The notes beneath the pieces are model-generated. The model was not told the origin of the DNA. It worked only from the letters and a program-made list of their open reading frames with translations, and did not search any database. Positions 1-64,000 of a stretch of 64,000 bases of DNA are shown here, one piece after another. The stretch's first letter is position 1. Each line of letters opens with the position of its first letter. Position numbers and translations under genes: made by a program. This DNA comes from Fibrobacteria bacterium (GTDB lineage: Bacteria; Fibrobacterota; Fibrobacteria; UBA11236). The DNA is taken from the NCBI GenBank assembly GCA_043745805.1, contig JAYTSD010000001.1, positions 67,680 to 131,679 of the forward strand, in the 5' to 3' direction.

Positions 1-139
1 AAAAACCGTAACTTCTCTCAATCCAGTAATTTTGCCCAGACCTGAACACTCAACGTAAACACCATTTTGGGCTATATTTAAAGCACGGACAAGGATTTCT
101 TTGATTGTCTTCCAAACTTAGGGCTATGGATAAAATATT

Positions 140-1261
140 TTGAGCACAAACTTTGCAAAATTACCTCCTAAGGGGGCATTGGTCGCTGTGGCGATGAGTG
201 GAGGCGTTGATTCTTCGGCGGCTGCTTTATTAATTCAAAGAGCCGGATATCAAGCTGTTGGGGTTACTATGAAGTTGTGGAGTCCTCCAGTAACAGCATG
301 TAGCACTGATAGTGCTGACAAAACCTGTTGCACGGTGGATAGTGCCATGGATGCGAAACGGGTTTGTGATCAAATTGGCATTCCGCATTTTACTTTGGAT
401 ATGCAGGACGATTTTGAAGCGCGCGTGATTCAGCCTTTTTATGAAGCGTATTTGCAAGGTGAAACGCCTAATCCCTGTGTGAATTGTAATAGTTTTGTAA
501 AATGGGATGCGCTGTGGAAACGCGCAAAATCCGTGGGCGCGGAGTATTTGGCCACCGGTCATTATGCCACGGTTTTACATGAAGGCGAAAGAGCTTTTAT
601 TGAACGCGGTTCCGATCCCGCCAAGGATCAAAGTTATTTTTTATGGGGTATCCCTCCAGTTACCTTAATGCGCACGCTTTTTCCTTTAGCCGCTTTAACT
701 AAGCCTGAAGTTCGTGCTTTGGCCACCGAAGCTGGTTTGCGCACAGCACAAAAAAGTGAAAGCCAAGATATTTGTTTTATTCCCGATGGTAATTATCGAA
801 CCTTTATTGCGGATCGTGCTAAAGAGCAAGGATTGTCTCCTGAAGCCGGTCGCATATTAGGGCCTGATGGCGAAGACCGCGGCGCCCATTTAGGCTTGCC
901 TTATTATACCATTGGACAACGCAAAGGCATTGGCGTCGCAACAGGCGAACCGGTATTTGTGAAAAAACTCGATCGAGCTACGAACACTTTATTATTAGGT
1001 CGCAAAGATGATTTGTATAGCCAAGGTTTTCATGCCGACCGCTTAAATTTTTTCGGTGATGATTTTGATACTTTGGAATGCCAAGTGCAATATCGTTATC
1101 GCGCACAAACCAAGCAGGGCATTTTAAAAAACCTAGGTGATGGTAAAATTACCGTAACTTTGAAGGAACCCGGCTATTGTGTGTCTCCAGGGCAATCGGC
1201 GGTTTTTTATGATGGCGCAAAACTTTTAGGCGGCGCTCGTATTCGCGAAGTGATTTATTAG
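140..1261 (+). CDS. mnmA: tRNA 2-thiouridine(34) synthase MnmA
   Basis: 373 aa. PP-loop motif AMSGGVDSS near the N-terminus and MnmA-like length and C-terminal region. Apparent TTG start at 140; N-terminus aligns with E. coli MnmA (KKVIVGMSGGVDSS). Confidence 0.85.
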   Translation: MSTNFAKLPPKGALVAVAMSGGVDSSAAALLIQRAGYQAVGVTMKLWSPPVTACSTDSADKTCCTVDSAMDAKRVCDQIGIPHFTLDMQDDFEARVIQPFYEAYLQGETPNPCVNCNSFVKWDALWKRAKSVGAEYLATGHYATVLHEGERAFIERGSDPAKDQSYFLWGIPPVTLMRTLFPLAALTKPEVRALATEAGLRTAQKSESQDICFIPDGNYRTFIADRAKEQGLSPEAGRILGPDGEDRGAHLGLPYYTIGQRKGIGVATGEPVFVKKLDRATNTLLLGRKDDLYSQGFHADRLNFFGDDFDTLECQVQYRYRAQTKQGILKNLGDGKITVTLKEPGYCVSPGQSAVFYDGAKLLGGARIREVIY

Positions 1262-1291
1262 GAGGCTCTGAGCTTGTCGAAATGACAGTTC

Positions 1292-2554
1292 TTATAAGGT
1301 CTCTTTAATTTTCATCTCCAAAAAATTCATTTCTGTTTTGGACGCGGTCATTTGCTGTGCTTGACTAAAGTATTTACGCGCTTCCGTCCTTTCACCATTT
1401 TGTAAATACAATTCGCCTAAAGTCGCATAAAGCAGATAATAATTTTTTAATCGATCATCTTCGCGTAAGTCGAGTAATTGACAAATCGCTTTTTGTGGAC
1501 TTTCCATTTGTGAAAGAATTATGGCTCGGTTTAGTTTTATCACCGGATTATTTTTCATTTCCCCCAAAACTTCATATAAAGAATCTATGCGGCTCCAATT
1601 CGTAGAAGCAAAATCTTTGGCCGTGCAATGTTCAGCGGCGATGGACGCTTCAACATGGTATTCCGATAAGAGATTGCCTTGGGCGGACGAGGTTAAAAAA
1701 ACCAATCCTTGAAGAATTAATTTTTGATTCCACTGCGAACGATTTTGTTGCGAAAAAATAATCAAAGCGCCTTTATCATCGATACGACTTTCAAAACGCG
1801 CCACATGAAAACACATTAATGCCATCAAGGCCTTGGCCTCCATTTGTTCGGGGAAATGTTCTATGAGTAACATGCAAAGTCGCATAGCTTCGGCGCATAA
1901 ATCTTTGCGGATTAGAAAATCGGGATGCGAAGAATTATACCCTTCATTAAAAAGCAAATAAATGCACATATAAGCGCTTTGCAAACGGCTTTCCAAAGCT
2001 TCGCCCTCGGGAATTTCCAAAGGCAAATTTTTTTGCCGAAACTCTTCTTTAGCGCGATAAAGTCTTTTTTGAATGGTAGCTTCTTGCGTGAATAAAGCAT
2101 TGGCGATTTCTTGAGCATTAAAGCCGCAAAGAATTTTTAAAGTAATAGCGATTTGCGATTCTATAGGAAGTAATGGATGACAGCACACAAAAATCATACG
2201 TAACATAGAATCTTTGACTTGCGACTCCTGGAAATTATTTTCTAATTCCGCATCATTTAATAATTCCGGTAAAATATCCAAAGCATGTAAATCGGGAATT
2301 TTTTCTCGCTTGATAAAATTCAAAAGCTTTCGTTTTGCCACGGTTAAAACCCAAGCGCTGGGATTTTCGGGGACTTTGTCGAAGCTCCATTGTTGCAGGG
2401 CTGCAATTAAGGTTTCTTGCACCATATCTTCGGCTAAAGCCAAATTTTTAATGCCGAATATTTTTGTGAGTAGGGATACAATTCGTCCCGCCTCATGGCG
2501 AAAAAAATGATCCATCCAGCCATCTATTGATGCGGTGGATGGACCTTGGTCCAT
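1292..2554 (-). CDS. ECF-type RNA polymerase sigma-70 factor with long C-terminal (TPR-like/DUF6596-type) extension
   Basis: 420 aa. N-terminal sigma-70 region 2/4-like segments (EDMVQETLIAALQQW... ; ...QEIANALFTQEATIQKRLYRAKEEF) followed by a ~230-aa C-terminal extension. Immediately downstream of, and abutting, a YciI-like gene, which is the classic pairing for this sigma-factor class. Confidence 0.7.
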   Translation of the reverse strand: MDQGPSTASIDGWMDHFFRHEAGRIVSLLTKIFGIKNLALAEDMVQETLIAALQQWSFDKVPENPSAWVLTVAKRKLLNFIKREKIPDLHALDILPELLNDAELENNFQESQVKDSMLRMIFVCCHPLLPIESQIAITLKILCGFNAQEIANALFTQEATIQKRLYRAKEEFRQKNLPLEIPEGEALESRLQSAYMCIYLLFNEGYNSSHPDFLIRKDLCAEAMRLCMLLIEHFPEQMEAKALMALMCFHVARFESRIDDKGALIIFSQQNRSQWNQKLILQGLVFLTSSAQGNLLSEYHVEASIAAEHCTAKDFASTNWSRIDSLYEVLGEMKNNPVIKLNRAIILSQMESPQKAICQLLDLREDDRLKNYYLLYATLGELYLQNGERTEARKYFSQAQQMTASKTEMNFLEMKIKETL

Positions 2555-2890
2555 TTACATTTTTCCAATACGGCGAACAATAATTTCGCAATGATTGATC
2601 AAAGGGCAGTCTTTAGCTAAGGCCACCGCTTCCTCATAATCTTTCGCTTTGATAAGTACATAGCCGCCAATAATTTCTTTACCTTCCAAGAAAGGACCAT
2701 CGGTTAATACGGTACTTTTATTTTTGAGGTAACGTCCAGTGCCTGGTTCAAGCGGTGCGCCACCTTTGTAACGCCCTTCGGCGGTCATTTTTTCCATCCA
2801 AGGCATATAGGCCATCATACGTTTTTGCATATCTTCGGGAGAAACATTGGCATAATCGCCGGTGCTGATGATTAACATAAATTCGTCCAT
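2555..2890 (-). CDS. YciI-like protein
   Basis: 111 aa with YciI-family hallmarks (GGAPLEP...GGYVLIKAKDYEEAVALAKDCP). Its stop abuts the start of the ECF sigma gene, so the two look co-transcribed. Confidence 0.7.
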   Translation of the reverse strand: MDEFMLIISTGDYANVSPEDMQKRMMAYMPWMEKMTAEGRYKGGAPLEPGTGRYLKNKSTVLTDGPFLEGKEIIGGYVLIKAKDYEEAVALAKDCPLINHCEIIVRRIGKM

Positions 2891-3121
2891 GAGATTTCCT
2901 TTTTAAAGAAGTTAATTAAACGAGTGATCTTTAAGATTAGATCCTTTACTCAACTGTATGACAATCGAAAAGAACTAAATAGGACAAACTTTTAAAAATA
3001 TTTTTTGTAGGGGGGCGGTGCGCATCGACAAGCTCTGCGTCCGTGAGTATTTTTATTTATTGTGATCATAGCGATTGTCGATGAGTACGTAGATGCCAGG
3101 GTCACTCGATAGGTTTTCCGG

Positions 3122-3574
3122 TCACTGAGCTTGCCGAATTGACTCCGATTCTGTTTTTTGTTTCAACGCTTGGTATTCTAGACTTTGTTTAACCGCAGCG
3201 GCAATTTTTTTTTCGCGTTGTTTCTCTTGAGTTAAGCAAACTTTGCCTCTGGCGCTGGCGATATAGGCGTTTTCAATTTTTTGTTCTAGGGTATACTTCC
3301 TTTGTAGTAACTCCTGAATAGCCGTATCATTAGGGTTAACGTCTTTAAGTTTTGCCTCCAAAAGGGCTTGGTCAAGAGAAGCGAGATCTTTTTCATTAAG
3401 TCTAGCTACTTTTAAAAACTCCTGTTTTTCTTGACGACAAATGCGCAAGTTTTTTTGATCAGTAGGGGTTAATACTTTTACTGTTAAAGCTCTTTGCAAA
3501 GAATCCAGTCTGATTCTAGCAGGAATTGTTTCTTGGCTAAATTGGCTGAAGGATGGGGCGCTGAATAAACTTAA
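3122..3574 (-). CDS. secreted coiled-coil protein of unknown function (LTxxQ-like motifs)
   Basis: The ORF track gives 3122..3694. An internal Met (MLKITLFFVLLSLFSAPSFSQ) provides a classical signal peptide, so I prefer the start at 3574. The rest is charged coiled coil with LTPTDQ / LTQEKQ motifs. Confidence 0.45.
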   Translation of the reverse strand, partial: LSLFSAPSFSQFSQETIPARIRLDSLQRALTVKVLTPTDQKNLRICRQEKQEFLKVARLNEKDLASLDQALLEAKLKDVNPNDTAIQELLQRKYTLEQKIENAYIASARGKVCLTQEKQREKKIAAAVKQSLEYQALKQKTESESIRQAQ

Positions 3575-3681
3575 TAGGACGAAAAATAAGGTAATTTTTA
3601 ACATGCGTTCAAAAATAACAAAAAACAGCGCGTAACATATTCTCAGGAAATACGACTTAGCTGGGGTAGAACTGGAGCCGG

Positions 3682-4461
3682 TTGCCAATGACAAAGTCGA
3701 TAAAACTTATACTTCCATTCATCGCTCTTTTATTCGCAATGCCTCGGTCTTTACTCGCTATTGAAACTTCAATACTTAATTCAAAAATGGAAAGTGGTTT
3801 TGCGATAGTGGAGCTTTTTACCTCCGAAGGTTGTTCGAGTTGTCCACCTGCCGACCGTTTACTTTCCGATTTAGCCGAAGAGGCCTCGCGCAAAGGCAAA
3901 CCTATTTATGCCTTATCCTTTCATGTGGATTATTGGAATTATTTGGGCTGGAAAGATCCCTTCGGCCGCAAAGAATTTTCTCTAAGACAAGAAAAATATG
4001 CCCAAGCAATGGCAGGCCGCATTTATACTCCCCAAATGATTATTAATGGGAAAGAAGAATTTACGGGTTCTGATGCCGATAAAGCTAATAGCATCATTGC
4101 CTCCCAGTTAGCGCAGAAAAACCCAGTAGCTATTAATTTAGAAGTTCAACTTGCGCAGGGAAAACATAGCGTAACCATAAAGTATCGTATCGCAGGTAAT
4201 ACTTCTGGGATTTTGATCAATTTGGCATTGGTTGAAAAGGGCTTAAGCATCTCGGTAAAAAATGGAGAAAATGGAGGGCGTATTTTACATCATGATAATG
4301 TTGTCCGCTCCTTTAAAACCTTTAAACTGGAAGCGGCAACCGGACAAGCTGAACTCGAAATTCCAGAGGGTGTAAAATTGGAAAACGCTTCATTAATCGT
4401 ATATACACAAGAAACGCAATCATTGTCTGTGGTGGCCGCTACACGTATCGGTTTACATTGA
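3682..4461 (+). CDS. DUF1223 family thioredoxin-like secreted protein
   Basis: 259 aa with a signal peptide and a CSSCPPAD CxxC motif after a beta-strand (ELFTSEGCSSCPPADRLL), plus the HVDYWNYLGWKDPF segment typical of DUF1223. Confidence 0.6.
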   Translation: MPMTKSIKLILPFIALLFAMPRSLLAIETSILNSKMESGFAIVELFTSEGCSSCPPADRLLSDLAEEASRKGKPIYALSFHVDYWNYLGWKDPFGRKEFSLRQEKYAQAMAGRIYTPQMIINGKEEFTGSDADKANSIIASQLAQKNPVAINLEVQLAQGKHSVTIKYRIAGNTSGILINLALVEKGLSISVKNGENGGRILHHDNVVRSFKTFKLEAATGQAELEIPEGVKLENASLIVYTQETQSLSVVAATRIGLH

Positions 4462-4634
4462 ATTAACCATAGTTTTCGCGGTTTATTATTTACCCAACAA
4501 CTTCTCCCAAACGCTGATTTTTTTTCGCTAGCCATTAATCGAGAGGTTACCAGTTATTACCTTTTTAGGGATAATTAGTTGTCCAGCTAATTAGGTAAAC
4601 TGAAAACATCAATCAAAGAAATAAGAGGCTTCGC

Positions 4635-5456
4635 ATGAAAAAACTTCTCGCCTTCTTAATAGTAACTTACGCTATTCCGGTACTTGCAGTGCATTCTTAT
4701 TTCACTTTCAAGGGCGTGATTGGGATCGTTACGGGTAATGACAGTGCTTCCTATGTTTATGCCCAGAATATTCATGTTAACGATTCGGTTACCTATATTA
4801 TGGCCATTGATACGACTTTGGCACCGGCTATTGATAGAAAAGGATTCGCGAGAATTACTTCTACTAAAACACCTGTACCTGGAGTCGCTGCTTTTTTTGA
4901 CTCTTTAGCTTCAATTCCTAAATTTGTTAAAGGCAAAGGGGATTCCTCTATCTTGTACGATTGTATTCGCGCCTCGGCGCCACCTACTGGCTTTGCATTC
5001 ACCTTACAAACTATATATACCGGCATTGATACCAACATCAACGTACAACTTTCATTTCCTGGATCTTCATGGTTACCTTCCTTAGGCGCCCAGGGAACGG
5101 GAGCAGAAATTATGGCTACCAAAGTAAATGGGGTGAATCATACGGCGACTATTTACAGTCAAATGAAATTAGTTGCGATTAGCAATACACCGCCCACTGC
5201 AGGGATTCAAAACCAAACTGTAAATAAATTGTCCCCCGCTTGGGCCGATGCACAGTTGGTCGGAAATACTTTGAATATAAAGAATTATTCTCAAAGTTCA
5301 GCCGAAATACGTATCCTGAATGTTACGGGTAAAACTTTGCGCTTGCAAAAAATAAAAGCTTTGGAAGCATTAGTTTTGTCCGAGTTACCCAAAGGGGTAT
5401 TTTATTTGCGCCTTTCCGGTGAAGGCTCAATTTTGCAACAATCCTTTAGGCATTGA
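4635..5456 (+). CDS. secreted protein with probable T9SS C-terminal sorting domain
   Basis: 273 aa with a signal peptide. The C-terminal ~70 aa (LNIKNYSQSSAEIRILNVTGKTL...LPKGVFYLRL) resemble a Por/T9SS CTD. Confidence 0.5.
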   Translation: MKKLLAFLIVTYAIPVLAVHSYFTFKGVIGIVTGNDSASYVYAQNIHVNDSVTYIMAIDTTLAPAIDRKGFARITSTKTPVPGVAAFFDSLASIPKFVKGKGDSSILYDCIRASAPPTGFAFTLQTIYTGIDTNINVQLSFPGSSWLPSLGAQGTGAEIMATKVNGVNHTATIYSQMKLVAISNTPPTAGIQNQTVNKLSPAWADAQLVGNTLNIKNYSQSSAEIRILNVTGKTLRLQKIKALEALVLSELPKGVFYLRLSGEGSILQQSFRH

Positions 5457-5613
5457 TCTGTAATCGCAAGTGTCTTGTCTTGGCAGCTCTTGTCAAGGGA
5501 GAGCATGAGTTTGTAATAACCTTCGACGCAGATTTAGAAAATTTATTTTTACATACCCCAGATTTACATAGAAGTAATTAGCTTTTTCTCACGTTCAAAT
5601 TAAAGGGAAATTC

Positions 5614-6288
5614 ATGAAAAACCAAAATATTGTTTTAATTAGTGTCATCAGCTTGAGCTTAGGTTTAAGTTTTGCGGAAAGCAAATATGGCGCGAGCCTT
5701 AAGTCGGCAGCTACTTCCGCAGGCGCTTCTGTTGAAGCAACCAAGAAAAAGGCAGAAGATTCTGCAAAAATGGTGGCGGAGTCAGCTGCCAAAAAAACTT
5801 CAGATTCTTTGAAGACCGTTGCGGCAACTGCTGAAATGAATGCCAAAAGAATCGCAGACTCTTTAAAAGCAATAGTTTTAAAAACCCATAAAGATTCAAC
5901 CAAAAAAGTTACTCCGGCCCCAACATCTGCGCCTGTTGAAAATACCAAGGTGGAAACCACCGCTCCAGCCCCTGTCGCCAAAGCTAGCGCTTCTGCAAAA
6001 ATTGCTTTTGGAACCTCGGTGGAAGATAAAGAAATCCAAGGGGAAGCTACTGAATTTGCAGCGGGCACCGTAAGTACTTGGAGCCGTTTAGCTTTAGGCG
6101 CTGGTGCGGTTAAAGTGAAGCATGTTTGGTATAAAGAAGGTAAAATGGTTAAAGAAATTGCCATGACTAGTAAATCCGGTACGGGTCGGGTTTGGAGTAA
6201 CGCTACGGTTACTGCTGGTAAATGGAAAGTGGAAGTCGTTTCTGAAGCAGGTGACATTGTTGCTTCTGGCGAATTTACTGTAAAGTAA
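5614..6288 (+). CDS. secreted Ala/Lys-rich protein with C-terminal beta domain, unknown function
   Basis: 224 aa with a signal peptide, a low-complexity A/K/S-rich middle and a conserved-looking C-terminal ~90 aa (WYKEGKMVKEIAMTSKSGTGRVWSNATVTAGKWKVEVVSEAGDIVASGEFTV). Confidence 0.45.
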   Translation: MKNQNIVLISVISLSLGLSFAESKYGASLKSAATSAGASVEATKKKAEDSAKMVAESAAKKTSDSLKTVAATAEMNAKRIADSLKAIVLKTHKDSTKKVTPAPTSAPVENTKVETTAPAPVAKASASAKIAFGTSVEDKEIQGEATEFAAGTVSTWSRLALGAGAVKVKHVWYKEGKMVKEIAMTSKSGTGRVWSNATVTAGKWKVEVVSEAGDIVASGEFTVK

Positions 6289-6336
6289 TCGAAATATTCT
6301 TCAATATTAAATTGAGGGAGATTTTATGTATTAAAA

Positions 6337-6370
6337 ATCCGAAGTGAACAAAAACAGCTTCGGATTTTTT
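6337..6370. terminator. rho-independent terminator (bidirectional)
   Basis: Hairpin atccgaag...cttcggat followed by a T-run. It sits between the convergent 5614..6288 gene and cheB. Confidence 0.6.
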
Positions 6371-7526
6371 ATGCATGTTTTAAAGCTGGGCTTTTATTTT
6401 TTTCTTTTCTTGATGCGGCCAGCTGTAAAATTTTCCTGGAAATTTGTTGAAGCGGTAATATATGATTTGCGGCTCCAAGAACAATTGCTTCTTTAGGCAT
6501 TCCAAAAACTATCGAAGACGCTTCATCTTGTGCAATTGTAGCTGCTCCGGTACGCTGCATTTGCAATAACCCTTGTGCACCATCTTTACCCATTCCTGTA
6601 AGTAAAACTCCAATTGCGGTGTGAGCTGCATACTTTGCAACGGATTGAAATAATTCATCGACGGAAGGCCTATGTCCATTTACTAAAGGACCAGATCCAA
6701 TATGAACACGATAATTAGGACCCGAACGATAAACTTTCATATGATAACTTCCGGGGGCTATTAAGGCGCGACCAGGGACTACAAAGTCTCCATCGGCAGC
6801 TTCCTTGACTTCAATATTGCACAAATTATTTAGGCGTTCCGCAAAGGATCGAGTAAAATGTTGCGGCATATGTTGCACAACTAATAGTCCTGGAGTATTG
6901 GTAGGTAAGGTGGTTAATAAACTTTCAATCGCCTGAGTTCCTCCTGTGGAAGCTCCAATGGCAATCATGGAAGCAGAGTTTGCGGAAGAGGAAAAATTAT
7001 GATTCTCAGAACAGGGAGTTTGGGCGTTTTTTTCTTTAATAAAAAACTTAACCTGCGCAGCTGATTTTATTTTTTCCCGCAATTCAAAAATCATTTCCTG
7101 TTTTGAATAGGATAAATGGGGTTTGCATAATACTTCTACGGCCCCTATATCCATTGCTTTTAAGGCAGTTTCACCACCAAGCCGACTTAGAGAAGAAACA
7201 ATAATAACTGGAAGAGGGTAATGTTGCATTAGGCATTGTAAAAAATTTAAGCCATTCATACGCGGCATTTCTATATCTAAAGTAAGAACATCGGGTTTGA
7301 GCTTTAAAATCAATTCCCTAGCAATAAAGGGATTCGACGCTACACCAACTACTTCAATATCTGGATCAAGGGCTAATTGTGAAGAGAATACTTCCTGAAT
7401 AATTGGAGAATCGTCGATGATTAAAACTCGAATAAGTTTGTGATTAGTGGGATTCGATTTTAAAAAAGTCTTTTGCACAGAGCTATACAAGGCAAATGCC
7501 ATGCCATGATTTAAAAAAAAGCACAA
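6369..7526 (-). CDS. cheB: chemotaxis response regulator protein-glutamate methylesterase CheB (orphan copy)
   Basis: An N-terminal REC domain (LIRVLIIDDSPIIQEV...DIEMPRMNGL) followed by a CheB methylesterase domain (GASTGGTQAIE...GMGKDGAQGL...VFGMPKEAI). The true start is probably an internal Met (MAFALYS...). Confidence 0.8.
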   Translation of the reverse strand: MCFFLNHGMAFALYSSVQKTFLKSNPTNHKLIRVLIIDDSPIIQEVFSSQLALDPDIEVVGVASNPFIARELILKLKPDVLTLDIEMPRMNGLNFLQCLMQHYPLPVIIVSSLSRLGGETALKAMDIGAVEVLCKPHLSYSKQEMIFELREKIKSAAQVKFFIKEKNAQTPCSENHNFSSSANSASMIAIGASTGGTQAIESLLTTLPTNTPGLLVVQHMPQHFTRSFAERLNNLCNIEVKEAADGDFVVPGRALIAPGSYHMKVYRSGPNYRVHIGSGPLVNGHRPSVDELFQSVAKYAAHTAIGVLLTGMGKDGAQGLLQMQRTGAATIAQDEASSIVFGMPKEAIVLGAANHILPLQQISRKILQLAASRKEKNKSPALKHA

Positions 7527-7674
7527 TAGACACTTCTGAAGGTATTTTTGAGGTTACTGTAATGTTTTCGAAAATTAAGGGGTGGCTAAATAATCAACCC
7601 TTTAGGGCTTGATTCTAATAAGTCCAAGCTTTTCGGGTAGTTAAAGAAAAATGTGTTTTAGGCACTGATAAAAA

Positions 7675-8469
7675 TTAGGCAGCCTTTTGATCTGAAACCG
7701 AATCTGCTTTTTCTCTCTTGGAAGTTATTGTATTTAGATTTTTGAGATAATCTTCTATTTGCCGTGGAGATGGGGTTACGTCTACTTTGTTGATTTCGCG
7801 AGAAGAAAATATGACAAGTAAAAAGAAAAGAAAAAGTCCAATTACAATTTGCCCTGTAGTGCGACTTTCTACAGCTACACTTGCGCTCGCTTCATCTTGT
7901 TTATTTCTTTTCATAGCAAGGTTTACTGCAACATCAATTTTATTGCGATGTAACTTGTAAAGGGGCTCTATTTTGTTGTTTAAAATTTGTTCCGCAAGAA
8001 GTTTGTTTCCAGCTTCGATGGCAGGTAAAAATTCTTTTTCCATAATTTCCACTAATTGAAATCCAGGAATATAGGAATCGTTTGTTAGCGAGGTTTTGAG
8101 TTCATCATCGGGTAAAATTTTAACCCAAGTATTATGATTGAGCACGTAATCTACTTTCAATTTTTTCGCTTTGTTGAGTAATGTTTCCGTCTCTTGTATG
8201 TTACTGCTATGCAACAATTCAAAAAGGGTGAGGTAGGTTTCAACAAGGTATTCTGGCGGCGGCAGTATGTCCGCGATAACATCTTTGCCTTGCACAATCC
8301 GTTTATAATGCGGTCCATTCACTCGAACTTCCTGAACGGTGTTGAGGCAATAGAGCCCATAAAGCAAAAAACAAAACAGGTAAATAATGGCCATCAGGGC
8401 TATCTTTGTTGTTGAATGGGATTGGCGTGTGAAAAGTGCCATGCTTACCTCAATGTATGATAGGTTCAA
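7675..8469 (-). CDS. membrane protein with MCP-like periplasmic helical sensor domain but no HAMP/signalling domain
   Basis: 264 aa. One N-terminal TM helix, a ~170-aa helical periplasmic region (ILPPPEYLVETYLTLFELLH...) of the kind found at MCP/HK N-termini, a second TM helix, then only ~45 aa of cytoplasmic tail. Same strand as, and immediately upstream of, the orphan cheB. Confidence 0.45.
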   Translation of the reverse strand: MNLSYIEVSMALFTRQSHSTTKIALMAIIYLFCFLLYGLYCLNTVQEVRVNGPHYKRIVQGKDVIADILPPPEYLVETYLTLFELLHSSNIQETETLLNKAKKLKVDYVLNHNTWVKILPDDELKTSLTNDSYIPGFQLVEIMEKEFLPAIEAGNKLLAEQILNNKIEPLYKLHRNKIDVAVNLAMKRNKQDEASASVAVESRTTGQIVIGLFLFFLLVIFSSREINKVDVTPSPRQIEDYLKNLNTITSKREKADSVSDQKAA

Positions 8470-8554
8470 TTATAACTCTTGAATCGCACAATCGCAAAAT
8501 ATTAAAATCTTAAATTGGAAAAGGCCTTCCTTCATGGACAATCCCTAAAATTCT

Positions 8555-11470
8555 ATGTCTGCAAAAGATAAAGATTTAAAAAATAAACCCAGTTTACCTT
8601 GGTGGACATGGGTATTGCCTTTACTTATCTTCCATTTTGGTACGGGCCTATCTCTTAATTTTCAGATTTCTCAACGCATGTCGCTGTGGTATTTACCTGT
8701 CCCTTTGGGATTATTTCTCATTCATTGGTGGGGACCACGCGTTCTTTTAGGATTGTATTTAAATGCCTTACTTTGTGCGGGCTACTGGGGTTTTAATCAT
8801 TGGTGGTTTTGGCCACTTTATGCTTTACCCGAAACCCTGAAAGTCGGACTTTCTTGGTTGCTATTTACCAGAATTTTGAAAGGAAAAGTTTGGCTTCCTG
8901 ATTTATCTAACATGTGGCGTTTCCTACTCTTTGGCATGATTACTCCATGTTTTCTCGGCAGTGTTTTCGGAGAAGCATTATTTATAGTCTTGGGTGATTT
9001 TCATCCCGAACACTGGTGGCATGAGGCCTATGTGCAATTTGTGCTCGATATACTTTGCCCATTTGCTATCACTGTGCCGGCGCTCCTATTTGCCACCGCT
9101 TACATTGAAAAATTCAAGTTGTCTATGACACAAGGCGCGTATCCTTGCTCGGCGTTAGTATTATCAGGACGTATTACGCGGTTGATGATGTATGAAGTCA
9201 TAGCTTTATTTTCAGGATTACTAATTTTGAGTCTATGCGTTTCATTAGAAACGTATTGGTTCGTCTACGGTGTATTTTTGATTTGGGGGGCTTTACGTTT
9301 TGGTATTGGCGTGGCATCCATTGGAACGATATGGACTATTTGTTTGGCAATATTGTTTCCCGCTTTATTATCTAATCATTTTGCATCCTTATGGTTGACT
9401 CGATCGGATTTGCTTAAAGTCAATTTGAATTTGGCAACGCTTTGTTTTGCAGCCTTAGTCGTTGGTCGTGCCTTAAGTGATGTCTTTCAAGAAATCGAAA
9501 CGCGTAAACAGGCTGAATCCAGTTTAAAAATTAGCGAAAATAAATATCGACTATTATTTGAATCCGCTTCCGATGCCATTATTTTGGGAGATAAGGGAAT
9601 AATATTCGATTGTAATAAACGCGCCTTGGAAATGCTTGGGGCCAAACTTGAAGACATTATTGGTTCACATTCTTCTCGTTTTTTTCAATCACAATTGCCC
9701 GATGGTAGCGATGCTGTAACTGTCATGTCCAAGTTACGGTCGGAAGCCTTGGATGGCCACCCTCAATTTTTCGAATGGAAAGTAAAACGCCTTGATGGCA
9801 GCTTGATCAATACGGAAATAACCTTTAGAGGCGTGGATTTAGATGGGAAACGTATCATTATGGCCGTAATACACGATATTACGCAAAGAAAAAAGATGGA
9901 GCGGGCGGTTTTTGAAAGTGAATATCGACATCGTACTTTGTTTGAATCTGCAAATGATGCCATTGTAGTTTCGGAAAATGGTTTGATATTGGATTGTAAT
10001 CATCGCACCACCGAGCTATTTGGATTTACCCGTGAGCAAATGATAGGTTTTCCAGCCACTATGGGTTTTCCCGATTTCCAACCTAATGGAGTTCGGACTG
10101 CTGACTTAGTTCTCAGCCATCGTCTTGCGGCATTGGAAGGAACTCCGCAAAGCTATGAACTGTTACAAAAAAAAGCCGACGGTAGCACCTTTGAAACGGA
10201 AACTACTTTAGCCCCAGTAATTTTAGAAGGGCGGCGTATTATCCAAGTGGTGATTCGCGATATTTCGCAGCGCAAAAAAATAGAAAGGGCTTTGGTGGAA
10301 AGCGAAGAGCGCTTTAGGCAAATGGCCGAAAATATACAGGAGATTTTTTTCTTATTGGATAAAGCCACTCAAACCATGCTTTATGTCAGTCCGATTGCGG
10401 AATCTTTATTAGGTGTCCCTTTAGAAAATGTGATTAATCGACCTTTGGCAATTGACGAACGCATGCATCCGGAAGATAGGGAACGGGTAGGATTTTTTAA
10501 AGATGGGGCTTGGTATAAGCGTACATTCAATGAAGATTTTCGTTTTATTCGTCCCGACGGAGTAACTCGATGGTTACGGATGCGGACATTCTTGATTCCT
10601 GATAATGAAGGCCGTATTTACCGTGTAGCAGGTGTGGCAACGGATATAACCGAATATAAAACCGCACAGGAAGAGACGCGCAATCATCAACAAAAGTTAG
10701 TGCAGGCCGATAAAATGAACTCCTTGGGACAAATGGTTTCTGGAGTGGCTCATGAAATCAATAATCCGAATAATTTGATAATGTTGAATGCGGATGTAAT
10801 GGATACTTTTTGGAAACATTTACGCCCTGCGCTTAGAGATTATTTTGCTCGCTATCCCGATTGGAAACTTGCGAATATTCCTTATGACAAAGCGGAAGGT
10901 AAATATGAAACTCTCTTGCAGGGGATTACGGGTGGTGCAAAGCGTATTAAAAATATAGTTGATAATTTAAAAGATTTTGCACGAGTGAATCATGGGGATC
11001 TTTCTGAATCAATCGTCATAGAAAAAGTTATCGCTGCTTCTATAGGGATTGTGGATCATTTAATTAGAAAATCTACGAATCATTTCCAGGTATTGAACGG
11101 TGAAAATATTCCTCCGATTTTAGGTAACTTTCAAAAACTGGAGCAAGTAATTATTAATTTAATTACTAATGCTTGCCAAGCCTTGGCATCGAGTTCCCAT
11201 GCGATTCGTATTGAGACTTGGTTTGATAAAGAAAATGAAAGAGTAGGTATTCGCGTGGAAGATGAAGGAATAGGTATACCCGAGAATTTTTTGCGAATGG
11301 TTACCGATCCATTCTTTACCACGAAACGAGATAGTGGAGGAACGGGTTTAGGGCTATCCGTTTCCTATGGAATTATTCGTGAACATAAAGGTACTTTGGA
11401 AATTCAATCCCAAGAAAATCATGGAACCAAAGTGGAAATAATGTTACCTGCTAGGAATCCTAAGCTATGA
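8555..11470 (+). CDS. multi-PAS sensor histidine kinase with polytopic N-terminal membrane domain
   Basis: 971 aa. About 8 predicted TM helices (residues 1-300) and at least three PAS-like blocks. H-box SGVAHEINNPNN; N, G1 and G2 boxes (INLITNACQA, EDEGIGIP, GGTGLGLS). Confidence 0.8.
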   Translation: MSAKDKDLKNKPSLPWWTWVLPLLIFHFGTGLSLNFQISQRMSLWYLPVPLGLFLIHWWGPRVLLGLYLNALLCAGYWGFNHWWFWPLYALPETLKVGLSWLLFTRILKGKVWLPDLSNMWRFLLFGMITPCFLGSVFGEALFIVLGDFHPEHWWHEAYVQFVLDILCPFAITVPALLFATAYIEKFKLSMTQGAYPCSALVLSGRITRLMMYEVIALFSGLLILSLCVSLETYWFVYGVFLIWGALRFGIGVASIGTIWTICLAILFPALLSNHFASLWLTRSDLLKVNLNLATLCFAALVVGRALSDVFQEIETRKQAESSLKISENKYRLLFESASDAIILGDKGIIFDCNKRALEMLGAKLEDIIGSHSSRFFQSQLPDGSDAVTVMSKLRSEALDGHPQFFEWKVKRLDGSLINTEITFRGVDLDGKRIIMAVIHDITQRKKMERAVFESEYRHRTLFESANDAIVVSENGLILDCNHRTTELFGFTREQMIGFPATMGFPDFQPNGVRTADLVLSHRLAALEGTPQSYELLQKKADGSTFETETTLAPVILEGRRIIQVVIRDISQRKKIERALVESEERFRQMAENIQEIFFLLDKATQTMLYVSPIAESLLGVPLENVINRPLAIDERMHPEDRERVGFFKDGAWYKRTFNEDFRFIRPDGVTRWLRMRTFLIPDNEGRIYRVAGVATDITEYKTAQEETRNHQQKLVQADKMNSLGQMVSGVAHEINNPNNLIMLNADVMDTFWKHLRPALRDYFARYPDWKLANIPYDKAEGKYETLLQGITGGAKRIKNIVDNLKDFARVNHGDLSESIVIEKVIAASIGIVDHLIRKSTNHFQVLNGENIPPILGNFQKLEQVIINLITNACQALASSSHAIRIETWFDKENERVGIRVEDEGIGIPENFLRMVTDPFFTTKRDSGGTGLGLSVSYGIIREHKGTLEIQSQENHGTKVEIMLPARNPKL

Positions 11471-11510
11471 ATTTTTTCTATCCTTTGCATAAGGGGATAA
11501 GGTAACTCCT

Positions 11511-13148
11511 ATGTTTCGCCCAAGTTCTTCTATCGCTTTAATGGTTATTGTAACAATTGTAACAGTTATTACCTTAATATTAAGCTTATTTGGGTTTTCT
11601 AATTATAGAGTAAATCAGGAAAGAGAATGGAAACAGCTTAATCAAGATCTTGCTGCCGAATCAGAACAGGCAGCGGTTTCACTGGCCTTACCCATTTGGA
11701 ATATAGATAGACCACAAATCGAAAAAATCTTAGAAAGTGTCATGCTTAATCGTATGGTTTACGGATTGATTTTGGAGCTTGAAGACGAACACCACACGAC
11801 AATTCTTAGAGATAGGGATGAGAAATGGAGGGTTCGTATACCAGGACATTCGATTGAACAGGCTGGTTTATTGACGAATTCGAATGCTATTGCGACTGGA
11901 TCACAACTGCTAGGTCATGTTACCGTTTATGGATCGGCAAAGTTTATTGAAACAAATTTGCGAGCCTTTTTGTATTGGACTATTGCCAGTATTTTGTTGT
12001 TGGACATAATTCTTTCTTTAGGATTGTATTTCTTACTTTGGTACTGGGTTTTTCAGCCTTTGAAGAAAATTGAAAGTTACGCTGTAGCCCTTAATCACTC
12101 TGGCTCTGCGACGATTGGGATTTCGGGAGGTCGATTTTATGGTGAATTAGAAAGTCTGCGATCCCATTTGGAGCAAATGGTGGTTCAATTGAACATGCGT
12201 TATCTAGAATTACAGAAAGAAACCAAACAGCGAAAATTGACAGAAACGGCCTTGCGGGAAAGCGATAATCGATTTCGGCAAATGGCCGAAAATATTGAGG
12301 AAATTTTCTTTTTAATCGATCAACCCACCGAAGCCTTACTTTATTTAAGTCCTATTTCAATTTCAATTTTAGGTTATTCTCCTGATGAAATTATTCCGCA
12401 ATGGCAAGATTTTAAAAAATTCTGGAATACAGAGGATATGCAAAGAATTGGTTTTTATGATCATGGAGCTTGGTATAAAAAAGCCTTCAACGAGGAATTC
12501 CGTTGGAATCGTCCCGATTGGAAACCGGCAAATATTCCTTATGATAAGGCGGAAGAAAAATATGAAACTCTTTTGCAGGGGATTTCGGGCGGGGCCAAAC
12601 GTATTCAAAATATCGTAGGTAGTTTGAAAGATTTTGCACGCCTTGACGCAGGTGAAATTTCCGAGCCTATTCTGATAGAAAAGGTTATTGAAGCGGCCAT
12701 TGGAATAGTCGATCATTTGATCAAAAAATCAACTCATCATTTTAAGGTTGAAATTGGCAATAATATTCCTAGAATAAAAGGACGTTTTCAAAAACTAGAA
12801 CAAGTTATTATTAATCTTATTACTAACGCCTGCCAGTCATTGGAATCCCGCGAGAAGTCCATTTCCATTCACGTTTGCTATTCAGAAGATATCAAGAGGG
12901 TATGTCTTCGCGTAGAAGATCAAGGTTGTGGTATTACTGCAAATCTACTCAATAAAGTTACCGATCCTTTTTTTACCACTAAGCGAGATATGGGTGGAAC
13001 CGGCCTCGGTCTTTCGGTAACCTATGGAATTATTAAGGAACATCAAGGAGCCATAGAAATTCAATCCATTGAGCATTTGGGAACAAAGGTGGAAATTTTG
13101 CTTCCCATTTACCCAGAAAAAAATAAGGGGAATAATTATGCACCATGA
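11511..13148 (+). CDS. histidine-kinase paralog lacking the phospho-acceptor (H-box) helix
   Basis: 545 aa: TM, ~130-aa extracytoplasmic domain, TM, HAMP-like coiled coil, partial PAS, then directly the CA (HATPase) domain. Colinear with the upstream kinase except for a ~103-aa in-frame gap that removes the H-box. Confidence 0.7.
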   Translation: MFRPSSSIALMVIVTIVTVITLILSLFGFSNYRVNQEREWKQLNQDLAAESEQAAVSLALPIWNIDRPQIEKILESVMLNRMVYGLILELEDEHHTTILRDRDEKWRVRIPGHSIEQAGLLTNSNAIATGSQLLGHVTVYGSAKFIETNLRAFLYWTIASILLLDIILSLGLYFLLWYWVFQPLKKIESYAVALNHSGSATIGISGGRFYGELESLRSHLEQMVVQLNMRYLELQKETKQRKLTETALRESDNRFRQMAENIEEIFFLIDQPTEALLYLSPISISILGYSPDEIIPQWQDFKKFWNTEDMQRIGFYDHGAWYKKAFNEEFRWNRPDWKPANIPYDKAEEKYETLLQGISGGAKRIQNIVGSLKDFARLDAGEISEPILIEKVIEAAIGIVDHLIKKSTHHFKVEIGNNIPRIKGRFQKLEQVIINLITNACQSLESREKSISIHVCYSEDIKRVCLRVEDQGCGITANLLNKVTDPFFTTKRDMGGTGLGLSVTYGIIKEHQGAIEIQSIEHLGTKVEILLPIYPEKNKGNNYAP

Positions 13149-14583
13149 AATTTCAATACTTATTGTAGACGATGAAGAGGATATTCTTACTTCTGAAGAA
13201 TTGGTATTACAGATGAATGGCTATACTAATATTACTACTTGTTCGGATTCGCGAAAAGTGGAAAGTATTCTGAATAAGAATCCGAATAGCCTCGCCATTT
13301 TGGATATTACTATGCCGCAAATAGACGGTATAGAACTTCTTTCTCGGATTAAACACAATCATCCGCAAGTAACGGTGGTAATGATGACCGGATTAAATGA
13401 TGTGGAAACAGCGGTTCGCTGTTTAAAGAATGGGGCTCTTGATTATATCCTTAAACCCTTCGATCAAAATCGGTTTTTGACTTGTGTAAAAAAAGCGTTA
13501 GAGCATCATATTGTTTGTGATGAATCTATTCGTTTAGCACGCGGTGTACTCGAAGAGAATGTTATAAATCCCAAAAGTTTTTCTGCAATTGTTACTCAGG
13601 AAAGACGATTGGTTAATATTTTTAAATATATCGAAGCCGTAGCGCCAACGGGTTTATCAGTTCTGTTAACAGGGGAAACCGGTGTAGGTAAAGAATTATT
13701 TGCTAACGCGGTGCACTTGGCAAGTGGTCGAACTGGTGAGTTTGTTTGTGTGAATAGTGCTGGGATTGACGACGCCATGTTTAGCGATTCACTTTTTGGC
13801 CATGTTTCTGGCGCTTATACAGGTGCGCAAAAGGGTCGCAAAGGTCTTATTGATCGCGCTAAAAATGGAACCTTATTTCTTGATGAAATAGGAGACATGA
13901 AACCGGAAACTCAAGTTAAACTATTACGTTTATTACAAGAAGGAACCTTCTACCGCTTAGGTCAAGAGACTGAAGAAAGAACCAATGCTAGGATTGTGGC
14001 GGCCACTAATCGTTCCTTAGAGGAATTACAGAATGATCCCCGTTTCCGAAAAGATTTATTTTATCGCTTAAAAGCGCATCATGTATATATCCCTCCCCTG
14101 CGGGAAAGAATGAATGATGTGCCTTTACTTACCAATAGGTTTTTAGCCCAATGCGCCCAAGAACAAAACAAAGCGAAACCCACTCCCCCTCCAGAACTAG
14201 ATATTTTACTTTCCAATTATCATTTTCCGGGAAATGTACGCGAGTTACGTGGTTTGGTTTACGATGCGGTCAGTAGGCATCAGGGTGGAGTTTTATCCTG
14301 TAGCTCTTTTAAAGATGCAATCGGAACGAAACATTTAAGTAACGGTAACGTGAATAAAATGATTCCATTTAGTAAAGAAATACTTTTTCCATCCCCACTT
14401 CCTTCGGTTCGAGAAATAGAAAATGCACTTATTCGCGAAGCATTAAAACGAACCGGTGGTAATAAATCCTTAGCTTCGGAAATGATTGGAATGGCCCGCC
14501 AAACCTTTAGAACTAGAGTTAAGGAATTGCAGCCTCCTTGGGAAAATGCTGATAACATGGTAGAAGTAGAGGGAATAGACTAA
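13138..14583 (+). CDS. sigma-54-dependent two-component response regulator (NtrC family)
   Basis: REC domain (ILIVDDEEDIL...DITMPQIDG) plus a sigma-54 activator AAA+ domain: Walker A GETGVGKE, the GAFTGA-like motif GAYTGA, and ESELFGH-like SLFGH. C-terminal Fis-type HTH. The ATG at 13138 overlaps the preceding kinase by 11 bp. Confidence 0.85.
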   Translation: MHHEISILIVDDEEDILTSEELVLQMNGYTNITTCSDSRKVESILNKNPNSLAILDITMPQIDGIELLSRIKHNHPQVTVVMMTGLNDVETAVRCLKNGALDYILKPFDQNRFLTCVKKALEHHIVCDESIRLARGVLEENVINPKSFSAIVTQERRLVNIFKYIEAVAPTGLSVLLTGETGVGKELFANAVHLASGRTGEFVCVNSAGIDDAMFSDSLFGHVSGAYTGAQKGRKGLIDRAKNGTLFLDEIGDMKPETQVKLLRLLQEGTFYRLGQETEERTNARIVAATNRSLEELQNDPRFRKDLFYRLKAHHVYIPPLRERMNDVPLLTNRFLAQCAQEQNKAKPTPPPELDILLSNYHFPGNVRELRGLVYDAVSRHQGGVLSCSSFKDAIGTKHLSNGNVNKMIPFSKEILFPSPLPSVREIENALIREALKRTGGNKSLASEMIGMARQTFRTRVKELQPPWENADNMVEVEGID

Positions 14584-14632
14584 GTCTCCACACATTTTGA
14601 GTTTAAAATAGGGAATAAAGTCGTGGCTAAAT

Positions 14633-14647
14633 TTGGTCAATGACCAA
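14633..14647. promoter_or_regulatory. perfect 15-bp palindrome TTGGTCAATGACCAA (candidate enhancer/UAS)
   Basis: Read directly from the sequence. It lies ~185 bp upstream of the -24/-12 element, a typical distance for bacterial enhancer-binding-protein sites. Confidence 0.3.
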
Positions 14648-14817
14648 TTTTTATAAGCTCATAAATTCAATGGAGGCCCGTCTTATCTAGGGTTTGCTCA
14701 TTTTACAATAAAAATTAGCCACCCTTTTTTACCACACAATTGGAAATATGTTTTTTTGGGAGGCCTTAAAACGAGCTTAAAGGCGATTTTATTCAAATTA
14801 ATTGCAATAAAGAAAAA

Positions 14818-14833
14818 TGGCACAGGGCTTGCA
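14818..14833 (+). promoter_or_regulatory. sigma-54 (-24/-12) promoter TGGCACagggcTTGCA
   Basis: Exact match to TGGCAC-N5-TTGCA. It is ~55 bp upstream of the 14887 ORF and directly downstream of the NtrC-type activator gene. Confidence 0.6.
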
Positions 14834-14886
14834 TTGTAATCTCCTTGTAAAAGTGTTTCACGACGAATTGTTACTAAGAGGTTATC

Positions 14887-15216
14887 ATGGTAGGTTTGGA
14901 ATTGACAAGAGAATGTCAGACGGAATTTGAAGATGCCATTTTACAAATGGCACAAGAACTTATTCCTATTGCCCAATTAGTTTCTGATTTTCCTGAATGG
15001 AGTAAAGCTTTAGCGAAGGGATTTTTTGACCTCTCCATTTTATCCCAAAAGGGTGGAGAAAAGAAGATTTATTTTTCTGCAAGAGCATTTTCTCAAATAT
15101 TAAATCAATTACAAAAATCTCCGGAAGAAGATATTCCCTTTATCCTAAGTAAAGGAATTGAATTTTTGAATTCCATAATTATTGAAAATAAAATAAACTC
15201 CATGAGGAGTTTATAA
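14887..15216 (+). CDS. hypothetical small protein (first gene of sigma-54-driven operon)
   Basis: 109-aa ORF with no recognisable motif. Tightly followed by cheW. Confidence 0.4.
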   Translation: MVGLELTRECQTEFEDAILQMAQELIPIAQLVSDFPEWSKALAKGFFDLSILSQKGGEKKIYFSARAFSQILNQLQKSPEEDIPFILSKGIEFLNSIIIENKINSMRSL

Positions 15217-15758
15217 TGGTTGATTTATTTGGAGAAGAATATTCACCTTCTAGAGGTGCAAAAATGGTAGATGGTAGATATTTCACTTTTCGTTTAGGGG
15301 AAGAGATATTTGGAATAAGCATACTTAAAGTACAAGAAACCTTAAGTGTTAATACCTTAAAGCAAGTTGCAAATTTACCTAAATATTTTAGTGGCATAAC
15401 TACTTTAAGAGGACAACCTATTCCCGTAATAGATTTACGTTTGAAATTCGGATTGGAAAGTCGCACGGCCAATAACTCTCCCTTTTCCCTAATTGTCGTG
15501 CAGCTTTCTACACCCATTATATTCGGTAAAAAATCAGAAAGTGCTTTAGCGCTTGCAATTGATGAAGAAACCGACATGGTTAATATATTGAATGGACAAA
15601 TCGAATTAAAATCCATTCGTGGTCAAAATCGGAATGGAACTTTACTATTCGGTATTGCGCGTATCCAACAAAAAGTTATTCGCTTATTGAATATTGATCA
15701 AATAATAAGCTTAGAAGATTGGGCAATACTTTTGAATTTGGAAATGGTTACGGAATAA
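15216..15758 (+). CDS. cheW: chemotaxis coupling protein CheW (second copy)
   Basis: CheW-like domain (RYFTFRLGEEIFGISILKVQE...LRGQPIPVIDLRLKFG). Confidence 0.8.
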   Translation: MVDLFGEEYSPSRGAKMVDGRYFTFRLGEEIFGISILKVQETLSVNTLKQVANLPKYFSGITTLRGQPIPVIDLRLKFGLESRTANNSPFSLIVVQLSTPIIFGKKSESALALAIDEETDMVNILNGQIELKSIRGQNRNGTLLFGIARIQQKVIRLLNIDQIISLEDWAILLNLEMVTE

Positions 15759-15759
15759 T

Positions 15760-16869
15760 ATGAATAATATGCACGCATTAATTGTTGACGATGACAAACA
15801 AGCATTAGATACCATGGGAATGATTTTAGAGATGGATGATTTTTTTGTCTCCAAAACCGAAAATGGTCAACAAGCTTTGGATTGTTTAACGGGATATGAA
15901 AATACGGAAAATACTGTTGATTTTTTGGTATTAGACTTAGAGATGGATACGCTTTCGGGAATCGAGTTACTCACAGAATTACGTAAACGTGGTAATATGA
16001 TTCCGGTTATGGTGGTTACGGGTTTTGCGTCTAGAAAAAATGTTATCAATTTACTTAGGCAAGGCGTTTTCGATTTTTTGGACAAGCCCATACGGATGGA
16101 AGAGTTTCGTTCGCATGTTCATCGACTGGCTAATGAAGTGCTAAATCGCCGCAAGGAGATTGCTGTTTTACCTGTCGTCACTCAACACCGTGCAGTTTCC
16201 GTTTTTGATTTAGGGAATTTAGGTTTCCCTTATACATTGCGTCGTCGCATTGATGTAACGTCTGGGAATCACCTGATTTTAGCAAATCGCAAGCGCTCAG
16301 GTTATGATATTCTTCTTGTAGAGGCTTTTGGGGCTGATTCAGAATGTTTTTATATGACCATGCTAATTAAAAACTATTTCGATAAAAATCGAACTTTAGA
16401 TACAGCGCCACAAAATTTTTTACAAGGTTTGAACCAGGTTATATTGGATGGATCCTTGAAATGTCGAGAAGTTAGGGCATTATTAATCCATCTTGGTAAC
16501 GCCGGCATACTAGAAGTCCTTCCTGCAGGTTACCCCACACGGATGTTTTTTGGACTTGGAAAAGATCAGCCCAGATTTTTGACTTTTTCTGGATTACCAT
16601 TGGGCGGACAAGCAACGGTTGGACAAATAAAATTTGAAATTCCTTATAAGCCAAACGATAAACTATTTGTCTTTGCAGAAAATAAAATCGCTTCGAATGG
16701 CGAAAAAAGCCTAGACGATACCGAAGAATTTTTGATGGCAGAAAGCGTACTAGGCCAAGGTCATGACTCTTTAGATGAAATGACGGATTCGATGTGGCAA
16801 AGAATACATAAAGAAATTAAAAATGCAAAAGTCAGTGATGGCTTTCTACTAGGTTTAACATTGCCATAA
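15760..16869 (+). CDS. response regulator with C-terminal PP2C/SpoIIE-like (possibly degenerate) domain
   Basis: REC domain (ALIVDDDKQALD...DLEMDTLSGIELL...VVTGF...K). The C-terminal ~230 aa have weak PP2C-like spacing (SGYDILLVEAFGADSE...), and the usual DVSGHG metal-binding motif is not conserved. Confidence 0.5.
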   Translation: MNNMHALIVDDDKQALDTMGMILEMDDFFVSKTENGQQALDCLTGYENTENTVDFLVLDLEMDTLSGIELLTELRKRGNMIPVMVVTGFASRKNVINLLRQGVFDFLDKPIRMEEFRSHVHRLANEVLNRRKEIAVLPVVTQHRAVSVFDLGNLGFPYTLRRRIDVTSGNHLILANRKRSGYDILLVEAFGADSECFYMTMLIKNYFDKNRTLDTAPQNFLQGLNQVILDGSLKCREVRALLIHLGNAGILEVLPAGYPTRMFFGLGKDQPRFLTFSGLPLGGQATVGQIKFEIPYKPNDKLFVFAENKIASNGEKSLDDTEEFLMAESVLGQGHDSLDEMTDSMWQRIHKEIKNAKVSDGFLLGLTLP

Positions 16870-16989
16870 AAACCCTCCTAAAAAAGGTGAAAAGTACAAT
16901 GTGCTGCTGAATAAACTCAACCGCATAAGCCAGACATTTCTTATTTTTCCGTCGCGCTGAAGAATCGGCGGACAAATTAGGAGAGGCTT

Positions 16990-19920
16990 TTGCAAAAATT
17001 TATTCCCGGGCAAAGATGGGTGAGTGAAACTGAGCCCGAATTGGGACTAGGGCTCATATTGGAAGTGGGCTTCCGTGAAGTCAAAATCTTATTTAAAGCC
17101 GCCGAAATGGAACGTATTTATATGCATCGTAATGCGCCCTTACGGCGTGTACAATTGCGTTCTGGGGAGCGCGCTAGAGCACGCGATGGACACGTTTTTA
17201 TTATTCAAAATGTGCAAGAAAAAAATGGTTTACTCACTTATTTAGGCAATGGTGAAAAATTAATTGAACAGGATTTATTAGACAGTTTAAGTTTTTCCGA
17301 TCCGGATAAACGCTTGCTCGCCGCGCAAGTGAGCAAAAATAAAGTATATGAGTTACGTCGCCAAACGCATTTGTTCCGTAGTGAAATGTTGGGATCTTCG
17401 GTGCGAGGCCTAACTGGCGGACGTGTCGATTTATTAGAACATCAAATTTATATCGCGCATACCGCCTCTTCACGTCACCGCCCGCGTTTGCTTTTAGCGG
17501 ATGAAGTAGGCTTAGGTAAAACTATTGAAGCGGGATTAATTTTCCATCGTCTTTTTGTTACGGGAGTGGTAAGCCGAGTATTAGTGGTTACCCCTTCGCA
17601 ACTCGTGCATCAATGGTTAGTGGAATTATATCGTCGCTTTCATCATATGTTCGCCATTTTGGATGAAGATTTATGTCGTGCCGAAGAAAAAGGTGATAAA
17701 CGGATCAATCCTTTTATGCAAAGACAATTAATACTTTGTCCCATAGATTTTTTAGCCGCTTCTCCTCGCCGTGTAGAACAAGCCGTAGCAGCAGGCGTGG
17801 ATTTGTTAATTGTCGATGAAGCGCATCATTTACAATGGTCGCCAAAGGCTCCCTCGCCGGAATATAAAGCGATAGAAGCCTTGGCGCAGTTGAGTCCTGG
17901 CGTTTTATTATTAACAGCTACGCCCATACAATTAGGTCAAGAAGGACATTTTGGACGCTTAAGACTTTTGGATCCCGACCGATTTTCGGATTTCGAAAAA
18001 TATTTAAAAGACGCGGAAGGCTATGCCGAATTAGCAAAACAAATTCATGCGTTGATGGATCAAAATGGTGCGAATACCGCAGCTGCGGATGCTTTAGAAA
18101 AAGCATATCCTCAGGATAGAGCTGTATTGGAAAAGCTGAAAGCTTATCGCGAAGGGCAAAAAGGATCGCGTGCCGGACTCATTGCGGATCTTATTGATCG
18201 GCATGGAACAGGGCGTTTGCTTTTCCGCAATCGTCGTGCGATTATGACGGGTTTTCCTCAACGTATAGTGGAAGAATCTCCTTTGGATAATGGGCCCGAA
18301 CATCAAGAGTTTACGCGCTTGGTTTTAGCGGGATCGGGTATTGGGAATGTAACGGAACTTACACGTTACCTTAATGGACCGGCGGCTTATACCGTAAGCG
18401 ATTTGCCACGCGACTTTCCGGAAGGCTCGGAATTTTTGCGTCAGGCTTGGCGCAAGGATCCACGCTTGCCTTGGCTGGTGGGACTATTACAGCATTTAGC
18501 GGAAGAAAAAATTCTTTTATTATGTTCCCATAAAAATACCGTATTCGCTTTGCAAGAAATTTTGCCAACCTTGATCACTGCTTCCTTTACCAGCTTTCAT
18601 GAAAACATGACTTTAAGCACGCGTGATAAGAATGCAGCCTATTTTGCTAATCCGGAAGGCGCTCGTTTATTGATTTGTTCCGAAATCGGTAGTGAAGGAC
18701 GTAACTTCCAATTCGCGCATCATGTGGTACTTTTTGATTTACCGATAAACCCGAGCGTGCTAGAACAGCGTATTGGCCGGTTAGATCGCATTGGTCAGCT
18801 TAGGGATATCCATATTCATGTGCCGTATATTCGTGGCACCGCGCATGAATTGTTGTATCGCTGGTATGCCGAAGGTTTAAATGCTTTTCAAATTCCCCTA
18901 CTAGGTTCGGATTACTTTTTTGATGCGCAAGGTAGTGATTTACGTGAAGAATGTCGCTTGGCTATGGAGGCAGAAATTAATGGTGCCTGGAATGCAAGCT
19001 TTGCAGAATCGGTGCAACAATTTTTACAACATACGCAAACACTTGCTGCTGAAGTACGACAAACTTTAGAAGCGGGTCGCGATCGTTTATTGGAACTTAA
19101 TTCTTGTAAGCCTGAGGTAGCGCAGGAATTAATTGCTGAAATTGAAGCGGCGGATGTGGATCCCAAACTCGAAAATTATATGGAAAGCGTTTTTGAACAT
19201 TATGGTGTGGATGTAGATACCACGGTGGTGGAGCGTGGACATTTTGTTTTTCCGGGACCACAAATGTTTATTGACACTTTTCCTTGTTTACCTGAAGATG
19301 GTTTACCGATTACTTATGACAGAGAAGAAGCTTTGATTCATGAAGATTTAGCTTTTATCACTTTAGATCATCCCATGGTGCGAGCTTCTGTAGATTTGAT
19401 TTTACAAGATATGGCAGGAACGGTTGCTTTCGTAGAATGGAAAAATGCGCCGAGTCAAGGCTTTGCTTTGGAAGCCATATTCTTACTCGAAGCTACGGCT
19501 CCAGGGCATTTGCATCTCGATAGATTCTTGCCGCCTACACCTATTCGCTTATTAGTAAATCAAAAATTGGAAGCCTTAACTCAGTGGTTACCTAAAATGG
19601 ATCAATTGATTTTGGAGAATGCGCCAACCTTAATGATAGAAGAGCAGCATAGTCTCTTTGAAGCGGTGATTCCAAAAATGCTTAAAGCCTGTTCCGAAGG
19701 CGCTGCTATTCTCATGGCTAATTTGAAAAAGGAAAGCTATGCAGAAGCCGAAAAAATGTTGGGTTCGGAACGCGATCGTTTGAAAGACTTACAATCTATT
19801 AATGCTAATGTATCCCAAACAGAAATTGTTACGGCTGAAAAATCCTTGCAAGAAATTTTGCAATATATCCGTGATGCGGAATTAAGATTAGACGCTGTGC
19901 GCTTGGTGTTGATGCGCTAA
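16990..19920 (+). CDS. rapA: RNA polymerase-associated SNF2-family ATPase RapA (HepA)
   Basis: 976 aa. The N-terminus (GQRWVSETEPELGLG) matches the RapA start. Helicase motifs GLGKTIEAG and DEAHHL, and a helicase C-terminal domain. Apparent TTG start preceded by AGGAGAGG. Confidence 0.85.
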   Translation: MQKFIPGQRWVSETEPELGLGLILEVGFREVKILFKAAEMERIYMHRNAPLRRVQLRSGERARARDGHVFIIQNVQEKNGLLTYLGNGEKLIEQDLLDSLSFSDPDKRLLAAQVSKNKVYELRRQTHLFRSEMLGSSVRGLTGGRVDLLEHQIYIAHTASSRHRPRLLLADEVGLGKTIEAGLIFHRLFVTGVVSRVLVVTPSQLVHQWLVELYRRFHHMFAILDEDLCRAEEKGDKRINPFMQRQLILCPIDFLAASPRRVEQAVAAGVDLLIVDEAHHLQWSPKAPSPEYKAIEALAQLSPGVLLLTATPIQLGQEGHFGRLRLLDPDRFSDFEKYLKDAEGYAELAKQIHALMDQNGANTAAADALEKAYPQDRAVLEKLKAYREGQKGSRAGLIADLIDRHGTGRLLFRNRRAIMTGFPQRIVEESPLDNGPEHQEFTRLVLAGSGIGNVTELTRYLNGPAAYTVSDLPRDFPEGSEFLRQAWRKDPRLPWLVGLLQHLAEEKILLLCSHKNTVFALQEILPTLITASFTSFHENMTLSTRDKNAAYFANPEGARLLICSEIGSEGRNFQFAHHVVLFDLPINPSVLEQRIGRLDRIGQLRDIHIHVPYIRGTAHELLYRWYAEGLNAFQIPLLGSDYFFDAQGSDLREECRLAMEAEINGAWNASFAESVQQFLQHTQTLAAEVRQTLEAGRDRLLELNSCKPEVAQELIAEIEAADVDPKLENYMESVFEHYGVDVDTTVVERGHFVFPGPQMFIDTFPCLPEDGLPITYDREEALIHEDLAFITLDHPMVRASVDLILQDMAGTVAFVEWKNAPSQGFALEAIFLLEATAPGHLHLDRFLPPTPIRLLVNQKLEALTQWLPKMDQLILENAPTLMIEEQHSLFEAVIPKMLKACSEGAAILMANLKKESYAEAEKMLGSERDRLKDLQSINANVSQTEIVTAEKSLQEILQYIRDAELRLDAVRLVLMR

Positions 19921-20543
19921 TCGCCATTTTCGCTGCCACCTTCTCTACAGCCTTCGGGGCTTTCGTCTTCGGCTTTTAGCGTTTCAAATTCCTGAGCGGA
20001 AGTTTGTGGGGTAAATAGCAAAGTGTCACCGGCATGGTTTACAATACGCAAGAGATAATCGCGAAAAGGGGCGTCCGGATAGTTTTTAAGTAAGCTATCG
20101 GTTACGGGCCAAATTTGTGCCGGCGCGGCATTTTCGCCAAGAGGAATTTCCCAGTGCCCATCTTGATGGAATTTTCGCAGTTCTTTTATCGTAACTTCAG
20201 TGTTACTATCAAAACGATTACTATTTAAAATAGGAAAGGACGATAGGGTATCCATAGATAAGAAGCCGGTGGAGTCGAAGCAGGGAACAAAAATCACATA
20301 GCCTTGACCCTCAATATGAGTTATTTGTTGCCAAGTTTTAGGTAAAGAGGACATTGCCTGCTTTACAGAATCGGGATGAGACCATAATTGACCGAGGGTG
20401 AATTTTTCCCGTTCAGCTAGCTCAGCTTTGAGTTTTTGTTTATGTACATAGGCAAAGCTGAATAAAATCAACCAAAGTAAAATTACCCCGCTGAATAAAA
20501 AAATGACGATTTTGCGTCCAGATAACCTTTTTTCTTCTGTCAT
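19917..20543 (-). CDS. membrane-anchored hypothetical protein
   Basis: 208 aa with a single N-terminal TM helix. Convergent with rapA, overlapping it by 4 bp. Confidence 0.4.
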   Translation of the reverse strand: MTEEKRLSGRKIVIFLFSGVILLWLILFSFAYVHKQKLKAELAEREKFTLGQLWSHPDSVKQAMSSLPKTWQQITHIEGQGYVIFVPCFDSTGFLSMDTLSSFPILNSNRFDSNTEVTIKELRKFHQDGHWEIPLGENAAPAQIWPVTDSLLKNYPDAPFRDYLLRIVNHAGDTLLFTPQTSAQEFETLKAEDESPEGCREGGSENGD

Positions 20544-20709
20544 GCTTAGAACATAAAAAAAACTCTCCGTATTCCACCAAAAAGCTGGTTGGATGTTGAT
20601 TTTAGGGCATTATTTCCTAAATGTTGCACTTTCGTTTAGACAAAAAATCAAAAATAAAACACCATAGCTAAAAATCTCAGTTATCTTTTTAGCCATCAAA
20701 AGGAAATCT

Positions 20710-21651
20710 ATGGAAAAAGTTATAATTATCGGTTCCGGCCCTGCAGGCCATACAGCAGCCATTTATGCAGGTCGCGCTAGCCTTAACCCGTTAATGTTTG
20801 AAGGCTTTATGGCCGCGGGTGTTGCGGCAGGTGGTCAATTAACAACGACTACCGAAATCGAAAATTTCCCCGGCTTTACCAGCATTGATGGTTCGGAATT
20901 AATGAATCGTATGCGTGAACAAAGCATGCATTGCGGTACACGCATTTTAACAGAAACTATTATTAAGGTCGATTTAAGCAAAAGACCGTTCAAGGTTTAT
21001 ACTGAAGATAAGATGTATGAAACGGAATCTTTAATTTTAGCTACAGGGGCTACCGCTAAGCGCATGCGCGTTCCGCGTGAAGAAGAATTTTGGCAAAAAG
21101 GTATTTCGGCTTGTGCTGTTTGTGACGGTGGGCTGCCTATTTTCCGCAATCAACCTCTAGTAGTAATTGGTGGTGGTGACACCGCTGTGGAAGAAGCTAC
21201 CTATTTAGCCAAATTTGCTTCCAAAGTTTACTTAGTACATCGTCGCGATTCTTTGCGTGCCAGCAAAGCGATGCAGGATAGAGCTTTGAATCATCCGAAA
21301 TTGGAATTGGTTTGGGATACGGTTTTAGAAGATGTAGAGGGTACCGACGCATTGGAAAAAACCTTATTGCGCAATTTAAAAACCGGAAAGCAATATGCCA
21401 TTGAAGCTAAGGGATTATTCTATGCCATTGGGCATACGCCTAATACAGGGTTTTTAGAAGGTCAATTAGCTGCTGATGAAAATGGATATCTCATTACGGA
21501 ACCGGGTACAACTAAGACCAGTGTTCCTGGTGTTTTTGCTGCAGGGGATGTGCAGGATAAAAAATACCGTCAGGCAGTAACCTCAGCAGGAACGGGCTGT
21601 ATGGCCGCATTAGATGCCGAACATTTTTTAGTAACGCATTCTGAAAACTAA
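20710..21651 (+). CDS. trxB: thioredoxin-disulfide reductase
   Basis: FAD motif GSGPAGHTAA, redox-active CAVCDG, NADPH motif GGGDTAVEEA, 313 aa. Confidence 0.9.
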   Translation: MEKVIIIGSGPAGHTAAIYAGRASLNPLMFEGFMAAGVAAGGQLTTTTEIENFPGFTSIDGSELMNRMREQSMHCGTRILTETIIKVDLSKRPFKVYTEDKMYETESLILATGATAKRMRVPREEEFWQKGISACAVCDGGLPIFRNQPLVVIGGGDTAVEEATYLAKFASKVYLVHRRDSLRASKAMQDRALNHPKLELVWDTVLEDVEGTDALEKTLLRNLKTGKQYAIEAKGLFYAIGHTPNTGFLEGQLAADENGYLITEPGTTKTSVPGVFAAGDVQDKKYRQAVTSAGTGCMAALDAEHFLVTHSEN

Positions 21652-21661
21652 TTTTTACACA

Positions 21662-21712
21662 GGGTACAAAAAAACTTTGATGAAATTTCCATCAAAGTTT
21701 TTTTGTACCCGC
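21662..21712. terminator. long perfect hairpin terminator
   Basis: gggtacaaaaaaactttgatgg / ccatcaaagtttttttgtaccc inverted repeat immediately after trxB. It can act bidirectionally. Confidence 0.6.
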
Positions 21713-21756
21713 AAATAATCGGCAAAGTTTAGCGTAACTTTAAAGTTACACTGTTA

Positions 21757-22257
21757 TTACAACATCACCGGTGCATCGGGCAATTCATTTTTATCTTCCT
21801 TGCCGGTGCGAGGGAAGTATTTTATCAATTCTTCGCTCACTCTTTCTATTCCAGCTATTACGCCGGCTTCAAAGTGACCTTGCCGAAATAATTTTTCCAT
21901 CGCTTTACAGATTTCATCAAAGCCTTGTGAACCCACTTTCCCATTGACTCCACGGTCGGCGATAATTTCTACTTGTCTGTCCGCCCATAAGAGATAAATG
22001 AGCACGCCGGAATTGGCTTCTGTATCCCAAACTCGCAAATGCGCAAACACCTCCAAAGCTCTTTGGCGTGCCGATACATTATGCCATAGTGCGGGGAGAT
22101 GTAAGGCTGGTTCAATAGCTACACGGATTTCACCATGATGTTGGTTTTCACATTTGCCTACGGCTTCGGTGATATGTTCTAAAGCTTGTTTAGGAAAAGC
22201 ACGCTTAACGGGAAAGCGGGTAGTGAATAAATGGGTAAATAGTCGTTTAAAATTCAT
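21757..22257 (-). CDS. TPM-domain protein
   Basis: 166 aa. TPM/YgcG-like phosphatase fold signature (GVLIYLLWADRQVEIIADRGVNGKV). Third gene of the LemA-TPM-TPM arrangement. Confidence 0.55.
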   Translation of the reverse strand: MNFKRLFTHLFTTRFPVKRAFPKQALEHITEAVGKCENQHHGEIRVAIEPALHLPALWHNVSARQRALEVFAHLRVWDTEANSGVLIYLLWADRQVEIIADRGVNGKVGSQGFDEICKAMEKLFRQGHFEAGVIAGIERVSEELIKYFPRTGKEDKNELPDAPVML

Positions 22258-22269
22258 GTTACTTCCTCG

Positions 22270-23154
22270 TTACCATGATCCTGAAGAGCCACCGCCACCA
22301 AAGCTACCGCCGCCACCCGAAAAACCACCTCCGCTATTGGATGAACCACCAAAGCCACCGCCACCGAATCCACCACCGTAGAATCCGCCTCCCATGCCTC
22401 CGCCGCCACCTGAATTTAAAAACAATCCGATAATGAAAATAATAACGCCAAAAAAAATGGTGAGGAATAGTGACCCAAGAAAAAACCAACTTAATAAAGC
22501 AACTGCTCCACCTGCGGCAAGGCTTCCAAATACTTTTCCTAATGCGGAACGCAAAATAAAAGCGGCCAGTAAAGCCACTATCAAAAAGGTGTTATTTAGG
22601 TGACCAGAGCCTTGCGAATTATTTCGGCTATGTTTGGCGGGAGCAGGAAGCATTTCACCACTCATCGTCTTTAAAATAGCATCGACACCGGCTTGTATTC
22701 CCCCTTCAAAATCACCGTCTTTGAAATGCGGAGTAATAATTTCACGAATGATTCTACTACTGGTTATATCTTGTAAAATGCCTTCCAATCCACGACCCAC
22801 TTCAATGCGCATTTTGCGATCGTCCTTGGAGACTATGAACAGCACGCCATCATCTACTTTTTTACGGCCCAATTTCCATTGATCGACTACGCGTATCGAA
22901 TATTGTTCGATTTCTTCGGGCGATGTAGTGGGAACAATGAGCACAGCCAGCTGACTGCCTTTATTGTCTTCATAAGCACGCAATTGAGTCTCGAGACTTT
23001 CTTTAACCGTAACTGATAAGCTACCGGTTAAATCGACCACTCTACCCGTTAAAGGCGGCACTGCCACCTCGGCTTGGGCTAAACCACTCCATACGAGGAG
23101 TAGGCAAAGGCTTAATAAAGTATTAAGCCCTTTTGATCCTATTGCCTTGGGCAC
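22270..23154 (-). CDS. TPM-domain membrane protein with C-terminal Gly-rich low-complexity tail
   Basis: Signal peptide, TPM domain (LTGRVVDLTGSLS...QLAVLIVPTT), a TM segment, then ~50 aa of GGGFGGG repeats. Confidence 0.65.
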   Translation of the reverse strand: MPKAIGSKGLNTLLSLCLLLVWSGLAQAEVAVPPLTGRVVDLTGSLSVTVKESLETQLRAYEDNKGSQLAVLIVPTTSPEEIEQYSIRVVDQWKLGRKKVDDGVLFIVSKDDRKMRIEVGRGLEGILQDITSSRIIREIITPHFKDGDFEGGIQAGVDAILKTMSGEMLPAPAKHSRNNSQGSGHLNNTFLIVALLAAFILRSALGKVFGSLAAGGAVALLSWFFLGSLFLTIFFGVIIFIIGLFLNSGGGGGMGGGFYGGGFGGGGFGGSSNSGGGFSGGGGSFGGGGSSGSW

Positions 23155-23157
23155 AAT

Positions 23158-23787
23158 TTACTTAGCAGGTGCAGGAGTGGGTGCTGGCGCATTAAAATCA
23201 ACCTTAGGAGCGGTTGAAATTTCCTTTTCATTGTCCACCGTAAAATTGGCTTTAGTGGTATAACCAAAAATTTTCGCCGTGAGATTGGAAGGGAAAGAGC
23301 GTACTGTAACATTGTACTGTTGCACGGATTGAATATAACGATTACGTGCTACGGTGATGCGGTTTTCCGTACCTTCGAGTTGGGCTTGTAAATCACGAAA
23401 GCCTCCATCAGCTTTAAGTTGAGGATAATTTTCCGCAACCACCATTAAGCGTGACAAAGAACCTTTCAATTGATTTTGCGCAGCTTGGAATTTCGCAAAG
23501 GCTTGTTCATTATTAATGAGCTCAGGGGTGATTTGTATAGAGCCTACGCGCGAGCGGGCTTCGGCAATTTCCGTCAACACTTTTTCTTCATGAGTGGCAT
23601 AACCTTTTACCACATTGACTAAATTGGGAATCAAATCCGAGCGGCGTTGATATTGATTAACAACTTCCGACCAACTGGCTTTAACCTCTTCATCCATGGA
23701 CTGAAAACTATTATAGCCGCAGCCGGACAAAGCAAAAATCCATACGCTAAGCAAAGACCAGAATCCGATTTTAATTAATTTGGACAT
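23158..23787 (-). CDS. lemA: LemA family protein
   Basis: 209 aa with an N-terminal TM/lipobox-like segment (LSGCGY) and LemA signature (NQYQRRSDLIPNLVNVVKGYA.HE). Operon with the two TPM genes. Confidence 0.75.
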   Translation of the reverse strand: MSKLIKIGFWSLLSVWIFALSGCGYNSFQSMDEEVKASWSEVVNQYQRRSDLIPNLVNVVKGYATHEEKVLTEIAEARSRVGSIQITPELINNEQAFAKFQAAQNQLKGSLSRLMVVAENYPQLKADGGFRDLQAQLEGTENRITVARNRYIQSVQQYNVTVRSFPSNLTAKIFGYTTKANFTVDNEKEISTAPKVDFNAPAPTPAPAK

Positions 23788-23908
23788 AAAACTCTCCTTA
23801 AATAAAGCTCATTTAAGATACTAAAAACTATCTTTATTCTTGGTTTTGGGACTTCGAAAAGTCTTTAAGATTTTGAAGATTGTTTCGTATTAGAACAGAG
23901 GAGGGCCT

Positions 23909-25048
23909 ATGTTAGGCAAAAAATCTAAAATTATTTTTTCTTGCATCTCTATAATCACTTTGATGGCTTGCAACAAAAAAGAAAATACGCAAGAAATTGT
24001 AATCGGTGAATATGGATCTTTAACTGGAGCTACGGCAACTTTTGGGATTAGTACACAACGTGGTGTGGAAATGGCGATTGATTCCATCAACAAAAGTGGT
24101 GGCGTGCTCGGTAAAAAAATCCGTGTAATAGTTGAAGACGATCAAGGAAAGCCCGAAGAAGCGCAAACCGTTGTGACCAAATTAATTAATAAGGATCGTG
24201 TGGTTGCAGTATTAGGCGAGGTGGCATCCTCCAATAGCTTGGCGGCAGCGCCTGTATGTCAAAGTAACCGTATCCCCATGATTACCCCCTCTTCCACAAA
24301 CCCCAAAGTGACGCAAGTCGGGGATTTTATTTTTCGCGTCTGCTTTATCGATCCTTTTCAAGGGGCGGTGATGGCAAAATTTGCCCGTAACACTTTAAAA
24401 GTAGATCATATCGCTATTTTGCGCGACATCAAAAGCGATTATTCCGTAGGGCTCTCAAATTATTTCAAAGAAAATTTTCAAAAGCTCGGGGGTACTATTG
24501 ATGCCGATGAAAGTTATAGTCAAGGTGATAAAGATTTTGGCGCACAACTCACCTCACTCAAAGGCAAAAACCCGCAAGCCATTTTTGTTCCTGGTTACTA
24601 TACCGAAGTAGGATTAATCGCGCGCCAAGCTCGTACCTTAGGTATTACTGCCCCTTTACTCGGTGGCGATGGATGGGATTCTTCTAAGTTATTCGAAATT
24701 GGTGGCGAAGCTTTGAATGGATGTTTTTATTCCAATCATTATTCCATGGACAATCCCAGTCCAGCGGTGCAGAGTTTTGTAAAACAATATCAAATCCGTT
24801 ATAAAAATGAAGTGCCCGATGCCTTATGTGCTTTGGGTTACGATGCGGCCATGCTTTTAGCCGATGCCATGAAACGCGCTGGTAGCACGGATGCTAACCT
24901 CGTAAAAACTGCTTTAACGCAAACCCAAAGTTTTCAAGGTTTAACCGGATCAATTAATTTAGATGCTAATCGTGATGCCGTGAAATCTGCCGTGGTGGTA
25001 GAAATTCAAAATGGCAAAAATCAATTTAAGGAATCGGTAAACCCTTAA
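23909..25048 (+). CDS. branched-chain amino acid ABC transporter substrate-binding protein (LivJ/K family)
   Basis: 379 aa with a lipoprotein-type signal (LMAC). Periplasmic binding protein type-I fold motifs (IVIGEYGSLTG...AVLGEVASS). Confidence 0.75.
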   Translation: MLGKKSKIIFSCISIITLMACNKKENTQEIVIGEYGSLTGATATFGISTQRGVEMAIDSINKSGGVLGKKIRVIVEDDQGKPEEAQTVVTKLINKDRVVAVLGEVASSNSLAAAPVCQSNRIPMITPSSTNPKVTQVGDFIFRVCFIDPFQGAVMAKFARNTLKVDHIAILRDIKSDYSVGLSNYFKENFQKLGGTIDADESYSQGDKDFGAQLTSLKGKNPQAIFVPGYYTEVGLIARQARTLGITAPLLGGDGWDSSKLFEIGGEALNGCFYSNHYSMDNPSPAVQSFVKQYQIRYKNEVPDALCALGYDAAMLLADAMKRAGSTDANLVKTALTQTQSFQGLTGSINLDANRDAVKSAVVVEIQNGKNQFKESVNP

Positions 25049-25071
25049 ATTAAATAGCTTCAAGGGCCATC

Positions 25072-25971
25072 ATGCACAGTTTTGTTCAGCAACTTATTAA
25101 CGGCATTTCCTTGGGTAGTATCTATGCCTTGGTGGCTTTAGGTTACACCATGGTTTATGGTGTTTTGCGCCTCATTAATTTTGCCCATGGCGATGTGTAT
25201 ATGTTAGGGGCTTATTTTGGATATTTTACGGCACGCCTCACGCGTCCCTTTGGCCTAGAGCCATGGTTGGATATTTTGGTAGTGATGTTAGCGGCCATGC
25301 TCGCTTGTGCTTTGATTGGTTTACTCATTGAACGCTTCGCTTATCGACCTGTGCGCAAGGCTTCGCGCTTAACTTCCTTAATTGTAGCGATTGGGCTTTC
25401 TTTGTTGATTGAAAATTTAGGACAAATAATTTTTGGTGCGGATCCTAAATTTTTCCCCCAAGTTATTCCCGAAAAAGCCTGGCATTGGAAAGGTATTGTC
25501 TTTACCAATCAACAAATGGTGATTATGCATGTAGCATTAATATTAATGATATTATTAAATATTTTTATTTTTAAAACACGCACGGGCAAAGCCATGCGCG
25601 CCGTCTCTTTCAATTTAGATGCCGCCAAATTAATGGGTATTGATACCGATAAAATTATTTCCTTAACCTTTGCCTTAGGATCCGCCTTAGCGGCAGCGGC
25701 AGGAATTTTGGTGTCTTTGAATCAACCGGGTATTGATCCCCTAATGGGTGTGATGACTGGCCTCAAAGCTTTTGTTGCTGCAGTGCTGGGCGGCATTGGA
25801 AATATTTATGGAGCCGTATTGGGTGGGCTTTTATTAGGACTTGCCGAAGTAATGGTATCGGGCTATGGATCCTCTACTTACCGCGATGCCATTGCTTTTT
25901 TAATATTGATCGCAATTTTGCTTTTTAAGCCATCGGGTTTATTAGGCAAAGGACAAGTTGAAAAAGTTTGA
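25072..25971 (+). CDS. livH: branched-chain amino acid ABC transporter permease LivH
   Basis: 299 aa polytopic. LivH-like N-terminus (QQLINGISLGSIYALVALGYTMVYGVLRLINFAHGD). Confidence 0.8.
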   Translation: MHSFVQQLINGISLGSIYALVALGYTMVYGVLRLINFAHGDVYMLGAYFGYFTARLTRPFGLEPWLDILVVMLAAMLACALIGLLIERFAYRPVRKASRLTSLIVAIGLSLLIENLGQIIFGADPKFFPQVIPEKAWHWKGIVFTNQQMVIMHVALILMILLNIFIFKTRTGKAMRAVSFNLDAAKLMGIDTDKIISLTFALGSALAAAAGILVSLNQPGIDPLMGVMTGLKAFVAAVLGGIGNIYGAVLGGLLLGLAEVMVSGYGSSTYRDAIAFLILIAILLFKPSGLLGKGQVEKV

Positions 25972-27023
25972 ATCAGAGCATGGCTGATAAATCTGTTAAA
26001 ATTATCCAGTCTCAAAAAAAACTATCGCAATTAATTTCGCCCTTTCAAAGCTGGCAAGGACTTTTACTTTGGCTCGGGGTTTTATGGATCTTTAGTCACG
26101 GCGTCCAATATTTCTTTTTAGAAGGCCCCTTTCGCGAAGGTCCCTATTATTATCAAATAATCATGTTGACCGGCATTAATATTATTTTGGCCGTAAGTTT
26201 AAATTTAACCAATGGTATCACCGGCCAATTTTCAATTGGACATGCGGGTTTCTTTGCCATTGGCGCTTATACTGCCGCATTTTTCACCAGTGTTTATGGT
26301 CCAGGATTAAGATTGGCATTCGGTTTTTTGCCGGTCGCCTTACAAGATCCTATCCTGCTTTTGTGTGCTTTGGCCGTAGCCGCAGTGGCAGCAGGTTGTG
26401 CGGGCTTACTGGTGGGTATTCCTTCTTTACGCCTACGCGGAGATTATTTAGCTATAGTCACTTTGGGATTCGGAGAAATTATTCGCGTAATGATTTTAAA
26501 TATCGATGCGGTCGGTGGTGCTCGAGGATTTATTGGCATTCCCCACTTGAGTAATTTCTTTTGGGTTTATGGTTTAGGACTTGTCACGGTCGCTACCGTA
26601 ATTTACTTGTTACATTCCAGCTATGGCCGCGCCTTTATTGCTATACGCGAAAATGAAATTGCCGCGCAGGCCATGGGTGTAAATATTACGCGCTATAAAG
26701 TATTGGCATTTGTAGTGAGTTCAGTGTTTGCTGGCATGGCCGGCTGTTTATTTGGTCATCATACTTTGTATTTACATACCAACTCTTTCACCTTCATAAA
26801 ATCTTTTGAAATCATTATCATGATTTCTTTGGGTGGTTTAGGAAGTTTAGAAGGAGCTGTTTTAGGCGCTATTGTACTTACAGTTTTACCGGAAATGTTT
26901 CGTGGATTCGAAAGTTACCGTATGGTGATTTATTCCTTAGTATTAATTATTGTAATGATATTTCGCCCTCAAGGCATACTGGGTCAATTGGCTTTTTTCC
27001 GAAACAAAACGGAGAAAAAATAA
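25968..27023 (+). CDS. livM: branched-chain amino acid ABC transporter permease LivM
   Basis: 351 aa polytopic permease. Overlaps livH by 4 bp. Confidence 0.75.
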   Translation: MNQSMADKSVKIIQSQKKLSQLISPFQSWQGLLLWLGVLWIFSHGVQYFFLEGPFREGPYYYQIIMLTGINIILAVSLNLTNGITGQFSIGHAGFFAIGAYTAAFFTSVYGPGLRLAFGFLPVALQDPILLLCALAVAAVAAGCAGLLVGIPSLRLRGDYLAIVTLGFGEIIRVMILNIDAVGGARGFIGIPHLSNFFWVYGLGLVTVATVIYLLHSSYGRAFIAIRENEIAAQAMGVNITRYKVLAFVVSSVFAGMAGCLFGHHTLYLHTNSFTFIKSFEIIIMISLGGLGSLEGAVLGAIVLTVLPEMFRGFESYRMVIYSLVLIIVMIFRPQGILGQLAFFRNKTEKK

Positions 27024-27784
27024 TGCCTTTACTTTCCGTGCAACAAGTGCAAAAAGTTTTTGGTGGCCTCGTCGCTACCAAAGACATGCATTTAAATGTG
27101 GAAGAGGGGGAGTTGTTCGGTTTGATTGGGCCTAATGGGGCGGGTAAAACCACATTATTTAATTTGATTACTGGCGTTTATGCGCCTACCTCGGGAGATA
27201 TTTTTTTAGCCGGAAATCCCATACAAGGCTTGCCGCCCCATCGTATAGCGGCTTTGGGCATAGCACGTACTTTTCAAAATATCCGTTTATTTGAATCGAT
27301 GACGGTGCTGGAAAATGTTAAAGTTTCTCAGCATATGCGCAAAAAGCAAAATCTTTTTTCGGTACTTTTTCGCACGAAGGCTTTTGATCTCGAAGAAAAA
27401 GACATGGAAGAAGCGGCACTGGGCTTATTGGAAATTTTACAGCTAGATAAATATCGGGATGAATTAGCGAAAAACTTACCCTATGGATCGCAGCGTCGTT
27501 TAGAAATAGCACGCGCTTTAGCTACGCAACCAAAGTTATTATTACTGGATGAACCTGCGGCAGGCATGAATCCACAAGAGTCTATCGAGTTAATGCATTT
27601 AATTCGCCGTGTGCGCGATGAATTTAAATTGACCATACTTTTAGTAGAGCATAATATGAAAGTTGTGATGGGGGTATGTGAACGCATACAAGTGATTGAT
27701 CATGGGGAGACGATTGCCCTTGGGGATCCGGCATCAATTCGGCATGATGCCAAAGTGATTGAAGCCTATTTAGGAAAAAGCTAA
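27023..27784 (+). CDS. livG: ABC transporter ATP-binding protein LivG
   Basis: Walker A GPNGAGKTT, signature LPYGSQRRLEIARAL, Walker B LLLDEPAAG, and the LivG-type insertion. Confidence 0.8.
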   Translation: MPLLSVQQVQKVFGGLVATKDMHLNVEEGELFGLIGPNGAGKTTLFNLITGVYAPTSGDIFLAGNPIQGLPPHRIAALGIARTFQNIRLFESMTVLENVKVSQHMRKKQNLFSVLFRTKAFDLEEKDMEEAALGLLEILQLDKYRDELAKNLPYGSQRRLEIARALATQPKLLLLDEPAAGMNPQESIELMHLIRRVRDEFKLTILLVEHNMKVVMGVCERIQVIDHGETIALGDPASIRHDAKVIEAYLGKS

Positions 27785-28503
27785 TGGCCTTATTATCCTT
27801 GCAAACAGTTTCTACTCGTTACGGTGCCATACAAGCTTTGGACAAAATAGATTTTTACGTGGATCAAGGGGAAATTGTTACCCTCATCGGTGCGAATGGC
27901 GCAGGTAAATCCACCGTATTACGTAGCATTATGCAATTAGTGAAACCGCAAGCTGGGGAAATTTATTTCGATAAAATTTTATTGAATCGTTTGCCTACTC
28001 ATCGCATTGCCGCACTTGGTATTGCTTTGGTTCCGGAAGGTCGTGCCATTTTTGCAAACCTCACGGTACTCGAGAATTTGGAAATGGGAGCTTTTTTACA
28101 AAAAAATAATAATCAACTCAAAATAGATTTAGAACATGTTTATGATTTATTTCCCCGCTTAGCTGAAAGGCAAAAACAAGTGTCGGGTACCTTGAGTGGT
28201 GGTGAGCAGCAAATGCTTGCGATTGGCCGCGCCTTAATGGCTCATCCTAGGCTTATGCTTTTAGACGAACCTTCTTTGGGTATTGCACCACTTTTGGTGC
28301 AAATCATTTATCAGGCTATTGACAAAATTAGTCGTGAAGGCACTACTATTTTATTAGTGGAGCAAAACGCCAATGCGGCCTTACAGCATAGTCATAGAGC
28401 CTATGTGTTAGAAACCGGGAGAATAGTAATGGAAGGTAGATCTTCGGATTTAGCTGTTGATCCGCGTGTGCGTGAAGCATATTTGGGTGAACATGGAGGT
28501 TAA
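27784..28503 (+). CDS. livF: ABC transporter ATP-binding protein LivF
   Basis: Walker A GANGAGKST, signature LSGGEQQMLAIGRAL, Walker B LLDEPSLG. Confidence 0.8.
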   Translation: MALLSLQTVSTRYGAIQALDKIDFYVDQGEIVTLIGANGAGKSTVLRSIMQLVKPQAGEIYFDKILLNRLPTHRIAALGIALVPEGRAIFANLTVLENLEMGAFLQKNNNQLKIDLEHVYDLFPRLAERQKQVSGTLSGGEQQMLAIGRALMAHPRLMLLDEPSLGIAPLLVQIIYQAIDKISREGTTILLVEQNANAALQHSHRAYVLETGRIVMEGRSSDLAVDPRVREAYLGEHGG

Positions 28504-28507
28504 TTTA

Positions 28508-29065
28508 ATGCGAATAAAAATATTATTAATATCCGGTAGCTTGCAAAATAAATCTTCTAATACGGCGCTATTAAATTATTTAATACAAAATACCTCAGAA
28601 AACATTCAATTGGAATTCAGTCAATCTTTGGCAGTTTTGCCACATTACAATTCGGATCTCGATACAGATTCACCTCCTGTATCGGTAGATGTTTTTCGGA
28701 ATCAACTGCTCACTGCGAATGCAGTGATTATTGCTTCTCCTGAATATGCCCATAGTGTTCCCGGATCATTGAAGAATGCATTGGATTGGGTGGTGGGATC
28801 AGGAGAATTAGTCTATAAGCGAGTCGCCATTATGAGCGCCTCACCTGGACTTGATGGGGGTAACAAAGCTTTGGATTTATTGGCTTATATATTAGAAGTT
28901 ATGTCCGCCAAAGTGAGTGGTCGCTTAGGAGTTGATTCGATTCGTAAAAAGGTAGATGCGGATGGAAATATTGTGGACGAAAATACCCTGAAAAATATCA
29001 ATGCTTTTTTTGTTCAATTGGTGAATCAAATTAGGCAAGATATGCTTATTCAGCAAAGTAATTAA
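28508..29065 (+). CDS. NAD(P)H-dependent FMN reductase
   Basis: Flavodoxin-like fold signature (ILLISGSLQNKSSN...AVIIASPEYAHSVPGSLKNALDW). The ATG at 28508 gives MRIKILL; the ORF track starts upstream at 28457. Confidence 0.7.
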   Translation: MRIKILLISGSLQNKSSNTALLNYLIQNTSENIQLEFSQSLAVLPHYNSDLDTDSPPVSVDVFRNQLLTANAVIIASPEYAHSVPGSLKNALDWVVGSGELVYKRVAIMSASPGLDGGNKALDLLAYILEVMSAKVSGRLGVDSIRKKVDADGNIVDENTLKNINAFFVQLVNQIRQDMLIQQSN

Positions 29066-29066
29066 T

Positions 29067-29783
29067 ATGTTACCAGATGCTTTTAAAAAATCATTATGGA
29101 AAAGAGCGATATTTATTTTCTCTACCTTATTAATTTTTAATTGCGCCGAAAACCCTTCCATTGCACACCTTCGGCCAGCGATTAGCCACAAGAAAAAAAG
29201 TCCTAGTCGTGAAAAAACGAATCAAGCTTTTATTCGCAATGCCATTTTAAAATATGGTTCACATGAAGCGGCCTCTCAGCAATATGTAGAAGAAGGATGG
29301 CATAAATTTTATCAAAAGGACTATGCCATTTCTATGAAACGCTTTAATCAGGCTTGGCTCTTGGATTCTTTGAACGGCAATGTCTATTGGGGATTTGCGA
29401 GTATCTTAGGTAATACAGGTAGCTCCATGGATACAGTGATTCACTATTTTCAATGGGCACAAAAATTATTGCCTCAAGACGAAAGACTAAAAGGAAATTT
29501 GGCAAATGCTTATGGATTTTTGGCAGAGCAACAACAAAAAAATCATCAGGAAAATTACCGTCTCAAATATGACACGGCATTTACTTTGTTTATGTCTTTA
29601 AAAACTAGAAAAAGAACCGATGCCGATCTTTATTTACAGTATTGGGGTATTGCTTTAAAAGCTAGAGATGAAAAACAGGTGATTCAGGCACAAATGATTA
29701 TTGACTCTACGGGTATAGTGCCAGAAAATCAAGCATGGCTAGATACTTTGAAAGCAGAATCAAAGAAAAGATTTAGAGATTAA
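29067..29783 (+). CDS. hypothetical secreted helical protein
   Basis: 238 aa with an N-terminal hydrophobic segment and helical TPR-like character. No diagnostic motif. Confidence 0.4.
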   Translation: MLPDAFKKSLWKRAIFIFSTLLIFNCAENPSIAHLRPAISHKKKSPSREKTNQAFIRNAILKYGSHEAASQQYVEEGWHKFYQKDYAISMKRFNQAWLLDSLNGNVYWGFASILGNTGSSMDTVIHYFQWAQKLLPQDERLKGNLANAYGFLAEQQQKNHQENYRLKYDTAFTLFMSLKTRKRTDADLYLQYWGIALKARDEKQVIQAQMIIDSTGIVPENQAWLDTLKAESKKRFRD

Positions 29784-29830
29784 TTTCGAAGTTTTTAAAT
29801 TTTTAAAAGCAGAAATATTTCAAAGTATTA

Positions 29831-30901
29831 TCAATTTTCCCCATTCGCCATTGCAGCGTTTGATTTTTTAGCAGAGGCTAAAATCTGACTTGGAATATCG
29901 TTTAAGGGTAAAATATGTTCCGCGGCCCCAAGTTGAATGGCTTCTTTGGGCATCCCAAATACCACACAGCTTTTTTCGTCTTGGGCAATTGTCGAAGCCC
30001 CGCCATTGCGCATTTCCAGTAAACCCGTAGCCCCATCGGTTCCCATGCCTGTAAGTAGGACTCCGATGGCATTACCTTTTGTTGCCCGTGCAACGGACTT
30101 AAAAAGAATATCTATGGAAGGGCGATGCCGTGATACTAAGGGTCCATCTTTGATTTCCACCCGATAGGTATCGCCTGAGGGACGTAACACCATATGCATA
30201 TTTCCCGGTGCAATTAGGGCGCGACCAGGAATAACTTCGTCCCCATTGGCGGCCTCTTTTACTTCAATCGAGCATAAATTATTTAACCGCTCCGCAAAAG
30301 AATTCGTTAGATATTCTGGTAAATGTTGTACCACAAGAATAGGAGGGGATGCCGCTGGCATTTTTGTTAAAATATCGTGTATAGCTCGAGTTCCTCCTGT
30401 GGAGGCACCAATAGCGATTAATTTTTCAGTGGGTCCATTCCATGGAGCAGGCTTGTCAACAACTGCCTGCGTTTTCCACCAGCTATTTCCAATTTTTGCG
30501 CTGGCCGCAGCAATAATAGCATCTCGCAATAAGAGAGTCATTTCTTCAGCGGATTTTCCAGACTTAGGCTTACATAAAACATCAATGGCCCCATAGGATA
30601 AAGCTTGCATTGCGATTTCACTACCCTTGGGCGATAGAGAGGAAACAATAATTACCGGCATGGGACGATAATGCATAAGTTTCTTTAAAAAAGTAAGCCC
30701 ATCCATATGAGGCATTTCTATATCCAAAGTAATCACATCAGGAGAAAGTTGTAAAATTTTATCACGCGCTACAAAAGGATCCGGTGCGGTTCCTACTACT
30801 TCAATAAGCGGATCTTTGGATAAAGCATTTTGGAGTATGTCTCTTATAGTCGGAGAGTCATCTACTATTAATACTTTGATTTTATTTTTTAGGGTTGTCA
30901 T
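29831..30901 (-). CDS. cheB: chemotaxis methylesterase CheB (operon copy)
   Basis: REC (KVLIVDDSPTIRD...DIEMPHMDGL) plus methylesterase (GASTGGTRAIHD...GMGTDGATGL...VFGMPKEAI). Last gene of the che operon. Confidence 0.85.
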   Translation of the reverse strand: MTTLKNKIKVLIVDDSPTIRDILQNALSKDPLIEVVGTAPDPFVARDKILQLSPDVITLDIEMPHMDGLTFLKKLMHYRPMPVIIVSSLSPKGSEIAMQALSYGAIDVLCKPKSGKSAEEMTLLLRDAIIAAASAKIGNSWWKTQAVVDKPAPWNGPTEKLIAIGASTGGTRAIHDILTKMPAASPPILVVQHLPEYLTNSFAERLNNLCSIEVKEAANGDEVIPGRALIAPGNMHMVLRPSGDTYRVEIKDGPLVSRHRPSIDILFKSVARATKGNAIGVLLTGMGTDGATGLLEMRNGGASTIAQDEKSCVVFGMPKEAIQLGAAEHILPLNDIPSQILASAKKSNAAMANGEN

Positions 30902-30909
30902 GGTGAAAC

Positions 30910-31389
30910 CTATTTTTCAGTTATAGCAGGTTCATTAATAGAGCATCGAATAAGCAATCCTTGATCATCTATGCTTAGTCTTAAAGTGTCAGGATCATTT
31001 AATAGTTCATTACCGGTCAGTGGATTCCAAAAGGTAACCTTGGGAATAGATAAAGAAAATACTACCTGCTCACCCGCATAGGTAGATAAAATATGCCCGC
31101 AGGCTACATTGAGCAATTCTTTCAAAGCATCTAATGATTTGGTAGGAAGATCTGGATCATCAATATCTTCACCGAGTATATTGGCTGCTAATTCAATGGC
31201 TATTTTTTGAGGTACCACTAAAATAAGTTCTCCAGTTGTATGTCCAGAAAAAGACATTTCGGCACAAAAATATTCAGTATCTGGATCAGGAAAAATTTCA
31301 GGTTCTTCAGGTTCGGTAAATAAAAAAGCTTGTTTTTCTAAAACTCCCGAAAGTACTTGATAGAGTAATTTAGTTGGAATGTTACGCAT
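30910..31389 (-). CDS. CheX/CheC-family CheY-P phosphatase (probable)
   Basis: 159 aa, acidic. Has the E..N.xxG motif region (ELLNVACGHILST) typical of the CheC/CheX family, and sits between cheY and cheB. Confidence 0.5.
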   Translation of the reverse strand: MRNIPTKLLYQVLSGVLEKQAFLFTEPEEPEIFPDPDTEYFCAEMSFSGHTTGELILVVPQKIAIELAANILGEDIDDPDLPTKSLDALKELLNVACGHILSTYAGEQVVFSLSIPKVTFWNPLTGNELLNDPDTLRLSIDDQGLLIRCSINEPAITEK

Positions 31390-31768
31390 CGAATACCCCC
31401 AAAATATCTTGTATGGTAGATTTTAAATTTTCCGGACGAAAAGGTTTGCGAATAAAAGCTTTAATACCTTTTTCATGAAGCTCTTGTATACGCGTAGCGC
31501 TTCCTTCTGTGGAAACCATAATAATTGGGATAGTTTTATACAGTTCATTTTCCTGCATTTTATTCACCAATTCTATGCCTCCCATAATAGGCATATTCAC
31601 ATCAGCAAAAACTAAATCAATCCATTCCTTGCCTAAAATTTCTAAGGCTTCAACGCCATTACCCGCTTGATAAAGTGTGCCGATGGGCAATTCGCTTAAC
31701 CCTAAGGTTTTACAAATCACCGCGCGTACTGTTTCTGAATCATCTACAATTAGCATATTTAGCGCCAT
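31382..31768 (-). CDS. cheY: chemotaxis response regulator CheY
   Basis: 128-aa stand-alone REC (LIVDDSETVR...DVNMPIMGG...K). Confidence 0.85.
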   Translation of the reverse strand: MALNMLIVDDSETVRAVICKTLGLSELPIGTLYQAGNGVEALEILGKEWIDLVFADVNMPIMGGIELVNKMQENELYKTIPIIMVSTEGSATRIQELHEKGIKAFIRKPFRPENLKSTIQDILGVFDA

Positions 31769-31796
31769 ATTGTTTGCCTCTTCTGTTTATTTAATT

Positions 31797-32273
31797 TCAT
31801 AATTTTCTTTCGCTTCCGGCGATTTTCAAAACCGTTATTCCCGTATCAAGATGTAAAGACATGGTGCGTGGAACCGATCCACCTACATCTTCACCAGAAA
31901 TGAGAATATTGTTTTTCCAAAGAACTTTTCTCAAAACGGTATAATTGCGTTCGCCAATATTAAAAGTTTTATTGTCATCTAATATTTGAGATCCACCCGC
32001 AACTTTAGCGATTATGGTTTTACGGGTAGCACCTAGATCAAACATTTTTTGCATAAAGGCCGAAACACCAGTGTCCACATAAAGAAAAGGATTATTATCT
32101 GCCTTCTCCGGATTTATTTTTGACATGGGCATCATGCAATGTATGAGGCCTCCGCAACGGATATTGGGATCATAAAGAGTAATTCCCAAACAGGAACCTA
32201 AAGAATAAGTGATTAGCGTATCGGTAGGATTATTCGATATCGCTAGATCAGCTATGCCAATAACAATATTCAT
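31797..32273 (-). CDS. cheD: chemoreceptor glutamine deamidase CheD
   Basis: 158 aa. CheD signature LGSCLGITLYDP...GGLIHCMMP. Confidence 0.8.
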   Translation of the reverse strand: MNIVIGIADLAISNNPTDTLITYSLGSCLGITLYDPNIRCGGLIHCMMPMSKINPEKADNNPFLYVDTGVSAFMQKMFDLGATRKTIIAKVAGGSQILDDNKTFNIGERNYTVLRKVLWKNNILISGEDVGGSVPRTMSLHLDTGITVLKIAGSERKL

Positions 32274-32274
32274 T

Positions 32275-33075
32275 TTAACCTTTGAAATAAACTGCAGGTT
32301 TAAGGTATTTAAATTGATGATTTATAGAGGATAGGCTTTCAGAATGCCCCACAAAAAAAATACCGCCAGGTTTTAGTAAACGATAAATGTCGTTTATCAA
32401 TCGAGTGCGGACGGTGTTATCAAAATAAATCATTACATTTCGGCAAAAAACCATATCAAATGGGCCTCGCATAGGGAAGGGAGGTGAAGATAAATTTATT
32501 CGAGAAAAAGTTACCCTATTGCGAATTTCATCCGTCACTTGTATTTGTTCTTTATCGGGAGTAGAGGAAAAATATTTTTTGTATTCCTTGGGAATAGCGG
32601 CTACCCGTGATTTTTCATACACCCCATTTTTGGCGAGACTTAAAACACGGGTGGAGATATCGGTTGCTAATATTTTAATATCCGCAGATTCCCCATGCAT
32701 AACCTCTGCAAGGGTCATGGCTAAAGAATAGGGTTCTTCTCCTGTTGAGCTAGCGGCCGACCAAAAGCGAAATTTTTTCTGACCACGATCCAACCATTTA
32801 GAAAAAACCTTGGAGGCGTAGTCAAAATGTTCTGACTCTCGAAAAAAATGGGTTATATTAGTAGAAATGGCATCGATCATTTCCACCATTTCATTTTCAT
32901 TTCGTTCCTCTTTTATAAATTTCAAATAGTCATCAAAGGAATTCATTTCCAATTTACGCATACGCTTACCAATGCGCGAAGTGACTAAAGATTCTTTTCC
33001 TTTATCCATACAAATACCAGTTTTCGTATAAATGAAGTCGCTGAAATTTTGAAAAGATTTTCCCGAAAGTTCCAT
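32275..33075 (-). CDS. cheR: chemotaxis protein methyltransferase CheR
   Basis: 266 aa. N-terminal all-helical CheR domain plus SAM-dependent MTase motifs (FRFWSAASSTGEEPYSLAM...FCRNVMIYF). Confidence 0.85.
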   Translation of the reverse strand: MELSGKSFQNFSDFIYTKTGICMDKGKESLVTSRIGKRMRKLEMNSFDDYLKFIKEERNENEMVEMIDAISTNITHFFRESEHFDYASKVFSKWLDRGQKKFRFWSAASSTGEEPYSLAMTLAEVMHGESADIKILATDISTRVLSLAKNGVYEKSRVAAIPKEYKKYFSSTPDKEQIQVTDEIRNRVTFSRINLSSPPFPMRGPFDMVFCRNVMIYFDNTVRTRLINDIYRLLKPGGIFFVGHSESLSSINHQFKYLKPAVYFKG

Positions 33076-33108
33076 GTTACTGCCTTAAAGTTTTGAAAGC
33101 GTTGTAGC

Positions 33109-34770
33109 TTAAAATTCTTTTAACTCCGCTTCGGTAAGAGGAATAACGGCTTCTGCATTTTCCGAATTAGATTGTCTTGCGACGGCTTGCCATCCTCCAG
33201 ATTTTGCGACCACGCGATTCGTTTCATGAGTTCTACTATTGAAATGACTTTTGGTTTTGTTCAGACTTGATTTTTGAAAGGAGGGTTTCATGGCATTTCC
33301 ATAGGAGACTGGCATTTCTCTCGAAACATTTTCACCATTAGAATTTCCTCTGACAATATTCACTAGTATGTTAACCATTCCATTCAATTCTTTGGCTTGA
33401 GCGGATAACTCCTCACTGGCGGAAGCCGATTCTTCCGCACTCGAAGCATTTGCTTGTGTAAGCTTATCCATTTGTGTTACTGCTGTTCCGATTTGTTCAA
33501 TCCCTTTAGATTGTTCTTCGCTGGCAGAGGATACATCGCCAATAAGCTGGGTAAGGCTTTGTACATTATCCACAATTTGACTTAATAAGTTGGCCACTTC
33601 TTGAGAAACTAGTACTCCATTATCGGCATTTTTTTGTGACTCTTCAATTAAAGCCGAAGTATTTTTTGCGGCCTCAGCGCTGCGTTGTGCTAAATTACGA
33701 ACTTCCTCAGCAACGACTGCAAAGCCTTTGCCTGCATCTCCTGCACGCGCCGCTTCGACAGCGGCATTCAAAGCCAATAGATTGGTTTGAAAGGCAATTT
33801 CATCAATAGTTTTTACAATTTTGGCGGTTTGATCGGAAGAGGTTTTGATTTGGTTAATCGCTGAGCCCATCTTTTTCATAGTTCCCATACATTTTTCTAA
33901 GGCCTGACGAGTTGAATTTGCCATGCTATTCGCTTGTTTGGAACTCTCGCTATTTTGTTTGGTCATGGAAGACATTTCTTCCAAAGATGCAGAAGTTTCT
34001 TCTAAAGAAGAAGCCTGTTCACTAGCCCCTTCAGCCATTTGTTGGCTGGTTTGAGAAACTTGATTGGATGCAGAGGAAACCTGCTCGCTACCTTCAGTAA
34101 GGCTGCTGATAACATTATTAAGGGCATTAGAAATGGAGCGACTTAGTAAAACACCAATGGCAGTACCCACAGCCAATGCTAAAAGTAATCCAATAACAAT
34201 ACCGCTTTTCGCAGAATTTACTGCTTGGGTGATTTCTTTTCCGAAAATTTTGCCATTATCATGGTTATAGTCAGTTAAAACCTGCAGAGATTCCTTATAT
34301 TTTTCAAATACCGAAATGTATTGGTTTGTGAACATAGCTATTGCTTCTTTGGACTTGCCGGATTTGCTCATATTTAAAATGGTATTTCGCATTTCCCCGT
34401 TTTGTATTTTTAATGGGCCAATAGCAGAAAATAATTCTTGGTCTTTACCGAGGTTAATAGTTGCTTCATAGGCTTTTAAAAACGCTCCAGTTTTCTCATT
34501 GTTATCAGCAATTCGCTTTTCTATTGCTTCTTTTTCTTCCTTTGTTTCTGACAATAAACTTTGTCCGAGTAAAGACACATTTGTAAGTGCTAAGGCTTCA
34601 GCACCCGATATTGCCGCTACACCAGGCAAAGCATCTTCAGTAACTTTTTTTGATACTTCTTTGATGATGACTAAACGAGAATAAGCAAAAGCACCTAAAC
34701 AACCCGCTATTAATAGAACTATAAAAAACCCCAAATATAATTTGGCACTCAAACTAAAACCTTTTAACAT
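33109..34770 (-). CDS. methyl-accepting chemotaxis protein
   Basis: 553 aa: TM, ~160-aa helical periplasmic sensor, TM, HAMP, and a methyl-accepting signalling domain with the conserved hairpin region ([14 protein letters not shown]..., [37 protein letters not shown]). Confidence 0.85.
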
Positions 34771-34806
34771 ACCTACTCCTTTATTGATTTTTAATTAAAA
34801 ATATTT

Positions 34807-35319
34807 TTATGCTATTTTTTCAACTAATCCAATTTCTTTATCAGACAGCACTTTATCCACATCAAGCAGCATAATAACCTTATGGACCACTTTACCCATG
34901 CCCAAAATAAAATCTGTATTCACACTTGCCCCAAAGGCTGGTGCAGATTCAATTTGGTCAATAGGAATATTTAATACCTCAGAAACTTCATCGACAATAA
35001 GCCCCATGATAATGTTGGTGGTAGCTAGGTTTACCTGTACCACTATAATACAGGTCCTTTCGGTATCTTCTAATCCTTGCATTTCAAATTTATTGCGTAG
35101 TTCAATAACGGGAATAACTTTGCCTCTTAAATTAATAACCCCTCTTACAAAGGAAGGCGTTCGAGGAATATGTGTTACGGTCATCATACCAATTATTTCT
35201 TGCACTTTTAAAATCTCAATACCATAAATTTCTTTACCTAACTGAAAGGTCAGGTACTTACCTCCTTTAGCAGCAATTGAAGGTGAATTTTTATGTTCTG
35301 TGAGAGTGTCTACGGCCAT
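34807..35319 (-). CDS. cheW: chemotaxis coupling protein CheW
   Basis: 170 aa. CheW domain (KYLTFQLGKEIYGIEILKVQEI...LRGKVIPVIELRNKF). Confidence 0.85.
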   Translation of the reverse strand: MAVDTLTEHKNSPSIAAKGGKYLTFQLGKEIYGIEILKVQEIIGMMTVTHIPRTPSFVRGVINLRGKVIPVIELRNKFEMQGLEDTERTCIIVVQVNLATTNIIMGLIVDEVSEVLNIPIDQIESAPAFGASVNTDFILGMGKVVHKVIMLLDVDKVLSDKEIGLVEKIA

Positions 35320-35348
35320 ATTTTCCTTTCCAATAATATTTTCAGATA

Positions 35349-38015
35349 TTAATTTTGCATAGTTAAATGGGTTTCATTGGCAACCGGAAGCCAGTCTTGA
35401 TTTGTTACCTGTTTTGAGGGCTTACCCTTTTCCGCCAACATACTTTTAAGTAAACCATCGACATCTAGAATTATTCCCACACAACCATCCGAAAGAATAG
35501 TGCCGCCTGTTAATCCGGGAATATTTTTAAAAGTTTCCCCTAAACTTTTAATCACTGTTTGTTGTTGCCCCATTAATTCATCAACAATAAAGCCCGTTTG
35601 TTGATGATTGGATTCAACAATTACAGCTAATTTTAGCCGTACATCATTGGATTTAATTGGTATTTGGAAAAAATCTTGCAAAGAAAAAAGTGGAATTAAG
35701 CTTCCATTTAAAGAAAGCATTTCTCCTTTTTCCACACAAGTTGTAATATCCTTAGGATTGATGGCCACAATACGCACTACCGAAAGGGTAGGGAAAATAT
35801 AACGCTCTCTTCCAACACGAACGACCATGCCATCGATAATGGCAAGCGTGAGCGGCAACCAAATACTAAAAGTGGTACCGACATTTTTTTCAGAATGAAT
35901 TTCAATACGGCCACGTAATAATTCAATATTACGTTTTACTACATCCATGCCAACACCGCGACCGGATACTTCAGTAATTTCGCTGGCGGTAGAAAATCCC
36001 GCTTCAAAAATAAAACCCCAAATATCTTTGTCAGTTAAATTACTTTCATCTTTCACCAAGCCTCTTTCTTTAGCCTTGGCAAGAATGGAATCGCGATTTA
36101 AACCTCGACCATCATCTTTGATTTCCAAACAAACATTGCCCCCTTTTTGAAATGCGCTTAGTTTGACTTGGGCAATAGGGGGCTTCCTATATCGTACTCG
36201 ATCTTCTGGATTTGTTTCAATTCCATGATCAACGGAATTACGTAACATATGAACTAATGGATCCCCAATTCTGTCTACAACAGTTTTATCGAGTTCAATT
36301 TCTTCACCAAAGCAAACAAACTCCACATTTTTTCCACTTTTTTTTCCAAGATCTCGAACCAGACGAGACATTTTTTGAAACAATGGTCTTACAGGAACCA
36401 TGCGTAAGGACGTTCCCATATTTTGCAGTTCACGTGTAATTTTGTCTAATTGCATTAATTGTTGCAGTAACTTAGGAGACACCTTTCTTTTTAATTCTGG
36501 AGACTGTACAATCATGGTTTCCACAATAACCAATTCCCCAATATTGTCTAAAAGGCGATCTAAGCGATCAGCCTCTACTTTAACTGTCTCTTTGATAGTT
36601 AGGGCCGAGTTTTCTTTATCTGCTTGCTTTTGCTCCCTTAATGCATGCGTTACAGTTTGTGCATCGACACTACCATGTTGCACCAAAATTTGCCCAAGGG
36701 GCACATGTCTTTGTGATTCATTTTGTAAAGCAATAGCTTGAACAATAATTTCTTTTTCCACGGCACCCGATTTTATTAAAATATCACCCAATTTACTTCC
36801 GGGAATTACGGTGGTTTTTTCTTTTGATGATTTCGTGATAGCTTCGCCCGCATTCGCTTGACGAATCTTTTTTAATAGCAAACTTATTACTGCATCTTGA
36901 GGTCTATCACCGTGGCCTTCTTTTACATGACCCACAAGCGTTTTCATCATCCCCACTGATTCAAAGACACAATCCAACAATTCGCCTTGAAGAACAATGA
37001 GCGCTTCACGAGCCTTGTCTAAAAGACTTTCCGTTTCATGAGCCAACGTTTTGATGGTGCTTAATTCTAAAAATCCTGCCAATCCTTTTATACTATGAAA
37101 GGCACGAAATACGGCGTCTAAAGACTCTTTTCGATGAGGATCCACTTCTAAATCCATAAGATGTACATCGGAGACATCTAAATGCTCTAGAGCTTCCACA
37201 ATAAAATCCGCAAGTATGCTCGGATCCATTTCCAAAGCCGAGCTTGTAGGCCCTTCAATTATTTCATGGCCAGAAAGGTAATTTTGGTCCTCAAACCTTT
37301 TTAAAAATGAATTAATTGCCTCGGGTTGTATTGTCTTGGAAGTGTAACTTTTGAAAGTGCTACCCAACCAATCTAAAACTTTTAATAAAACATCTGTATT
37401 ATTAGGTTTGGCCTTTTCAATAAAACCTTCGGTAGCATGACAAATTTTTTCAACATCATCTAAACCCAAAATAGCGGATTCACCTTTTAGGTTATGGAGA
37501 ATTCCCTGTAGTTGTCGGAGCGTCGATGGGTCCGCAGATTTTTCTAAAGCTAAAACACAACTTTCCATTTCTTCTAAGCGACTATCTTGACGTGATAAAA
37601 AATCAGAAAATATTTTTTCATCTACATTGGCCGGTAATCCTCGAACGACTTCAATTTCATCCGGTAAGTTTTTTCTTGACGAAGGTTCGGCCTCTTCTGG
37701 AAACAAATCTTGCAGGGCTTCTAAATTCTTTGTGACATTGTTTAAGGTATTTTCTTTTTCTATACCCACCGCCATATTAAGGTTTTCCAGAAGATTTTGC
37801 GTAAACTTACAGAGTTCAGTAGCTTGTGAGTTACCTTCTTTTAAAGCCCAATCATAAACTTCTTTTAAGCGAAGATGAATTTGAGCCTGGGCAGCAAAAT
37901 CATCATGAGCAATTAAAACAAAATCTTCAATTAGGGCGCGAATTTTTTGTAAGCCGATTTTTTCATTCATTTGGACGCTTTTCGTTTCAGGCAAAATAAG
38001 TTTACAGAGTATCAT
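35349..38015 (-). CDS. cheA: chemotaxis histidine kinase CheA (two Hpt domains)
   Basis: 888 aa. Two Hpt-like segments (HNLKGESAILG ; FHSIKGLAGFL), a dimerisation domain, HATPase (DHGIE...GRGVGMDVV) and a C-terminal CheW-like P5 domain. Confidence 0.9.
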   Translation of the reverse strand: MILCKLILPETKSVQMNEKIGLQKIRALIEDFVLIAHDDFAAQAQIHLRLKEVYDWALKEGNSQATELCKFTQNLLENLNMAVGIEKENTLNNVTKNLEALQDLFPEEAEPSSRKNLPDEIEVVRGLPANVDEKIFSDFLSRQDSRLEEMESCVLALEKSADPSTLRQLQGILHNLKGESAILGLDDVEKICHATEGFIEKAKPNNTDVLLKVLDWLGSTFKSYTSKTIQPEAINSFLKRFEDQNYLSGHEIIEGPTSSALEMDPSILADFIVEALEHLDVSDVHLMDLEVDPHRKESLDAVFRAFHSIKGLAGFLELSTIKTLAHETESLLDKAREALIVLQGELLDCVFESVGMMKTLVGHVKEGHGDRPQDAVISLLLKKIRQANAGEAITKSSKEKTTVIPGSKLGDILIKSGAVEKEIIVQAIALQNESQRHVPLGQILVQHGSVDAQTVTHALREQKQADKENSALTIKETVKVEADRLDRLLDNIGELVIVETMIVQSPELKRKVSPKLLQQLMQLDKITRELQNMGTSLRMVPVRPLFQKMSRLVRDLGKKSGKNVEFVCFGEEIELDKTVVDRIGDPLVHMLRNSVDHGIETNPEDRVRYRKPPIAQVKLSAFQKGGNVCLEIKDDGRGLNRDSILAKAKERGLVKDESNLTDKDIWGFIFEAGFSTASEITEVSGRGVGMDVVKRNIELLRGRIEIHSEKNVGTTFSIWLPLTLAIIDGMVVRVGRERYIFPTLSVVRIVAINPKDITTCVEKGEMLSLNGSLIPLFSLQDFFQIPIKSNDVRLKLAVIVESNHQQTGFIVDELMGQQQTVIKSLGETFKNIPGLTGGTILSDGCVGIILDVDGLLKSMLAEKGKPSKQVTNQDWLPVANETHLTMQN

Positions 38016-38212
38016 ATCAAAATGTCAAGTATTGGTGGAAAAAAAATAAATTTTTTTTTAGCAAAACGACTTTGATAATATTAATGAAATTATTCAAATG
38101 CATTTTAATGTTCGTGTTAAATATTGTTATAATTATCACAATAATTATCAAAAAAATAGCATCAAATATAGAGTGATTTAAAAATGATTACGCGACTACT
38201 AAATAAAAGTCT

Positions 38213-38228
38213 GCAAAGATTATGCCAT
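38213..38228 (-). promoter_or_regulatory. sigma-54-type -24/-12 element TGGCATaatctTTGCA (read on minus strand)
   Basis: The plus strand reads tgcaaagattatgcca, whose reverse complement is TGGCAT-N5-TTGCA. It is ~200 bp upstream of cheA and oriented toward the che operon. Confidence 0.5.
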
Positions 38229-38601
38229 TATGATTAGTTGCAGTACGACTCAAGTAATCATAGCTTAAAGACAAAATAACGGAAAAATAAAAGCCTCTTC
38301 ATAGTTGAGGTAAAAAAAAGGGGTGGATAAAAATGAGCAATAAATCCAACGTATTGTTATAAGTCTCGTACTCAGTGTGTGTTAGCAAAATGACTAAAAT
38401 TAACCAAAATTGAAATTTATCCACCCGTTCATTACTAATAATAAGTAATGAAAATTGCTTAATAAATTCAATGCAAGGGTCGACTACCTATTTAACAACA
38501 AATAATAAACTTGTTAAACAAATAAAAGAGGGAGAAGTGGTTTTAAAAGGGCGTCCCTGCCCCATGAAAGAATACAAATAATTAATAATGAATTTTATTA
38601 T

Positions 38602-39213
38602 TTATCCATTATTCGAAGCGAGCGTACTTCCTTGTGCCCAAGCTTCTAATCCCGACGCCACCAATGAATTCACTTGACTAAAAAAATCTTGTGCTTTTCC
38701 ATTGGCAGAGTTTTTCTCGGCGGCATTTTTGCTTCCTTGCATATGATGTAAACGATTTTTCATTTCATCTACAAAATCTGCTTGGGATCCTTCGCCGGTT
38801 TTTGCATACTCGTCTTGCATACGTTTGAGAATATGATCTGCTACATGTTGGGGATTATGACCATGTGGCCTTTTTTCAGGTTCTGGTACAGACTCTAGTT
38901 TAACATTTGACTCTATTAAAGAACCATCTTGCCCTTCATTTTCACTGCCCAATTTTTCGAGTAGTGATTTTATCATTTTAAGTGGATTTTCATTTTCTTT
39001 CGCAACCACATCCGTAACTTGTAAGGTAATGGCTTGAATACTTAAGGAGAGCGTATCTCCATCCTTGTTGGTTAAACCACTAGGATTAAATGAAAAAGAT
39101 TTGGCTTTTGCCCCATCATTTCCTTTATCAGGAGGAGAAGTTTTGATACCTGGACTAGACCCCTGATAGGCTTGTATTTTTACATACGTCGCACTATATG
39201 AATTTATTTCCAT
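38602..39213 (-). CDS. hypothetical protein
   Basis: 203-aa ORF rich in S/G/N/Q, with no TM segment or motif. Separated from cheA by a 585-bp AT-rich spacer. Confidence 0.4.
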   Translation of the reverse strand: MEINSYSATYVKIQAYQGSSPGIKTSPPDKGNDGAKAKSFSFNPSGLTNKDGDTLSLSIQAITLQVTDVVAKENENPLKMIKSLLEKLGSENEGQDGSLIESNVKLESVPEPEKRPHGHNPQHVADHILKRMQDEYAKTGEGSQADFVDEMKNRLHHMQGSKNAAEKNSANGKAQDFFSQVNSLVASGLEAWAQGSTLASNNG

Positions 39214-39496
39214 AAATTTCTTTCTGGAAAAAGTGAAAACAACTTCATCGTAATTGATAAGGTTGCTATTACATATTAAAAGCTGGAAGAGGGTTTTACC
39301 AAGAAAGTTGAGATAATAGATTAATTTTTATTTTCACTTAGAAAAATAATTTGCACATTAATTTTTACTTTAACATTTGCTTTTAGCTTTGCCTTAATTT
39401 TCTCGTTACAATCTGTTACAAAGGAGATATAGTCGATTAATATCCATTCTATATCTTCTTCCTTGTGAACAAAAACACACTCACAAAGGAAAGAAT

Positions 39497-39943
39497 ATGT
39501 GGAAAAGAAAATTTTTAAAATTCATTTTGCCAGTCGCAGCTATTGGATTAGGAGCCGCTCTTTTTACCGGCTGCCATGGTTCACATTGCTGTGCTAAATC
39601 TCCCAAGGGAAAGGCGGATTGGGTAGTTAAAAAACTTTCCAATGAATTGGATTTAGATGCCGGTCAAAAAGCGAAGTTGGAATTGATCAAGATTGATTTA
39701 TTAACACATCGCCCCGATTTCATGGCTTGGCATGATAGTTTGGGTAGTGATTTAATCAATCAAATTCGCAGTGAAAAAATGGACAAGGAGAAAATGAATA
39801 GCATCTTATCTGAAAAAGAAGATAAGCTTAAAGAATTTCGTAGCCTATTAGTAGATAAATTAATCGAGTTTCATGCTATTTTGACACCCGTACAAAGGGA
39901 AAAATTAGCTGCTAAAATTGCAGAAATGAAACGTTGTAATTAA
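39497..39943 (+). CDS. Spy/CpxP-family periplasmic protein (LTxxQ motif)
   Basis: 148 aa with a signal peptide/lipobox (FTGC), is all-helical, and carries an LTPVQ motif. Adjacent to an OmpR/EnvZ-type two-component system. Confidence 0.6.
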   Translation: MWKRKFLKFILPVAAIGLGAALFTGCHGSHCCAKSPKGKADWVVKKLSNELDLDAGQKAKLELIKIDLLTHRPDFMAWHDSLGSDLINQIRSEKMDKEKMNSILSEKEDKLKEFRSLLVDKLIEFHAILTPVQREKLAAKIAEMKRCN

Positions 39944-40036
39944 AACCCTCTGCGCTCTAGGATTTTAGTCCGGCTACGGGTAATGATAATCACAGTCGGG
40001 TCGAAAACTAGGGCGTAGTTTTATAGCTTTTAAATT

Positions 40037-40738
40037 ATGCATGAACAAATTCTTATAATCGATGATGATCGAAAGCTATGCAAGCTTTTAGAAAGCTATT
40101 TAAGTCAACATAATTATAAAGTAATGATGGCTCATGATGGCGAAGATGGATTACGTGCGATTAAAAGACAAGTTCCCGATTTAGTGATTTTGGATGTGAT
40201 GTTACCTGGAAAAGATGGCTTTCAAATTTGTAGAGAAATTCGTTCTGATTATAAATTCCCCATTATTATGTTAACGGCAAGGGGGGAGGTAACCGATAGA
40301 ATCGTTGGCCTTGAATTAGGTGCTGATGATTATTTACCCAAACCATTTGAACCAAGGGAATTAATAGCGCGCATGCAAGCGGTATTGCGTCGGGGAACGG
40401 AGAAAAATAAAAAGGAAATTCAAATCTTTGGTAAATTGAAAATCGATTTTTCCAAAAGAAGCGTAACCTTGGATGCCAAAAATTTGGAATTAACCGCTAC
40501 GGAATTCGATATCCTTTCTGTTTTTGCCAAATATCCTGGCAAGGCTTTAAATCGCGATCAAATTTTGGAAAAATTAAAAGGTTTGGAATGGGAACCTATG
40601 AACCGTTCTATTGATGTTTTGATGAGTCGCTTGCGACAAAAACTCGGAGACGATCCCAAACAGCCCACCTACTTTAAAACCTTATGGGGCGCAGGCTATA
40701 TGTTTATTGGCGAGGAGGGTGCAGATGAGCATGAATAG
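40037..40738 (+). CDS. OmpR-family DNA-binding response regulator
   Basis: REC (ILIIDDDRKL...DVMLPGKDG) plus a winged-helix trans_reg_C domain (LTATEFDIL...GAGYMF). Confidence 0.85.
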   Translation: MHEQILIIDDDRKLCKLLESYLSQHNYKVMMAHDGEDGLRAIKRQVPDLVILDVMLPGKDGFQICREIRSDYKFPIIMLTARGEVTDRIVGLELGADDYLPKPFEPRELIARMQAVLRRGTEKNKKEIQIFGKLKIDFSKRSVTLDAKNLELTATEFDILSVFAKYPGKALNRDQILEKLKGLEWEPMNRSIDVLMSRLRQKLGDDPKQPTYFKTLWGAGYMFIGEEGADEHE

Positions 40739-42080
40739 AAATAATTCATCCACGAAGTGGAATCGACCATGGAATCGACGATCTTTACATTTTAAACTTT
40801 TAAGCCTTTTGTTACTAGCAGGTATTGTTGTAGATTTAACGGTAGGCGCATTTTATCATTTTTCTGGAAAAAATTCACAGCAAATTTTAGCGCGCAATCT
40901 TGAAAATTATGCAGAATATTTAATAAAAGATCTAGGTAACCCACTTGATACCTTAAGAGCCATTCAAATTTTAAGCCCTTTGGGTTTAGATTTGCGTTAT
41001 CAAGGAAAAGATTTTTCATGGGCGACCAAACCCAATCTTCCCGATCCCATGATTTTTAAAGGGCATCATTTAGATTGTCCTGCTAATTCTTTAAGTTGCA
41101 ATGCTATTCCTTTGGGTTGGAAGCATGGTCGATTTATGTTATTAATCAAAAATTCAAGTGGATATTTTCTTTTCGCAACTACCGCTCGGCGCTTTGGCCC
41201 TGGCGGTTTTCCACTGATGATGCTACTGTGTTTTTTAACTATCCTCTTTGCGATTGCTTTTTTTCGCATGCGTCGTATGTTAAAACCCATTGCCGCGCTT
41301 AATGAGGGCGTACAACAAATTGGCAGCGGAAATTTATCCCATCGCATCACAGTTTGCGGACATGATGAATTTGCGGGTTTGGCAAAAGCATTTAATGGCA
41401 TGGCCGAAAGATTACAGGAAATTATTCGCTCCAAAGAGCAATTGCTGTTAGATGTCAGTCATGAAATGCGTAGTCCTTTAACGCGCGCTAAGGTAGCCTT
41501 AGAGTTACCTATGGTTGAGAGTAATAAAGAAAGTATACGCGAAGACTTAGATGAAATGGAAAAAATGTTGGCCGAAATTTTGGAAGGCGAACGCTTAAGT
41601 AGTGCCAATGGAGGATTGAAAAAAAGTGATTGCGATTTCACGGAGATGGCTCAAGAAATTGTAACCAAGATTTGTAATCAAGCTCCTGGTATTATTTGGA
41701 AAGGATCACAAATTCCGCATACCCTTTTTGCAGATGGGGAAAGGATAAAAGTTGTAATACGGAATGTGCTGGAAAATGCTTTGAAGTATTCCAAGGAAGG
41801 CAACCGTCCCGTGGAAATTTATTTTCAAGAATCGGCGGAAAAAACCAGCTTTAATTTATGCATTCGTGATTTTGGACAGGGCATACCCACTCAAGATTTA
41901 GAGAAAATCTTTGAACCTTTTTATCGAGTAGATCGATCGAGAAGTAAAGATACCGGCGGATTTGGATTGGGCTTAAGTTTATGTCAAAAAATCATATTAG
42001 CGCATGGTGGGGATATTTTGATGGAGAGCATTGTGGGACAGGGCAGCACCGTAACTATCCGATTACCGATGCCTATTTAA
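40707..42080 (+). CDS. sensor histidine kinase (EnvZ/CpxA-like)
   Basis: Two TM helices, HAMP, H-box VSHEMRSPLT, N box (NALKYS), G boxes (RDFGQGIP, GGFGLGLS). Overlaps the regulator gene. Confidence 0.8.
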   Translation: MARRVQMSMNRNNSSTKWNRPWNRRSLHFKLLSLLLLAGIVVDLTVGAFYHFSGKNSQQILARNLENYAEYLIKDLGNPLDTLRAIQILSPLGLDLRYQGKDFSWATKPNLPDPMIFKGHHLDCPANSLSCNAIPLGWKHGRFMLLIKNSSGYFLFATTARRFGPGGFPLMMLLCFLTILFAIAFFRMRRMLKPIAALNEGVQQIGSGNLSHRITVCGHDEFAGLAKAFNGMAERLQEIIRSKEQLLLDVSHEMRSPLTRAKVALELPMVESNKESIREDLDEMEKMLAEILEGERLSSANGGLKKSDCDFTEMAQEIVTKICNQAPGIIWKGSQIPHTLFADGERIKVVIRNVLENALKYSKEGNRPVEIYFQESAEKTSFNLCIRDFGQGIPTQDLEKIFEPFYRVDRSRSKDTGGFGLGLSLCQKIILAHGGDILMESIVGQGSTVTIRLPMPI

Positions 42081-42207
42081 AAAACATACTCCGTGGACGG
42101 AAAAGCGGTTTACTGAATATTATTATTTTCCTAATTAATAGCGATCGTACGGATTTGGGATTTCCACTTTTGCACTTTGTATTACCAATTTTGTTAGGAA
42201 GAATATT

Positions 42208-42777
42208 ATGGGAGTTTTAAAATTTCTGCTATTTTCCTTTTGCGTATCTATCTGCGGCATATATGTTGTTTTGCATTTCACTTATACCTTGAAAATAAAG
42301 CCTTTATTGGATACTGCCTATAGTCAAGTACATATTTGTAATAATGTAGGTTTTGAAATCTGCCAGCATTATGGTTTGGATGATAAAAAAAAACTTGAAA
42401 AACGCACGCAAGAATTTTTTGACCAATTAGGCAGTAATGATTCCAGCTGGATTCAGTATAATGATTCTCTAGTCAATCTCTTCCAAAGTAAAGCCGTACA
42501 AATGTTTATTGATAGACATGATTTCGCCTATCATGCTTATGATACCTTTTTGAAAATGGGTGATTTTTCTCCCAAATTTATTAATCCCATGGGCAGTGTG
42601 AGGCATTTTCTCTACGCTATTTTTATTGTGAAATACTTCCCTTTGAGCCCCAATTCCGAAATCATCTATTCCTCGCAAAACAACTATTTAGGATTTCGTA
42701 TTTTTCTACCCGAAGGCAAAATAATCAGCAGCTTTATTTATAATAATAAAGAACTGCGCGCTATGTTCGGAGCCTAA
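42208..42777 (+). CDS. hypothetical membrane protein (AT-rich gene)
   Basis: 189 aa with an N-terminal TM helix. No motif. Marks the start of an AT-rich accessory patch. Confidence 0.4.
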   Translation: MGVLKFLLFSFCVSICGIYVVLHFTYTLKIKPLLDTAYSQVHICNNVGFEICQHYGLDDKKKLEKRTQEFFDQLGSNDSSWIQYNDSLVNLFQSKAVQMFIDRHDFAYHAYDTFLKMGDFSPKFINPMGSVRHFLYAIFIVKYFPLSPNSEIIYSSQNNYLGFRIFLPEGKIISSFIYNNKELRAMFGA

Positions 42778-42945
42778 ACCTCAAACCCCATCTTAAAGCA
42801 TATTTTTTTACCTTTAGTTTTTAAGCTTGGAATTGAATTCTAGATCACGGTTCTTTATGTCAATCTTTATGTGATAGCGGTCACAGACCGGCATCCTTTT
42901 TAAAAATATGTTTTAGCATAATAATTTTTGTTTTGGGGTTATAAA

Positions 42946-43326
42946 ATGAGCGCTACAAATTCCAATGGGCCTTCCGAAAAGCCTCCAGAAAAACATCTTA
43001 TGCCTTCGGGCAAAAACCGAGAAATTGTAGTTCGCGATCCAGTTTTATATTTGCGCTATCTCTATCATGACAATCATCCCGTAGTCAATGCCCCCTTTGA
43101 AGTAGAAATGGAAAATGGGAATATCTTTAAAGGGACTTTGGATGAAAACGGGGAAGTAAAAATTATCAATTTACCCTCCAAGCCCCTTAAGGTAAGGTAT
43201 GGAGCGGATACACGCCCTTATCAATGCGCAGATACAACACCCAATCCCGATTATAAAGAAAAATTTTCCGACGCGGATATGGAAGCGCTTGTGAAAAAGG
43301 CCATGGCCGATAATGGGTTGAAATAA
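42946..43326 (+). CDS. hypothetical protein, first gene of 4-gene operon
   Basis: The ORF track starts at TTG 42928; the ATG at 42946 (MSATNSNG...) is preceded by GGGG. No signal peptide and no motif. Ends 2 bp before the next gene. Confidence 0.45.
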   Translation: MSATNSNGPSEKPPEKHLMPSGKNREIVVRDPVLYLRYLYHDNHPVVNAPFEVEMENGNIFKGTLDENGEVKIINLPSKPLKVRYGADTRPYQCADTTPNPDYKEKFSDADMEALVKKAMADNGLK

Positions 43327-43328
43327 TT

Positions 43329-44747
43329 ATGGCTGATGCAGAGAAAAAAGGAATAGTGATGGAATCGCTTTCGTGGGTATGTGGAACCCTCGAAGGCAGC
43401 TTCAATGAAAAGCAAGCGGTTAGCCAAATATTAGTTGATGCGGTAATCGGCATGATACCTGTGGTAGGTGATGTTACTGCGGTGCGGGATATTATTGCGA
43501 TCGTTATTCGATTAGTGGACAATCCCAAAAAGCGCGAAGAGAAAATGGAATGGGTTGGTTTGGTCCTGATGATATTGGCCTTGATTCCCATGCTTGGGGG
43601 TGCGCTTAAAGGTGTGGGGCGACTACTCATTCGTGCGGGAGAAGATGCTGCTAAAGAAAGTGTCAAAATTGCGGAGCTGATTGCTTGCTTGAATCGCTTA
43701 GGTGTGGGTGATGCGCGTAAGTGGATTAAAGAATTGGATTTTGAAAAACATGCACCTGAGCTAATTAAACATTGGCATAGTTTGGTCGAAGTTTTAGTTG
43801 GTGTTTTGGGTAAAGCGCAAGGATATATGCGCCATTTACTTCCTGAATCTTTGTTGAAACGTATTGAACAATTAAAATCGGGAATAGAAAAGGTTTCCTC
43901 CGAGATGGAAAAGCGTATTCCTGAATCATTAAAAGAATTGCAAGCCCGTTTGAAAAAAATGCAGCATCAATTGTATGAAGGGAAATGGGAGGAAATTCCT
44001 GGATCCTTGAAGAGCACCGCGCGTGAGGCGGAGGCGCGGATGGTGGAGGAGATAGAACTTATTACCAAGAAACCACCGTTTCCGAAGAATGGGAAGAGTA
44101 TTTATGAGCACGAAGACGGGTTTCCAAATATTTTACAAATGAAAAATGAAAAAGGAAAAGATATAAGTTTAGACATTATCGAAGCTTTTAGTGGAAAAAT
44201 GGTTCCTAAAACAATCAAGCATGTACATGGCAAAGATCCAAAAAAAATATTTCGAATTATCGAAGATCCAAAAAAAGCAACAGGCTGTTGGTGGACCGAA
44301 ACTTTACCTACATCCGGCCAAGAATGGCGTGAGGAGTTTGCTGTACTAGATAATTGGAATAAAAACAAATATTATGTGGAATTTGTTCTGCCTGAAGGAG
44401 CGGAGCTTTTGGTTTGGGAGGGGAAAGTGTCGAGTCAAGTTGACAATGTAAAACTTATTGACAAGAAGCCAAATCCTAAACTTGGGCAGGCTTTGAAAGG
44501 AGGCGAGACTCAAATATTTGTCGATTTTAGATTTCCCCGAAACAAGTACATACTAGATGACGTTCTTCAGAAAGATCCAAATATGCTTAAACTACGGGAA
44601 ACAAATTGGGTGAATTATATGGATATAAATAATCCTAATAAAATAACTGTTCCTAAGCTGTTGAATCCAAATGAGATTGCCTCTAAAGCTTCAAAAGTAT
44701 CTACAGTAGTAAATGTAAAAGGAGCAGCAAGTAATGACCGATGGTAA
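43329..44747 (+). CDS. membrane-anchored hypothetical protein (N-terminal IPxxGD helices, coiled coil, C-terminal beta-rich domain)
   Basis: 472 aa. Two hydrophobic helices (VDAVIGMIPVVGDVTAVRDIIAIV ; WVGLVLMILALIPMLGGAL), a central K/E-rich coiled coil and a C-terminal ~200-aa domain (GCWWTETLP...GGETQIFVD). No signal peptide. Confidence 0.5.
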   Translation: MADAEKKGIVMESLSWVCGTLEGSFNEKQAVSQILVDAVIGMIPVVGDVTAVRDIIAIVIRLVDNPKKREEKMEWVGLVLMILALIPMLGGALKGVGRLLIRAGEDAAKESVKIAELIACLNRLGVGDARKWIKELDFEKHAPELIKHWHSLVEVLVGVLGKAQGYMRHLLPESLLKRIEQLKSGIEKVSSEMEKRIPESLKELQARLKKMQHQLYEGKWEEIPGSLKSTAREAEARMVEEIELITKKPPFPKNGKSIYEHEDGFPNILQMKNEKGKDISLDIIEAFSGKMVPKTIKHVHGKDPKKIFRIIEDPKKATGCWWTETLPTSGQEWREEFAVLDNWNKNKYYVEFVLPEGAELLVWEGKVSSQVDNVKLIDKKPNPKLGQALKGGETQIFVDFRFPRNKYILDDVLQKDPNMLKLRETNWVNYMDINNPNKITVPKLLNPNEIASKASKVSTVVNVKGAASNDRW

Positions 44748-45645
44748 ACCAATAGTAACAGAAAAATACACAAAAGATTATTTGTATCGATATACAACCT
44801 TTGCAGATGGTTATTTAAAGCCTACTCAAGACGAATTAGCTAAAATATTTTGGATACTTTGCCGTGACACTTCCGTTACCTACATAGAGCGAATGTTAAA
44901 GATGTTGGAAGCCTTTAATCCTGGGTTCGAATCCTATTTAAAAAAAGTTAATGATACCGAGAGTAGCTGGTTCGATTTTATGCAAAACAACTATTATGCT
45001 ATTAGTGGAATAAAAGATGGATTAGCGAAGCTTAAAATTGGTGATACTAGTGGTTATGAAGAAATAAAAAATTCATTAACATTTGTTGATCCTTTTGTAG
45101 GAATGCGCGGTATGGATTGGGATTATTCAAGGCTAGGGCAACGTGAAGGCGACGCATCAATAGGGCTATGGGTTTGGATGGATCATCTCTCCACATTAGC
45201 AGATAACACAAAAACTACATTGGAAAGTAAATATTGGTTTCCTGAATTTGATGTTTCAAAATTTTTAATTCCGGAAGATATAGGAGCATTTCCATTACGC
45301 ACTGGTATTTTTGTTCAAACGGGCGACAGTATTCCTGTTACAGGTGTCTGGATGCCTAAAAATTTAAAAAGCGGTTGCCCTAATTTTTTTGTTCAGGGGC
45401 AGGAGGTGCCAGCCGCCAAAATTGCATCAAAAAAAATCGAAGCTTTTGTGCTTGATAGCAACAGGAAGGCTACAGAAGAAATTTTAGATATGTATTATGA
45501 GAGCATCGAAGTTCCCGCAATATGGGAACTTCATTGGAAAGATGATCGTTATATCAATGGCAAAATTCCATTAGAAGAGCAAGAATATTTGTTGGACAAG
45601 GACACCCAAATTCCGACTGAACCACCTGTAGCGCCGGGCTCGTAA
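44734..45645 (+). CDS. hypothetical protein (overlaps upstream gene by 14 bp)
   Basis: 303 aa, W/Y-rich and cytoplasmic-looking, with no motif. Overlap with the upstream gene suggests translational coupling. Confidence 0.5.
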   Translation: MTDGKPIVTEKYTKDYLYRYTTFADGYLKPTQDELAKIFWILCRDTSVTYIERMLKMLEAFNPGFESYLKKVNDTESSWFDFMQNNYYAISGIKDGLAKLKIGDTSGYEEIKNSLTFVDPFVGMRGMDWDYSRLGQREGDASIGLWVWMDHLSTLADNTKTTLESKYWFPEFDVSKFLIPEDIGAFPLRTGIFVQTGDSIPVTGVWMPKNLKSGCPNFFVQGQEVPAAKIASKKIEAFVLDSNRKATEEILDMYYESIEVPAIWELHWKDDRYINGKIPLEEQEYLLDKDTQIPTEPPVAPGS

Positions 45646-45651
45646 TTATTA

Positions 45652-46953
45652 ATGCTAAACTTTTTAAAAAAAATATTTGCACCCCCTAAAAGAGATCCCC
45701 GTTTCCCAAGGCCAAGTGCTAATGGCAAAATTACTATTGATGGTGGAACGATAACTTATAAATCAAAAGATAATTATCGCAATGGAACGGTGATTCTGGA
45801 TCAAGTTAAATATGTTTATATAATTTTTAGCCCAAACGATAATTCAGCAAATGGAACGAGTATTCATTTGCGTTCAGATACGCAATACTGGCTTCCCGCT
45901 GATGCATCTGGATTTCAAGAAGCATATCAATTTTGTGCACAAAAATTTGGTTTTGATGAAACAATATTTTTTGCAACATTGAACTCCGATAAAGAAATGA
46001 AAACTGAACTTTGGAGAGCACCTCATCCTACAAATTTTGAAATAATTACCACTCCAAATCCAAACGACATAGTTCATGGTTTTGAAATATTAAGCCCAGG
46101 AAAAGAATTTATTACTTGGGATGCAACATTTGATTCTCTTTCAAGTAATAAAAATATTAGTGTAAAAGATGATAAGCTAGGTTATGAAAAAGTTGAATTT
46201 AAATTTCCAGTGCGACTTGGAAATATTGTAACCTCGGAATTTGCAATATCTTTTTATAGTGAAGTATCCTCAACCCCTTTAAATAGTGGCCATGCAACAT
46301 TTTTCTTGGAAAATGAACGTCAAAAAGGTTTCGCATTACTTAGAAATGCTTTTGAAGAAATGTTTGGACCTGAATCTGAAGAGGAGAGGGCTGATCATGA
46401 ATATCATTTATCTTCACGACGAGAAGTATCAGGCATTGTTTTTTCGATAACCTATTGGAAAGATTGCGAAAACGGTTTTGATTCCGCCTCAACAAGTTTT
46501 TCTATTGATAATGAGCGAGAGTATTCTCATCTAATTGAAAATGAAGATTATGAAAATAAAATGTCATCAGATATTTTATTAGTAATACCATTCGAAGCAT
46601 GGATACCTACTAGTTCTCGGAGTTTGAAATATGTAAAGACTACTCCACAATCTATTCAAAAAGAATATTTAGGTAAAACGGTGATATGGTTTGATAAGAC
46701 TAATAATACCATTGGATTTGCAGTTAATGAATACAGCGTTATTTTCGATAAGTCCTTAATCCAAAAAGTAGAGTTAGGAAATACTCTTCCCGCAAAAGGT
46801 TCTGGCTATTCCAGATTTTGCATTGAACTGGGACGTGGATATGTGGACCAAATCTTAGGTGCAGGCTGCAATGATCTAGACCCCTACCTAAGCGACTTAG
46901 AAAAAATTTTGGGAATGAAAATTGAAATTTTACCAGAAGATCATGACTGTTGA
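45652..46953 (+). CDS. hypothetical protein
   Basis: 433 aa with no signal peptide and no motif. Sits 6 bp after the previous gene. Confidence 0.5.
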   Translation: MLNFLKKIFAPPKRDPRFPRPSANGKITIDGGTITYKSKDNYRNGTVILDQVKYVYIIFSPNDNSANGTSIHLRSDTQYWLPADASGFQEAYQFCAQKFGFDETIFFATLNSDKEMKTELWRAPHPTNFEIITTPNPNDIVHGFEILSPGKEFITWDATFDSLSSNKNISVKDDKLGYEKVEFKFPVRLGNIVTSEFAISFYSEVSSTPLNSGHATFFLENERQKGFALLRNAFEEMFGPESEEERADHEYHLSSRREVSGIVFSITYWKDCENGFDSASTSFSIDNEREYSHLIENEDYENKMSSDILLVIPFEAWIPTSSRSLKYVKTTPQSIQKEYLGKTVIWFDKTNNTIGFAVNEYSVIFDKSLIQKVELGNTLPAKGSGYSRFCIELGRGYVDQILGAGCNDLDPYLSDLEKILGMKIEILPEDHDC

Positions 46954-47269
46954 AAAGTGAAAAGCTTTTAAAGTAACAGTCATCGCATAATTCAGGCATC
47001 AAGCCTTTGTTAAGGTGGACCAAACACGAGTTCCACACTGATTTAAACGATACCGCATTATCCTAAGCAGGCCTTTATAATTTCAAAAAATGTGCGATTT
47101 CAGCCTATTTAATGGGTTTGAGTACGAAAATGCTCATGTTTAATTGCTTTGGTTGCAGAGTTAAAGCAGCCTAATTTTCATTTTCGCATTACCTTTAAGC
47201 AATATTTGTTGGGGGAGGTAAGGAGGCTTACCTATTTTGGCCTCGAATTACATTAGGAAAGGGTAAGCA

Positions 47270-48718
47270 ATGCTTCAATTAAGTTTTAAAAAGTTCATTT
47301 TACCAATAATCGGAGGAGCAATTCTTGGTGCATTTTCGCTAAGCTCTGCGCTTCCTGCGGGATTCACTGCGGTGCAAGTGGGACCTAAAACAGGTTTAAA
47401 ATTCGGAACGGCTATTGCCGAAGCACCCGATGGAAGAATTTTTTATACCGAAGCAACTGGTGCAGTTAAAGCTATCAAAGGAGATGTTGCGACTACTATT
47501 ACCACAGTATTGACCAGCACGGGAACGGAAAATGGATTATTAAAAGTAGTGGTGCATCCCAACTTTGCTACTAATGGATGGATTTACATTTACTATACCT
47601 CGGGAGATGGCAAACAACAGCAAATTGATCGTATCAAAGTAGATGCAAACAGTGCTATGACCGATTCGAAAACCATTTTCAGTTTTGCGATCAATGGATT
47701 GCAATTTCATAATGGGTCTGCAATGACATTTAAAGATGGTTTTCTTTATTTTGCTAAAGGAAATCATGGAAATACCGCAGCGGCACATGATTGGAAATCG
47801 TATTATGGCCATGTATTTCGTTTAACTGAAGATGGTGCCCCTGCTCCTGGAAATCCGCATTATGCAACGGCAGGTGCTAATGATGCCGAAAAAAGTACAT
47901 GGGCTTTGGGAATGAGAAATCCTTGGAGTATGTCAGTTGACCCAATTACTAATAGGCTTTTATGTACCAATGTAGGTGAGGGGACAGAAGAAATTAATGA
48001 TATTACAGCCCCTGATGCGGCAAAAGGATATGATTTTGGTGGCATAGACCATGAAGGAATTCAAACAGCCTATATCAGCCCACTTTATTTTTACAAAACA
48101 AATGGTGGCATGGGAAATTCACCAGTAAGCTCAATAGTTTATAACCCACCAGTTACCAATTGGCCTGCTGAATATAAAGGTTTGTTTTTTACCAATGATT
48201 ATAATGGAAGTAAGAAGTTTTCTACTGTTCCTTTAAAAGCAAATGGCACATCTACAAGTCTCGATGATGCCGCTAGCGGAGTAAAGCCGTTTCATGATTG
48301 CACTACTTGCATCGGAACTATACTCGGTAATAATGGCAATATCTACTATATAAAGAACGATTCTTATAATGGGTTTGGTTCCAATGCAGCTGTTTACCAA
48401 ATCAGTTATGGACCCGTTGGCACGCTTTCCAAACCTTCACTTTCCATGCGTAATTTCTCATTAAAAATGGGTGTTCAAAACGAAATCAATTTCAGTTTAA
48501 ATGGTGCATTTTCAACGCAAGATATTAACAATGCCACTTTCTCCATTATTGGTGCGGATGGAAAAACTTATTTCTCTAAACCCATTACAATTACCAATTC
48601 GACTTTACAGGTGCAGGGATTTGAACCCAAAACCTCGGGAGTATTCGTCGGTCAATTGCACTGGAATTCTCAAGGTGCTGACCATGTGGCTAATGGACGT
48701 TTAGTGGTTCTGCCTTAA
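47270..48718 (+). CDS. secreted PQQ-dependent sugar dehydrogenase-like beta-propeller protein with C-terminal Ig-like/sorting tail
   Basis: Signal peptide plus GSDH-family blocks (GLKFGTAIAEAPDGRIFYTE...NGLLKVVVHPNF...WIYIYYT...HNGSAMTF...GMRNPWSMSVDP), followed by a ~100-aa C-terminal beta domain. Confidence 0.6.
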   Translation: MLQLSFKKFILPIIGGAILGAFSLSSALPAGFTAVQVGPKTGLKFGTAIAEAPDGRIFYTEATGAVKAIKGDVATTITTVLTSTGTENGLLKVVVHPNFATNGWIYIYYTSGDGKQQQIDRIKVDANSAMTDSKTIFSFAINGLQFHNGSAMTFKDGFLYFAKGNHGNTAAAHDWKSYYGHVFRLTEDGAPAPGNPHYATAGANDAEKSTWALGMRNPWSMSVDPITNRLLCTNVGEGTEEINDITAPDAAKGYDFGGIDHEGIQTAYISPLYFYKTNGGMGNSPVSSIVYNPPVTNWPAEYKGLFFTNDYNGSKKFSTVPLKANGTSTSLDDAASGVKPFHDCTTCIGTILGNNGNIYYIKNDSYNGFGSNAAVYQISYGPVGTLSKPSLSMRNFSLKMGVQNEINFSLNGAFSTQDINNATFSIIGADGKTYFSKPITITNSTLQVQGFEPKTSGVFVGQLHWNSQGADHVANGRLVVLP

Positions 48719-48747
48719 GCTCTTATAGCCTTCCTTGTAAAAGCTCA

Positions 48748-48776
48748 AACCCTGCTCCTAAAGCAGGGTTTTTTTT
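48748..48776 (+). terminator. rho-independent terminator
   Basis: ccctgct-cctaa-agcaggg hairpin followed by a T8 run, right after the stop codon. Confidence 0.65.
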
Positions 48777-49029
48777 GCTCAAAATTATAACGGGGTTTGG
48801 TGATGCTTATCACATAAACTCTTGCGGTTAAATTGCATATTTCTCAAATGGGACTAAAAGTAACGGCTTTGACTTTTTCTAGCTCTTTGGGATACTTAAA
48901 ACCCTTTATTCATGGAATTAGCCAGCCTCCAGTTAGAGTAAAATATTTAGATTTCCTCCCGCACTTATTCTGGAAACAAGACCCATGGTTTATTTCCGTT
49001 TACTTGATCTTTAACCGTAAAGAAAAATT

Positions 49030-52000
49030 ATGCACTACCATATAAAAAAAATCGCTTTTTTATTTTCGGCTTTTATGCTGCTTTTCTTGTGGTCCTGCAC
49101 TTCCACAGATTCGCAAGGCGATCAATATTTAAAATTCAATTTAAGCGCTTCCCTTAAAGAATATAATCGAGTACAAATTCGTTTGGTGAATGCCATTGAT
49201 TCCAATACGGTTTATGACACGGTATGGAATGATACTTTAAAAGATCCAGTAAATTTTCCTCGCTATAAATTAAAAGCAGCGAAGAACAAAGATTTTGTGA
49301 TTCAAATTCGCGGTTATAATAAAGACAAACTTAGTTTAGCAAGGGACATTAAAGTAATCGGGAATGCTCCACAAACACCCATCACGGTTCAAGCGGATTT
49401 ACGACTTTACGATTTGGAATTATCGCAGGGTAGCTTACAGCCTGCATTAGATCCTGATGTGTATGCTTACACAGTTAACGTGCCGGATACGGTAGCAAAT
49501 ATATCTTTTACCCTGTCTGCATTAGATTCGTCAAATATTTTGCAAATAGGCCCCATTCCCTTTAATTGGGGGAAAAGTTATGCGCAAGCTATAAAAATAG
49601 GGGAAAATACCCTAATCATTACCGTGCAAAGTAAAGATGGTAAGACTTCAAAAATTTATACCATAGTGATAAATCGTGGAAACCCACCACCGCCTAGCTC
49701 CAAACCCATTAGTGTGCAATTTGTGTCAGGCTCTCCTTTGAACTTAACTATTGGCGGACCCGCTATCACTGCTGTAGCTACCGTAAACCCAACTGATGCT
49801 GATCAAACCATAATCTGGACAAGTTTAGATACCACCCTCGCGAAGATCAATGCGCAAGGTTTGCTACAACCCATTAAAGCAGGCAATACCTTTATCAAAG
49901 CCAGTGCTAAAGGGGATACATCGGTTAATGCTCTATTAACACTGAATGTCTCAAGTCCAATTCCTTCCAAACCCACCAAGGTGCAATTGCTGATTGCTTC
50001 CCCTTTGAATTTATATGTAGGTGGGGCAGGAACCACGGCTACCGCTAGCGTAACTCCCGCTGATGCCGATCAAAGCATACTCTGGGCGAGCTTAGATAGC
50101 ACTATTGCCAAAGTCAATGCACAAGGTTTGGTAACGCCTATTAAAGCCGGCACTACCTTTATTAAAGCCAGTGCCAAAGCAGATAGCTCGGTGAGTATTT
50201 TATTGGCTATCAATGTGGCCAGTACGCCTCCTCCCAAACCCACAAAATTACAATGGGTTACCCCATCTCCTTTGAGCTTAACCCTCGGCGGAGCGGCACT
50301 CACAGGGGCCGCGACAATAACTCCTGCCACAGCCGATCAAACTATTTTGTGGATGAGTTTAGACACCACTATTGTTACGGTTAATGCGCAAGGCCTTATT
50401 CAAGCAGTAAAAGTAGGCACTACTTTTGTCAAAGCCAGTGCTAAGGGTGACACCACGGTTAATGCCTTATTAACCGTCAATGTGGTTAATCCTCCGCCTA
50501 TAAAACCCACTTCCGTGCAAATGATCACTAATCCCGAATTGGATTTAGCCGATAATGGAACTCTGGGTAAAGCGGATGCGAAAGTTCTTCCCACAGGAGC
50601 TTTACAAAGCCTTATCTGGACCGTAACAGATTCCAGCATTGTCAAAGTGGATTCCTTAGGCAATGTATCCCCGTTGAAAGTGGGTACTACCACTCTTAAA
50701 GCTAGAGCCAAAGCCGACACTTCACTTTCTGCTACTTTGCTCGTAAAAGTGATGCACATTGTAAAATCGGTGGACAGCTTGCGAGTTACTCCTAAAACTA
50801 AAACCTTTTATACCGGCAGTAACTTGGTAGATACGGTTAAGGTCACTTTTTACCCAATTGATACGGGACGTGTCGCTGAATTCAAATCCAGCGATGTGGG
50901 TGTAGTTACGGTGAACGCCAAAGGGGAACTTATTTCCGTAGCTCCAGGAAAAGCCACGATACTGGTCAATCCATTAGGGGATAAAACCAAATTTGATTCT
51001 TGTGTAGTGACGGTGATTAAAGACACTCCCAAACTAGACCCAGGCGCAGATAAGAATGTGCAAGCCAATCAGCCTATAACATTTAACATTACCGTTACCC
51101 AAGCCTTTGGAACCATCGCAATTCTTCGTTGGGATTTAAACGGCGATGGAGTATGGGAAGACTCAACCAAAAATGCTACAGCAGCTCCTGTATTCACTTA
51201 CCCTTTGGCTAAGTCCTATACAGCTAAATTTGAAGTGCGCGATAGTGAAGGCAATGATACGGTAGTTACTCGTCAAGTAATCACCGATGCGCAAATCCCG
51301 CAAATCAAAATCACTCATCCTGCTGCGGATACCTTAATAAACACGAAATCTTTTATTGTGGGATACGATTCGAATAGTGTGAAGAAAACCAAACCCTTTA
51401 CTTTGGTTGAGGGGCTTAACAAAATTGTGATCACCGCCAATAATGCGGGAAAAATTGGAGGAGATTCATTGTTTATCACCGTGGATGATATTCTTCCAGC
51501 TACTCCAGTTTTATCGGCAGCAACTCCTGTGCAAAATCCAAGTTGGACTTGGCCTGCGGTGGAAGCAAAGGCAAAGTATGCCATACGCTTGGTGCAAGGG
51601 ACACAAAAAGCTCAGCAAACCTTAAACAGTGCAGGATACACTCCACCTGTAACAGCCACTTTAGTAGATGGATCTTATACTCTGTATGTTATGACTATTG
51701 ATAGTGCAGGGAATACTAGCAATGAAGTTTTGTCTACGGTGATGGTAGATAAGACAAAACCACAACTGGCTATTACAGGACCTAGTGCCGATAGTTTGGT
51801 TACCTCCATAAATCCTATAATAAAAGGTACAACTTCGGATAATATTAAGGTAAGTAAACTGACTTACTCTAATTCTCAAGGTGGCTTGACAGGAAACATT
51901 GTTCCTAGTGGATCAACATGGAGCTTATCGGGGATTAATTTTCCAGATGGAAAAAACACCTTAACCATTCATGCTGAAGATGCTGCTGGAAACCAGGCGG

Positions 52001-52797
52001 TAGATCAAACTATCGATATTTATAAATGGTCAAAAGTGATATTTGTGCGTTCAGGAAAAAACGGTAATGGTACATCTTGGGCGAATGCTTATGGAATTAT
52101 TGACACCGCATTAATGAGTGCAAGAGCCAAGCTTGCAGGTGCTCAGGTGTGGGTTTCGAAAGGTATATATGGGGAATATGGTACATCGCAAGTAGTTGTT
52201 TCGTTGCCTAAAGATGGTCTTGTTTTGGGTGGGTTTTTAGATGCGGGTGCACCTTCAGATTCAAGTCAACGGGCACCAGTTACGAATCCGACCACATTTT
52301 TTAATAGATACATGTATGTGGATACGCTAGGAACGCGTTACGAATTTAACGGCATAGATTTTTGGGCTAGTAGTTCTCGTGCCTATTATACCGATCAATC
52401 TGGAACACTTGCATTTTTAAACTGTACATTTCGTGATGGAACGAATGATGTGATTACTATGGATACTCCCTATTATATCAATGTGGATATAATTAACTGT
52501 AATTTCTTTCGTGCGAATCAAGCTTTGTACATTAGGAATACAGCAGGAAACGTTCGCTGTATTAATGCTAAGTTTTATTCAAATAATAATAACTCAATTA
52601 AAATAGGTGAAGTTACTGCAAACTCAATTTTAATTGATAAAAGTACCTTGGATTATGACGTTTCGAATTCTGGCGGCATTATTCAATTGACATTTTTTGC
52701 ACATATTTCTGGGATTATTAGCAACAGTTTCGTTCGTGGTGGAAGATTAGCCATAGATGCAATACCGTTGGCTGATTATATCAGTAATACACAATAG
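49030..52797 (+). CDS. large surface lipoprotein with tandem Big_2 Ig-like repeats, PKD-like domain and C-terminal right-handed beta-helix
   Basis: 1255 aa with a lipoprotein signal (LLFLWSC). At least five ~85-aa Big_2-like repeats separated by PPPP/PKPT linkers. A PKD-like block (WDLNGDGVWEDST...FEVRDSEGN). A C-terminal pectate-lyase-like beta-helix (CTFRDGTNDV...INCNFFRANQALYIRNTAGNVRCINAKFYSNNNNS). Confidence 0.7.
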   Translation: MHYHIKKIAFLFSAFMLLFLWSCTSTDSQGDQYLKFNLSASLKEYNRVQIRLVNAIDSNTVYDTVWNDTLKDPVNFPRYKLKAAKNKDFVIQIRGYNKDKLSLARDIKVIGNAPQTPITVQADLRLYDLELSQGSLQPALDPDVYAYTVNVPDTVANISFTLSALDSSNILQIGPIPFNWGKSYAQAIKIGENTLIITVQSKDGKTSKIYTIVINRGNPPPPSSKPISVQFVSGSPLNLTIGGPAITAVATVNPTDADQTIIWTSLDTTLAKINAQGLLQPIKAGNTFIKASAKGDTSVNALLTLNVSSPIPSKPTKVQLLIASPLNLYVGGAGTTATASVTPADADQSILWASLDSTIAKVNAQGLVTPIKAGTTFIKASAKADSSVSILLAINVASTPPPKPTKLQWVTPSPLSLTLGGAALTGAATITPATADQTILWMSLDTTIVTVNAQGLIQAVKVGTTFVKASAKGDTTVNALLTVNVVNPPPIKPTSVQMITNPELDLADNGTLGKADAKVLPTGALQSLIWTVTDSSIVKVDSLGNVSPLKVGTTTLKARAKADTSLSATLLVKVMHIVKSVDSLRVTPKTKTFYTGSNLVDTVKVTFYPIDTGRVAEFKSSDVGVVTVNAKGELISVAPGKATILVNPLGDKTKFDSCVVTVIKDTPKLDPGADKNVQANQPITFNITVTQAFGTIAILRWDLNGDGVWEDSTKNATAAPVFTYPLAKSYTAKFEVRDSEGNDTVVTRQVITDAQIPQIKITHPAADTLINTKSFIVGYDSNSVKKTKPFTLVEGLNKIVITANNAGKIGGDSLFITVDDILPATPVLSAATPVQNPSWTWPAVEAKAKYAIRLVQGTQKAQQTLNSAGYTPPVTATLVDGSYTLYVMTIDSAGNTSNEVLSTVMVDKTKPQLAITGPSADSLVTSINPIIKGTTSDNIKVSKLTYSNSQGGLTGNIVPSGSTWSLSGINFPDGKNTLTIHAEDAAGNQAVDQTIDIYKWSKVIFVRSGKNGNGTSWANAYGIIDTALMSARAKLAGAQVWVSKGIYGEYGTSQVVVSLPKDGLVLGGFLDAGAPSDSSQRAPVTNPTTFFNRYMYVDTLGTRYEFNGIDFWASSSRAYYTDQSGTLAFLNCTFRDGTNDVITMDTPYYINVDIINCNFFRANQALYIRNTAGNVRCINAKFYSNNNNSIKIGEVTANSILIDKSTLDYDVSNSGGIIQLTFFAHISGIISNSFVRGGRLAIDAIPLADYISNTQ
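49680..50520 (+). repeat. tandem ~255-bp coding repeats (Big_2 units)
   Basis: Nucleotide-level similarity between successive units, e.g. ...atcaatgcgcaaggtttgctacaacccattaaagcaggcaatacctttatcaaagccagtgctaaagg... versus ...gtcaatgcacaaggtttggtaacgcctattaaagccggcactacctttattaaagccagtgccaaagc.... Confidence 0.6.
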
Positions 52798-53000
52798 CAT
52801 GAAAATGGTTTTACAGGAAAGCAAGGGGTTTTCCTTTTAGAATTAACTGCTCTGCCAACCTTAGTAATGGGTGAGTTTGCGCATTGTGCTATAGAAGAGT
52901 ATTTTTTTTATCTATGGTATTGGCCTGATTCTCTATTAAAGAAAGCAGGTAAATAAGATTCTACGCGCATGGATATTTTTATGATTTTGGGAAGTAAAGA

Positions 53001-55616
53001 ATGACAAGAAAAGTTATCACCGAAGCCGAATTAATATCCGGCATTACCTTACCCTCTTCTGGCGGCCATTTTACCATTGTGGTTAAAAGCGACAAAGAAA
53101 TGACGCGCGTTCGCCTCACAGGAATGTTTTTCGCGCTGGATAAATGTTTCTTGCTTCCTTCGGCCATGCAAGGCATTAAAGAAATTGCGCAGCAATATGA
53201 TATGCACCCCAATAGTCATTTACTCATTGTGGGACATACCGACACTTCGGGTGAGGACGATTATAATTTGACTTTATCTTTAGAGCGTGCCGAAGCGGTA
53301 GCCGCTTTTTTACAAGATAAAGTTGCAGATTGGGAAGATTATTTCGCAGATTCAAAACCCGAAGCCAAGCGTTGGGGCATGCGAGAAATACAACTCATGC
53401 TTTCGGCCTTACCGGACTTTGAAGAAGAAAAGTTTCTCACCGAAGAGGATATTTCCGGTGAAGACGATGCGGTTACCCAAGTTGGAGTAAAAGCTTTTCA
53501 GAAAGCGCATCAACTTAAAGAGGATGGCATAGCAGGACCCAAAACGCGCAAAGCTTTGATTAAAGCATACATGGAGTTGGATGGTACAACTTTACCCCAT
53601 GATGCCGATAACACTATTAAAATTACTACTCATGGTTGTGGTGAAAATTTCCCTTTGATTAAAACGGGCGATGGCGTGCAAAATGATGAGAATCGCCGCG
53701 TGGAAATTTTCTTTTTTGAAGGCGATATCAAACCTGAGCCAGCTGCTGATAAAAAATCCAAGAAAGGCACGAAGCCGCATTTGTTTTGGAATGATCAGGT
53801 AACGCATGAAGTACATGTCCCTGTCAAAAAAGCATATCATGAACATGCGATTAAAGAAGATTTTGATGGCTTTATCTTTTATAATCCTGCCCAGGAAAAA
53901 TATCTTTTGCTTGAAACACAAGAAGAGTTTAAAGCGTTTTCTACTAGTGTGGATAAATCGCATGCCTTGCGCGGGAAAACGGCGCTGGCCTGGGAAAAAT
54001 CCAGTTCAAAAGAACGAAAAGAAGAATTGGAAAAAACTAAAAAGGAATGGGAAGAGCTATTTGAAGGGAAAGTTTTAGCAGATGCAGATAAAGGATTAGA
54101 AGAAATTCTTTTGGTCAAAGGAAATAAAAGTTGGGGGAAGGTTACCGCTTTTACCCATGTACCCTCGGCTTGGACCAAAGATGACAAAAAAATTCCGGGT
54201 CGTTGGGCCAAGCATAGTGATAAAGCTTTGCAAAAACAGTTGGATAAACTTCTTCATAAAGATGATGAAAAAAAAGGCGCACTTGAAAAGAAATTTAAAA
54301 TGAAACTTTTCGAAAGTGAGCCGATGGTGGGTAGCATTTGGCCTTGGGCTCATATGAGCCGAAAAATTCATGAAAAAAAAGACGAGAACGAAGACGATCA
54401 TTTTGATCTTTCTGCTGAAGCCGCTTTATGTCGTTATGCAGCGGGATATAAGGGTGAAGCCGAATTTGACATAAAAGAAAGAAAATTAAAAATCGAAGGA
54501 TCAGGAAGCGCTTCTTTTTCGGTAGTAGAGGGTAAAATTTCAGGAAGCTGGTATTTACCAGATCGCGGAGGAATTAACCTACTGGGATTTTTATGCATGG
54601 ATAAATCTCAAAAAGTTTGTCGCGAAAATGGGCATGCTTGTTTATTGCGCGTTTCTATTTCCAGTGAAGGCAATGTTTTTGCGGGAATCTCAGTCAGTGG
54701 CGCCCTCGCCTTTCCGGCTATTGATTTATCCACGGATGTTAAAAAACGAAAAGTCGAAACTAGTGCCAAAGCAGAGGGGCTTTTAGGAGCGAGAGCGGCC
54801 GGTGAAATAAAATTGGAAATAAAATGGAGTCCCGATCCAAAAACAGAATTTGCAGAATTAGGAAATTATGGTGGAGAGGTTGGGGGTACAGCGGGGATAG
54901 CCGCTGGGGCCGAGTTTAATATTGGCTACTCCAATGGACGCTTTCAATTTAAATGCTCAGCCAGTTTAGCCATTGGATTGGGTGGCAAAGCTGGTTTGGC
55001 CATAGAAATAGGCGTGGATGAAGCGTATCACTTTATTAAACACATTACCGAAAGTGCGGATAGTCATTATGTAAGCGAAATTGCTCAAGCAGCTTTTGTT
55101 ACCTATAAGAATTTTGCCTTTGCGAAAATAGTCGAAGCGGAATTGATACTAGAGCACGGGGCACATAAAGCGATTGATGAAGTACATAATTTTGAACATT
55201 GGTTATCAAAAAACATTAACAAGATAGACAAAATAAAATCCAGAATTATTGGGGCACCCTTGCGGCAAATTATGTATAAGGACATACCCCCGGAGGCTTT
55301 GGGTCAAGCTATTATTACTTTAATGCATGGTCGGGAAACGGCAGATTTTCCGGCCATATTGGATATTTTAAAGTCGGCAGAAAGTGATCATAAATTCAAA
55401 TGGATTTTACGTATTACCTCCCAAATATCTTTGCCGAATAGGGATAATCCTACTTACGAGAAAACAAGCGGCGAGGCTTTGAAGGCTGGGATCAAAAGGA
55501 TAAATGATTTTGGATATGGTATCGGATACTCAGATTCACAGCATAAAGAACCAAAAAGTAACGAAAATTTTCTGGACCAATTTCAGGAACTTTTGCAAAA
55601 AAATGGGATACGTTAA
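53001..55616 (+). CDS. signal-less OmpA_C-like peptidoglycan-binding protein with inserted PG_binding_1 module and long C-terminal region (candidate toxin/effector)
   Basis: 871 aa. OmpA-C motifs (FALDKCFLLPSA...LLIVGHTDTSGEDDYNLTLSLERAEAV ... NRRVEIFFF) split by a PG_binding_1-like segment (VTQVGVKAFQKAHQLKEDGIAGPKTRKAL). Then a ~250-aa K/E-rich region and a Gly-zipper-like segment (GIAAGAEFNIG...AIGLGGKAGLAIEIG). Confidence 0.55.
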   Translation: MTRKVITEAELISGITLPSSGGHFTIVVKSDKEMTRVRLTGMFFALDKCFLLPSAMQGIKEIAQQYDMHPNSHLLIVGHTDTSGEDDYNLTLSLERAEAVAAFLQDKVADWEDYFADSKPEAKRWGMREIQLMLSALPDFEEEKFLTEEDISGEDDAVTQVGVKAFQKAHQLKEDGIAGPKTRKALIKAYMELDGTTLPHDADNTIKITTHGCGENFPLIKTGDGVQNDENRRVEIFFFEGDIKPEPAADKKSKKGTKPHLFWNDQVTHEVHVPVKKAYHEHAIKEDFDGFIFYNPAQEKYLLLETQEEFKAFSTSVDKSHALRGKTALAWEKSSSKERKEELEKTKKEWEELFEGKVLADADKGLEEILLVKGNKSWGKVTAFTHVPSAWTKDDKKIPGRWAKHSDKALQKQLDKLLHKDDEKKGALEKKFKMKLFESEPMVGSIWPWAHMSRKIHEKKDENEDDHFDLSAEAALCRYAAGYKGEAEFDIKERKLKIEGSGSASFSVVEGKISGSWYLPDRGGINLLGFLCMDKSQKVCRENGHACLLRVSISSEGNVFAGISVSGALAFPAIDLSTDVKKRKVETSAKAEGLLGARAAGEIKLEIKWSPDPKTEFAELGNYGGEVGGTAGIAAGAEFNIGYSNGRFQFKCSASLAIGLGGKAGLAIEIGVDEAYHFIKHITESADSHYVSEIAQAAFVTYKNFAFAKIVEAELILEHGAHKAIDEVHNFEHWLSKNINKIDKIKSRIIGAPLRQIMYKDIPPEALGQAIITLMHGRETADFPAILDILKSAESDHKFKWILRITSQISLPNRDNPTYEKTSGEALKAGIKRINDFGYGIGYSDSQHKEPKSNENFLDQFQELLQKNGIR

Positions 55617-56378
55617 ATGCGATTAATAGTTTCTACTCTCCTTATGATTCATATTTCTTTTTCTAATACCCAATATTATTGTGGGCAAAAGGAAACCATA
55701 AAGCGTCCTTATGGTCAAGTTGAGTTGAGAGTAAATTGCCGTGGCCTTCAAGAATATAATTCGATCTCCGTATTGGAATACAAGGATAATGTTCAACATG
55801 GAAACGCTGTTCATTATACTGGCCAATGGCAAAAAAAAGATAGTTGTTTTTTTGTGAATGGAAAAGAGAATGGGGTTTGTTTGTTTTGGGACTCCTTAGG
55901 AAACATTGTGGGCAAAGCACCATACAAAGATGGCCATGAAATTGGAAAGAATGAAAGCTACTACTCCCCGGGTAAACCCAGCAATATCACCAATTACAAT
56001 GACAGCGGAAAAAAAGATGGCGATGTTCAAGAGTGGTGGCCAAATGGAAATAAAAAGTTAGTAGGAAAGTGTAAAAATGGACAATATCTTCATATTGAAG
56101 AATATTTTCCCAATGGTCAATTGCGCATTATGAGTGATAATAAATATGAACCAGATATCTTGAGAAAAGATCCTTTACTAAATTCTGCGGTGGCCTATTC
56201 GGCTAAAGGAAAGCCTACAGGTAAGGTGGTAAACGGGAATGGCGAATATTTTATGTTTGATGATGTACCCGATAGCACCACAAAAAAATATCGCGTATTA
56301 CATGTGATTTATAAAAATGGCTTCGAAGAGCACAATGAAGAAATCAGCGCCAAAGCCGCTGCGAAGTTGCAAAAATAG
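55617..56378 (+). CDS. YwqK/MORN_2-repeat family protein (immunity-protein-like)
   Basis: 253 aa with an N-terminal hydrophobic leader and repeated G..G....Y..NG motifs (NGVCLFWDSLGN ; KKDGDVQEWWPNGNK ; KNGQYLHIEEYFPNGQL). The start codon is adjacent to the stop of the 871-aa gene. Confidence 0.6.
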   Translation: MRLIVSTLLMIHISFSNTQYYCGQKETIKRPYGQVELRVNCRGLQEYNSISVLEYKDNVQHGNAVHYTGQWQKKDSCFFVNGKENGVCLFWDSLGNIVGKAPYKDGHEIGKNESYYSPGKPSNITNYNDSGKKDGDVQEWWPNGNKKLVGKCKNGQYLHIEEYFPNGQLRIMSDNKYEPDILRKDPLLNSAVAYSAKGKPTGKVVNGNGEYFMFDDVPDSTTKKYRVLHVIYKNGFEEHNEEISAKAAAKLQK

Positions 56379-56430
56379 ATTTCGAAACCCTGCACCGATA
56401 GTTTGGTTGCAATCAATCGCAAAATTCAAA

Positions 56431-56456
56431 CCCAGCTTTCAAAGCTGGGTTTTTTG
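56431..56456 (+). terminator. rho-independent terminator
   Basis: cccagcttt/aaagctggg hairpin followed by a T-run, after the YwqK-like gene. Confidence 0.65.
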
Positions 56457-56521
56457 TTTCAACAAAATGGAAATTGCACTTAATCATTCGAATCATTATC
56501 CCATTTAATTAACTTTGTCGA

Positions 56522-57328
56522 ATGGAAACATTTTATATCGCGATCATCATTGGCCTTGTCGAAGGCATCACCGAATTTCTCCCAGTGTCCTCTACCGGGC
56601 ATATGATTTTAGTTGGACATTTGCTTGGTTTTATCGGTGAAAAAGCCGATACCTTTGAAATTTTTATTCAGCTCGGCGCCATACTGGCGGTGGCATTTTT
56701 GTATAAAGAAAAGTTTTTCGCATTGTTTAATTTTACGGCGCAAAAAAATCCCGAAGAGTTCGCGGGAAAAAAAGGCATACTCCTTTTGGCGCTCACCACT
56801 TTACCCGCGCTTGTGATAGGCAAGTTTGCGCATCATGCAATAAAAGAACATTTGTTTTCACCGCTTACTGTGGCTATAGGTTTAGGCGTGGGTGGTTTGG
56901 CTATTGTGATCATCGAAAAGTTTTTGCCGCAACCGCATAAGCTTGGTTTAAAGGCTATTACGCGCAAGGATGCCTTGCTGGTAGGTTTCTTTCAATGCCT
57001 AGCCTTATGGCCAGGCATGTCGCGTTCGGCTTCAACTATGATGGGTGGAATGCTTTTGGGCATAGAAAGAAAAACTATTGCGGAATATTCTTTTTTGGCA
57101 GCGGTGCCGCTAATGATTGCGGCGACGGGTTATGATTTATTAAAGAGCCGACACTTATTGCATACCAGCGACTTTGGTTTTTTCGCTATTGGCTTTGTGG
57201 TTTCATTTATTGCGGCTTGGGCGGCGATTAAAATTTTTATTCGTTTCATTGGCAATCACACTTTGTCGGGATTTGGTTGGTATAGAATTGCCTTAGCGGC
57301 ATTTTCCTTTTGGTTTTTTACCCGCTAA
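56522..57328 (+). CDS. uppP: undecaprenyl-diphosphate phosphatase
   Basis: 268 aa polytopic. UppP/BacA signature (GLVEGITEFLPVSSTGHMIL ... PGMSRSASTMMGG). Confidence 0.9.
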   Translation: METFYIAIIIGLVEGITEFLPVSSTGHMILVGHLLGFIGEKADTFEIFIQLGAILAVAFLYKEKFFALFNFTAQKNPEEFAGKKGILLLALTTLPALVIGKFAHHAIKEHLFSPLTVAIGLGVGGLAIVIIEKFLPQPHKLGLKAITRKDALLVGFFQCLALWPGMSRSASTMMGGMLLGIERKTIAEYSFLAAVPLMIAATGYDLLKSRHLLHTSDFGFFAIGFVVSFIAAWAAIKIFIRFIGNHTLSGFGWYRIALAAFSFWFFTR

Positions 57329-57422
57329 TTGCGGCCAAACTATTTGTCACTGAGCTTGCTGAAGTGTGGTTTTTTACTCGCTAATTGTGCTAAGGCGCTG
57401 GGACACTGAGCTTGCCGAAGTG
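57311..57422. repeat. 56-bp tandem duplication spanning the uppP stop codon
   Basis: Copy 1: tggttttttacccgctaattgcggccaaactatttgtcactgagcttgctgaagtg. Copy 2: tggttttttactcgctaattgtgctaaggcgctgggacactgagcttgccgaagtg. The core gtcactgagcttgccgaa recurs at 3121-3138. Confidence 0.7.
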
Positions 57423-57608
57423 TCATCCAAAAAGGATTTACTTGCGGTGTCCAAGGAGTTGGGATATGAAATCAATTTATAAACCTATTGGCCCGTACAT
57501 AAGAGTTGTTGACGAGCGAAATGCTGGCCATGAGGTAAATTTTTTTTTAGGACTTAGTATATCAAAACCTACTTCTCTCCAAACTCGCGACGATAGAAGA
57601 TTAAGCCG

Positions 57609-58601
57609 ATGACCAACAGCGAAATCATCTTATATCAAAACCCCGACGGCAACATCAAAATTGATGTGCGGCTTGAAGATGAAACGGTGTGGCTTACGCA
57701 AGACCAGATGGCTGCTCTTTTCGGTAAAGCGAAATCAACAATAAATGAGCACGTTAAAAATATTTATGAAGAGCTAGAGCTTGAAGAATCAGCTACCATG
57801 AAGAAATTCGGAATTTCCGAATTTCAGCAAAAATCACCAAATTTCTACAACCTAGATGTCATCATTTCAGTTGGTTACCGAGTAAAATCACCACAAGGAA
57901 CGCAATTTAGAATTTGGGCTACCCAACGCCTTAAAGAATACATCATCAAAGGTTTTGCATTAAACGACGACCGATTTAAATCGGGTAATTCGATGAATTA
58001 TTTCAACGAATTGCAAGAACGCATTCGTGAAATACGGATTTCGGAACGGTTTTTTTACCAGAAAATCAAGGACATTTATACTACTAGTATTGATTACGAT
58101 CCCAAGGATGAGAAAACTTTGGAATTTTTTAAAGTTGTGCAAAATAAACTTCTCTGGGCTCTCAGTCAGCAAACCGCAGCGGAGCTGGTGTATAGACGGG
58201 TTGATGCCAACTTACCCTTGCTGGGGATGCAATCATTCGATAAAAAGAATTCATCGAGCATTAAAAAATCGGATATTAGTGTCGCCAAGAATTATTTAAC
58301 CGAAGACGAAATGAAACTACTCGGTTTATTAGTAGAACAATATCTGGCATTTGCCGAAACCATGGCCCAGCAAAGAACGCCCATGTATATGGCGAATTGG
58401 ATTGAACGGTTGGATGTCATCCTACAACTTAACGGCAGGGAACTTCTCACGCATGCTGGGCAGATTCGCCACGAAAAAGCGCTGCAAAAATCGGAAGCTG
58501 AGTTTGAAAAATATAGGTCTTCCCAGAAACTAATTGAAAAAGAGCAAAGCTTAAAAGAGATAGAAGACGATATCAAAAAACTTATCAGGAAAAAGCCATG
58601 A
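57609..58601 (+). CDS. RhuM-family virulence/DNA-binding protein
   Basis: 330 aa. The N-terminal segment (YQNPDGNIKIDVRLEDETVWLTQDQMAALFGKAKSTINEHVKNIY...DVIISVGYRVKS) is diagnostic of the RhuM family. Confidence 0.75.
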   Translation: MTNSEIILYQNPDGNIKIDVRLEDETVWLTQDQMAALFGKAKSTINEHVKNIYEELELEESATMKKFGISEFQQKSPNFYNLDVIISVGYRVKSPQGTQFRIWATQRLKEYIIKGFALNDDRFKSGNSMNYFNELQERIREIRISERFFYQKIKDIYTTSIDYDPKDEKTLEFFKVVQNKLLWALSQQTAAELVYRRVDANLPLLGMQSFDKKNSSSIKKSDISVAKNYLTEDEMKLLGLLVEQYLAFAETMAQQRTPMYMANWIERLDVILQLNGRELLTHAGQIRHEKALQKSEAEFEKYRSSQKLIEKEQSLKEIEDDIKKLIRKKP

Positions 58602-58815
58602 AGTTTATGTGGAAATATTTGAACAAGCGGAGAATTTCAAAAAGAACAAGAATGAAATTACCAAGTGAAAGACTTCGATCACCTGTTGTCATGGATTGGA
58701 GTAACAGAAATGAAGTTAGTCGTTTTCGGGTTATTATTTCGATTTCCCAATTATTGACAATTTATTTTCGAAAACTAAGTTTTGTTTCTGCTATTTATTT
58801 TCACAAAGGAGCAAT

Positions 58816-59613
58816 ATGAAAAAGACAGCTTTAATTCTTGGACTTGGTTTAATCAAAATGAGCTTTGGCTTGGACGAGTACTTATCCATTGAAAAGGGTA
58901 AAACCGAAGTAGATGTAGGATATTGGTATTCCAGTCTTACGGGTGGATACAATGTGGATGGCAAAAAAGTGCATAATCTCAGCGGATTTGATCCTTCAGG
59001 AAATTTATTTCCTATTCAAGTTAAATATGGAATTATGGATGGCTTAGACGCAGAATTTGGAATTGCGGGCATAAAAACCAATAAAGATGCTGGTGATTTC
59101 GGGGGATTCAATCAACCTCAACTTGCAGTTAAATACTCTGACGCAAAATTGGGTTTAGGTGGGTTTGTAAATCTTATTGTTCCTTTTGCTACCGGTAATC
59201 TCGATAAACCAGAACCTGCTATGGGATTAGGGTTTGGAGCTGTTTATCAAAACCGCTTTGGTGATTTCCGTATGACAGGAATGGCTGGATACCAATTGAA
59301 TTTTGAAAATAAAGATAAACAAAAAGACGGCAATGTTTTATTGGTATACCTAAAGCCTGAAGCCATGTGGACAGAATATATTGGAACTTACTTAGGCTTG
59401 CAATATATGATGTCTGGGGAGGATGCATTTGACGGAACATCGATTAAAAAGTCCGACGCGTACCTTTTTAACATTGTGCCAGGTATAAATGTACAGTTGT
59501 TAAAATGGTTAGCTTATGAAGTGAACGCCCCAATTTCTGTTGCCGGTAAAACAGCGCCTGCTTCTTGGAGTATCGGTGGTAGCATTTATGTAACCTTACC
59601 TATGGACAAATAA
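58816..59613 (+). CDS. putative outer-membrane beta-barrel protein
   Basis: 265 aa with a signal peptide, alternating hydrophobic beta-strand pattern and G/Y-rich turns. No specific family assigned. Confidence 0.4.
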   Translation: MKKTALILGLGLIKMSFGLDEYLSIEKGKTEVDVGYWYSSLTGGYNVDGKKVHNLSGFDPSGNLFPIQVKYGIMDGLDAEFGIAGIKTNKDAGDFGGFNQPQLAVKYSDAKLGLGGFVNLIVPFATGNLDKPEPAMGLGFGAVYQNRFGDFRMTGMAGYQLNFENKDKQKDGNVLLVYLKPEAMWTEYIGTYLGLQYMMSGEDAFDGTSIKKSDAYLFNIVPGINVQLLKWLAYEVNAPISVAGKTAPASWSIGGSIYVTLPMDK

Positions 59614-59638
59614 GCTAAAGCTAAATTTTTTTTTGATG

Positions 59639-59672
59639 AACCTTCTTGTTTAACTACAAGAAGGTTTTTTTA
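59639..59672. terminator. bidirectional hairpin terminator
   Basis: aaccttcttg-tttaacta-caagaaggtt followed by T7. Between the convergent 58816 gene and the TPR gene. Confidence 0.6.
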
Positions 59673-60836
59673 TGGCTTATTCGTTTTATTTTCTCTATTT
59701 TCTTCAGCGAGCGCTTGGTATTGATCAACTTCTTGCTTTAAGGCTTTATCCTTCGGGCGTAACTTTTGGGCAGCGAGCAGTATAGAGGCGGCGCGTTCAT
59801 TATTGCCTTGTTGATGAAATTCATAAGCTAAATTCCGCAAGCCTTCCAATCCTTCATTATTTTTCAGCAACAAAGCTTTTTCATAGGCTGCTTGGCAGCG
59901 ATCCCACCATTTCGCATCGAAAGCTAAATTGCCTAAGAATACTGCGGCATCACTATAATCACTTTTAACCAATAAAGCTTTTTGTAAATACTCCATCGCT
60001 AAAAAAGGTTTTTTGTCTAAGGCTAATACATCCGCTAATTTATACATGCTTTCATAATCTTTTTCGCGTAGCGATAAACCTTCGCGATAAGCCGCAGCCG
60101 CTTGCTCTAATTGACCTTGGGTGCGATATAAATCACCGATATAAAAGAGAAAATCAATTTCATTAGGTTTGCGGGCATAGGCTTCACGAATTAAATCAAT
60201 AGCCACGGAATATTCTTTTAAGGAAGCATGTACTTCCGCGAGTTGATAAACAATGGACACGTCTTCGGGCTCTAGGTTACGGGCTTTTTCCAAAGCTTGT
60301 TGCGCACCGACAAAATCCTTGATACGTGAATAAGCATCGGCGAGGTATAACCAAGCACTGGAATTTTCGGGTTCTTCATTTAAAGCGCGGCGATAGGCGG
60401 CAATACATTCGCCATACTGTTCTAGGCGAAATAGTACGGCGGCCAAATTAAATAGTGCAGGTGTGTATTTGCCGTCGGTTAAGCGTACCGATTTTTGAAA
60501 AGCCGCAGCAGCAGGAGCTAATTGATTGAGACGGAAATAACAATTTCCAATATTGAAAGCAATGATGCCTAAATCACCGCCGCGAACCTGAGCCTTTTGG
60601 TAGAGTATAAGTGCTTTGGCATATTGCCCATGATTGTAAATATCATTCGCGCGATTTACCAAATCAATGGAGCTTTGCAAGCGAATTTCCGCAGGCGCAT
60701 TAGTTATGGTGGGCTTTGTTGAAGTTGTATTGGGAGTGGCTGCAAAGGTTAAATTTAAGGATGCATTGGAAAGTAACAAAAATGTTACCGTAACGAATAA
60801 TTTCCTATTCCCTAAAAACCTAGATTTATTTTTCAT
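59670..60836 (-). CDS. tetratricopeptide-repeat protein (TonB-system associated)
   Basis: 388 aa with a signal peptide and at least 8 TPR-like units (AxxxYxxAL / GxxxxA patterns). Last gene of the exbB-exbB-exbD-tonB-TPR cluster. Confidence 0.7.
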   Translation of the reverse strand: MKNKSRFLGNRKLFVTVTFLLLSNASLNLTFAATPNTTSTKPTITNAPAEIRLQSSIDLVNRANDIYNHGQYAKALILYQKAQVRGGDLGIIAFNIGNCYFRLNQLAPAAAAFQKSVRLTDGKYTPALFNLAAVLFRLEQYGECIAAYRRALNEEPENSSAWLYLADAYSRIKDFVGAQQALEKARNLEPEDVSIVYQLAEVHASLKEYSVAIDLIREAYARKPNEIDFLFYIGDLYRTQGQLEQAAAAYREGLSLREKDYESMYKLADVLALDKKPFLAMEYLQKALLVKSDYSDAAVFLGNLAFDAKWWDRCQAAYEKALLLKNNEGLEGLRNLAYEFHQQGNNERAASILLAAQKLRPKDKALKQEVDQYQALAEENRENKTNKP

Positions 60837-60842
60837 AGGGCC

Positions 60843-61481
60843 TCAATTATTAAACTTGACTTCAAAAGGTTGATCAAGTCCGCAATAGGCGACAGCCAAG
60901 CCATCTTTGCGCGCAGGGCTAAAAACCGTTTGCCTCAGGGCTTCGCGGCCAGCTTGCGCCATGCCAAGACCTGCGGGTTTTTCTTGAGAGACTTGAATAT
61001 CATAAGGTTTGCCGCTCGCATCTACGCAAAAAGACAAGATTAAATACGCATCTTTTTCTGCTGATTTAATTTCGGAAGGCATACGAAACGGTGGGGGAAA
61101 TGTTGCGGCAGGTCTTTCATCCACGTCACCGGAAACGCTACCACCGCCCACGCCACCATTACCACTTTTGCGATTAATAATATCCGGTGAAACTAAGGCG
61201 CCCCCTAGTCCGGCAACTCCTAAATCCATGGCGAAGCGAGGACCGGCTTTGATTTGTGTTTGCATCGGCTTGCTGCGTGTAGGTTGTTTGACTTGACGCT
61301 TGGCATTCTCTTGCGGTTTGGCGGCAAGGTTTTTCATTTCCACTTGCGCGACAATACGCGGACCTTTTTTTGCGCCTTTATCATTTATCCAATGATTAAG
61401 CAATGGAATGCAGACCACAATAAAAGCACTGGCAAATAAAGCGACGATCGCGATAAATAAGCGTTTCACTATTACCTTCAT
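60843..61481 (-). CDS. tonB: energy transducer TonB family protein
   Basis: N-terminal TM anchor, Pro/Lys-rich linker, Gly-rich spacer and a TonB_C-like C-terminus (PPPFRMPSEIKSAEKDAYLILSFCVDASGKPYDIQV...). Confidence 0.65.
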   Translation of the reverse strand: MKVIVKRLFIAIVALFASAFIVVCIPLLNHWINDKGAKKGPRIVAQVEMKNLAAKPQENAKRQVKQPTRSKPMQTQIKAGPRFAMDLGVAGLGGALVSPDIINRKSGNGGVGGGSVSGDVDERPAATFPPPFRMPSEIKSAEKDAYLILSFCVDASGKPYDIQVSQEKPAGLGMAQAGREALRQTVFSPARKDGLAVAYCGLDQPFEVKFNN

Positions 61482-61885
61482 TGGGCCATAGCCGCCACGG
61501 AGATTTTTTTTGCGCCCGCCAAATTACAAGCATCCATGACATTGACTAAAACGCCGGTATTAGAATTGCGATCGGCAACTAATACGATTTCTCCTAAGGC
61601 ATTTTCGGCCAGCATTCTTTTCAGCACATCTTTAAGGTTTTCCATATCCACTTGGCGTTCATTAACATGCACGGTACCTTCGCGCGTGATAGCCACGAGG
61701 ATACTTTGGCGATTGAGTTCGGCGGCGCTTTGGGCTTGTGGTTTATCCACCGATACGCCGGTTTCCTTGGTTAACGTGGAGGTTAAGATAGTGAAAATAA
61801 GTAATACAAAAACCACGTCAATTAAAGGGACGACATCGAGATGAAAGCCTTGGCGTTTTTTAGGTGTAATTACAAAAGATTCCAT
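61478..61885 (-). CDS. exbD: biopolymer transporter ExbD/TolR
   Basis: 135 aa. Signature LIDVVFVLLIFT, a single TM helix and a periplasmic domain. Confidence 0.8.
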   Translation of the reverse strand: MESFVITPKKRQGFHLDVVPLIDVVFVLLIFTILTSTLTKETGVSVDKPQAQSAAELNRQSILVAITREGTVHVNERQVDMENLKDVLKRMLAENALGEIVLVADRNSNTGVLVNVMDACNLAGAKKISVAAMAQ

Positions 61886-62532
61886 TATTTTTGCCTCCCC
61901 ATTGGGGTTGATTCGGGACCATAAAGTTCATTAAGCATAAGCGTAATCAAATACTCTACTTGATTTTGTAACCATTGTACGCGACCTTCTAGGCGCTGCC
62001 CTAAAAGAATTAGTACAATGGCTAAAAGTAATCCGCTTTGCGTGGCGATAAGCGCTTCGGAAATTCCATCGGCTAAAAGCGTAGGATTACCATTGCCATA
62101 TTCATTCATGACTTTAAAAGTGTGAATTAAGCCGCTAACTGTGCCGAGAAGGCCCATGAGCGGGGCAGCGGCGGCCATGACGCGAATAAGGGGTAAATGT
62201 CTTTCGAGGCCATGTAAAGCCATGGCGAGCTTTTCTTCTAATAAGCGGCGCAAAGCGCGTTCGGGTAAATGGCTGTTTTGGGTAACGATTTCAATACCGT
62301 AACGGATAAGATAAGGTGTTTTTTTAGAGAGAATATTTACTTCCGTTAAATTTCTCTGACGAATCAATATTTTTATTTTGTCGAAAATCGGATTCAAATT
62401 GACTTTCCATAAGCCAGCACCCAAATTAAAATAAGTTCCTAGTACCAAACAAAATCCCCAAAACCCCACCGAAAAAATGGGGATGATGACAAAGCCACCT
62501 TTGGCATAAGTATCGTAAATAATTTCAAACAT
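61885..62532 (-). CDS. exbB: MotA/TolQ/ExbB proton-channel protein
   Basis: 215 aa with three TM helices. Conserved (AAAPLMGLLGTVSGLIHTF) and (ISEALIATQSGLLLAIV) segments. Confidence 0.8.
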   Translation of the reverse strand: MFEIIYDTYAKGGFVIIPIFSVGFWGFCLVLGTYFNLGAGLWKVNLNPIFDKIKILIRQRNLTEVNILSKKTPYLIRYGIEIVTQNSHLPERALRRLLEEKLAMALHGLERHLPLIRVMAAAAPLMGLLGTVSGLIHTFKVMNEYGNGNPTLLADGISEALIATQSGLLLAIVLILLGQRLEGRVQWLQNQVEYLITLMLNELYGPESTPMGRQK

Positions 62533-62553
62533 CGGCGTTTCCGTAACTTAAAA

Positions 62554-64000
62554 TTATTTCTCTGGCCAAATTTTGTTTAAAACTTCTAAGCTGCAACTAT
62601 TTAGCGTAGCTTGTAAGGTATCGAGTTTTTCATTTAAAAAACCATGAATAAGTAATACCGGAATAGCAATGGCTAAACCTGTTTCCGTATTAATCAATGC
62701 TTCGGAAATACCACCCGCTAGCACTTTTGGATCATTGGCTCCCAGTTGATTGAGAATTTTAAATAAAGTGATTAAACCGGAAACGGTACCTAATAAGCCG
62801 AGCAAAGGAGCGGCTGCACCCATAGCCGCAATCAGCGGCAGTCTTTTTTCCAAGGCTGGAACTTCGCGTAATAAAGCTTCGCGTACAGCTTTCTCGGCGG
62901 CTTCGCGGCTTTCATCCACATGTTCCACAATAGCGCCTAAGGCATGGGCTAAGCTGCTCGAAGAGTCTTTGCATAAAGCATTTGCTTCTTTCCATTTTTT
63001 TTCTTTGGCGAAAGCTAAAAATTTTGCCATGAAGGATTCTGCATTGGTACTACGGCGAGCGAAATAAAAGAAACGTTCCAAAATCATCAACAAGGCTAGT
63101 AACCCCACGGCTACGAGTGGATAAAGGGTTACGCCACCTTCCTTAAACCATGTCGTCACAATTTTACCAAAACTTTGTTTTTCGCTTTGTACAAAACCCG
63201 AACCTACACTTTTGTATTGTAAAACGTCTAGTGGGAGTTCAATGCCATTTTTTCCTTGCACGGCGGACTGAATACTTTGGTTGAGTAAACGATTATAATC
63301 TTGGGCTAAATCACTGCGCCAAACAAAAGTTTTCCCTTGCAAGTTACCGGTGCGTAATAAGATTTGACTTTCGTCTTTGCCGCCCTTTTCTAATTCGGCA
63401 ATAAATATGGTTCCTAATTGTAGGCGCCAAGCATTGGCACTGCGACCGCTTGCAAAGAGTGTTTGTTTGGTAGTGAGGCTTTGGGTTGTGGTTAAAGTGT
63501 AACGTTGCAAACTAGTTTGCAAATACAAATCTAAGGCGGCGCGCGTGTCGGGATTCGTAGCGGTAATGATTTGTGTCGCTTTGGAATAACCTAAGGTACG
63601 GACATCAATACCTACGGGAATATCAATAGCCAAATTTTCGGCAGCATTATTAATGGTTTGTTTTACGGTAACATTAAAATTTTCCCAAGAGGCTTTTGCA
63701 GCTTGTAATTCACCTTCTTTATCTTTGCTTTCATTTTGCGCTTTGATGAGTTCTTCTTCTAAACGACCGACATCCGCCGAAAGTCGACTGTATTTGTCTT
63801 CCAATGCGCGAGCTTTCTCTTCCGCTTCTTTGGCTTTGGTGCTTTGCTTATAGCGATTTTCCCAACGAGTCGCTTCGGCTTTTTGCAGAGTTTCTAATTT
63901 TTCCGCTTTAAGCGATTCCAAGGCGGATAGCTCTTGCTTTAATCCCGCTAAAACCTTTTGTGTCGGATCAATTTTTTCATCCTTTGCAAAAATCGCAGTG
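62554..64000 (-). CDS. MotA/TolQ/ExbB-family protein with long N-terminal coiled-coil/periplasmic extension (5' end probably beyond window)
   Basis: The C-terminal ~200 aa are ExbB-like (AAAPLLGLLGTVSGLITLF ; ISEALINTETGLAIAIP). The N-terminal ~250 aa are coiled coil plus a periplasmic domain. The reading frame stays open upstream of the TTG at 63921 to the window edge. Confidence 0.7.
   Translation of the reverse strand, partial: TAIFAKDEKIDPTQKVLAGLKQELSALESLKAEKLETLQKAEATRWENRYKQSTKAKEAEEKARALEDKYSRLSADVGRLEEELIKAQNESKDKEGELQAAKASWENFNVTVKQTINNAAENLAIDIPVGIDVRTLGYSKATQIITATNPDTRAALDLYLQTSLQRYTLTTTQSLTTKQTLFASGRSANAWRLQLGTIFIAELEKGGKDESQILLRTGNLQGKTFVWRSDLAQDYNRLLNQSIQSAVQGKNGIELPLDVLQYKSVGSGFVQSEKQSFGKIVTTWFKEGGVTLYPLVAVGLLALLMILERFFYFARRSTNAESFMAKFLAFAKEKKWKEANALCKDSSSSLAHALGAIVEHVDESREAAEKAVREALLREVPALEKRLPLIAAMGAAAPLLGLLGTVSGLITLFKILNQLGANDPKVLAGGISEALINTETGLAIAIPVLLIHGFLNEKLDTLQATLNSCSLEVLNKIWPEK

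Follow-up and report, generated by a model that had tools for sequence, protein, structure and literature searches.

In a 64,000-nucleotide stretch of a Fibrobacteria bacterium contig (hereafter the window), two sensor histidine kinase genes, here called gene 1 and gene 2, precede the gene of an NtrC-type regulator, and the second of them is probably a disabled extra kinase gene confined to this lineage. Gene 2 (11511..13148; all features lie on the + strand) encodes 545 residues and is recognized from the ORF list, BLASTP and Pfam as a chimeric kinase paralog that has an intact reading frame and no H-box. Most likely it is not a new kind of signalling protein, and the finding is an ordinary one. 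What is new here is its chimerism, its lineage-specific insertion and a junction unmatched among the best 150 of 1.84 billion representatives.

Gene 1 (8555..11470) is the intact kinase. Its 971 residues are arranged as MASE1, three PAS domains, HisKA with the H-box and HATPase_c, as indicated by its ORF, its Pfam matches (which include full HisKA and full PAS_3) and its orthologues. The H-box SGVAHEINNPNN (10739..10774) is conserved in all aligned family members and carries the phospho-acceptor His733 (codon CAT, 10751-10753). NifL appears among the NCBIfam matches of this protein. The regulator gene (13138..14583) encodes a 481-aa sigma-54 activator of the NtrC/AtoC type with a receiver domain (Pfam, NCBIfam and the 481-aa self-match P0270); its best NCBIfam match is AtoC/NtrC, and the first 11 nt of its reading frame are shared with the 3' end of gene 2. 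The closest known systems are thus the NtrB/AtoS-type PAS kinases (HisKA, H-box HE[IV]xNP) with their NtrC/AtoC-type activators: gene 1 and all its relatives have this architecture, and the operon order, kinase followed by regulator, is the same here. Further downstream, a perfect sigma-54 -24/-12 element, TGGCACagggcTTGCA (14818..14833), stands 54 nt before an ORF at 14887-15216, after which comes cheW; judged by its sequence, this element is likely the target promoter of the regulator.

The comparison of orthologous loci proposed in an earlier note on this DNA is informative. In seven of seven Fibrobacteria-type loci (L044-L050), with gene 1 orthologues at the same position (P0002, P0004, P0008 and P0010), the MASE1 kinase directly adjoins the regulator, at spacings from a 4-8 nt overlap to a 25 nt gap, and gene 2 is absent from all seven. 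As the kinase directly abuts the regulator there, gene 2 is a lineage-specific insertion; its position between the members of the pair had been missed by the earlier note. The short form has no orthologue in any collection searched, including the GTDB genomes and JGI metagenomes.

Pairwise alignment of the two genes, also proposed earlier, returns two colinear, ungapped BLASTP blocks around a gap: gene 1 residues 568-668 match gene 2 residues 236-336 (51/101, 50%, E 5e-29), and residues 768-965 match residues 335-532 (139/198, 70%, E 1e-88). The gene 1 segment with no counterpart in gene 2 (10559..10861, or equivalently 10553-10855; BLASTP, MAFFT) spans 303 bp, that is 101 codons where about 103 residues had been estimated, and is in frame as claimed. 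It comprises PAS strands H and I, a linker helix and DHp helix 1 with the H-box, so that BLASTP/MAFFT and Pfam agree with the earlier view that the end of a PAS domain and the H-box are gone. This segment is kept in 18 of 18 aligned transmitter homologues. The hexamer TCCCGA stands at both of its ends in gene 1, on the left at Pro667-Asp668 at the end of PAS strand G (10552..10557) and on the right at Pro768-Asp769 in the loop between the DHp helices (10855..10860), close to the positions first proposed (~10548 and ~10858), and again at the deletion junction in gene 2 (12512..12517), just as a deletion between short direct repeats would leave it. When deletions are placed in gene 1 at random, only 0.23-0.27% of them show microhomology of at least 6 nt. 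Among the best 150 hits from the 1.84 billion representatives none spans the junction, and the alignments end there from both sides. The two genes are less alike at the DNA level than the approximately 80% identity previously given: codon-aligned, they are 64% identical in the PAS part and 70% in helix 2 and the CA domain (blastn HSPs, 69-76%), and 82-87% is reached only within about 100 nt to the right of the junction. Their longest identical run is 19 nt.

What remains of the transmitter in gene 2 begins with a PAS remnant (residues 250-336, 12258..12518; Pfam, NJ tree), which is of the gene 1 PAS3 type, lacks the last two beta-strands and covers only positions 2-62 of the 89 in Pfam PAS_3. 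The DHp loop and helix 2 follow (residues 337-385, 12519..12665; Pfam HisKA, AF2). Here the HisKA profile is matched at positions 32-66 (helix 2) only, with 18.3 bits against a cut-off of 26.9, and three of the seven gene 2 deviations from family-conserved residues fall in this remnant. An inter-helix loop and helix 2 are thus left, without the two-helix hairpin for a four-helix dimer. The H-box expected of a HisKA-family kinase is missing, as the 101-codon gap spans SGVAHEINNPNN, and similarity to NtrB/AtoS-type kinases starts only at residue ~345, with DHp helix 2 and the CA domain and with neither H-box nor helix 1. A search of gene 2 for another His-bearing DHp found none. The sole upstream cytoplasmic helical histidine, H219, was rejected as a substitute phospho-acceptor; it belongs to a HAMP-like linker, and most homologues carry Ser or Cys at its position. 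The CA domain (12678..13109; Pfam, motif coordinates, AF2) is complete, with HATPase_c at E 1.6e-21, AtoS as its best NCBIfam match and all four ATP-binding boxes in place: N (NLITNACQ), G1 (DQGCGI), F (FFTTKR) and G2 (GGTGLGLS), starting at residues 435, 470, 487 and 495. AF2 models this domain confidently (pLDDT mostly above 90), and the junction and helix 2 poorly (pLDDT 46-67). The earlier interpretation, an in-frame deletion with repeats at its endpoints that removed the phosphorylatable His helix and spared the N, G1 and G2 boxes, is thus supported at the level of sequence.

Describing the genes as tandem paralogs holds for the colinear C-terminal blocks and is incomplete, because the paralogy starts only at gene 2 residue ~236 and the N-terminal module is unrelated to gene 1. 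Going by these alignments, gene 2 is a chimera, in which a sensor of a rare family (residues 1 to ~240) is joined to a copy of the gene 1 PAS3-DHp-CA part (from ~236). The sensor module (11511..12230; homology, AF2 topology) consists of TM1, a small periplasmic domain with the motif SLALPIWNIDRPQ, TM2 and a HAMP-like linker. Residues 1-240 are 31-44% identical to P0001 and to 32 genome loci (including L003), share that family's architecture and conserve the residues of its signature SLALPIWN(I/F)DRPQ. All 27 full-length proteins with this type of N-terminus have HisKA or HisKA_3. The PAS remnant nests within the MASE1-kinase clade (NJ tree, region A) and is only 17-19% identical to the PAS of P0001 and L003. 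In 32 of 32 loci the sensor family has a conserved upstream partner gene, which encodes a secreted or periplasmic, SBP_bac_3-like (solute-binding-protein-like) protein of ~300 aa. The kinases of LuxP-LuxQ, TorT-TorS and ChvE-VirA sense by way of a separate periplasmic binding protein, and this constant adjacency recalls them; unlike these systems, gene 2 has no partner in the window (best tblastn E 0.14), and neither Pfam nor NCBIfam gives a significant match for the partner family. The partner's usual place, immediately upstream of gene 2, is taken by gene 1, and the partner gene could sit beyond the 64-kb window.

The rate of evolution of gene 2 is 2-4 times that of gene 1. Tajima counts are about 5 for gene 1 versus 19 for gene 2 in the PAS remnant (p 0.001-0.02) and about 11 versus 23 in helix 2 and CA, while deviations at clade-conserved columns number 6/32 in gene 2 versus 0/32 in gene 1 for the former and 15/108 versus 7/108 for the latter. 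Replacements specific to gene 2 are more frequent in the PAS remnant, at 23/84, than in helix 2 and CA, at 28/198 (p 0.011). The asymmetry between the two genes is nevertheless alike across domains (p 0.78), so that weaker constraint on PAS may by itself account for its denser changes. The paralog dN/dS, which covers time both before and after the deletion, is about 0.12-0.18 for helix 2 and CA and about 0.27 for the PAS remnant, with dS near saturation (1.2-1.8); for the greater part of its history, therefore, purifying selection acted on gene 2. Its 545 codons are open, with no stop or frameshift, the deletion being a multiple of three. Under simulated neutral substitutions alone, once more than about 0.03 substitutions per site have accumulated, the frame stays open with a probability below 0.05.

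These same features, namely the open 545-codon frame, the intact ATP-binding motifs and sensor signature and the low dN/dS, count against a disabled gene, and they raise the rather unlikely alternative that gene 2 is retained as a functional, kinase-dead, membrane-anchored sensor whose ATP-binding CA domain tunes the pathway. Such a protein might bind the gene 1 product; it might bind the co-translated sigma-54 activator in the manner of NifL and NifA; or, its phosphatase being lost, it might leave gene 1 alone to set regulator phosphorylation, as with the ChrS pseudokinase variant. So long a frame should close once neutral divergence passes the simulated limit, and the denser PAS replacements would be expected if the deletion were old and the CA domain had stayed constrained, although the equal asymmetry across domains speaks against this. 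The 11-nt overlap with the regulator also fits. NifL is a PAS- and GHKL-containing, non-phosphorylating kinase relative that controls the sigma-54 activator NifA by direct binding, and its gene lies just upstream of that of NifA, to which it is translationally coupled. Gene 2 resembles it as a PAS/GHKL kinase relative encoded just upstream of, and coupled to, a sigma-54 activator. In NifL, however, the H (DHp-like) domain is retained and the PAS domains are complete, whereas gene 2 has both truncated; NifA has a GAF domain where the regulator here has a receiver, and the similarity goes no further than the shared domains, with nothing sequence-specific. Pseudo-histidine-kinases do offer precedents. 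RocA of group A Streptococcus (PMC7028121) and DivL of Caulobacter (PMC4211667), in which autophosphorylation is dispensable, bind a true kinase or a regulator. In the Corynebacterium glutamicum case, which was shown experimentally, a spontaneous mutation (ChrS_CA-fs) inactivates ChrS, one of a pair of paralogous kinases with cross-talk; control of the regulator passes to the other, HrrS, and this loss is adaptive (PMC9491836). Known pseudo-kinases nevertheless retain the DHp as an interaction scaffold: in RocA and DivL the kinase-like fold, with its DHp, is complete and the degenerate form is conserved across strains or species, whereas in gene 2 half of the DHp is left, and no orthologue was found. 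ChrS lost its CA domain by frameshift and kept a heterodimerising DHp, the opposite of gene 2. Here the deletion cuts two folding units rather than one clean domain, AF2 confidence is low for the junction and helix 2, the window lacks the periplasmic partner gene that normally accompanies this sensor family, gene 2 is missing from the seven orthologous loci, and its junction occurs in 0/150 best hits from the 1.84 billion representatives.

Two further explanations concern the origin of the gap. That the gap is an artefact of sequencing or assembly, or an allele carried by a minority of the sampled population, is very improbable: the source contig (225 kb) looks metagenome-derived and the closest relatives are all MAGs, but the exact 545-aa protein is recorded in both an NCBI and a Logan assembly, the gap is precisely in frame, a 6-bp repeat is below any assembler k-mer, and paralogs with only 64-70% DNA identity and no common run beyond 19 nt are too divergent for repeat collapse. 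There is a somewhat larger, still small chance that the short form was never complete: the recombination that joined a foreign N-terminal sensor to a copy of the gene 1 transmitter would at the same time have left out the 303 bp, which would make junction and chimera equally old. That gene 2 arose by recombination is demonstrated, and a full-length version was found nowhere in the searches. Moreover, the window has only two copies of ATAAGGGGA, each lying downstream of a CA-coding end and shortly ahead of the next start codon: the first copy (11489..11497) lies 13 nt upstream of gene 2 (14 nt when counted from the copy's final base to the A of ATG), and the second (13123..13131), inside the 3' end of gene 2, lies 6 nt upstream of the regulator (7 nt to the A of ATG). 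Such an arrangement points to a duplication that took in the ribosome-binding region of the regulator gene; the copy upstream of gene 2 may be a duplicate of that region. Skipping the segment in the same event would, however, require an extra template switch at positions exactly in frame and microhomologous, and a junction of duplication age (dS above 1.2) would imply long-term function with two broken domains, a kind of protein of which no second example was found.

A disabled, lineage-specific gene 2 accords better with the loss of an essential part and the absence of conservation in relatives, even though its reading frame, in departure from a typical pseudogene, is undisrupted. The gap in a once-complete gene would have arisen by slippage or microhomology-mediated deletion. 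Most likely, either this deletion is recent (younger than the simulated limit of about 0.03 substitutions per site) or the frame is kept open by translational coupling to the regulator, read-through translation of gene 2 being needed for the overlapping regulator start; both may apply. The searches turned up no relative close enough to date the deletion, and it is conceivable that the event is old and that selection has gone on acting on the CA domain. Because PAS strands H and I, the linker helix and DHp helix 1 with its histidine are lost, the gene 2 protein would form no DHp dimer, would not autophosphorylate and would exert neither kinase nor phosphatase action on the regulator, which would be signalled through gene 1, as in the relatives.

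The two kinase genes and the regulator gene follow one another on the forward strand of the window. Gene 1 (8555-11470) encodes a 971-aa sensor histidine kinase with MASE1, three PAS, HisKA and HATPase_c domains (Pfam), and gene 2 (11511-13148) its 545-aa paralog without an H-box. Directly 3′ of gene 2 lies the gene for a 481-aa NtrC/AtoC-type sigma-54 activator, whose start at ATG 13138 is backed by the sequence and by a 481-aa self-match (database protein P0270). The earlier note described the kinases as tandem paralogs, which holds from gene 2 residue ~236 onward but not for the N-terminal ~240 residues, which are unrelated to gene 1. BLASTP yields two colinear blocks, each free of gaps: gene 2 aa 236-336 against gene 1 aa 568-668 (50% identity, E 5e-29) and aa 335-532 against aa 768-965 (70% identity, E 1e-88). 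Because Pro-Asp (gene 2 aa 335-336) is common to both blocks, the net deficit is 101 codons (303 bp), corresponding to gene 1 10559-10861 (+). This in-frame segment begins just past PAS strand G (…FRFIRPD), ends in the inter-helix loop of the DHp (…FARYPD), and contains the H-box SGVAHEINNPNN (10739-10774, +) with His733 of gene 1.

What is left in gene 2 is a PAS_3 match covering only positions 2-62 of 89, a sub-threshold HisKA match restricted to profile positions 32-66, and a complete HATPase_c domain (E 1.6e-21) retaining its N, G1, F, and G2 boxes. The gap and the intact ATP-binding CA domain reported in the earlier note are thus real, and its structural interpretation was right. Its figure of ~80% DNA identity was too high: in codon alignment the PAS part reaches 64% and helix 2 plus CA 70%, blastn HSPs range from 69 to 76%, and 82-87% is reached only within about 100 nt right of the junction. 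H219, in a HAMP-like linker, was considered as an alternative phospho-acceptor and rejected, as homologues carry Ser or Cys there. An AlphaFold2 model of gene 2, built from a 25-sequence alignment, is confident for the two-TM N-terminal sensor and for the CA domain (residues 390-533, pLDDT mostly above 90), with low pLDDT (46-67) at residues 320-385, which comprise the junction and helix 2; the stability of the protein is beyond the reach of such a model. The deletion is no clean domain excision, since it cuts two folding units; what stays behind is a PAS domain two strands short at its end and one half of a helical hairpin.

The hexamer TCCCGA occurs at both ends of the segment in gene 1 (ATTCG-TCCCGA-CGGAG, 10552-10557, and CGCTA-TCCCGA-TTGGA, 10855-10860) and once at the gene 2 junction (AATCG-TCCCGA-TTGGA, 12512-12517). 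Gene 1 is here a mere stand-in for the ancestor of gene 2, though a reasonable one because Pro-Asp is family-conserved at both sites. When random deletions were placed in gene 1, microhomology of at least 6 nt was found for 0.27% of 303-bp deletions and 0.23% of those of 30-600 bp. This rarity makes a deletion between short direct repeats, as first proposed from the sequence, well supported. The gap is unique to gene 2 among 18 homologous transmitter modules aligned with MAFFT, and among the best 150 matches of an exhaustive HMMER search against 1.84 billion representative proteins no alignment crosses the junction, each either beginning at query positions 320-349 or finishing by 339. Nineteen BLAST HSPs that apparently span the junction in fact continue into the PAS C-terminus of the subject itself, and none is a short form. 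The change was a loss from gene 2 rather than a gain by the other sequences. A recent gene-conversion tract at the junction, which might have helped to date the deletion, was also considered, but the excess of synonymous codon identity (68% in the 36 codons to its right vs. 50% elsewhere) is not significant (p = 0.10).

Where does the rest of gene 2 come from? Its N-terminus is 31% identical over 347 aa to P0001, a 638-aa kinase from a Fibrobacteres MAG with complete PAS, H-box, and CA. This type of N-terminus, with the signature SLALPIWN(I/F)DRPQ in a small periplasmic domain, recurs at 28-44% identity in 32 loci of GTDB genomes from Verrucomicrobiota, Fibrobacteria, Acidobacteriota, Myxococcota, and Planctomycetota. 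The outputs of these N-sensor kinases differ (HisKA or HisKA_3; PAS or GAF), and all 27 full-length members have a phospho-acceptor domain, seen as an H-box by pattern in 21 and through a Pfam HisKA or HisKA_3 match in the remaining 6. From residue ~236 on, gene 2 can be assigned to the gene 1 lineage. Its PAS remnant shares with PAS3 of gene 1 the 50% identity of the first block, vs. 17-19% with the PAS of P0001 or of the L003 kinase (a Fibrobacteria MAG locus), and nests within the MASE1-kinase clade; for helix 2 plus CA, gene 1 is the closest sequence and all others reach at most 64%. Third-codon-position identity between genes 1 and 2 is 0.48-0.51, vs. 0.35-0.38 against P0004, an equally AT-rich orthologue, which fits an old intragenomic duplication or conversion (dS about 1.2-1.8).

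In seven loci (L044-L050) gene 1 and the regulator both have orthologues (71-76% identity for the latter), and the layout is common to all: a minus-strand che cluster, a ~230-aa membrane protein, the MASE1-PAS kinase, the regulator, a ~110-aa ORF, and cheA/cheW. The comparison of orthologous loci called for in the earlier note has a clear outcome: in 7/7 the kinase adjoins the regulator (from a 4-8 nt overlap to a 25 nt gap), with neither a second kinase nor a short form. Gene 2 is a lineage-specific insertion between gene 1 and the regulator. In L003, the kinase preceding the orthologous regulator (69% identical) is a full-length N-sensor type of 1162 aa, and it shares its transmitter subfamily (H-box HEINNP) with the MASE1-PAS kinases of the seven loci; sensor modules have therefore been exchanged on a fixed transmitter-regulator pair. 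Only in the window do both kinase types stand in tandem. The sequence ATAAGGGGA has just two copies in the 64 kb, one preceding the gene 2 start codon by 13 nt and one preceding that of the regulator by 6 nt, and the gene 2/regulator junction is alignable with that between kinase and regulator in L046. These are hints that the stretch duplicated may have included the regulator's ribosome-binding region. Between genes 1 and 2 there is no terminator-like site, and sigma-70-like matches are at background level (22 found vs. 19.8 expected).

The N-sensor kinases have a constant companion. In 32/32 loci (L002-L033) the gene directly upstream, on the same strand, encodes a secreted protein of ~280-330 aa that is 55-75% identical across phyla; examples are L003 (partner 2674-3663, kinase 3641-7129) and a further locus, L001 (partner 9065-9985, kinase 10001-11917). 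The partner has no significant Pfam or NCBIfam match, SBP_bac_3 matches being sub-threshold, and its PDB match, to the amino-acid-binding protein 4zv1, is weak. Together the pair looks like an uncharacterised binding-protein-dependent sensor system. At L031 (6867-7331, a Thermoanaerobaculia MAG) the N-sensor kinase ORF ends after 154 aa although the contig runs on, and may be another truncated family member or a frameshift. No partner homologue was found in the window (best tblastn E 0.14), so that, given the gap, gene 2 lacks both its usual co-sensor in cis and a phospho-acceptor.

Of the two genes, gene 2 is the faster-evolving. Relative-rate counts by Tajima's test are about 19 for gene 2 vs. 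about 5 for gene 1 in the PAS remnant (p 0.001-0.02) and about 23 vs. about 11 in helix 2 plus CA (p 0.003-0.3 by outgroup). Lineage-specific replacements number 23/84 and 28/198 in these regions of gene 2, and 7/84 and 11/198 in gene 1. Among 83 conserved columns of helix 2 plus CA (residue common to at least 90% of 16 core-family sequences), gene 2 deviates at 7, three of them in the orphaned helix 2, and gene 1 at 2. Paralog dN/dS is nonetheless low, about 0.12-0.18 in helix 2 plus CA and about 0.27 in the PAS remnant, indicating that gene 2 was constrained for most of its history; branch-specific values with outgroups are unusable, dS being saturated against every orthologue. Under simulated neutral substitutions alone, the 545-codon ORF stays open with P 0.15 at 0.02 and 0.01 at 0.05 substitutions/site; either the deletion is very recent or selection still acts on the open frame. 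Since the end of gene 2 (stop 13146-13148) and the regulator start share 11 nt, translational coupling is a candidate for such selection, and would act against nonsense and frameshift mutations but not missense changes. Domain-specific relaxation fails as a clock for the deletion, since PAS remnant and CA domain show the same asymmetry between the genes (p 0.78).

Searches for orthologues of the short form returned none: a protein word-index search with all of gene 2 matched long forms only, one with aa 1-240 gave just 3 fragments, the 32 loci of the GTDB genome scan (at most 44% identity) are all long forms, and the 10 loci of a JGI metagenome scan align only from query residue ~196 (linker, PAS region). 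None of the closest relatives, all of them MAGs of uncultured Fibrobacteres/Fibrobacteria, exceeds 76% identity in the regulator. In the 90%-identity protein collection, the gene 2 cluster (P0124/P0125) is represented by P0125, an unrelated 49-aa ENA peptide; this is a clustering artefact, and explains why gene 2 itself is missing from the homology-search matches.

Chemosensory genes surround the locus. At 14818-14833 (+) stands a perfect sigma-54 -24/-12 element, TGGCACagggcTTGCA, 54 nt upstream of an ORF (14887-15216) that precedes cheW (15216-15758) and the gene of a receiver protein (15760-16869); a one-mismatch copy (38212-38227, -) is found in front of cheA (35349-38015, -). The regulator's probable role is to drive sigma-54-dependent expression of a chemotaxis-like module. 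The palindrome TTGGTCAATGACCAA (14633-14647) could be a regulator-gene terminator or an enhancer site. In L044 and L048-L050 the regulator is followed by the ~110-aa ORF, cheA, and cheW; the window has at 14584-16869 the ORF and then cheW with no cheA, a cheA lying about 20 kb off on the other strand, and this displacement means that the locus was rearranged beyond the gene 2 insertion. Divergent from gene 1 is a gene for a 264-aa membrane protein without Pfam match (7675-8469, -), its position kept in L046 and L048-L050. It is a homologue (31% over 183 aa, E 2e-31) of the sensor domain at the N-terminus of P0016, which is there fused to the same PAS-kinase module as in gene 1, a Rosetta-stone hint that it may work with gene 1. 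Further upstream, two ORFs overlap almost completely on opposite strands, 5595-6257 (-, 220 aa) and 5614-6288 (+, 224 aa); as the latter matches DUF2914 (E 1e-13), the former is probably spurious.

On balance, gene 2 is probably an extra kinase, chimeric and lineage-specific, that a microhomology-mediated in-frame deletion has put out of action. A sensor module was swapped onto a duplicated transmitter and the chimeric gene inserted between a kinase and its regulator; the deletion would then have removed the phospho-acceptor with the frame kept. The product would be incapable of DHp dimerisation, autophosphorylation, and kinase/phosphatase action on the regulator, to which gene 1 alone would signal, as in all relatives. 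That the gap is an assembly artefact is very improbable: the longest identical run between the paralogs is 19 bases, and exact look-up finds the same 545-aa protein in two assemblies (NCBI and Logan).

The main rival to loss of function, that gene 2 is retained as a kinase-dead modulator, is doubtful. Precedents do exist. In the NifL-NifA system, a non-phosphorylating kinase relative is coupled to a sigma-54 activator. The RocA pseudokinase binds CovS (PMC7028121), a spontaneous ChrS pseudokinase lets its paralog HrrS control ChrA (PMC9491836), and DivL is a further case (PMC4211667). Those proteins, however, are conserved and have a complete DHp scaffold, and gene 2 shows neither feature. It is unlikely, too, that the DHp-less form is selectively maintained as a new accessory type, a membrane sensor with a free ATP-binding CA domain. 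Such a protein might serve the gene 1 DHp in trans, the two forming a split kinase with another sensory input, or it might work as NifL does, attaching to the co-translated sigma-54 activator as a nucleotide-dependent anti-activator.

A degenerate kinase paralog in a single genome is a biologically ordinary event with a neat evolutionary history, and a well-documented case of the assembly and loss of two-component genes. In annotation, gene 2 should not carry the label of functional histidine kinase; for work on this organism it is also a candidate for a natural “CA-only” variant. The by-product, a conserved uncharacterised gene pair of periplasmic protein and sensor kinase in at least five phyla, may be more useful. 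The short form itself would become interesting only if it proved to be expressed and to modulate gene 1 or the sigma-54 activator; were it indeed maintained, a single microhomology deletion would have rewired a chemosensory control circuit of two kinases and one regulator.

Follow-up and report, generated by a model that had tools for sequence, protein, structure and literature searches.

A predicted central sigma-54 promoter of a probable three-promoter chemosensory regulon in a Fibrobacteria bacterium

Sigma-54 promoters require an enhancer-binding protein. In NtrB/NtrC-type systems, FleS/FleR, FlrB/FlrC and FlgS/FlgR included, a PAS kinase is paired with a REC-AAA+-HTH_8 activator, and the enhancer lies about 80-125 bp from the -24/-12 promoter and depends on the helix face. 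E. coli RssB, which combines a receiver with a PP2C-fold domain, is an adaptor that delivers sigma-S to ClpXP. The same protein has been termed a pseudophosphatase (PMC6546054). In M. xanthus, the NtrC homolog CrdA and the kinase CrdS are encoded beside che3, and CheA3 destabilises CrdA~P (PMC3147164). In B. cereus, RsbK, the upstream kinase for RsbY, is under methylation control exerted by the methyltransferase RsbM (PMC4574943).

The locus described here lies in a stretch of Fibrobacteria DNA of 64,000 nucleotides (the window) and shares the above kinase-activator pairing, enhancer distance and helix-face dependence with the NtrB/NtrC-type systems. Its targets are likewise motility-related, but they are che genes instead of flagellar structural or nitrogen genes. 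The activator (13138..14583, forward strand) is an NtrC-type bacterial enhancer-binding protein with REC, AAA+ sigma-54 interaction and HTH_8 domains in Pfam, which stays well below the cut-offs of all named equivalogs (AtoC 340 vs 714, NtrC 332 vs 559, FlgR 239 vs 750). It carries every motif of a working enhancer-binding protein: GETGVGKE as Walker A (179), GAYTGA (225), a Walker B motif (244) and, in ILDITMP, the receiver Asp. The window encodes no second protein of this kind and no rpoN. The presumed cognate kinase of the activator, HK1 (8555..11470, forward strand; MASE1, three PAS domains, HisKA and HATPase_c in Pfam), matches the kinase encoded immediately 5' of the activator in the related loci L026 and L028 along its whole length, at 60% identity. 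Between the two lies HK2 (11511..13148, forward strand), a truncated HK1 paralog which is 70% identical to the HK1 C-terminus, has its H-box (phospho-acceptor) deleted and gives only a partial HisKA match under the Pfam cut-off. HK2 is restricted to this window; relatives carry one kinase.

Downstream of the activator gene, the sigma-54 box P1 (TGGCACagggcTTGCA) occupies 14818..14833 on the forward strand, with the -24 GG at 14819-20, the -12 GC at 14831-32 and a predicted transcription start near 14844. The ATG of orf109 at 14887 follows 54 nt downstream of the box; the stretch between them holds the ribosome-binding site AAGAGG. P1 is the sole match without mismatch in the window; Markov-1 simulations give an expectation of 0.2 exact matches per window, with at least one in 8 of 40 simulated windows, and by itself the exact match is only suggestive of a real promoter. 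It becomes convincing because of its position and its conservation across other genomes: equivalent boxes precede orf109 homologs in L001, L026/L009, L027, L028 and L128, and this type of box has been retained despite protein identities of 30-35% and the GC content of the window (about 40%, vs the GC-rich relatives). We therefore regard P1 as a real sigma-54 promoter, as far as sequence can tell. The genes orf109 (14887..15216), cheW2 (15216..15758) and the gene for a REC/PP2C-like protein (15760..16869), all on the forward strand, abut or overlap and therefore form one operon. The first-pass annotation had described the box and a palindrome upstream of it where we find them. Its gene calls (an NtrC-family activator, a 109-aa unknown protein, a second CheW, and a response regulator with a weakly PP2C-like C-terminal domain) and operon composition were right, and the promoter it pointed to is conserved in relatives.

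The same annotation took these elements for a self-contained cascade: the activator would bind the palindrome and drive only the P1 operon, whose CheW2 and partner-switch would rewire an independently expressed array. The 15-bp palindrome (TTGGTCAaTGACCAA, 14633-14647, forward strand, 7+1+7 arms) does have a plausible enhancer position, 50 nt past the stop of the activator gene, with 171 nt left to the box. However, perfect 7+1+7 palindromes are present in the window at chance rate (8 observed vs 7.1 +/- 3.1 simulated), as are relaxed copies, and in an alignment of 16 promoters from 7 genomes the palindrome is not kept as a palindrome at the window's other two promoters (P2 and P3, see below) or in any relative. 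What is conserved is a composite enhancer of about 110 bp, the 3' end of which reads CCACCC(C)TT and in which CCACCC and units A-D are invariant and placed at fixed offsets; the alignment is almost gap-free from unit A through unit E. At P1, this enhancer (14621..14733, forward strand; 47.7 bits with the enhancer HMM) consists of unit A (GGCTAAATTTGG, 14625-14636), unit B (TGACCAATTTTTAT, 14641-14654), unit C (TAA, 14662-14664), unit D (TT, 14682-14683) and unit E (AAAATTAGCCACCCTT, containing CCACCC at 14719-14724), with 99 nt from CCACCC to TGGCAC. The palindrome overlaps the tandem, near-palindromic units A and B, bridging the 3' end of the former and the 5' end of the latter, and thus appears to be a by-product of their adjacency.

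Alternatively, the palindrome and the T-run behind it could be a weak intrinsic terminator of the HK1-HK2-activator transcript, insulating P1 and having no role in activator binding. In a terminator scan, 14633-14647 and the TTTTTAT behind it are flagged, 50 nt past the activator stop codon, and the RNA hairpin with its flanks reaches -9.1 kcal/mol (z = -2.5). Yet no more than 6 pairs make up the stem, half of them G-C, terminator-like matches in the region are at chance (3 vs 2.3 +/- 1.5), no equivalent is seen behind the activator gene in L026, L028 or L029, and the bases concerned belong to conserved enhancer units. We consider a purely terminating role unlikely; both roles are compatible, and the by-product of units A and B could also serve the kinase-activator operon as a weak terminator hairpin.

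An HMM built from the 16 aligned promoters finds exactly three enhancer copies in the window, and it also recovers copies outside the training loci (a-type and c-type in L128, b-type in L027). Only three boxes in the window keep GG/GC intact with no more than 2 mismatches, giving three enhancer-promoter units, P1, P2 and P3. CCACCC is found 79-99 nt upstream of all three boxes (chance ~1.3e-6), and three of the four occurrences of KCCACCCYT in the window are these sites. P2 (TGGCATaatctTTGCA, 38212..38227, minus strand) has its enhancer at 38305..38435 (minus strand, CCACCC start 38326), 99 nt upstream as at P1, and would drive the operon cheA-cheW1-mcp-cheR-cheD-cheY-cheX-cheB1 (29831..38015, minus strand; Pfam), whose genes are 42-66% identical to the orthologous cluster genes of relatives. 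P3 (TGGCATggcatTTGCC, 7491..7506, minus strand; enhancer 7569..7707, minus strand, CCACCC start 7585) is divergent from the kinase gene and positioned like the cheR-operon promoters of relatives. Its presumed target is cheB2 (6369..7478, minus strand; REC and CheB methylesterase in Pfam), the product of which is 59% identical to L026 CheB; the start is probably the GTG at 7478, making the mRNA almost leaderless. A further gene divergent from HK1 (7675..8469, minus strand) is syntenic in relatives, and its conserved product, 48-49% identical to u227 (L028) and u238 (L026), has no match in Pfam or NCBIfam.

Across the aligned promoters, the distance from enhancer to box falls into the classes 79-81, 90-91, 99-101, 112-114 and 123 nt. 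They are best described by a period of 10.8 bp (R = 0.83; p ~0.001 on unique distances, the promoters of relatives being partly dependent samples, as orthologous promoters have common ancestry), and steps of this size indicate helical phasing. Taken together, the region is likely to be the central promoter of a three-promoter sigma-54-dependent chemosensory regulon. The self-contained cascade is accordingly very improbable: the main che operon and cheB2 bear the same enhancer and promoter as P1, so that not cheW2 alone, as first proposed, but the whole chemosensory system would be under enhancer-dependent control.

The adjacent activator is the most likely regulator of P1, in agreement with the first-pass annotation; this link is based on adjacency and on co-variation with one negative case. 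Activator orthologs, at 60-77% identity, all keep the HTH segment EMIGMARQTFR unchanged, and the enhancer lies directly behind the gene in every locus examined whose activator has the conserved HTH (6 of 6), the low-GC L029 (62% identical) included. A Chitinispirillum homolog (49% identical) has a different HTH, and there the sigma-54 box is present and the enhancer absent. HTH_8 activators usually bind inverted repeats, and here the units are partly direct-repeat-like, with a core CCRAAWT common to A, B and E, so some units could bind another protein. To our knowledge, the enhancer resembles no described activator site. None of the spacers has an IHF consensus site, so a different bending or architectural element may have to take part. 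In L001, no activator gene adjoins the orf109 promoter. These points would fit an upstream element bound by another regulator or architectural protein, with the neighbouring activator acting elsewhere. We find this improbable, since some enhancer-binding protein has to act at a sigma-54 promoter and the window offers no other candidate, and since the enhancer goes with the conserved HTH and is missing where the HTH differs.

In L026, L027, L028 and L128, the order is kinase (of the MASE1/PAS type), NtrC-type activator, enhancer and sigma-54 promoter, orf109 homolog and cheA, with the REC/PP2C-like gene further on, and a divergent cheR operon accompanies the cluster. There, orf109 comes first and the REC/PP2C-like gene second-to-last within one cluster holding cheA, cheW and MCP genes, followed only by a gene for a small histidine kinase. 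These two genes are thus not accessories remote from the che operon, as had been assumed, and from the order in relatives it follows that the window holds a rearranged copy. The orf109-bearing relatives with the sigma-54 box are GC-rich Fibrobacteria MAGs, to which the uncultured bacterium carrying the window is a low-GC relative.

A kinase and an NtrC-like activator beside a chemosensory cluster, with a Che pathway coupled to sigma-54 transcription, also characterise Che3 with CrdS/CrdA. By this analogy, the activator would be mainly a chemosensory output, with CheA and HK1 both acting on its receiver, and the autoregulated che promoters would be some targets among a wider, unseen regulon. 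In all relatives, synteny indeed takes in the kinase-activator pair together with che genes, and the enhancer data fit. In Che3, however, the activator is the output, CheY is lacking and CheA3 has a receiver domain, whereas here CheY, CheX and CheD are encoded together with an additional response regulator, CheA lacks a receiver, and the che operons themselves bear activator-type promoters. Besides, all enhancer copies found so far precede che genes, and a regulon search beyond the locus has so far given no target. We rate this arrangement as improbable, though it may hold alongside the three-promoter regulon.

As for the P1 products, orf109 represents an orphan all-helical family that is rare (9 matches among 1.84 billion representatives; none in Pfam or NCBIfam). 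Its structure model has four helices at low confidence, and it is 34% identical to the ORFs preceding cheA in L001 and L009. Such a gene normally lies directly upstream of cheA and overlaps its start codon; orf109 is likely a CheA/CheW-associated subunit. CheW2 (Pfam CheW 88.5 bits) is a divergent paralog, 39% identical to CheW1 of the window and 36% to the cluster CheW of relatives, where a single CheW, orthologous to CheW1 (62-64% identical), is present. Like the accessory CheW of multi-CheW systems, it has a full CheW domain and would be co-regulated with array genes; unlike them, it is lineage-specific, as the idea of an array-rewiring adaptor would have it, and sits where relatives have cheA.

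The REC/PP2C-like protein joins an intact receiver to a degenerate PP2C-fold domain, which had rightly been called atypical (SpoIIE 22.1 bits, under the cut-off of 25). Its structure model (pLDDT 80) best matches RssB (3F7A, 3EQ2, 8TWD, 8T85, 6OD1) and the PP2C domains 6K4E and 3PU9; with E. coli RssB and the P. aeruginosa RssB-like 3EQ2/3F7A it has in common the receiver, helical linker and PP2C-fold domain, and, like the E. coli protein, it lacks catalytic aspartates. Receiver residues D10, D11, D59, T87 and K109 are kept in 24-25 of 25 family members. By contrast with this intact receiver, the GGD-equivalent position, mapped by spacing (hhalign match to a canonical SpoIIE protein 37% probability), is N/S/G in all 25, and an acidic residue is found at the TDG-equivalent in 12/25 and at the DD-equivalent in 14/25. 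As D/E is kept at one metal position in 24/25 and Asp D193 is invariant too, some residual catalysis may persist. RsbY of B. cereus and HsbR of P. aeruginosa likewise fuse a CheY-like receiver to a SpoIIE/PP2C-type domain, but they are active and have STAS and RsbW partners encoded nearby. Such genes are absent from the window and from the clusters of relatives, which, with the degenerate metal centre, makes the phosphatase partner-switch proposed earlier unlikely. Most likely, the protein works via protein-protein contacts, not dephosphorylation, and is phosphorylated by CheA; the small histidine kinase encoded after it in relatives could do so instead. An RssB-like adaptor role is possible. 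Identity to RssB is nevertheless 14-20%, NCBIfam RssB models score 53.5 vs a cut-off of 329 and 48.5 vs one of 700, the gene lies in a che cluster and not near rssA/rssC or anti-adaptor genes, and it has no known connection with RpoS or ClpXP.

According to the model we propose, the MASE1/PAS kinase HK1 would phosphorylate the activator, which would then bind the composite enhancer at units A/B, C, D and E. This enhancer lies 79-123 bp ahead of the -24/-12 promoter and, as the phasing indicates, always on one face of the helix; from there the activator would remodel sigma-54 RNA polymerase via DNA looping, as is established for its family. P1, P2 and P3 would fire together, yielding orf109-cheW2-REC/PP2C-like, cheA through cheB1, and cheB2, respectively. 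P1 would thereby supply orf109, the divergent coupling protein CheW2 and an RssB-like response regulator, and, as the enhancer and sigma-54 promoter precede all three che units, the entire pathway would be switched on together.

On the plus strand of the window, a MASE1/3xPAS histidine kinase gene (HK1, 8555-11470, from gene calls and Pfam) is followed by a second, shorter kinase-like gene (HK2, 11511-13148), the gene of a REC-AAA+(sigma-54)-HTH_8 activator (13138-14583, Pfam), the 109-codon orf109 with an ATG start and an AAGAGG ribosome-binding site (14887-15216), cheW2 (15216-15758) and a gene for a receiver protein with a sub-threshold SpoIIE match (the REC/PP2C-like protein, 15760-16869); RapA comes after it in the same gene list, also on the plus strand. 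The CheW-like domain of CheW2 lies over the Pfam gathering threshold (88.5 vs 23.5 bits). The main operon, with CheA, CheW, MCP, CheR, CheD, CheY, CheX and CheB assigned by Pfam, occupies 38015-29831 on the minus strand. All features named in the first-pass annotation were found in their places. Two copies of cheB, 57% identical to one another, are present: one is the last gene of the main operon (29831-30901, minus strand), and the other (cheB2, 6369-7478, minus strand) stands alone behind a promoter of its own, P3. HK2 is paralogous to the C-terminal part of HK1 (70% identity) and has lost its phospho-acceptor H-box through an internal deletion, which leaves a partial HisKA match below the Pfam cut-off; HK2 is probably unable to autophosphorylate, and relatives have no counterpart of it.

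As a sigma-54 box we accepted TGGCAC-N5-TTGCW with ten bases between GG and GC. The sequence TGGCACagggcTTGCA at 14818-14833, 54 nt before the orf109 ATG (promoter P1), is exact and the sole perfect match in the window, where 0.2 such matches are expected from Markov-1 simulations. The upstream palindrome TTGGTCAaTGACCAA (14633-14647) is of a 7+1+7 type that is ordinary here (8 observed vs 7.1 +/- 3.1 simulated). Given this chance rate of an exact box and so ordinary a palindrome, the case rests on context and conservation. As for context, a scan for boxes with intact GG and GC and at most two mismatches returned only three in the whole window, at 14818 (plus strand), 38227 (minus) and 7506 (minus). 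The second, TGGCATaatctTTGCA (38227-38212, minus strand), lies upstream of the main che operon (P2) and has one mismatch to consensus, while P3 has two. All three are preceded by CCACCC, at 99, 99 and 79 nt respectively (probability by chance about 1.3e-6), and common blocks in the pairwise alignment of the P1 and P2 intergenic regions reach well beyond the sigma-54 box. As for conservation, relatives have three such promoters each: type a precedes the orf109 homolog, type b the last MCP gene and type c cheR, with boxes kept in L001, L003, L005, L008, L026-L028 and L128. We consider P1 a real sigma-54 promoter on these sequence grounds, with transcription predicted to start about 12 nt downstream of the GC element and to depend on rpoN, a gene that is not in the window. 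The cascade proposed in the first-pass annotation is not self-contained, as the main che operon and cheB2 have the same enhancer and sigma-54 promoter. The c-type promoters are found very near the start codon (window 7476-7506, L026 about 5920-5951, L027 7606-7638, all minus strand); transcription is predicted to start 2-5 nt upstream of it, and the mRNAs are therefore predicted to be leaderless or nearly so.

Aligning 16 promoter-upstream regions, three from the window and 13 from relatives, yielded a block of about 110 nt almost without gaps, which we describe as a composite enhancer of five units. Unit A has the consensus GCG(A/C)CCAAAWTYC; unit B, 18 nt beyond it, is the near-palindrome CCGGCCAAAWTCGG; these are followed by unit C, CTAA(G/C)CC, unit D, TT(A/G), and unit E, CCRAWWTnnKCCACCC(C)TT. 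At P1, units A and B are GGCTAAATTTGG (14625-14636) and TGACCAATTTTTAT (14641-14654). The palindrome at 14633-14647, to which a regulatory role had been ascribed, is thus present, and is no more than the junction of these two units; at none of the other aligned promoters among the 16 does the junction form a palindrome. Together with a T-run, it would also fit a weak intrinsic terminator of the kinase-activator transcript, although relatives have no terminator at the equivalent position. CCACCC and several A/T positions of the enhancer are invariant, even though the relatives are GC-rich and the window has about 40% GC. A hidden Markov model built from the alignment detected exactly three enhancer copies in the window, and also recovered a-, b- and c-type copies in loci outside its training set. 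For further members of the regulon, metagenomes were scanned with the pattern CCACCCCTT-N68-98-TGGCAY-N5-TTGC; among the 120 matches listed, one was a true enhancer, and this was a further copy of the same locus (L128).

The internal geometry of the enhancer is fixed, the sole variable being the distance from CCACCC to TGGCA, which falls into classes of 79-81, 90-91, 99-101, 112-114 and 123 nt. A period of 10.8 bp fits this spacing best (R = 0.83; p about 0.001 for unique distances and 0.014 for the five classes), and such quantisation is the signature of face-of-helix placement. No IHF site within one mismatch was found between enhancer and promoter in any of the 16 spacers. The b-type enhancers of relatives contain, between units C and D, an inverted repeat CTAAGCC-N10-12-GGnTTAG (L008 about 3700-3760, L001 about 8010-8060, L026 about 17610-17650), whose two arms both show changes from genome to genome and which may serve as a second palindromic site for protein binding.

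A sigma-54 promoter requires an enhancer-binding protein, and the window encodes none besides this activator. It has Pfam scores of 95 bits (Response_reg), 189 bits (Sigma54_activat) and 40 bits (HTH_8), and the features of an NtrC-type protein are all present: the acidic pocket, Asp, Thr and Lys of the receiver (motifs IVDDEE and ILDITMP), Walker A (GETGVGKE) and Walker B (GTLFLDEIG) of the AAA+ domain, a GAFTGA-type loop in its F-to-Y variant GAYTGA, and HTH_8. It scores far below all NCBIfam cut-offs for named equivalogs (NtrC, AtoC, ZraR, FlgR, FleR and others). In Fibrobacteria MAGs it is 68-77% identical, far better conserved than orf109 or the REC/PP2C-like protein. Six of six loci with an activator that retains the HTH segment EMIGMARQTFR have the enhancer directly 3' of the activator gene, among them L029, with an activator identity of only 62% and DNA of 40% GC. 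The homolog from Chitinispirillum alkaliphilum (49% identity) has a different HTH, and downstream of its gene a sigma-54 box is present and the enhancer absent; HTH type thus co-varies with enhancer presence across six loci and one differing homolog. From the need of a sigma-54 promoter, the lack of another such protein in the window and the adjacency in 6/6 loci, we infer that the activator binds the enhancer. Part of it could instead be bound by another protein, an alternative to be set against this adjacency and co-variation.

In L026, L027, L028 and L128, the activator gene lies directly 5' of the orf109 homolog and is itself preceded by an orthologous MASE1/PAS kinase (60% identity). The cluster of relatives has the order small ORF, CheA, CheW, unknown gene(s), MCP gene(s), REC/PP2C-like and a small HisKA/HATPase_c kinase, so that the REC/PP2C-like gene is second-to-last, and a divergent cheR-cheD-cheY-cheX-cheB operon is present in L026, L027, L028 and L128. 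By BLAST, the window CheA (residues 262-857), CheW1 of the main operon, MCP, CheR, CheD, CheY, CheX and both CheB proteins are orthologs of the relatives' cluster genes (42-66% identity), while CheW2, a paralog, has diverged to 36% identity with the relatives' CheW and 39% with CheW1. Orthology and gene order together indicate that the window holds a rearranged, streamlined super-locus. As reconstructed from these comparisons, the cheA-cheW-mcp block has moved from between orf109 and the REC/PP2C-like gene to join cheR...cheB under P2, with cheW2 occupying the former place of cheA and cheB2 having stayed at the divergent promoter.

The window has no counterpart of X318 or of the small kinase, and lacks the relatives' further CheX and MCP genes. 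The relatives' additional genes (L026 14494-15450, 20610-21404 and 1025-2695, with equivalents in L028) comprise those for an approximately 320-aa unknown protein after cheW, for the small cytoplasmic HisKA/HATPase_c kinase that follows the REC/PP2C-like protein, for two additional CheX proteins and for a REC protein standing alone, and an 81-aa ORF. Invariably, the kinase gene and the divergent sigma-54 promoter have between them the gene of a conserved, uncharacterised protein (7675-8469, minus strand), which is 48-49% identical in L026 and L028 and has no match in Pfam or NCBIfam. The window CheA has an N-terminal extension of 261 residues (37233-38015, minus strand) that is missing from the 613-633-aa CheA of relatives; within this extension, residues 127-217 form a second Hpt domain, diverged to 27-29% identity with the CheA P1 domain. 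Other parts of the window encode a sigma factor of ECF type that carries DUF6596 and TPR domains (1292-2890, minus strand) adjoining a YCII-family protein, and two proteins on the plus strand (4635-5456 and 44734-45645), one with a T9SS sorting-domain match and the other with Imm72. The former match, to Por_Secre_tail, is weak (23.2 bits, below the cut-off of 27) and agrees with an origin in the Fibrobacteres-Chlorobi-Bacteroidetes group; the Imm72 immunity-domain protein stands among ORFs without family match. Together with the kinase and activator orthologs at 60-77% identity, the T9SS sorting-domain protein suggests a placement near Fibrobacteria. Elsewhere in the 64-kb window, no flagellar or partner-switch genes were found, nor did the window contain known RNA families.

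The domains of the window CheA are Hpt, dimerisation, HATPase_c and CheW only. This bears on a possible resemblance to the Che3/CrdSA system, in which a kinase and an NtrC-like activator are likewise encoded beside a che cluster. A feedback of that type, with CheA acting on the activator (PMC3147164), could operate here as well and may coexist with control of the che operons by HK1 and the activator. Che3/CrdSA lacks CheY and has a hybrid CheA with a receiver, whereas the present locus has CheY, CheX and CheD and a CheA without receiver.

The two remaining products of the P1 operon are less familiar. As had been annotated, orf109 encodes a 109-aa protein of unknown type, and it matched nothing in Pfam or NCBIfam and, among PDB sequences, only designed helical bundles, which we do not regard as meaningful. 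It is 34% identical to the small ORF heading the relatives' cluster (pairwise E 1e-20 and 6e-18), and an exhaustive HMMER search of 1.84 billion representative proteins gave nine matches, seven of which, orf109 itself included, are small proteins of 106-122 aa. In relatives, the homolog overlaps the start codon of cheA; in the window, orf109 overlaps that of cheW2. The overlap with the cheA start suggests that orf109 is a subunit of the CheA/CheW complex. The protein contains no histidines. A histidine-less Hpt/CheA P1-like domain was considered and rejected, as hhalign against CheA P1 domains gave a probability of 0.35%; none of eight family members matched Pfam Hpt. A single-sequence AlphaFold model has four helices and is too poor for structure search (pLDDT 48).

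The REC/PP2C-like protein is matched over its full length by about 30 homologs at 41-50% identity, most of them in metagenomes and Fibrobacteria MAGs. Its receiver is intact and its structure model good (pLDDT 80). In Foldseek searches, the best matches were full-length RssB proteins (3F7A/3EQ2 at E about 2e-18, and 8TWD, 8T85 and 6OD1), and a PP2C fold is present (target TM 0.61-0.63 for 6K4E and 0.67 for 3PU9, besides RssB PP2C-like domains). By sequence, the C-terminal domain profile did not match solved PP2C structures, and the window protein stays under the SpoIIE Pfam gathering threshold (22.1 vs 25 bits); many of its relatives have a precomputed PF07228 match. Catalytic residues were mapped against a canonical REC-SpoIIE protein, partly by spacing and partly by a low-probability hhalign match, and on this mapping the family lacks the full metal-binding aspartate set (GGD, DxxGHG, TDG, DD). 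Among 25 members, the GGD-equivalent is N/S/G in all, the DV-equivalent D/E in 24 (E188 in the window), the TDG-equivalent acidic in 12 and the DD-equivalent D/E in 14; the domain also keeps one invariant Asp. The description of the C-terminal domain as weakly PP2C-like thus holds. Architecture and fold, receiver plus PP2C-like domain, are those of RssB, although the NCBIfam RssB equivalogs gave only 53.5 vs 329 and 48.5 vs 700 bits, within the receiver domain only. The protein is closer in character to the pseudophosphatase adaptor RssB of E. coli (PMC6546054) than to RsbY, an active enzyme (PMC4574943), or the active P. aeruginosa RssB. No STAS or RsbW-type genes were detected in the window or in the relatives' clusters, where the gene downstream of REC/PP2C-like is a HisKA/HATPase_c histidine kinase. 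An RsbU/RsbV/RsbW-type module is unlikely, since the genes for the STAS antagonist and the RsbW-type kinase are absent nearby, and with the degenerate metal positions the phosphatase-based partner switch suggested in the first-pass annotation is unsupported. What survives of that interpretation is the sigma-54 promoter, the adjacent activator as its most likely regulator, the composition of the operon and the atypical PP2C-like domain; self-containment, the role of the palindrome and the partner switch do not.

None of sigma-54/activator control, accessory CheW proteins and REC-PP2C proteins is new in itself. What appears to be new is their combination: a dedicated kinase-activator pair predicted to serve all che operons through a repeated, phased enhancer, together with an orphan small protein and an RssB-like pseudo-PP2C regulator. 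To our knowledge, the sequence of the composite enhancer has not been described previously. Taken jointly, these features might represent a distinct Fibrobacteria-type chemosensory pathway with unit-wide enhancer control, an orf109 subunit and an RssB-like pseudophosphatase output besides CheY, a reading that we put forward tentatively and consider rather doubtful as a whole. If it were true, chemoreceptor input would be coupled to the regulated proteolysis of a target protein or to its sequestration, a type of output that we know of in no Che pathway. The orf109 family and the RssB-like receiver/pseudo-PP2C protein are in any case candidate new components or outputs of Che-type signalling. 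With its fixed geometry, its spacing of about 10.8 bp and its conservation across DNA of about 40% GC and GC-rich DNA, the enhancer shows clearly, in a natural setting, how the face of the helix constrains sigma-54 activation. A single sensor kinase and a single activator, with one enhancer grammar and three promoters, would make up a compact, testable circuit that switches on the chemosensory system as a whole in a little-studied lineage whose members are mostly uncultured.
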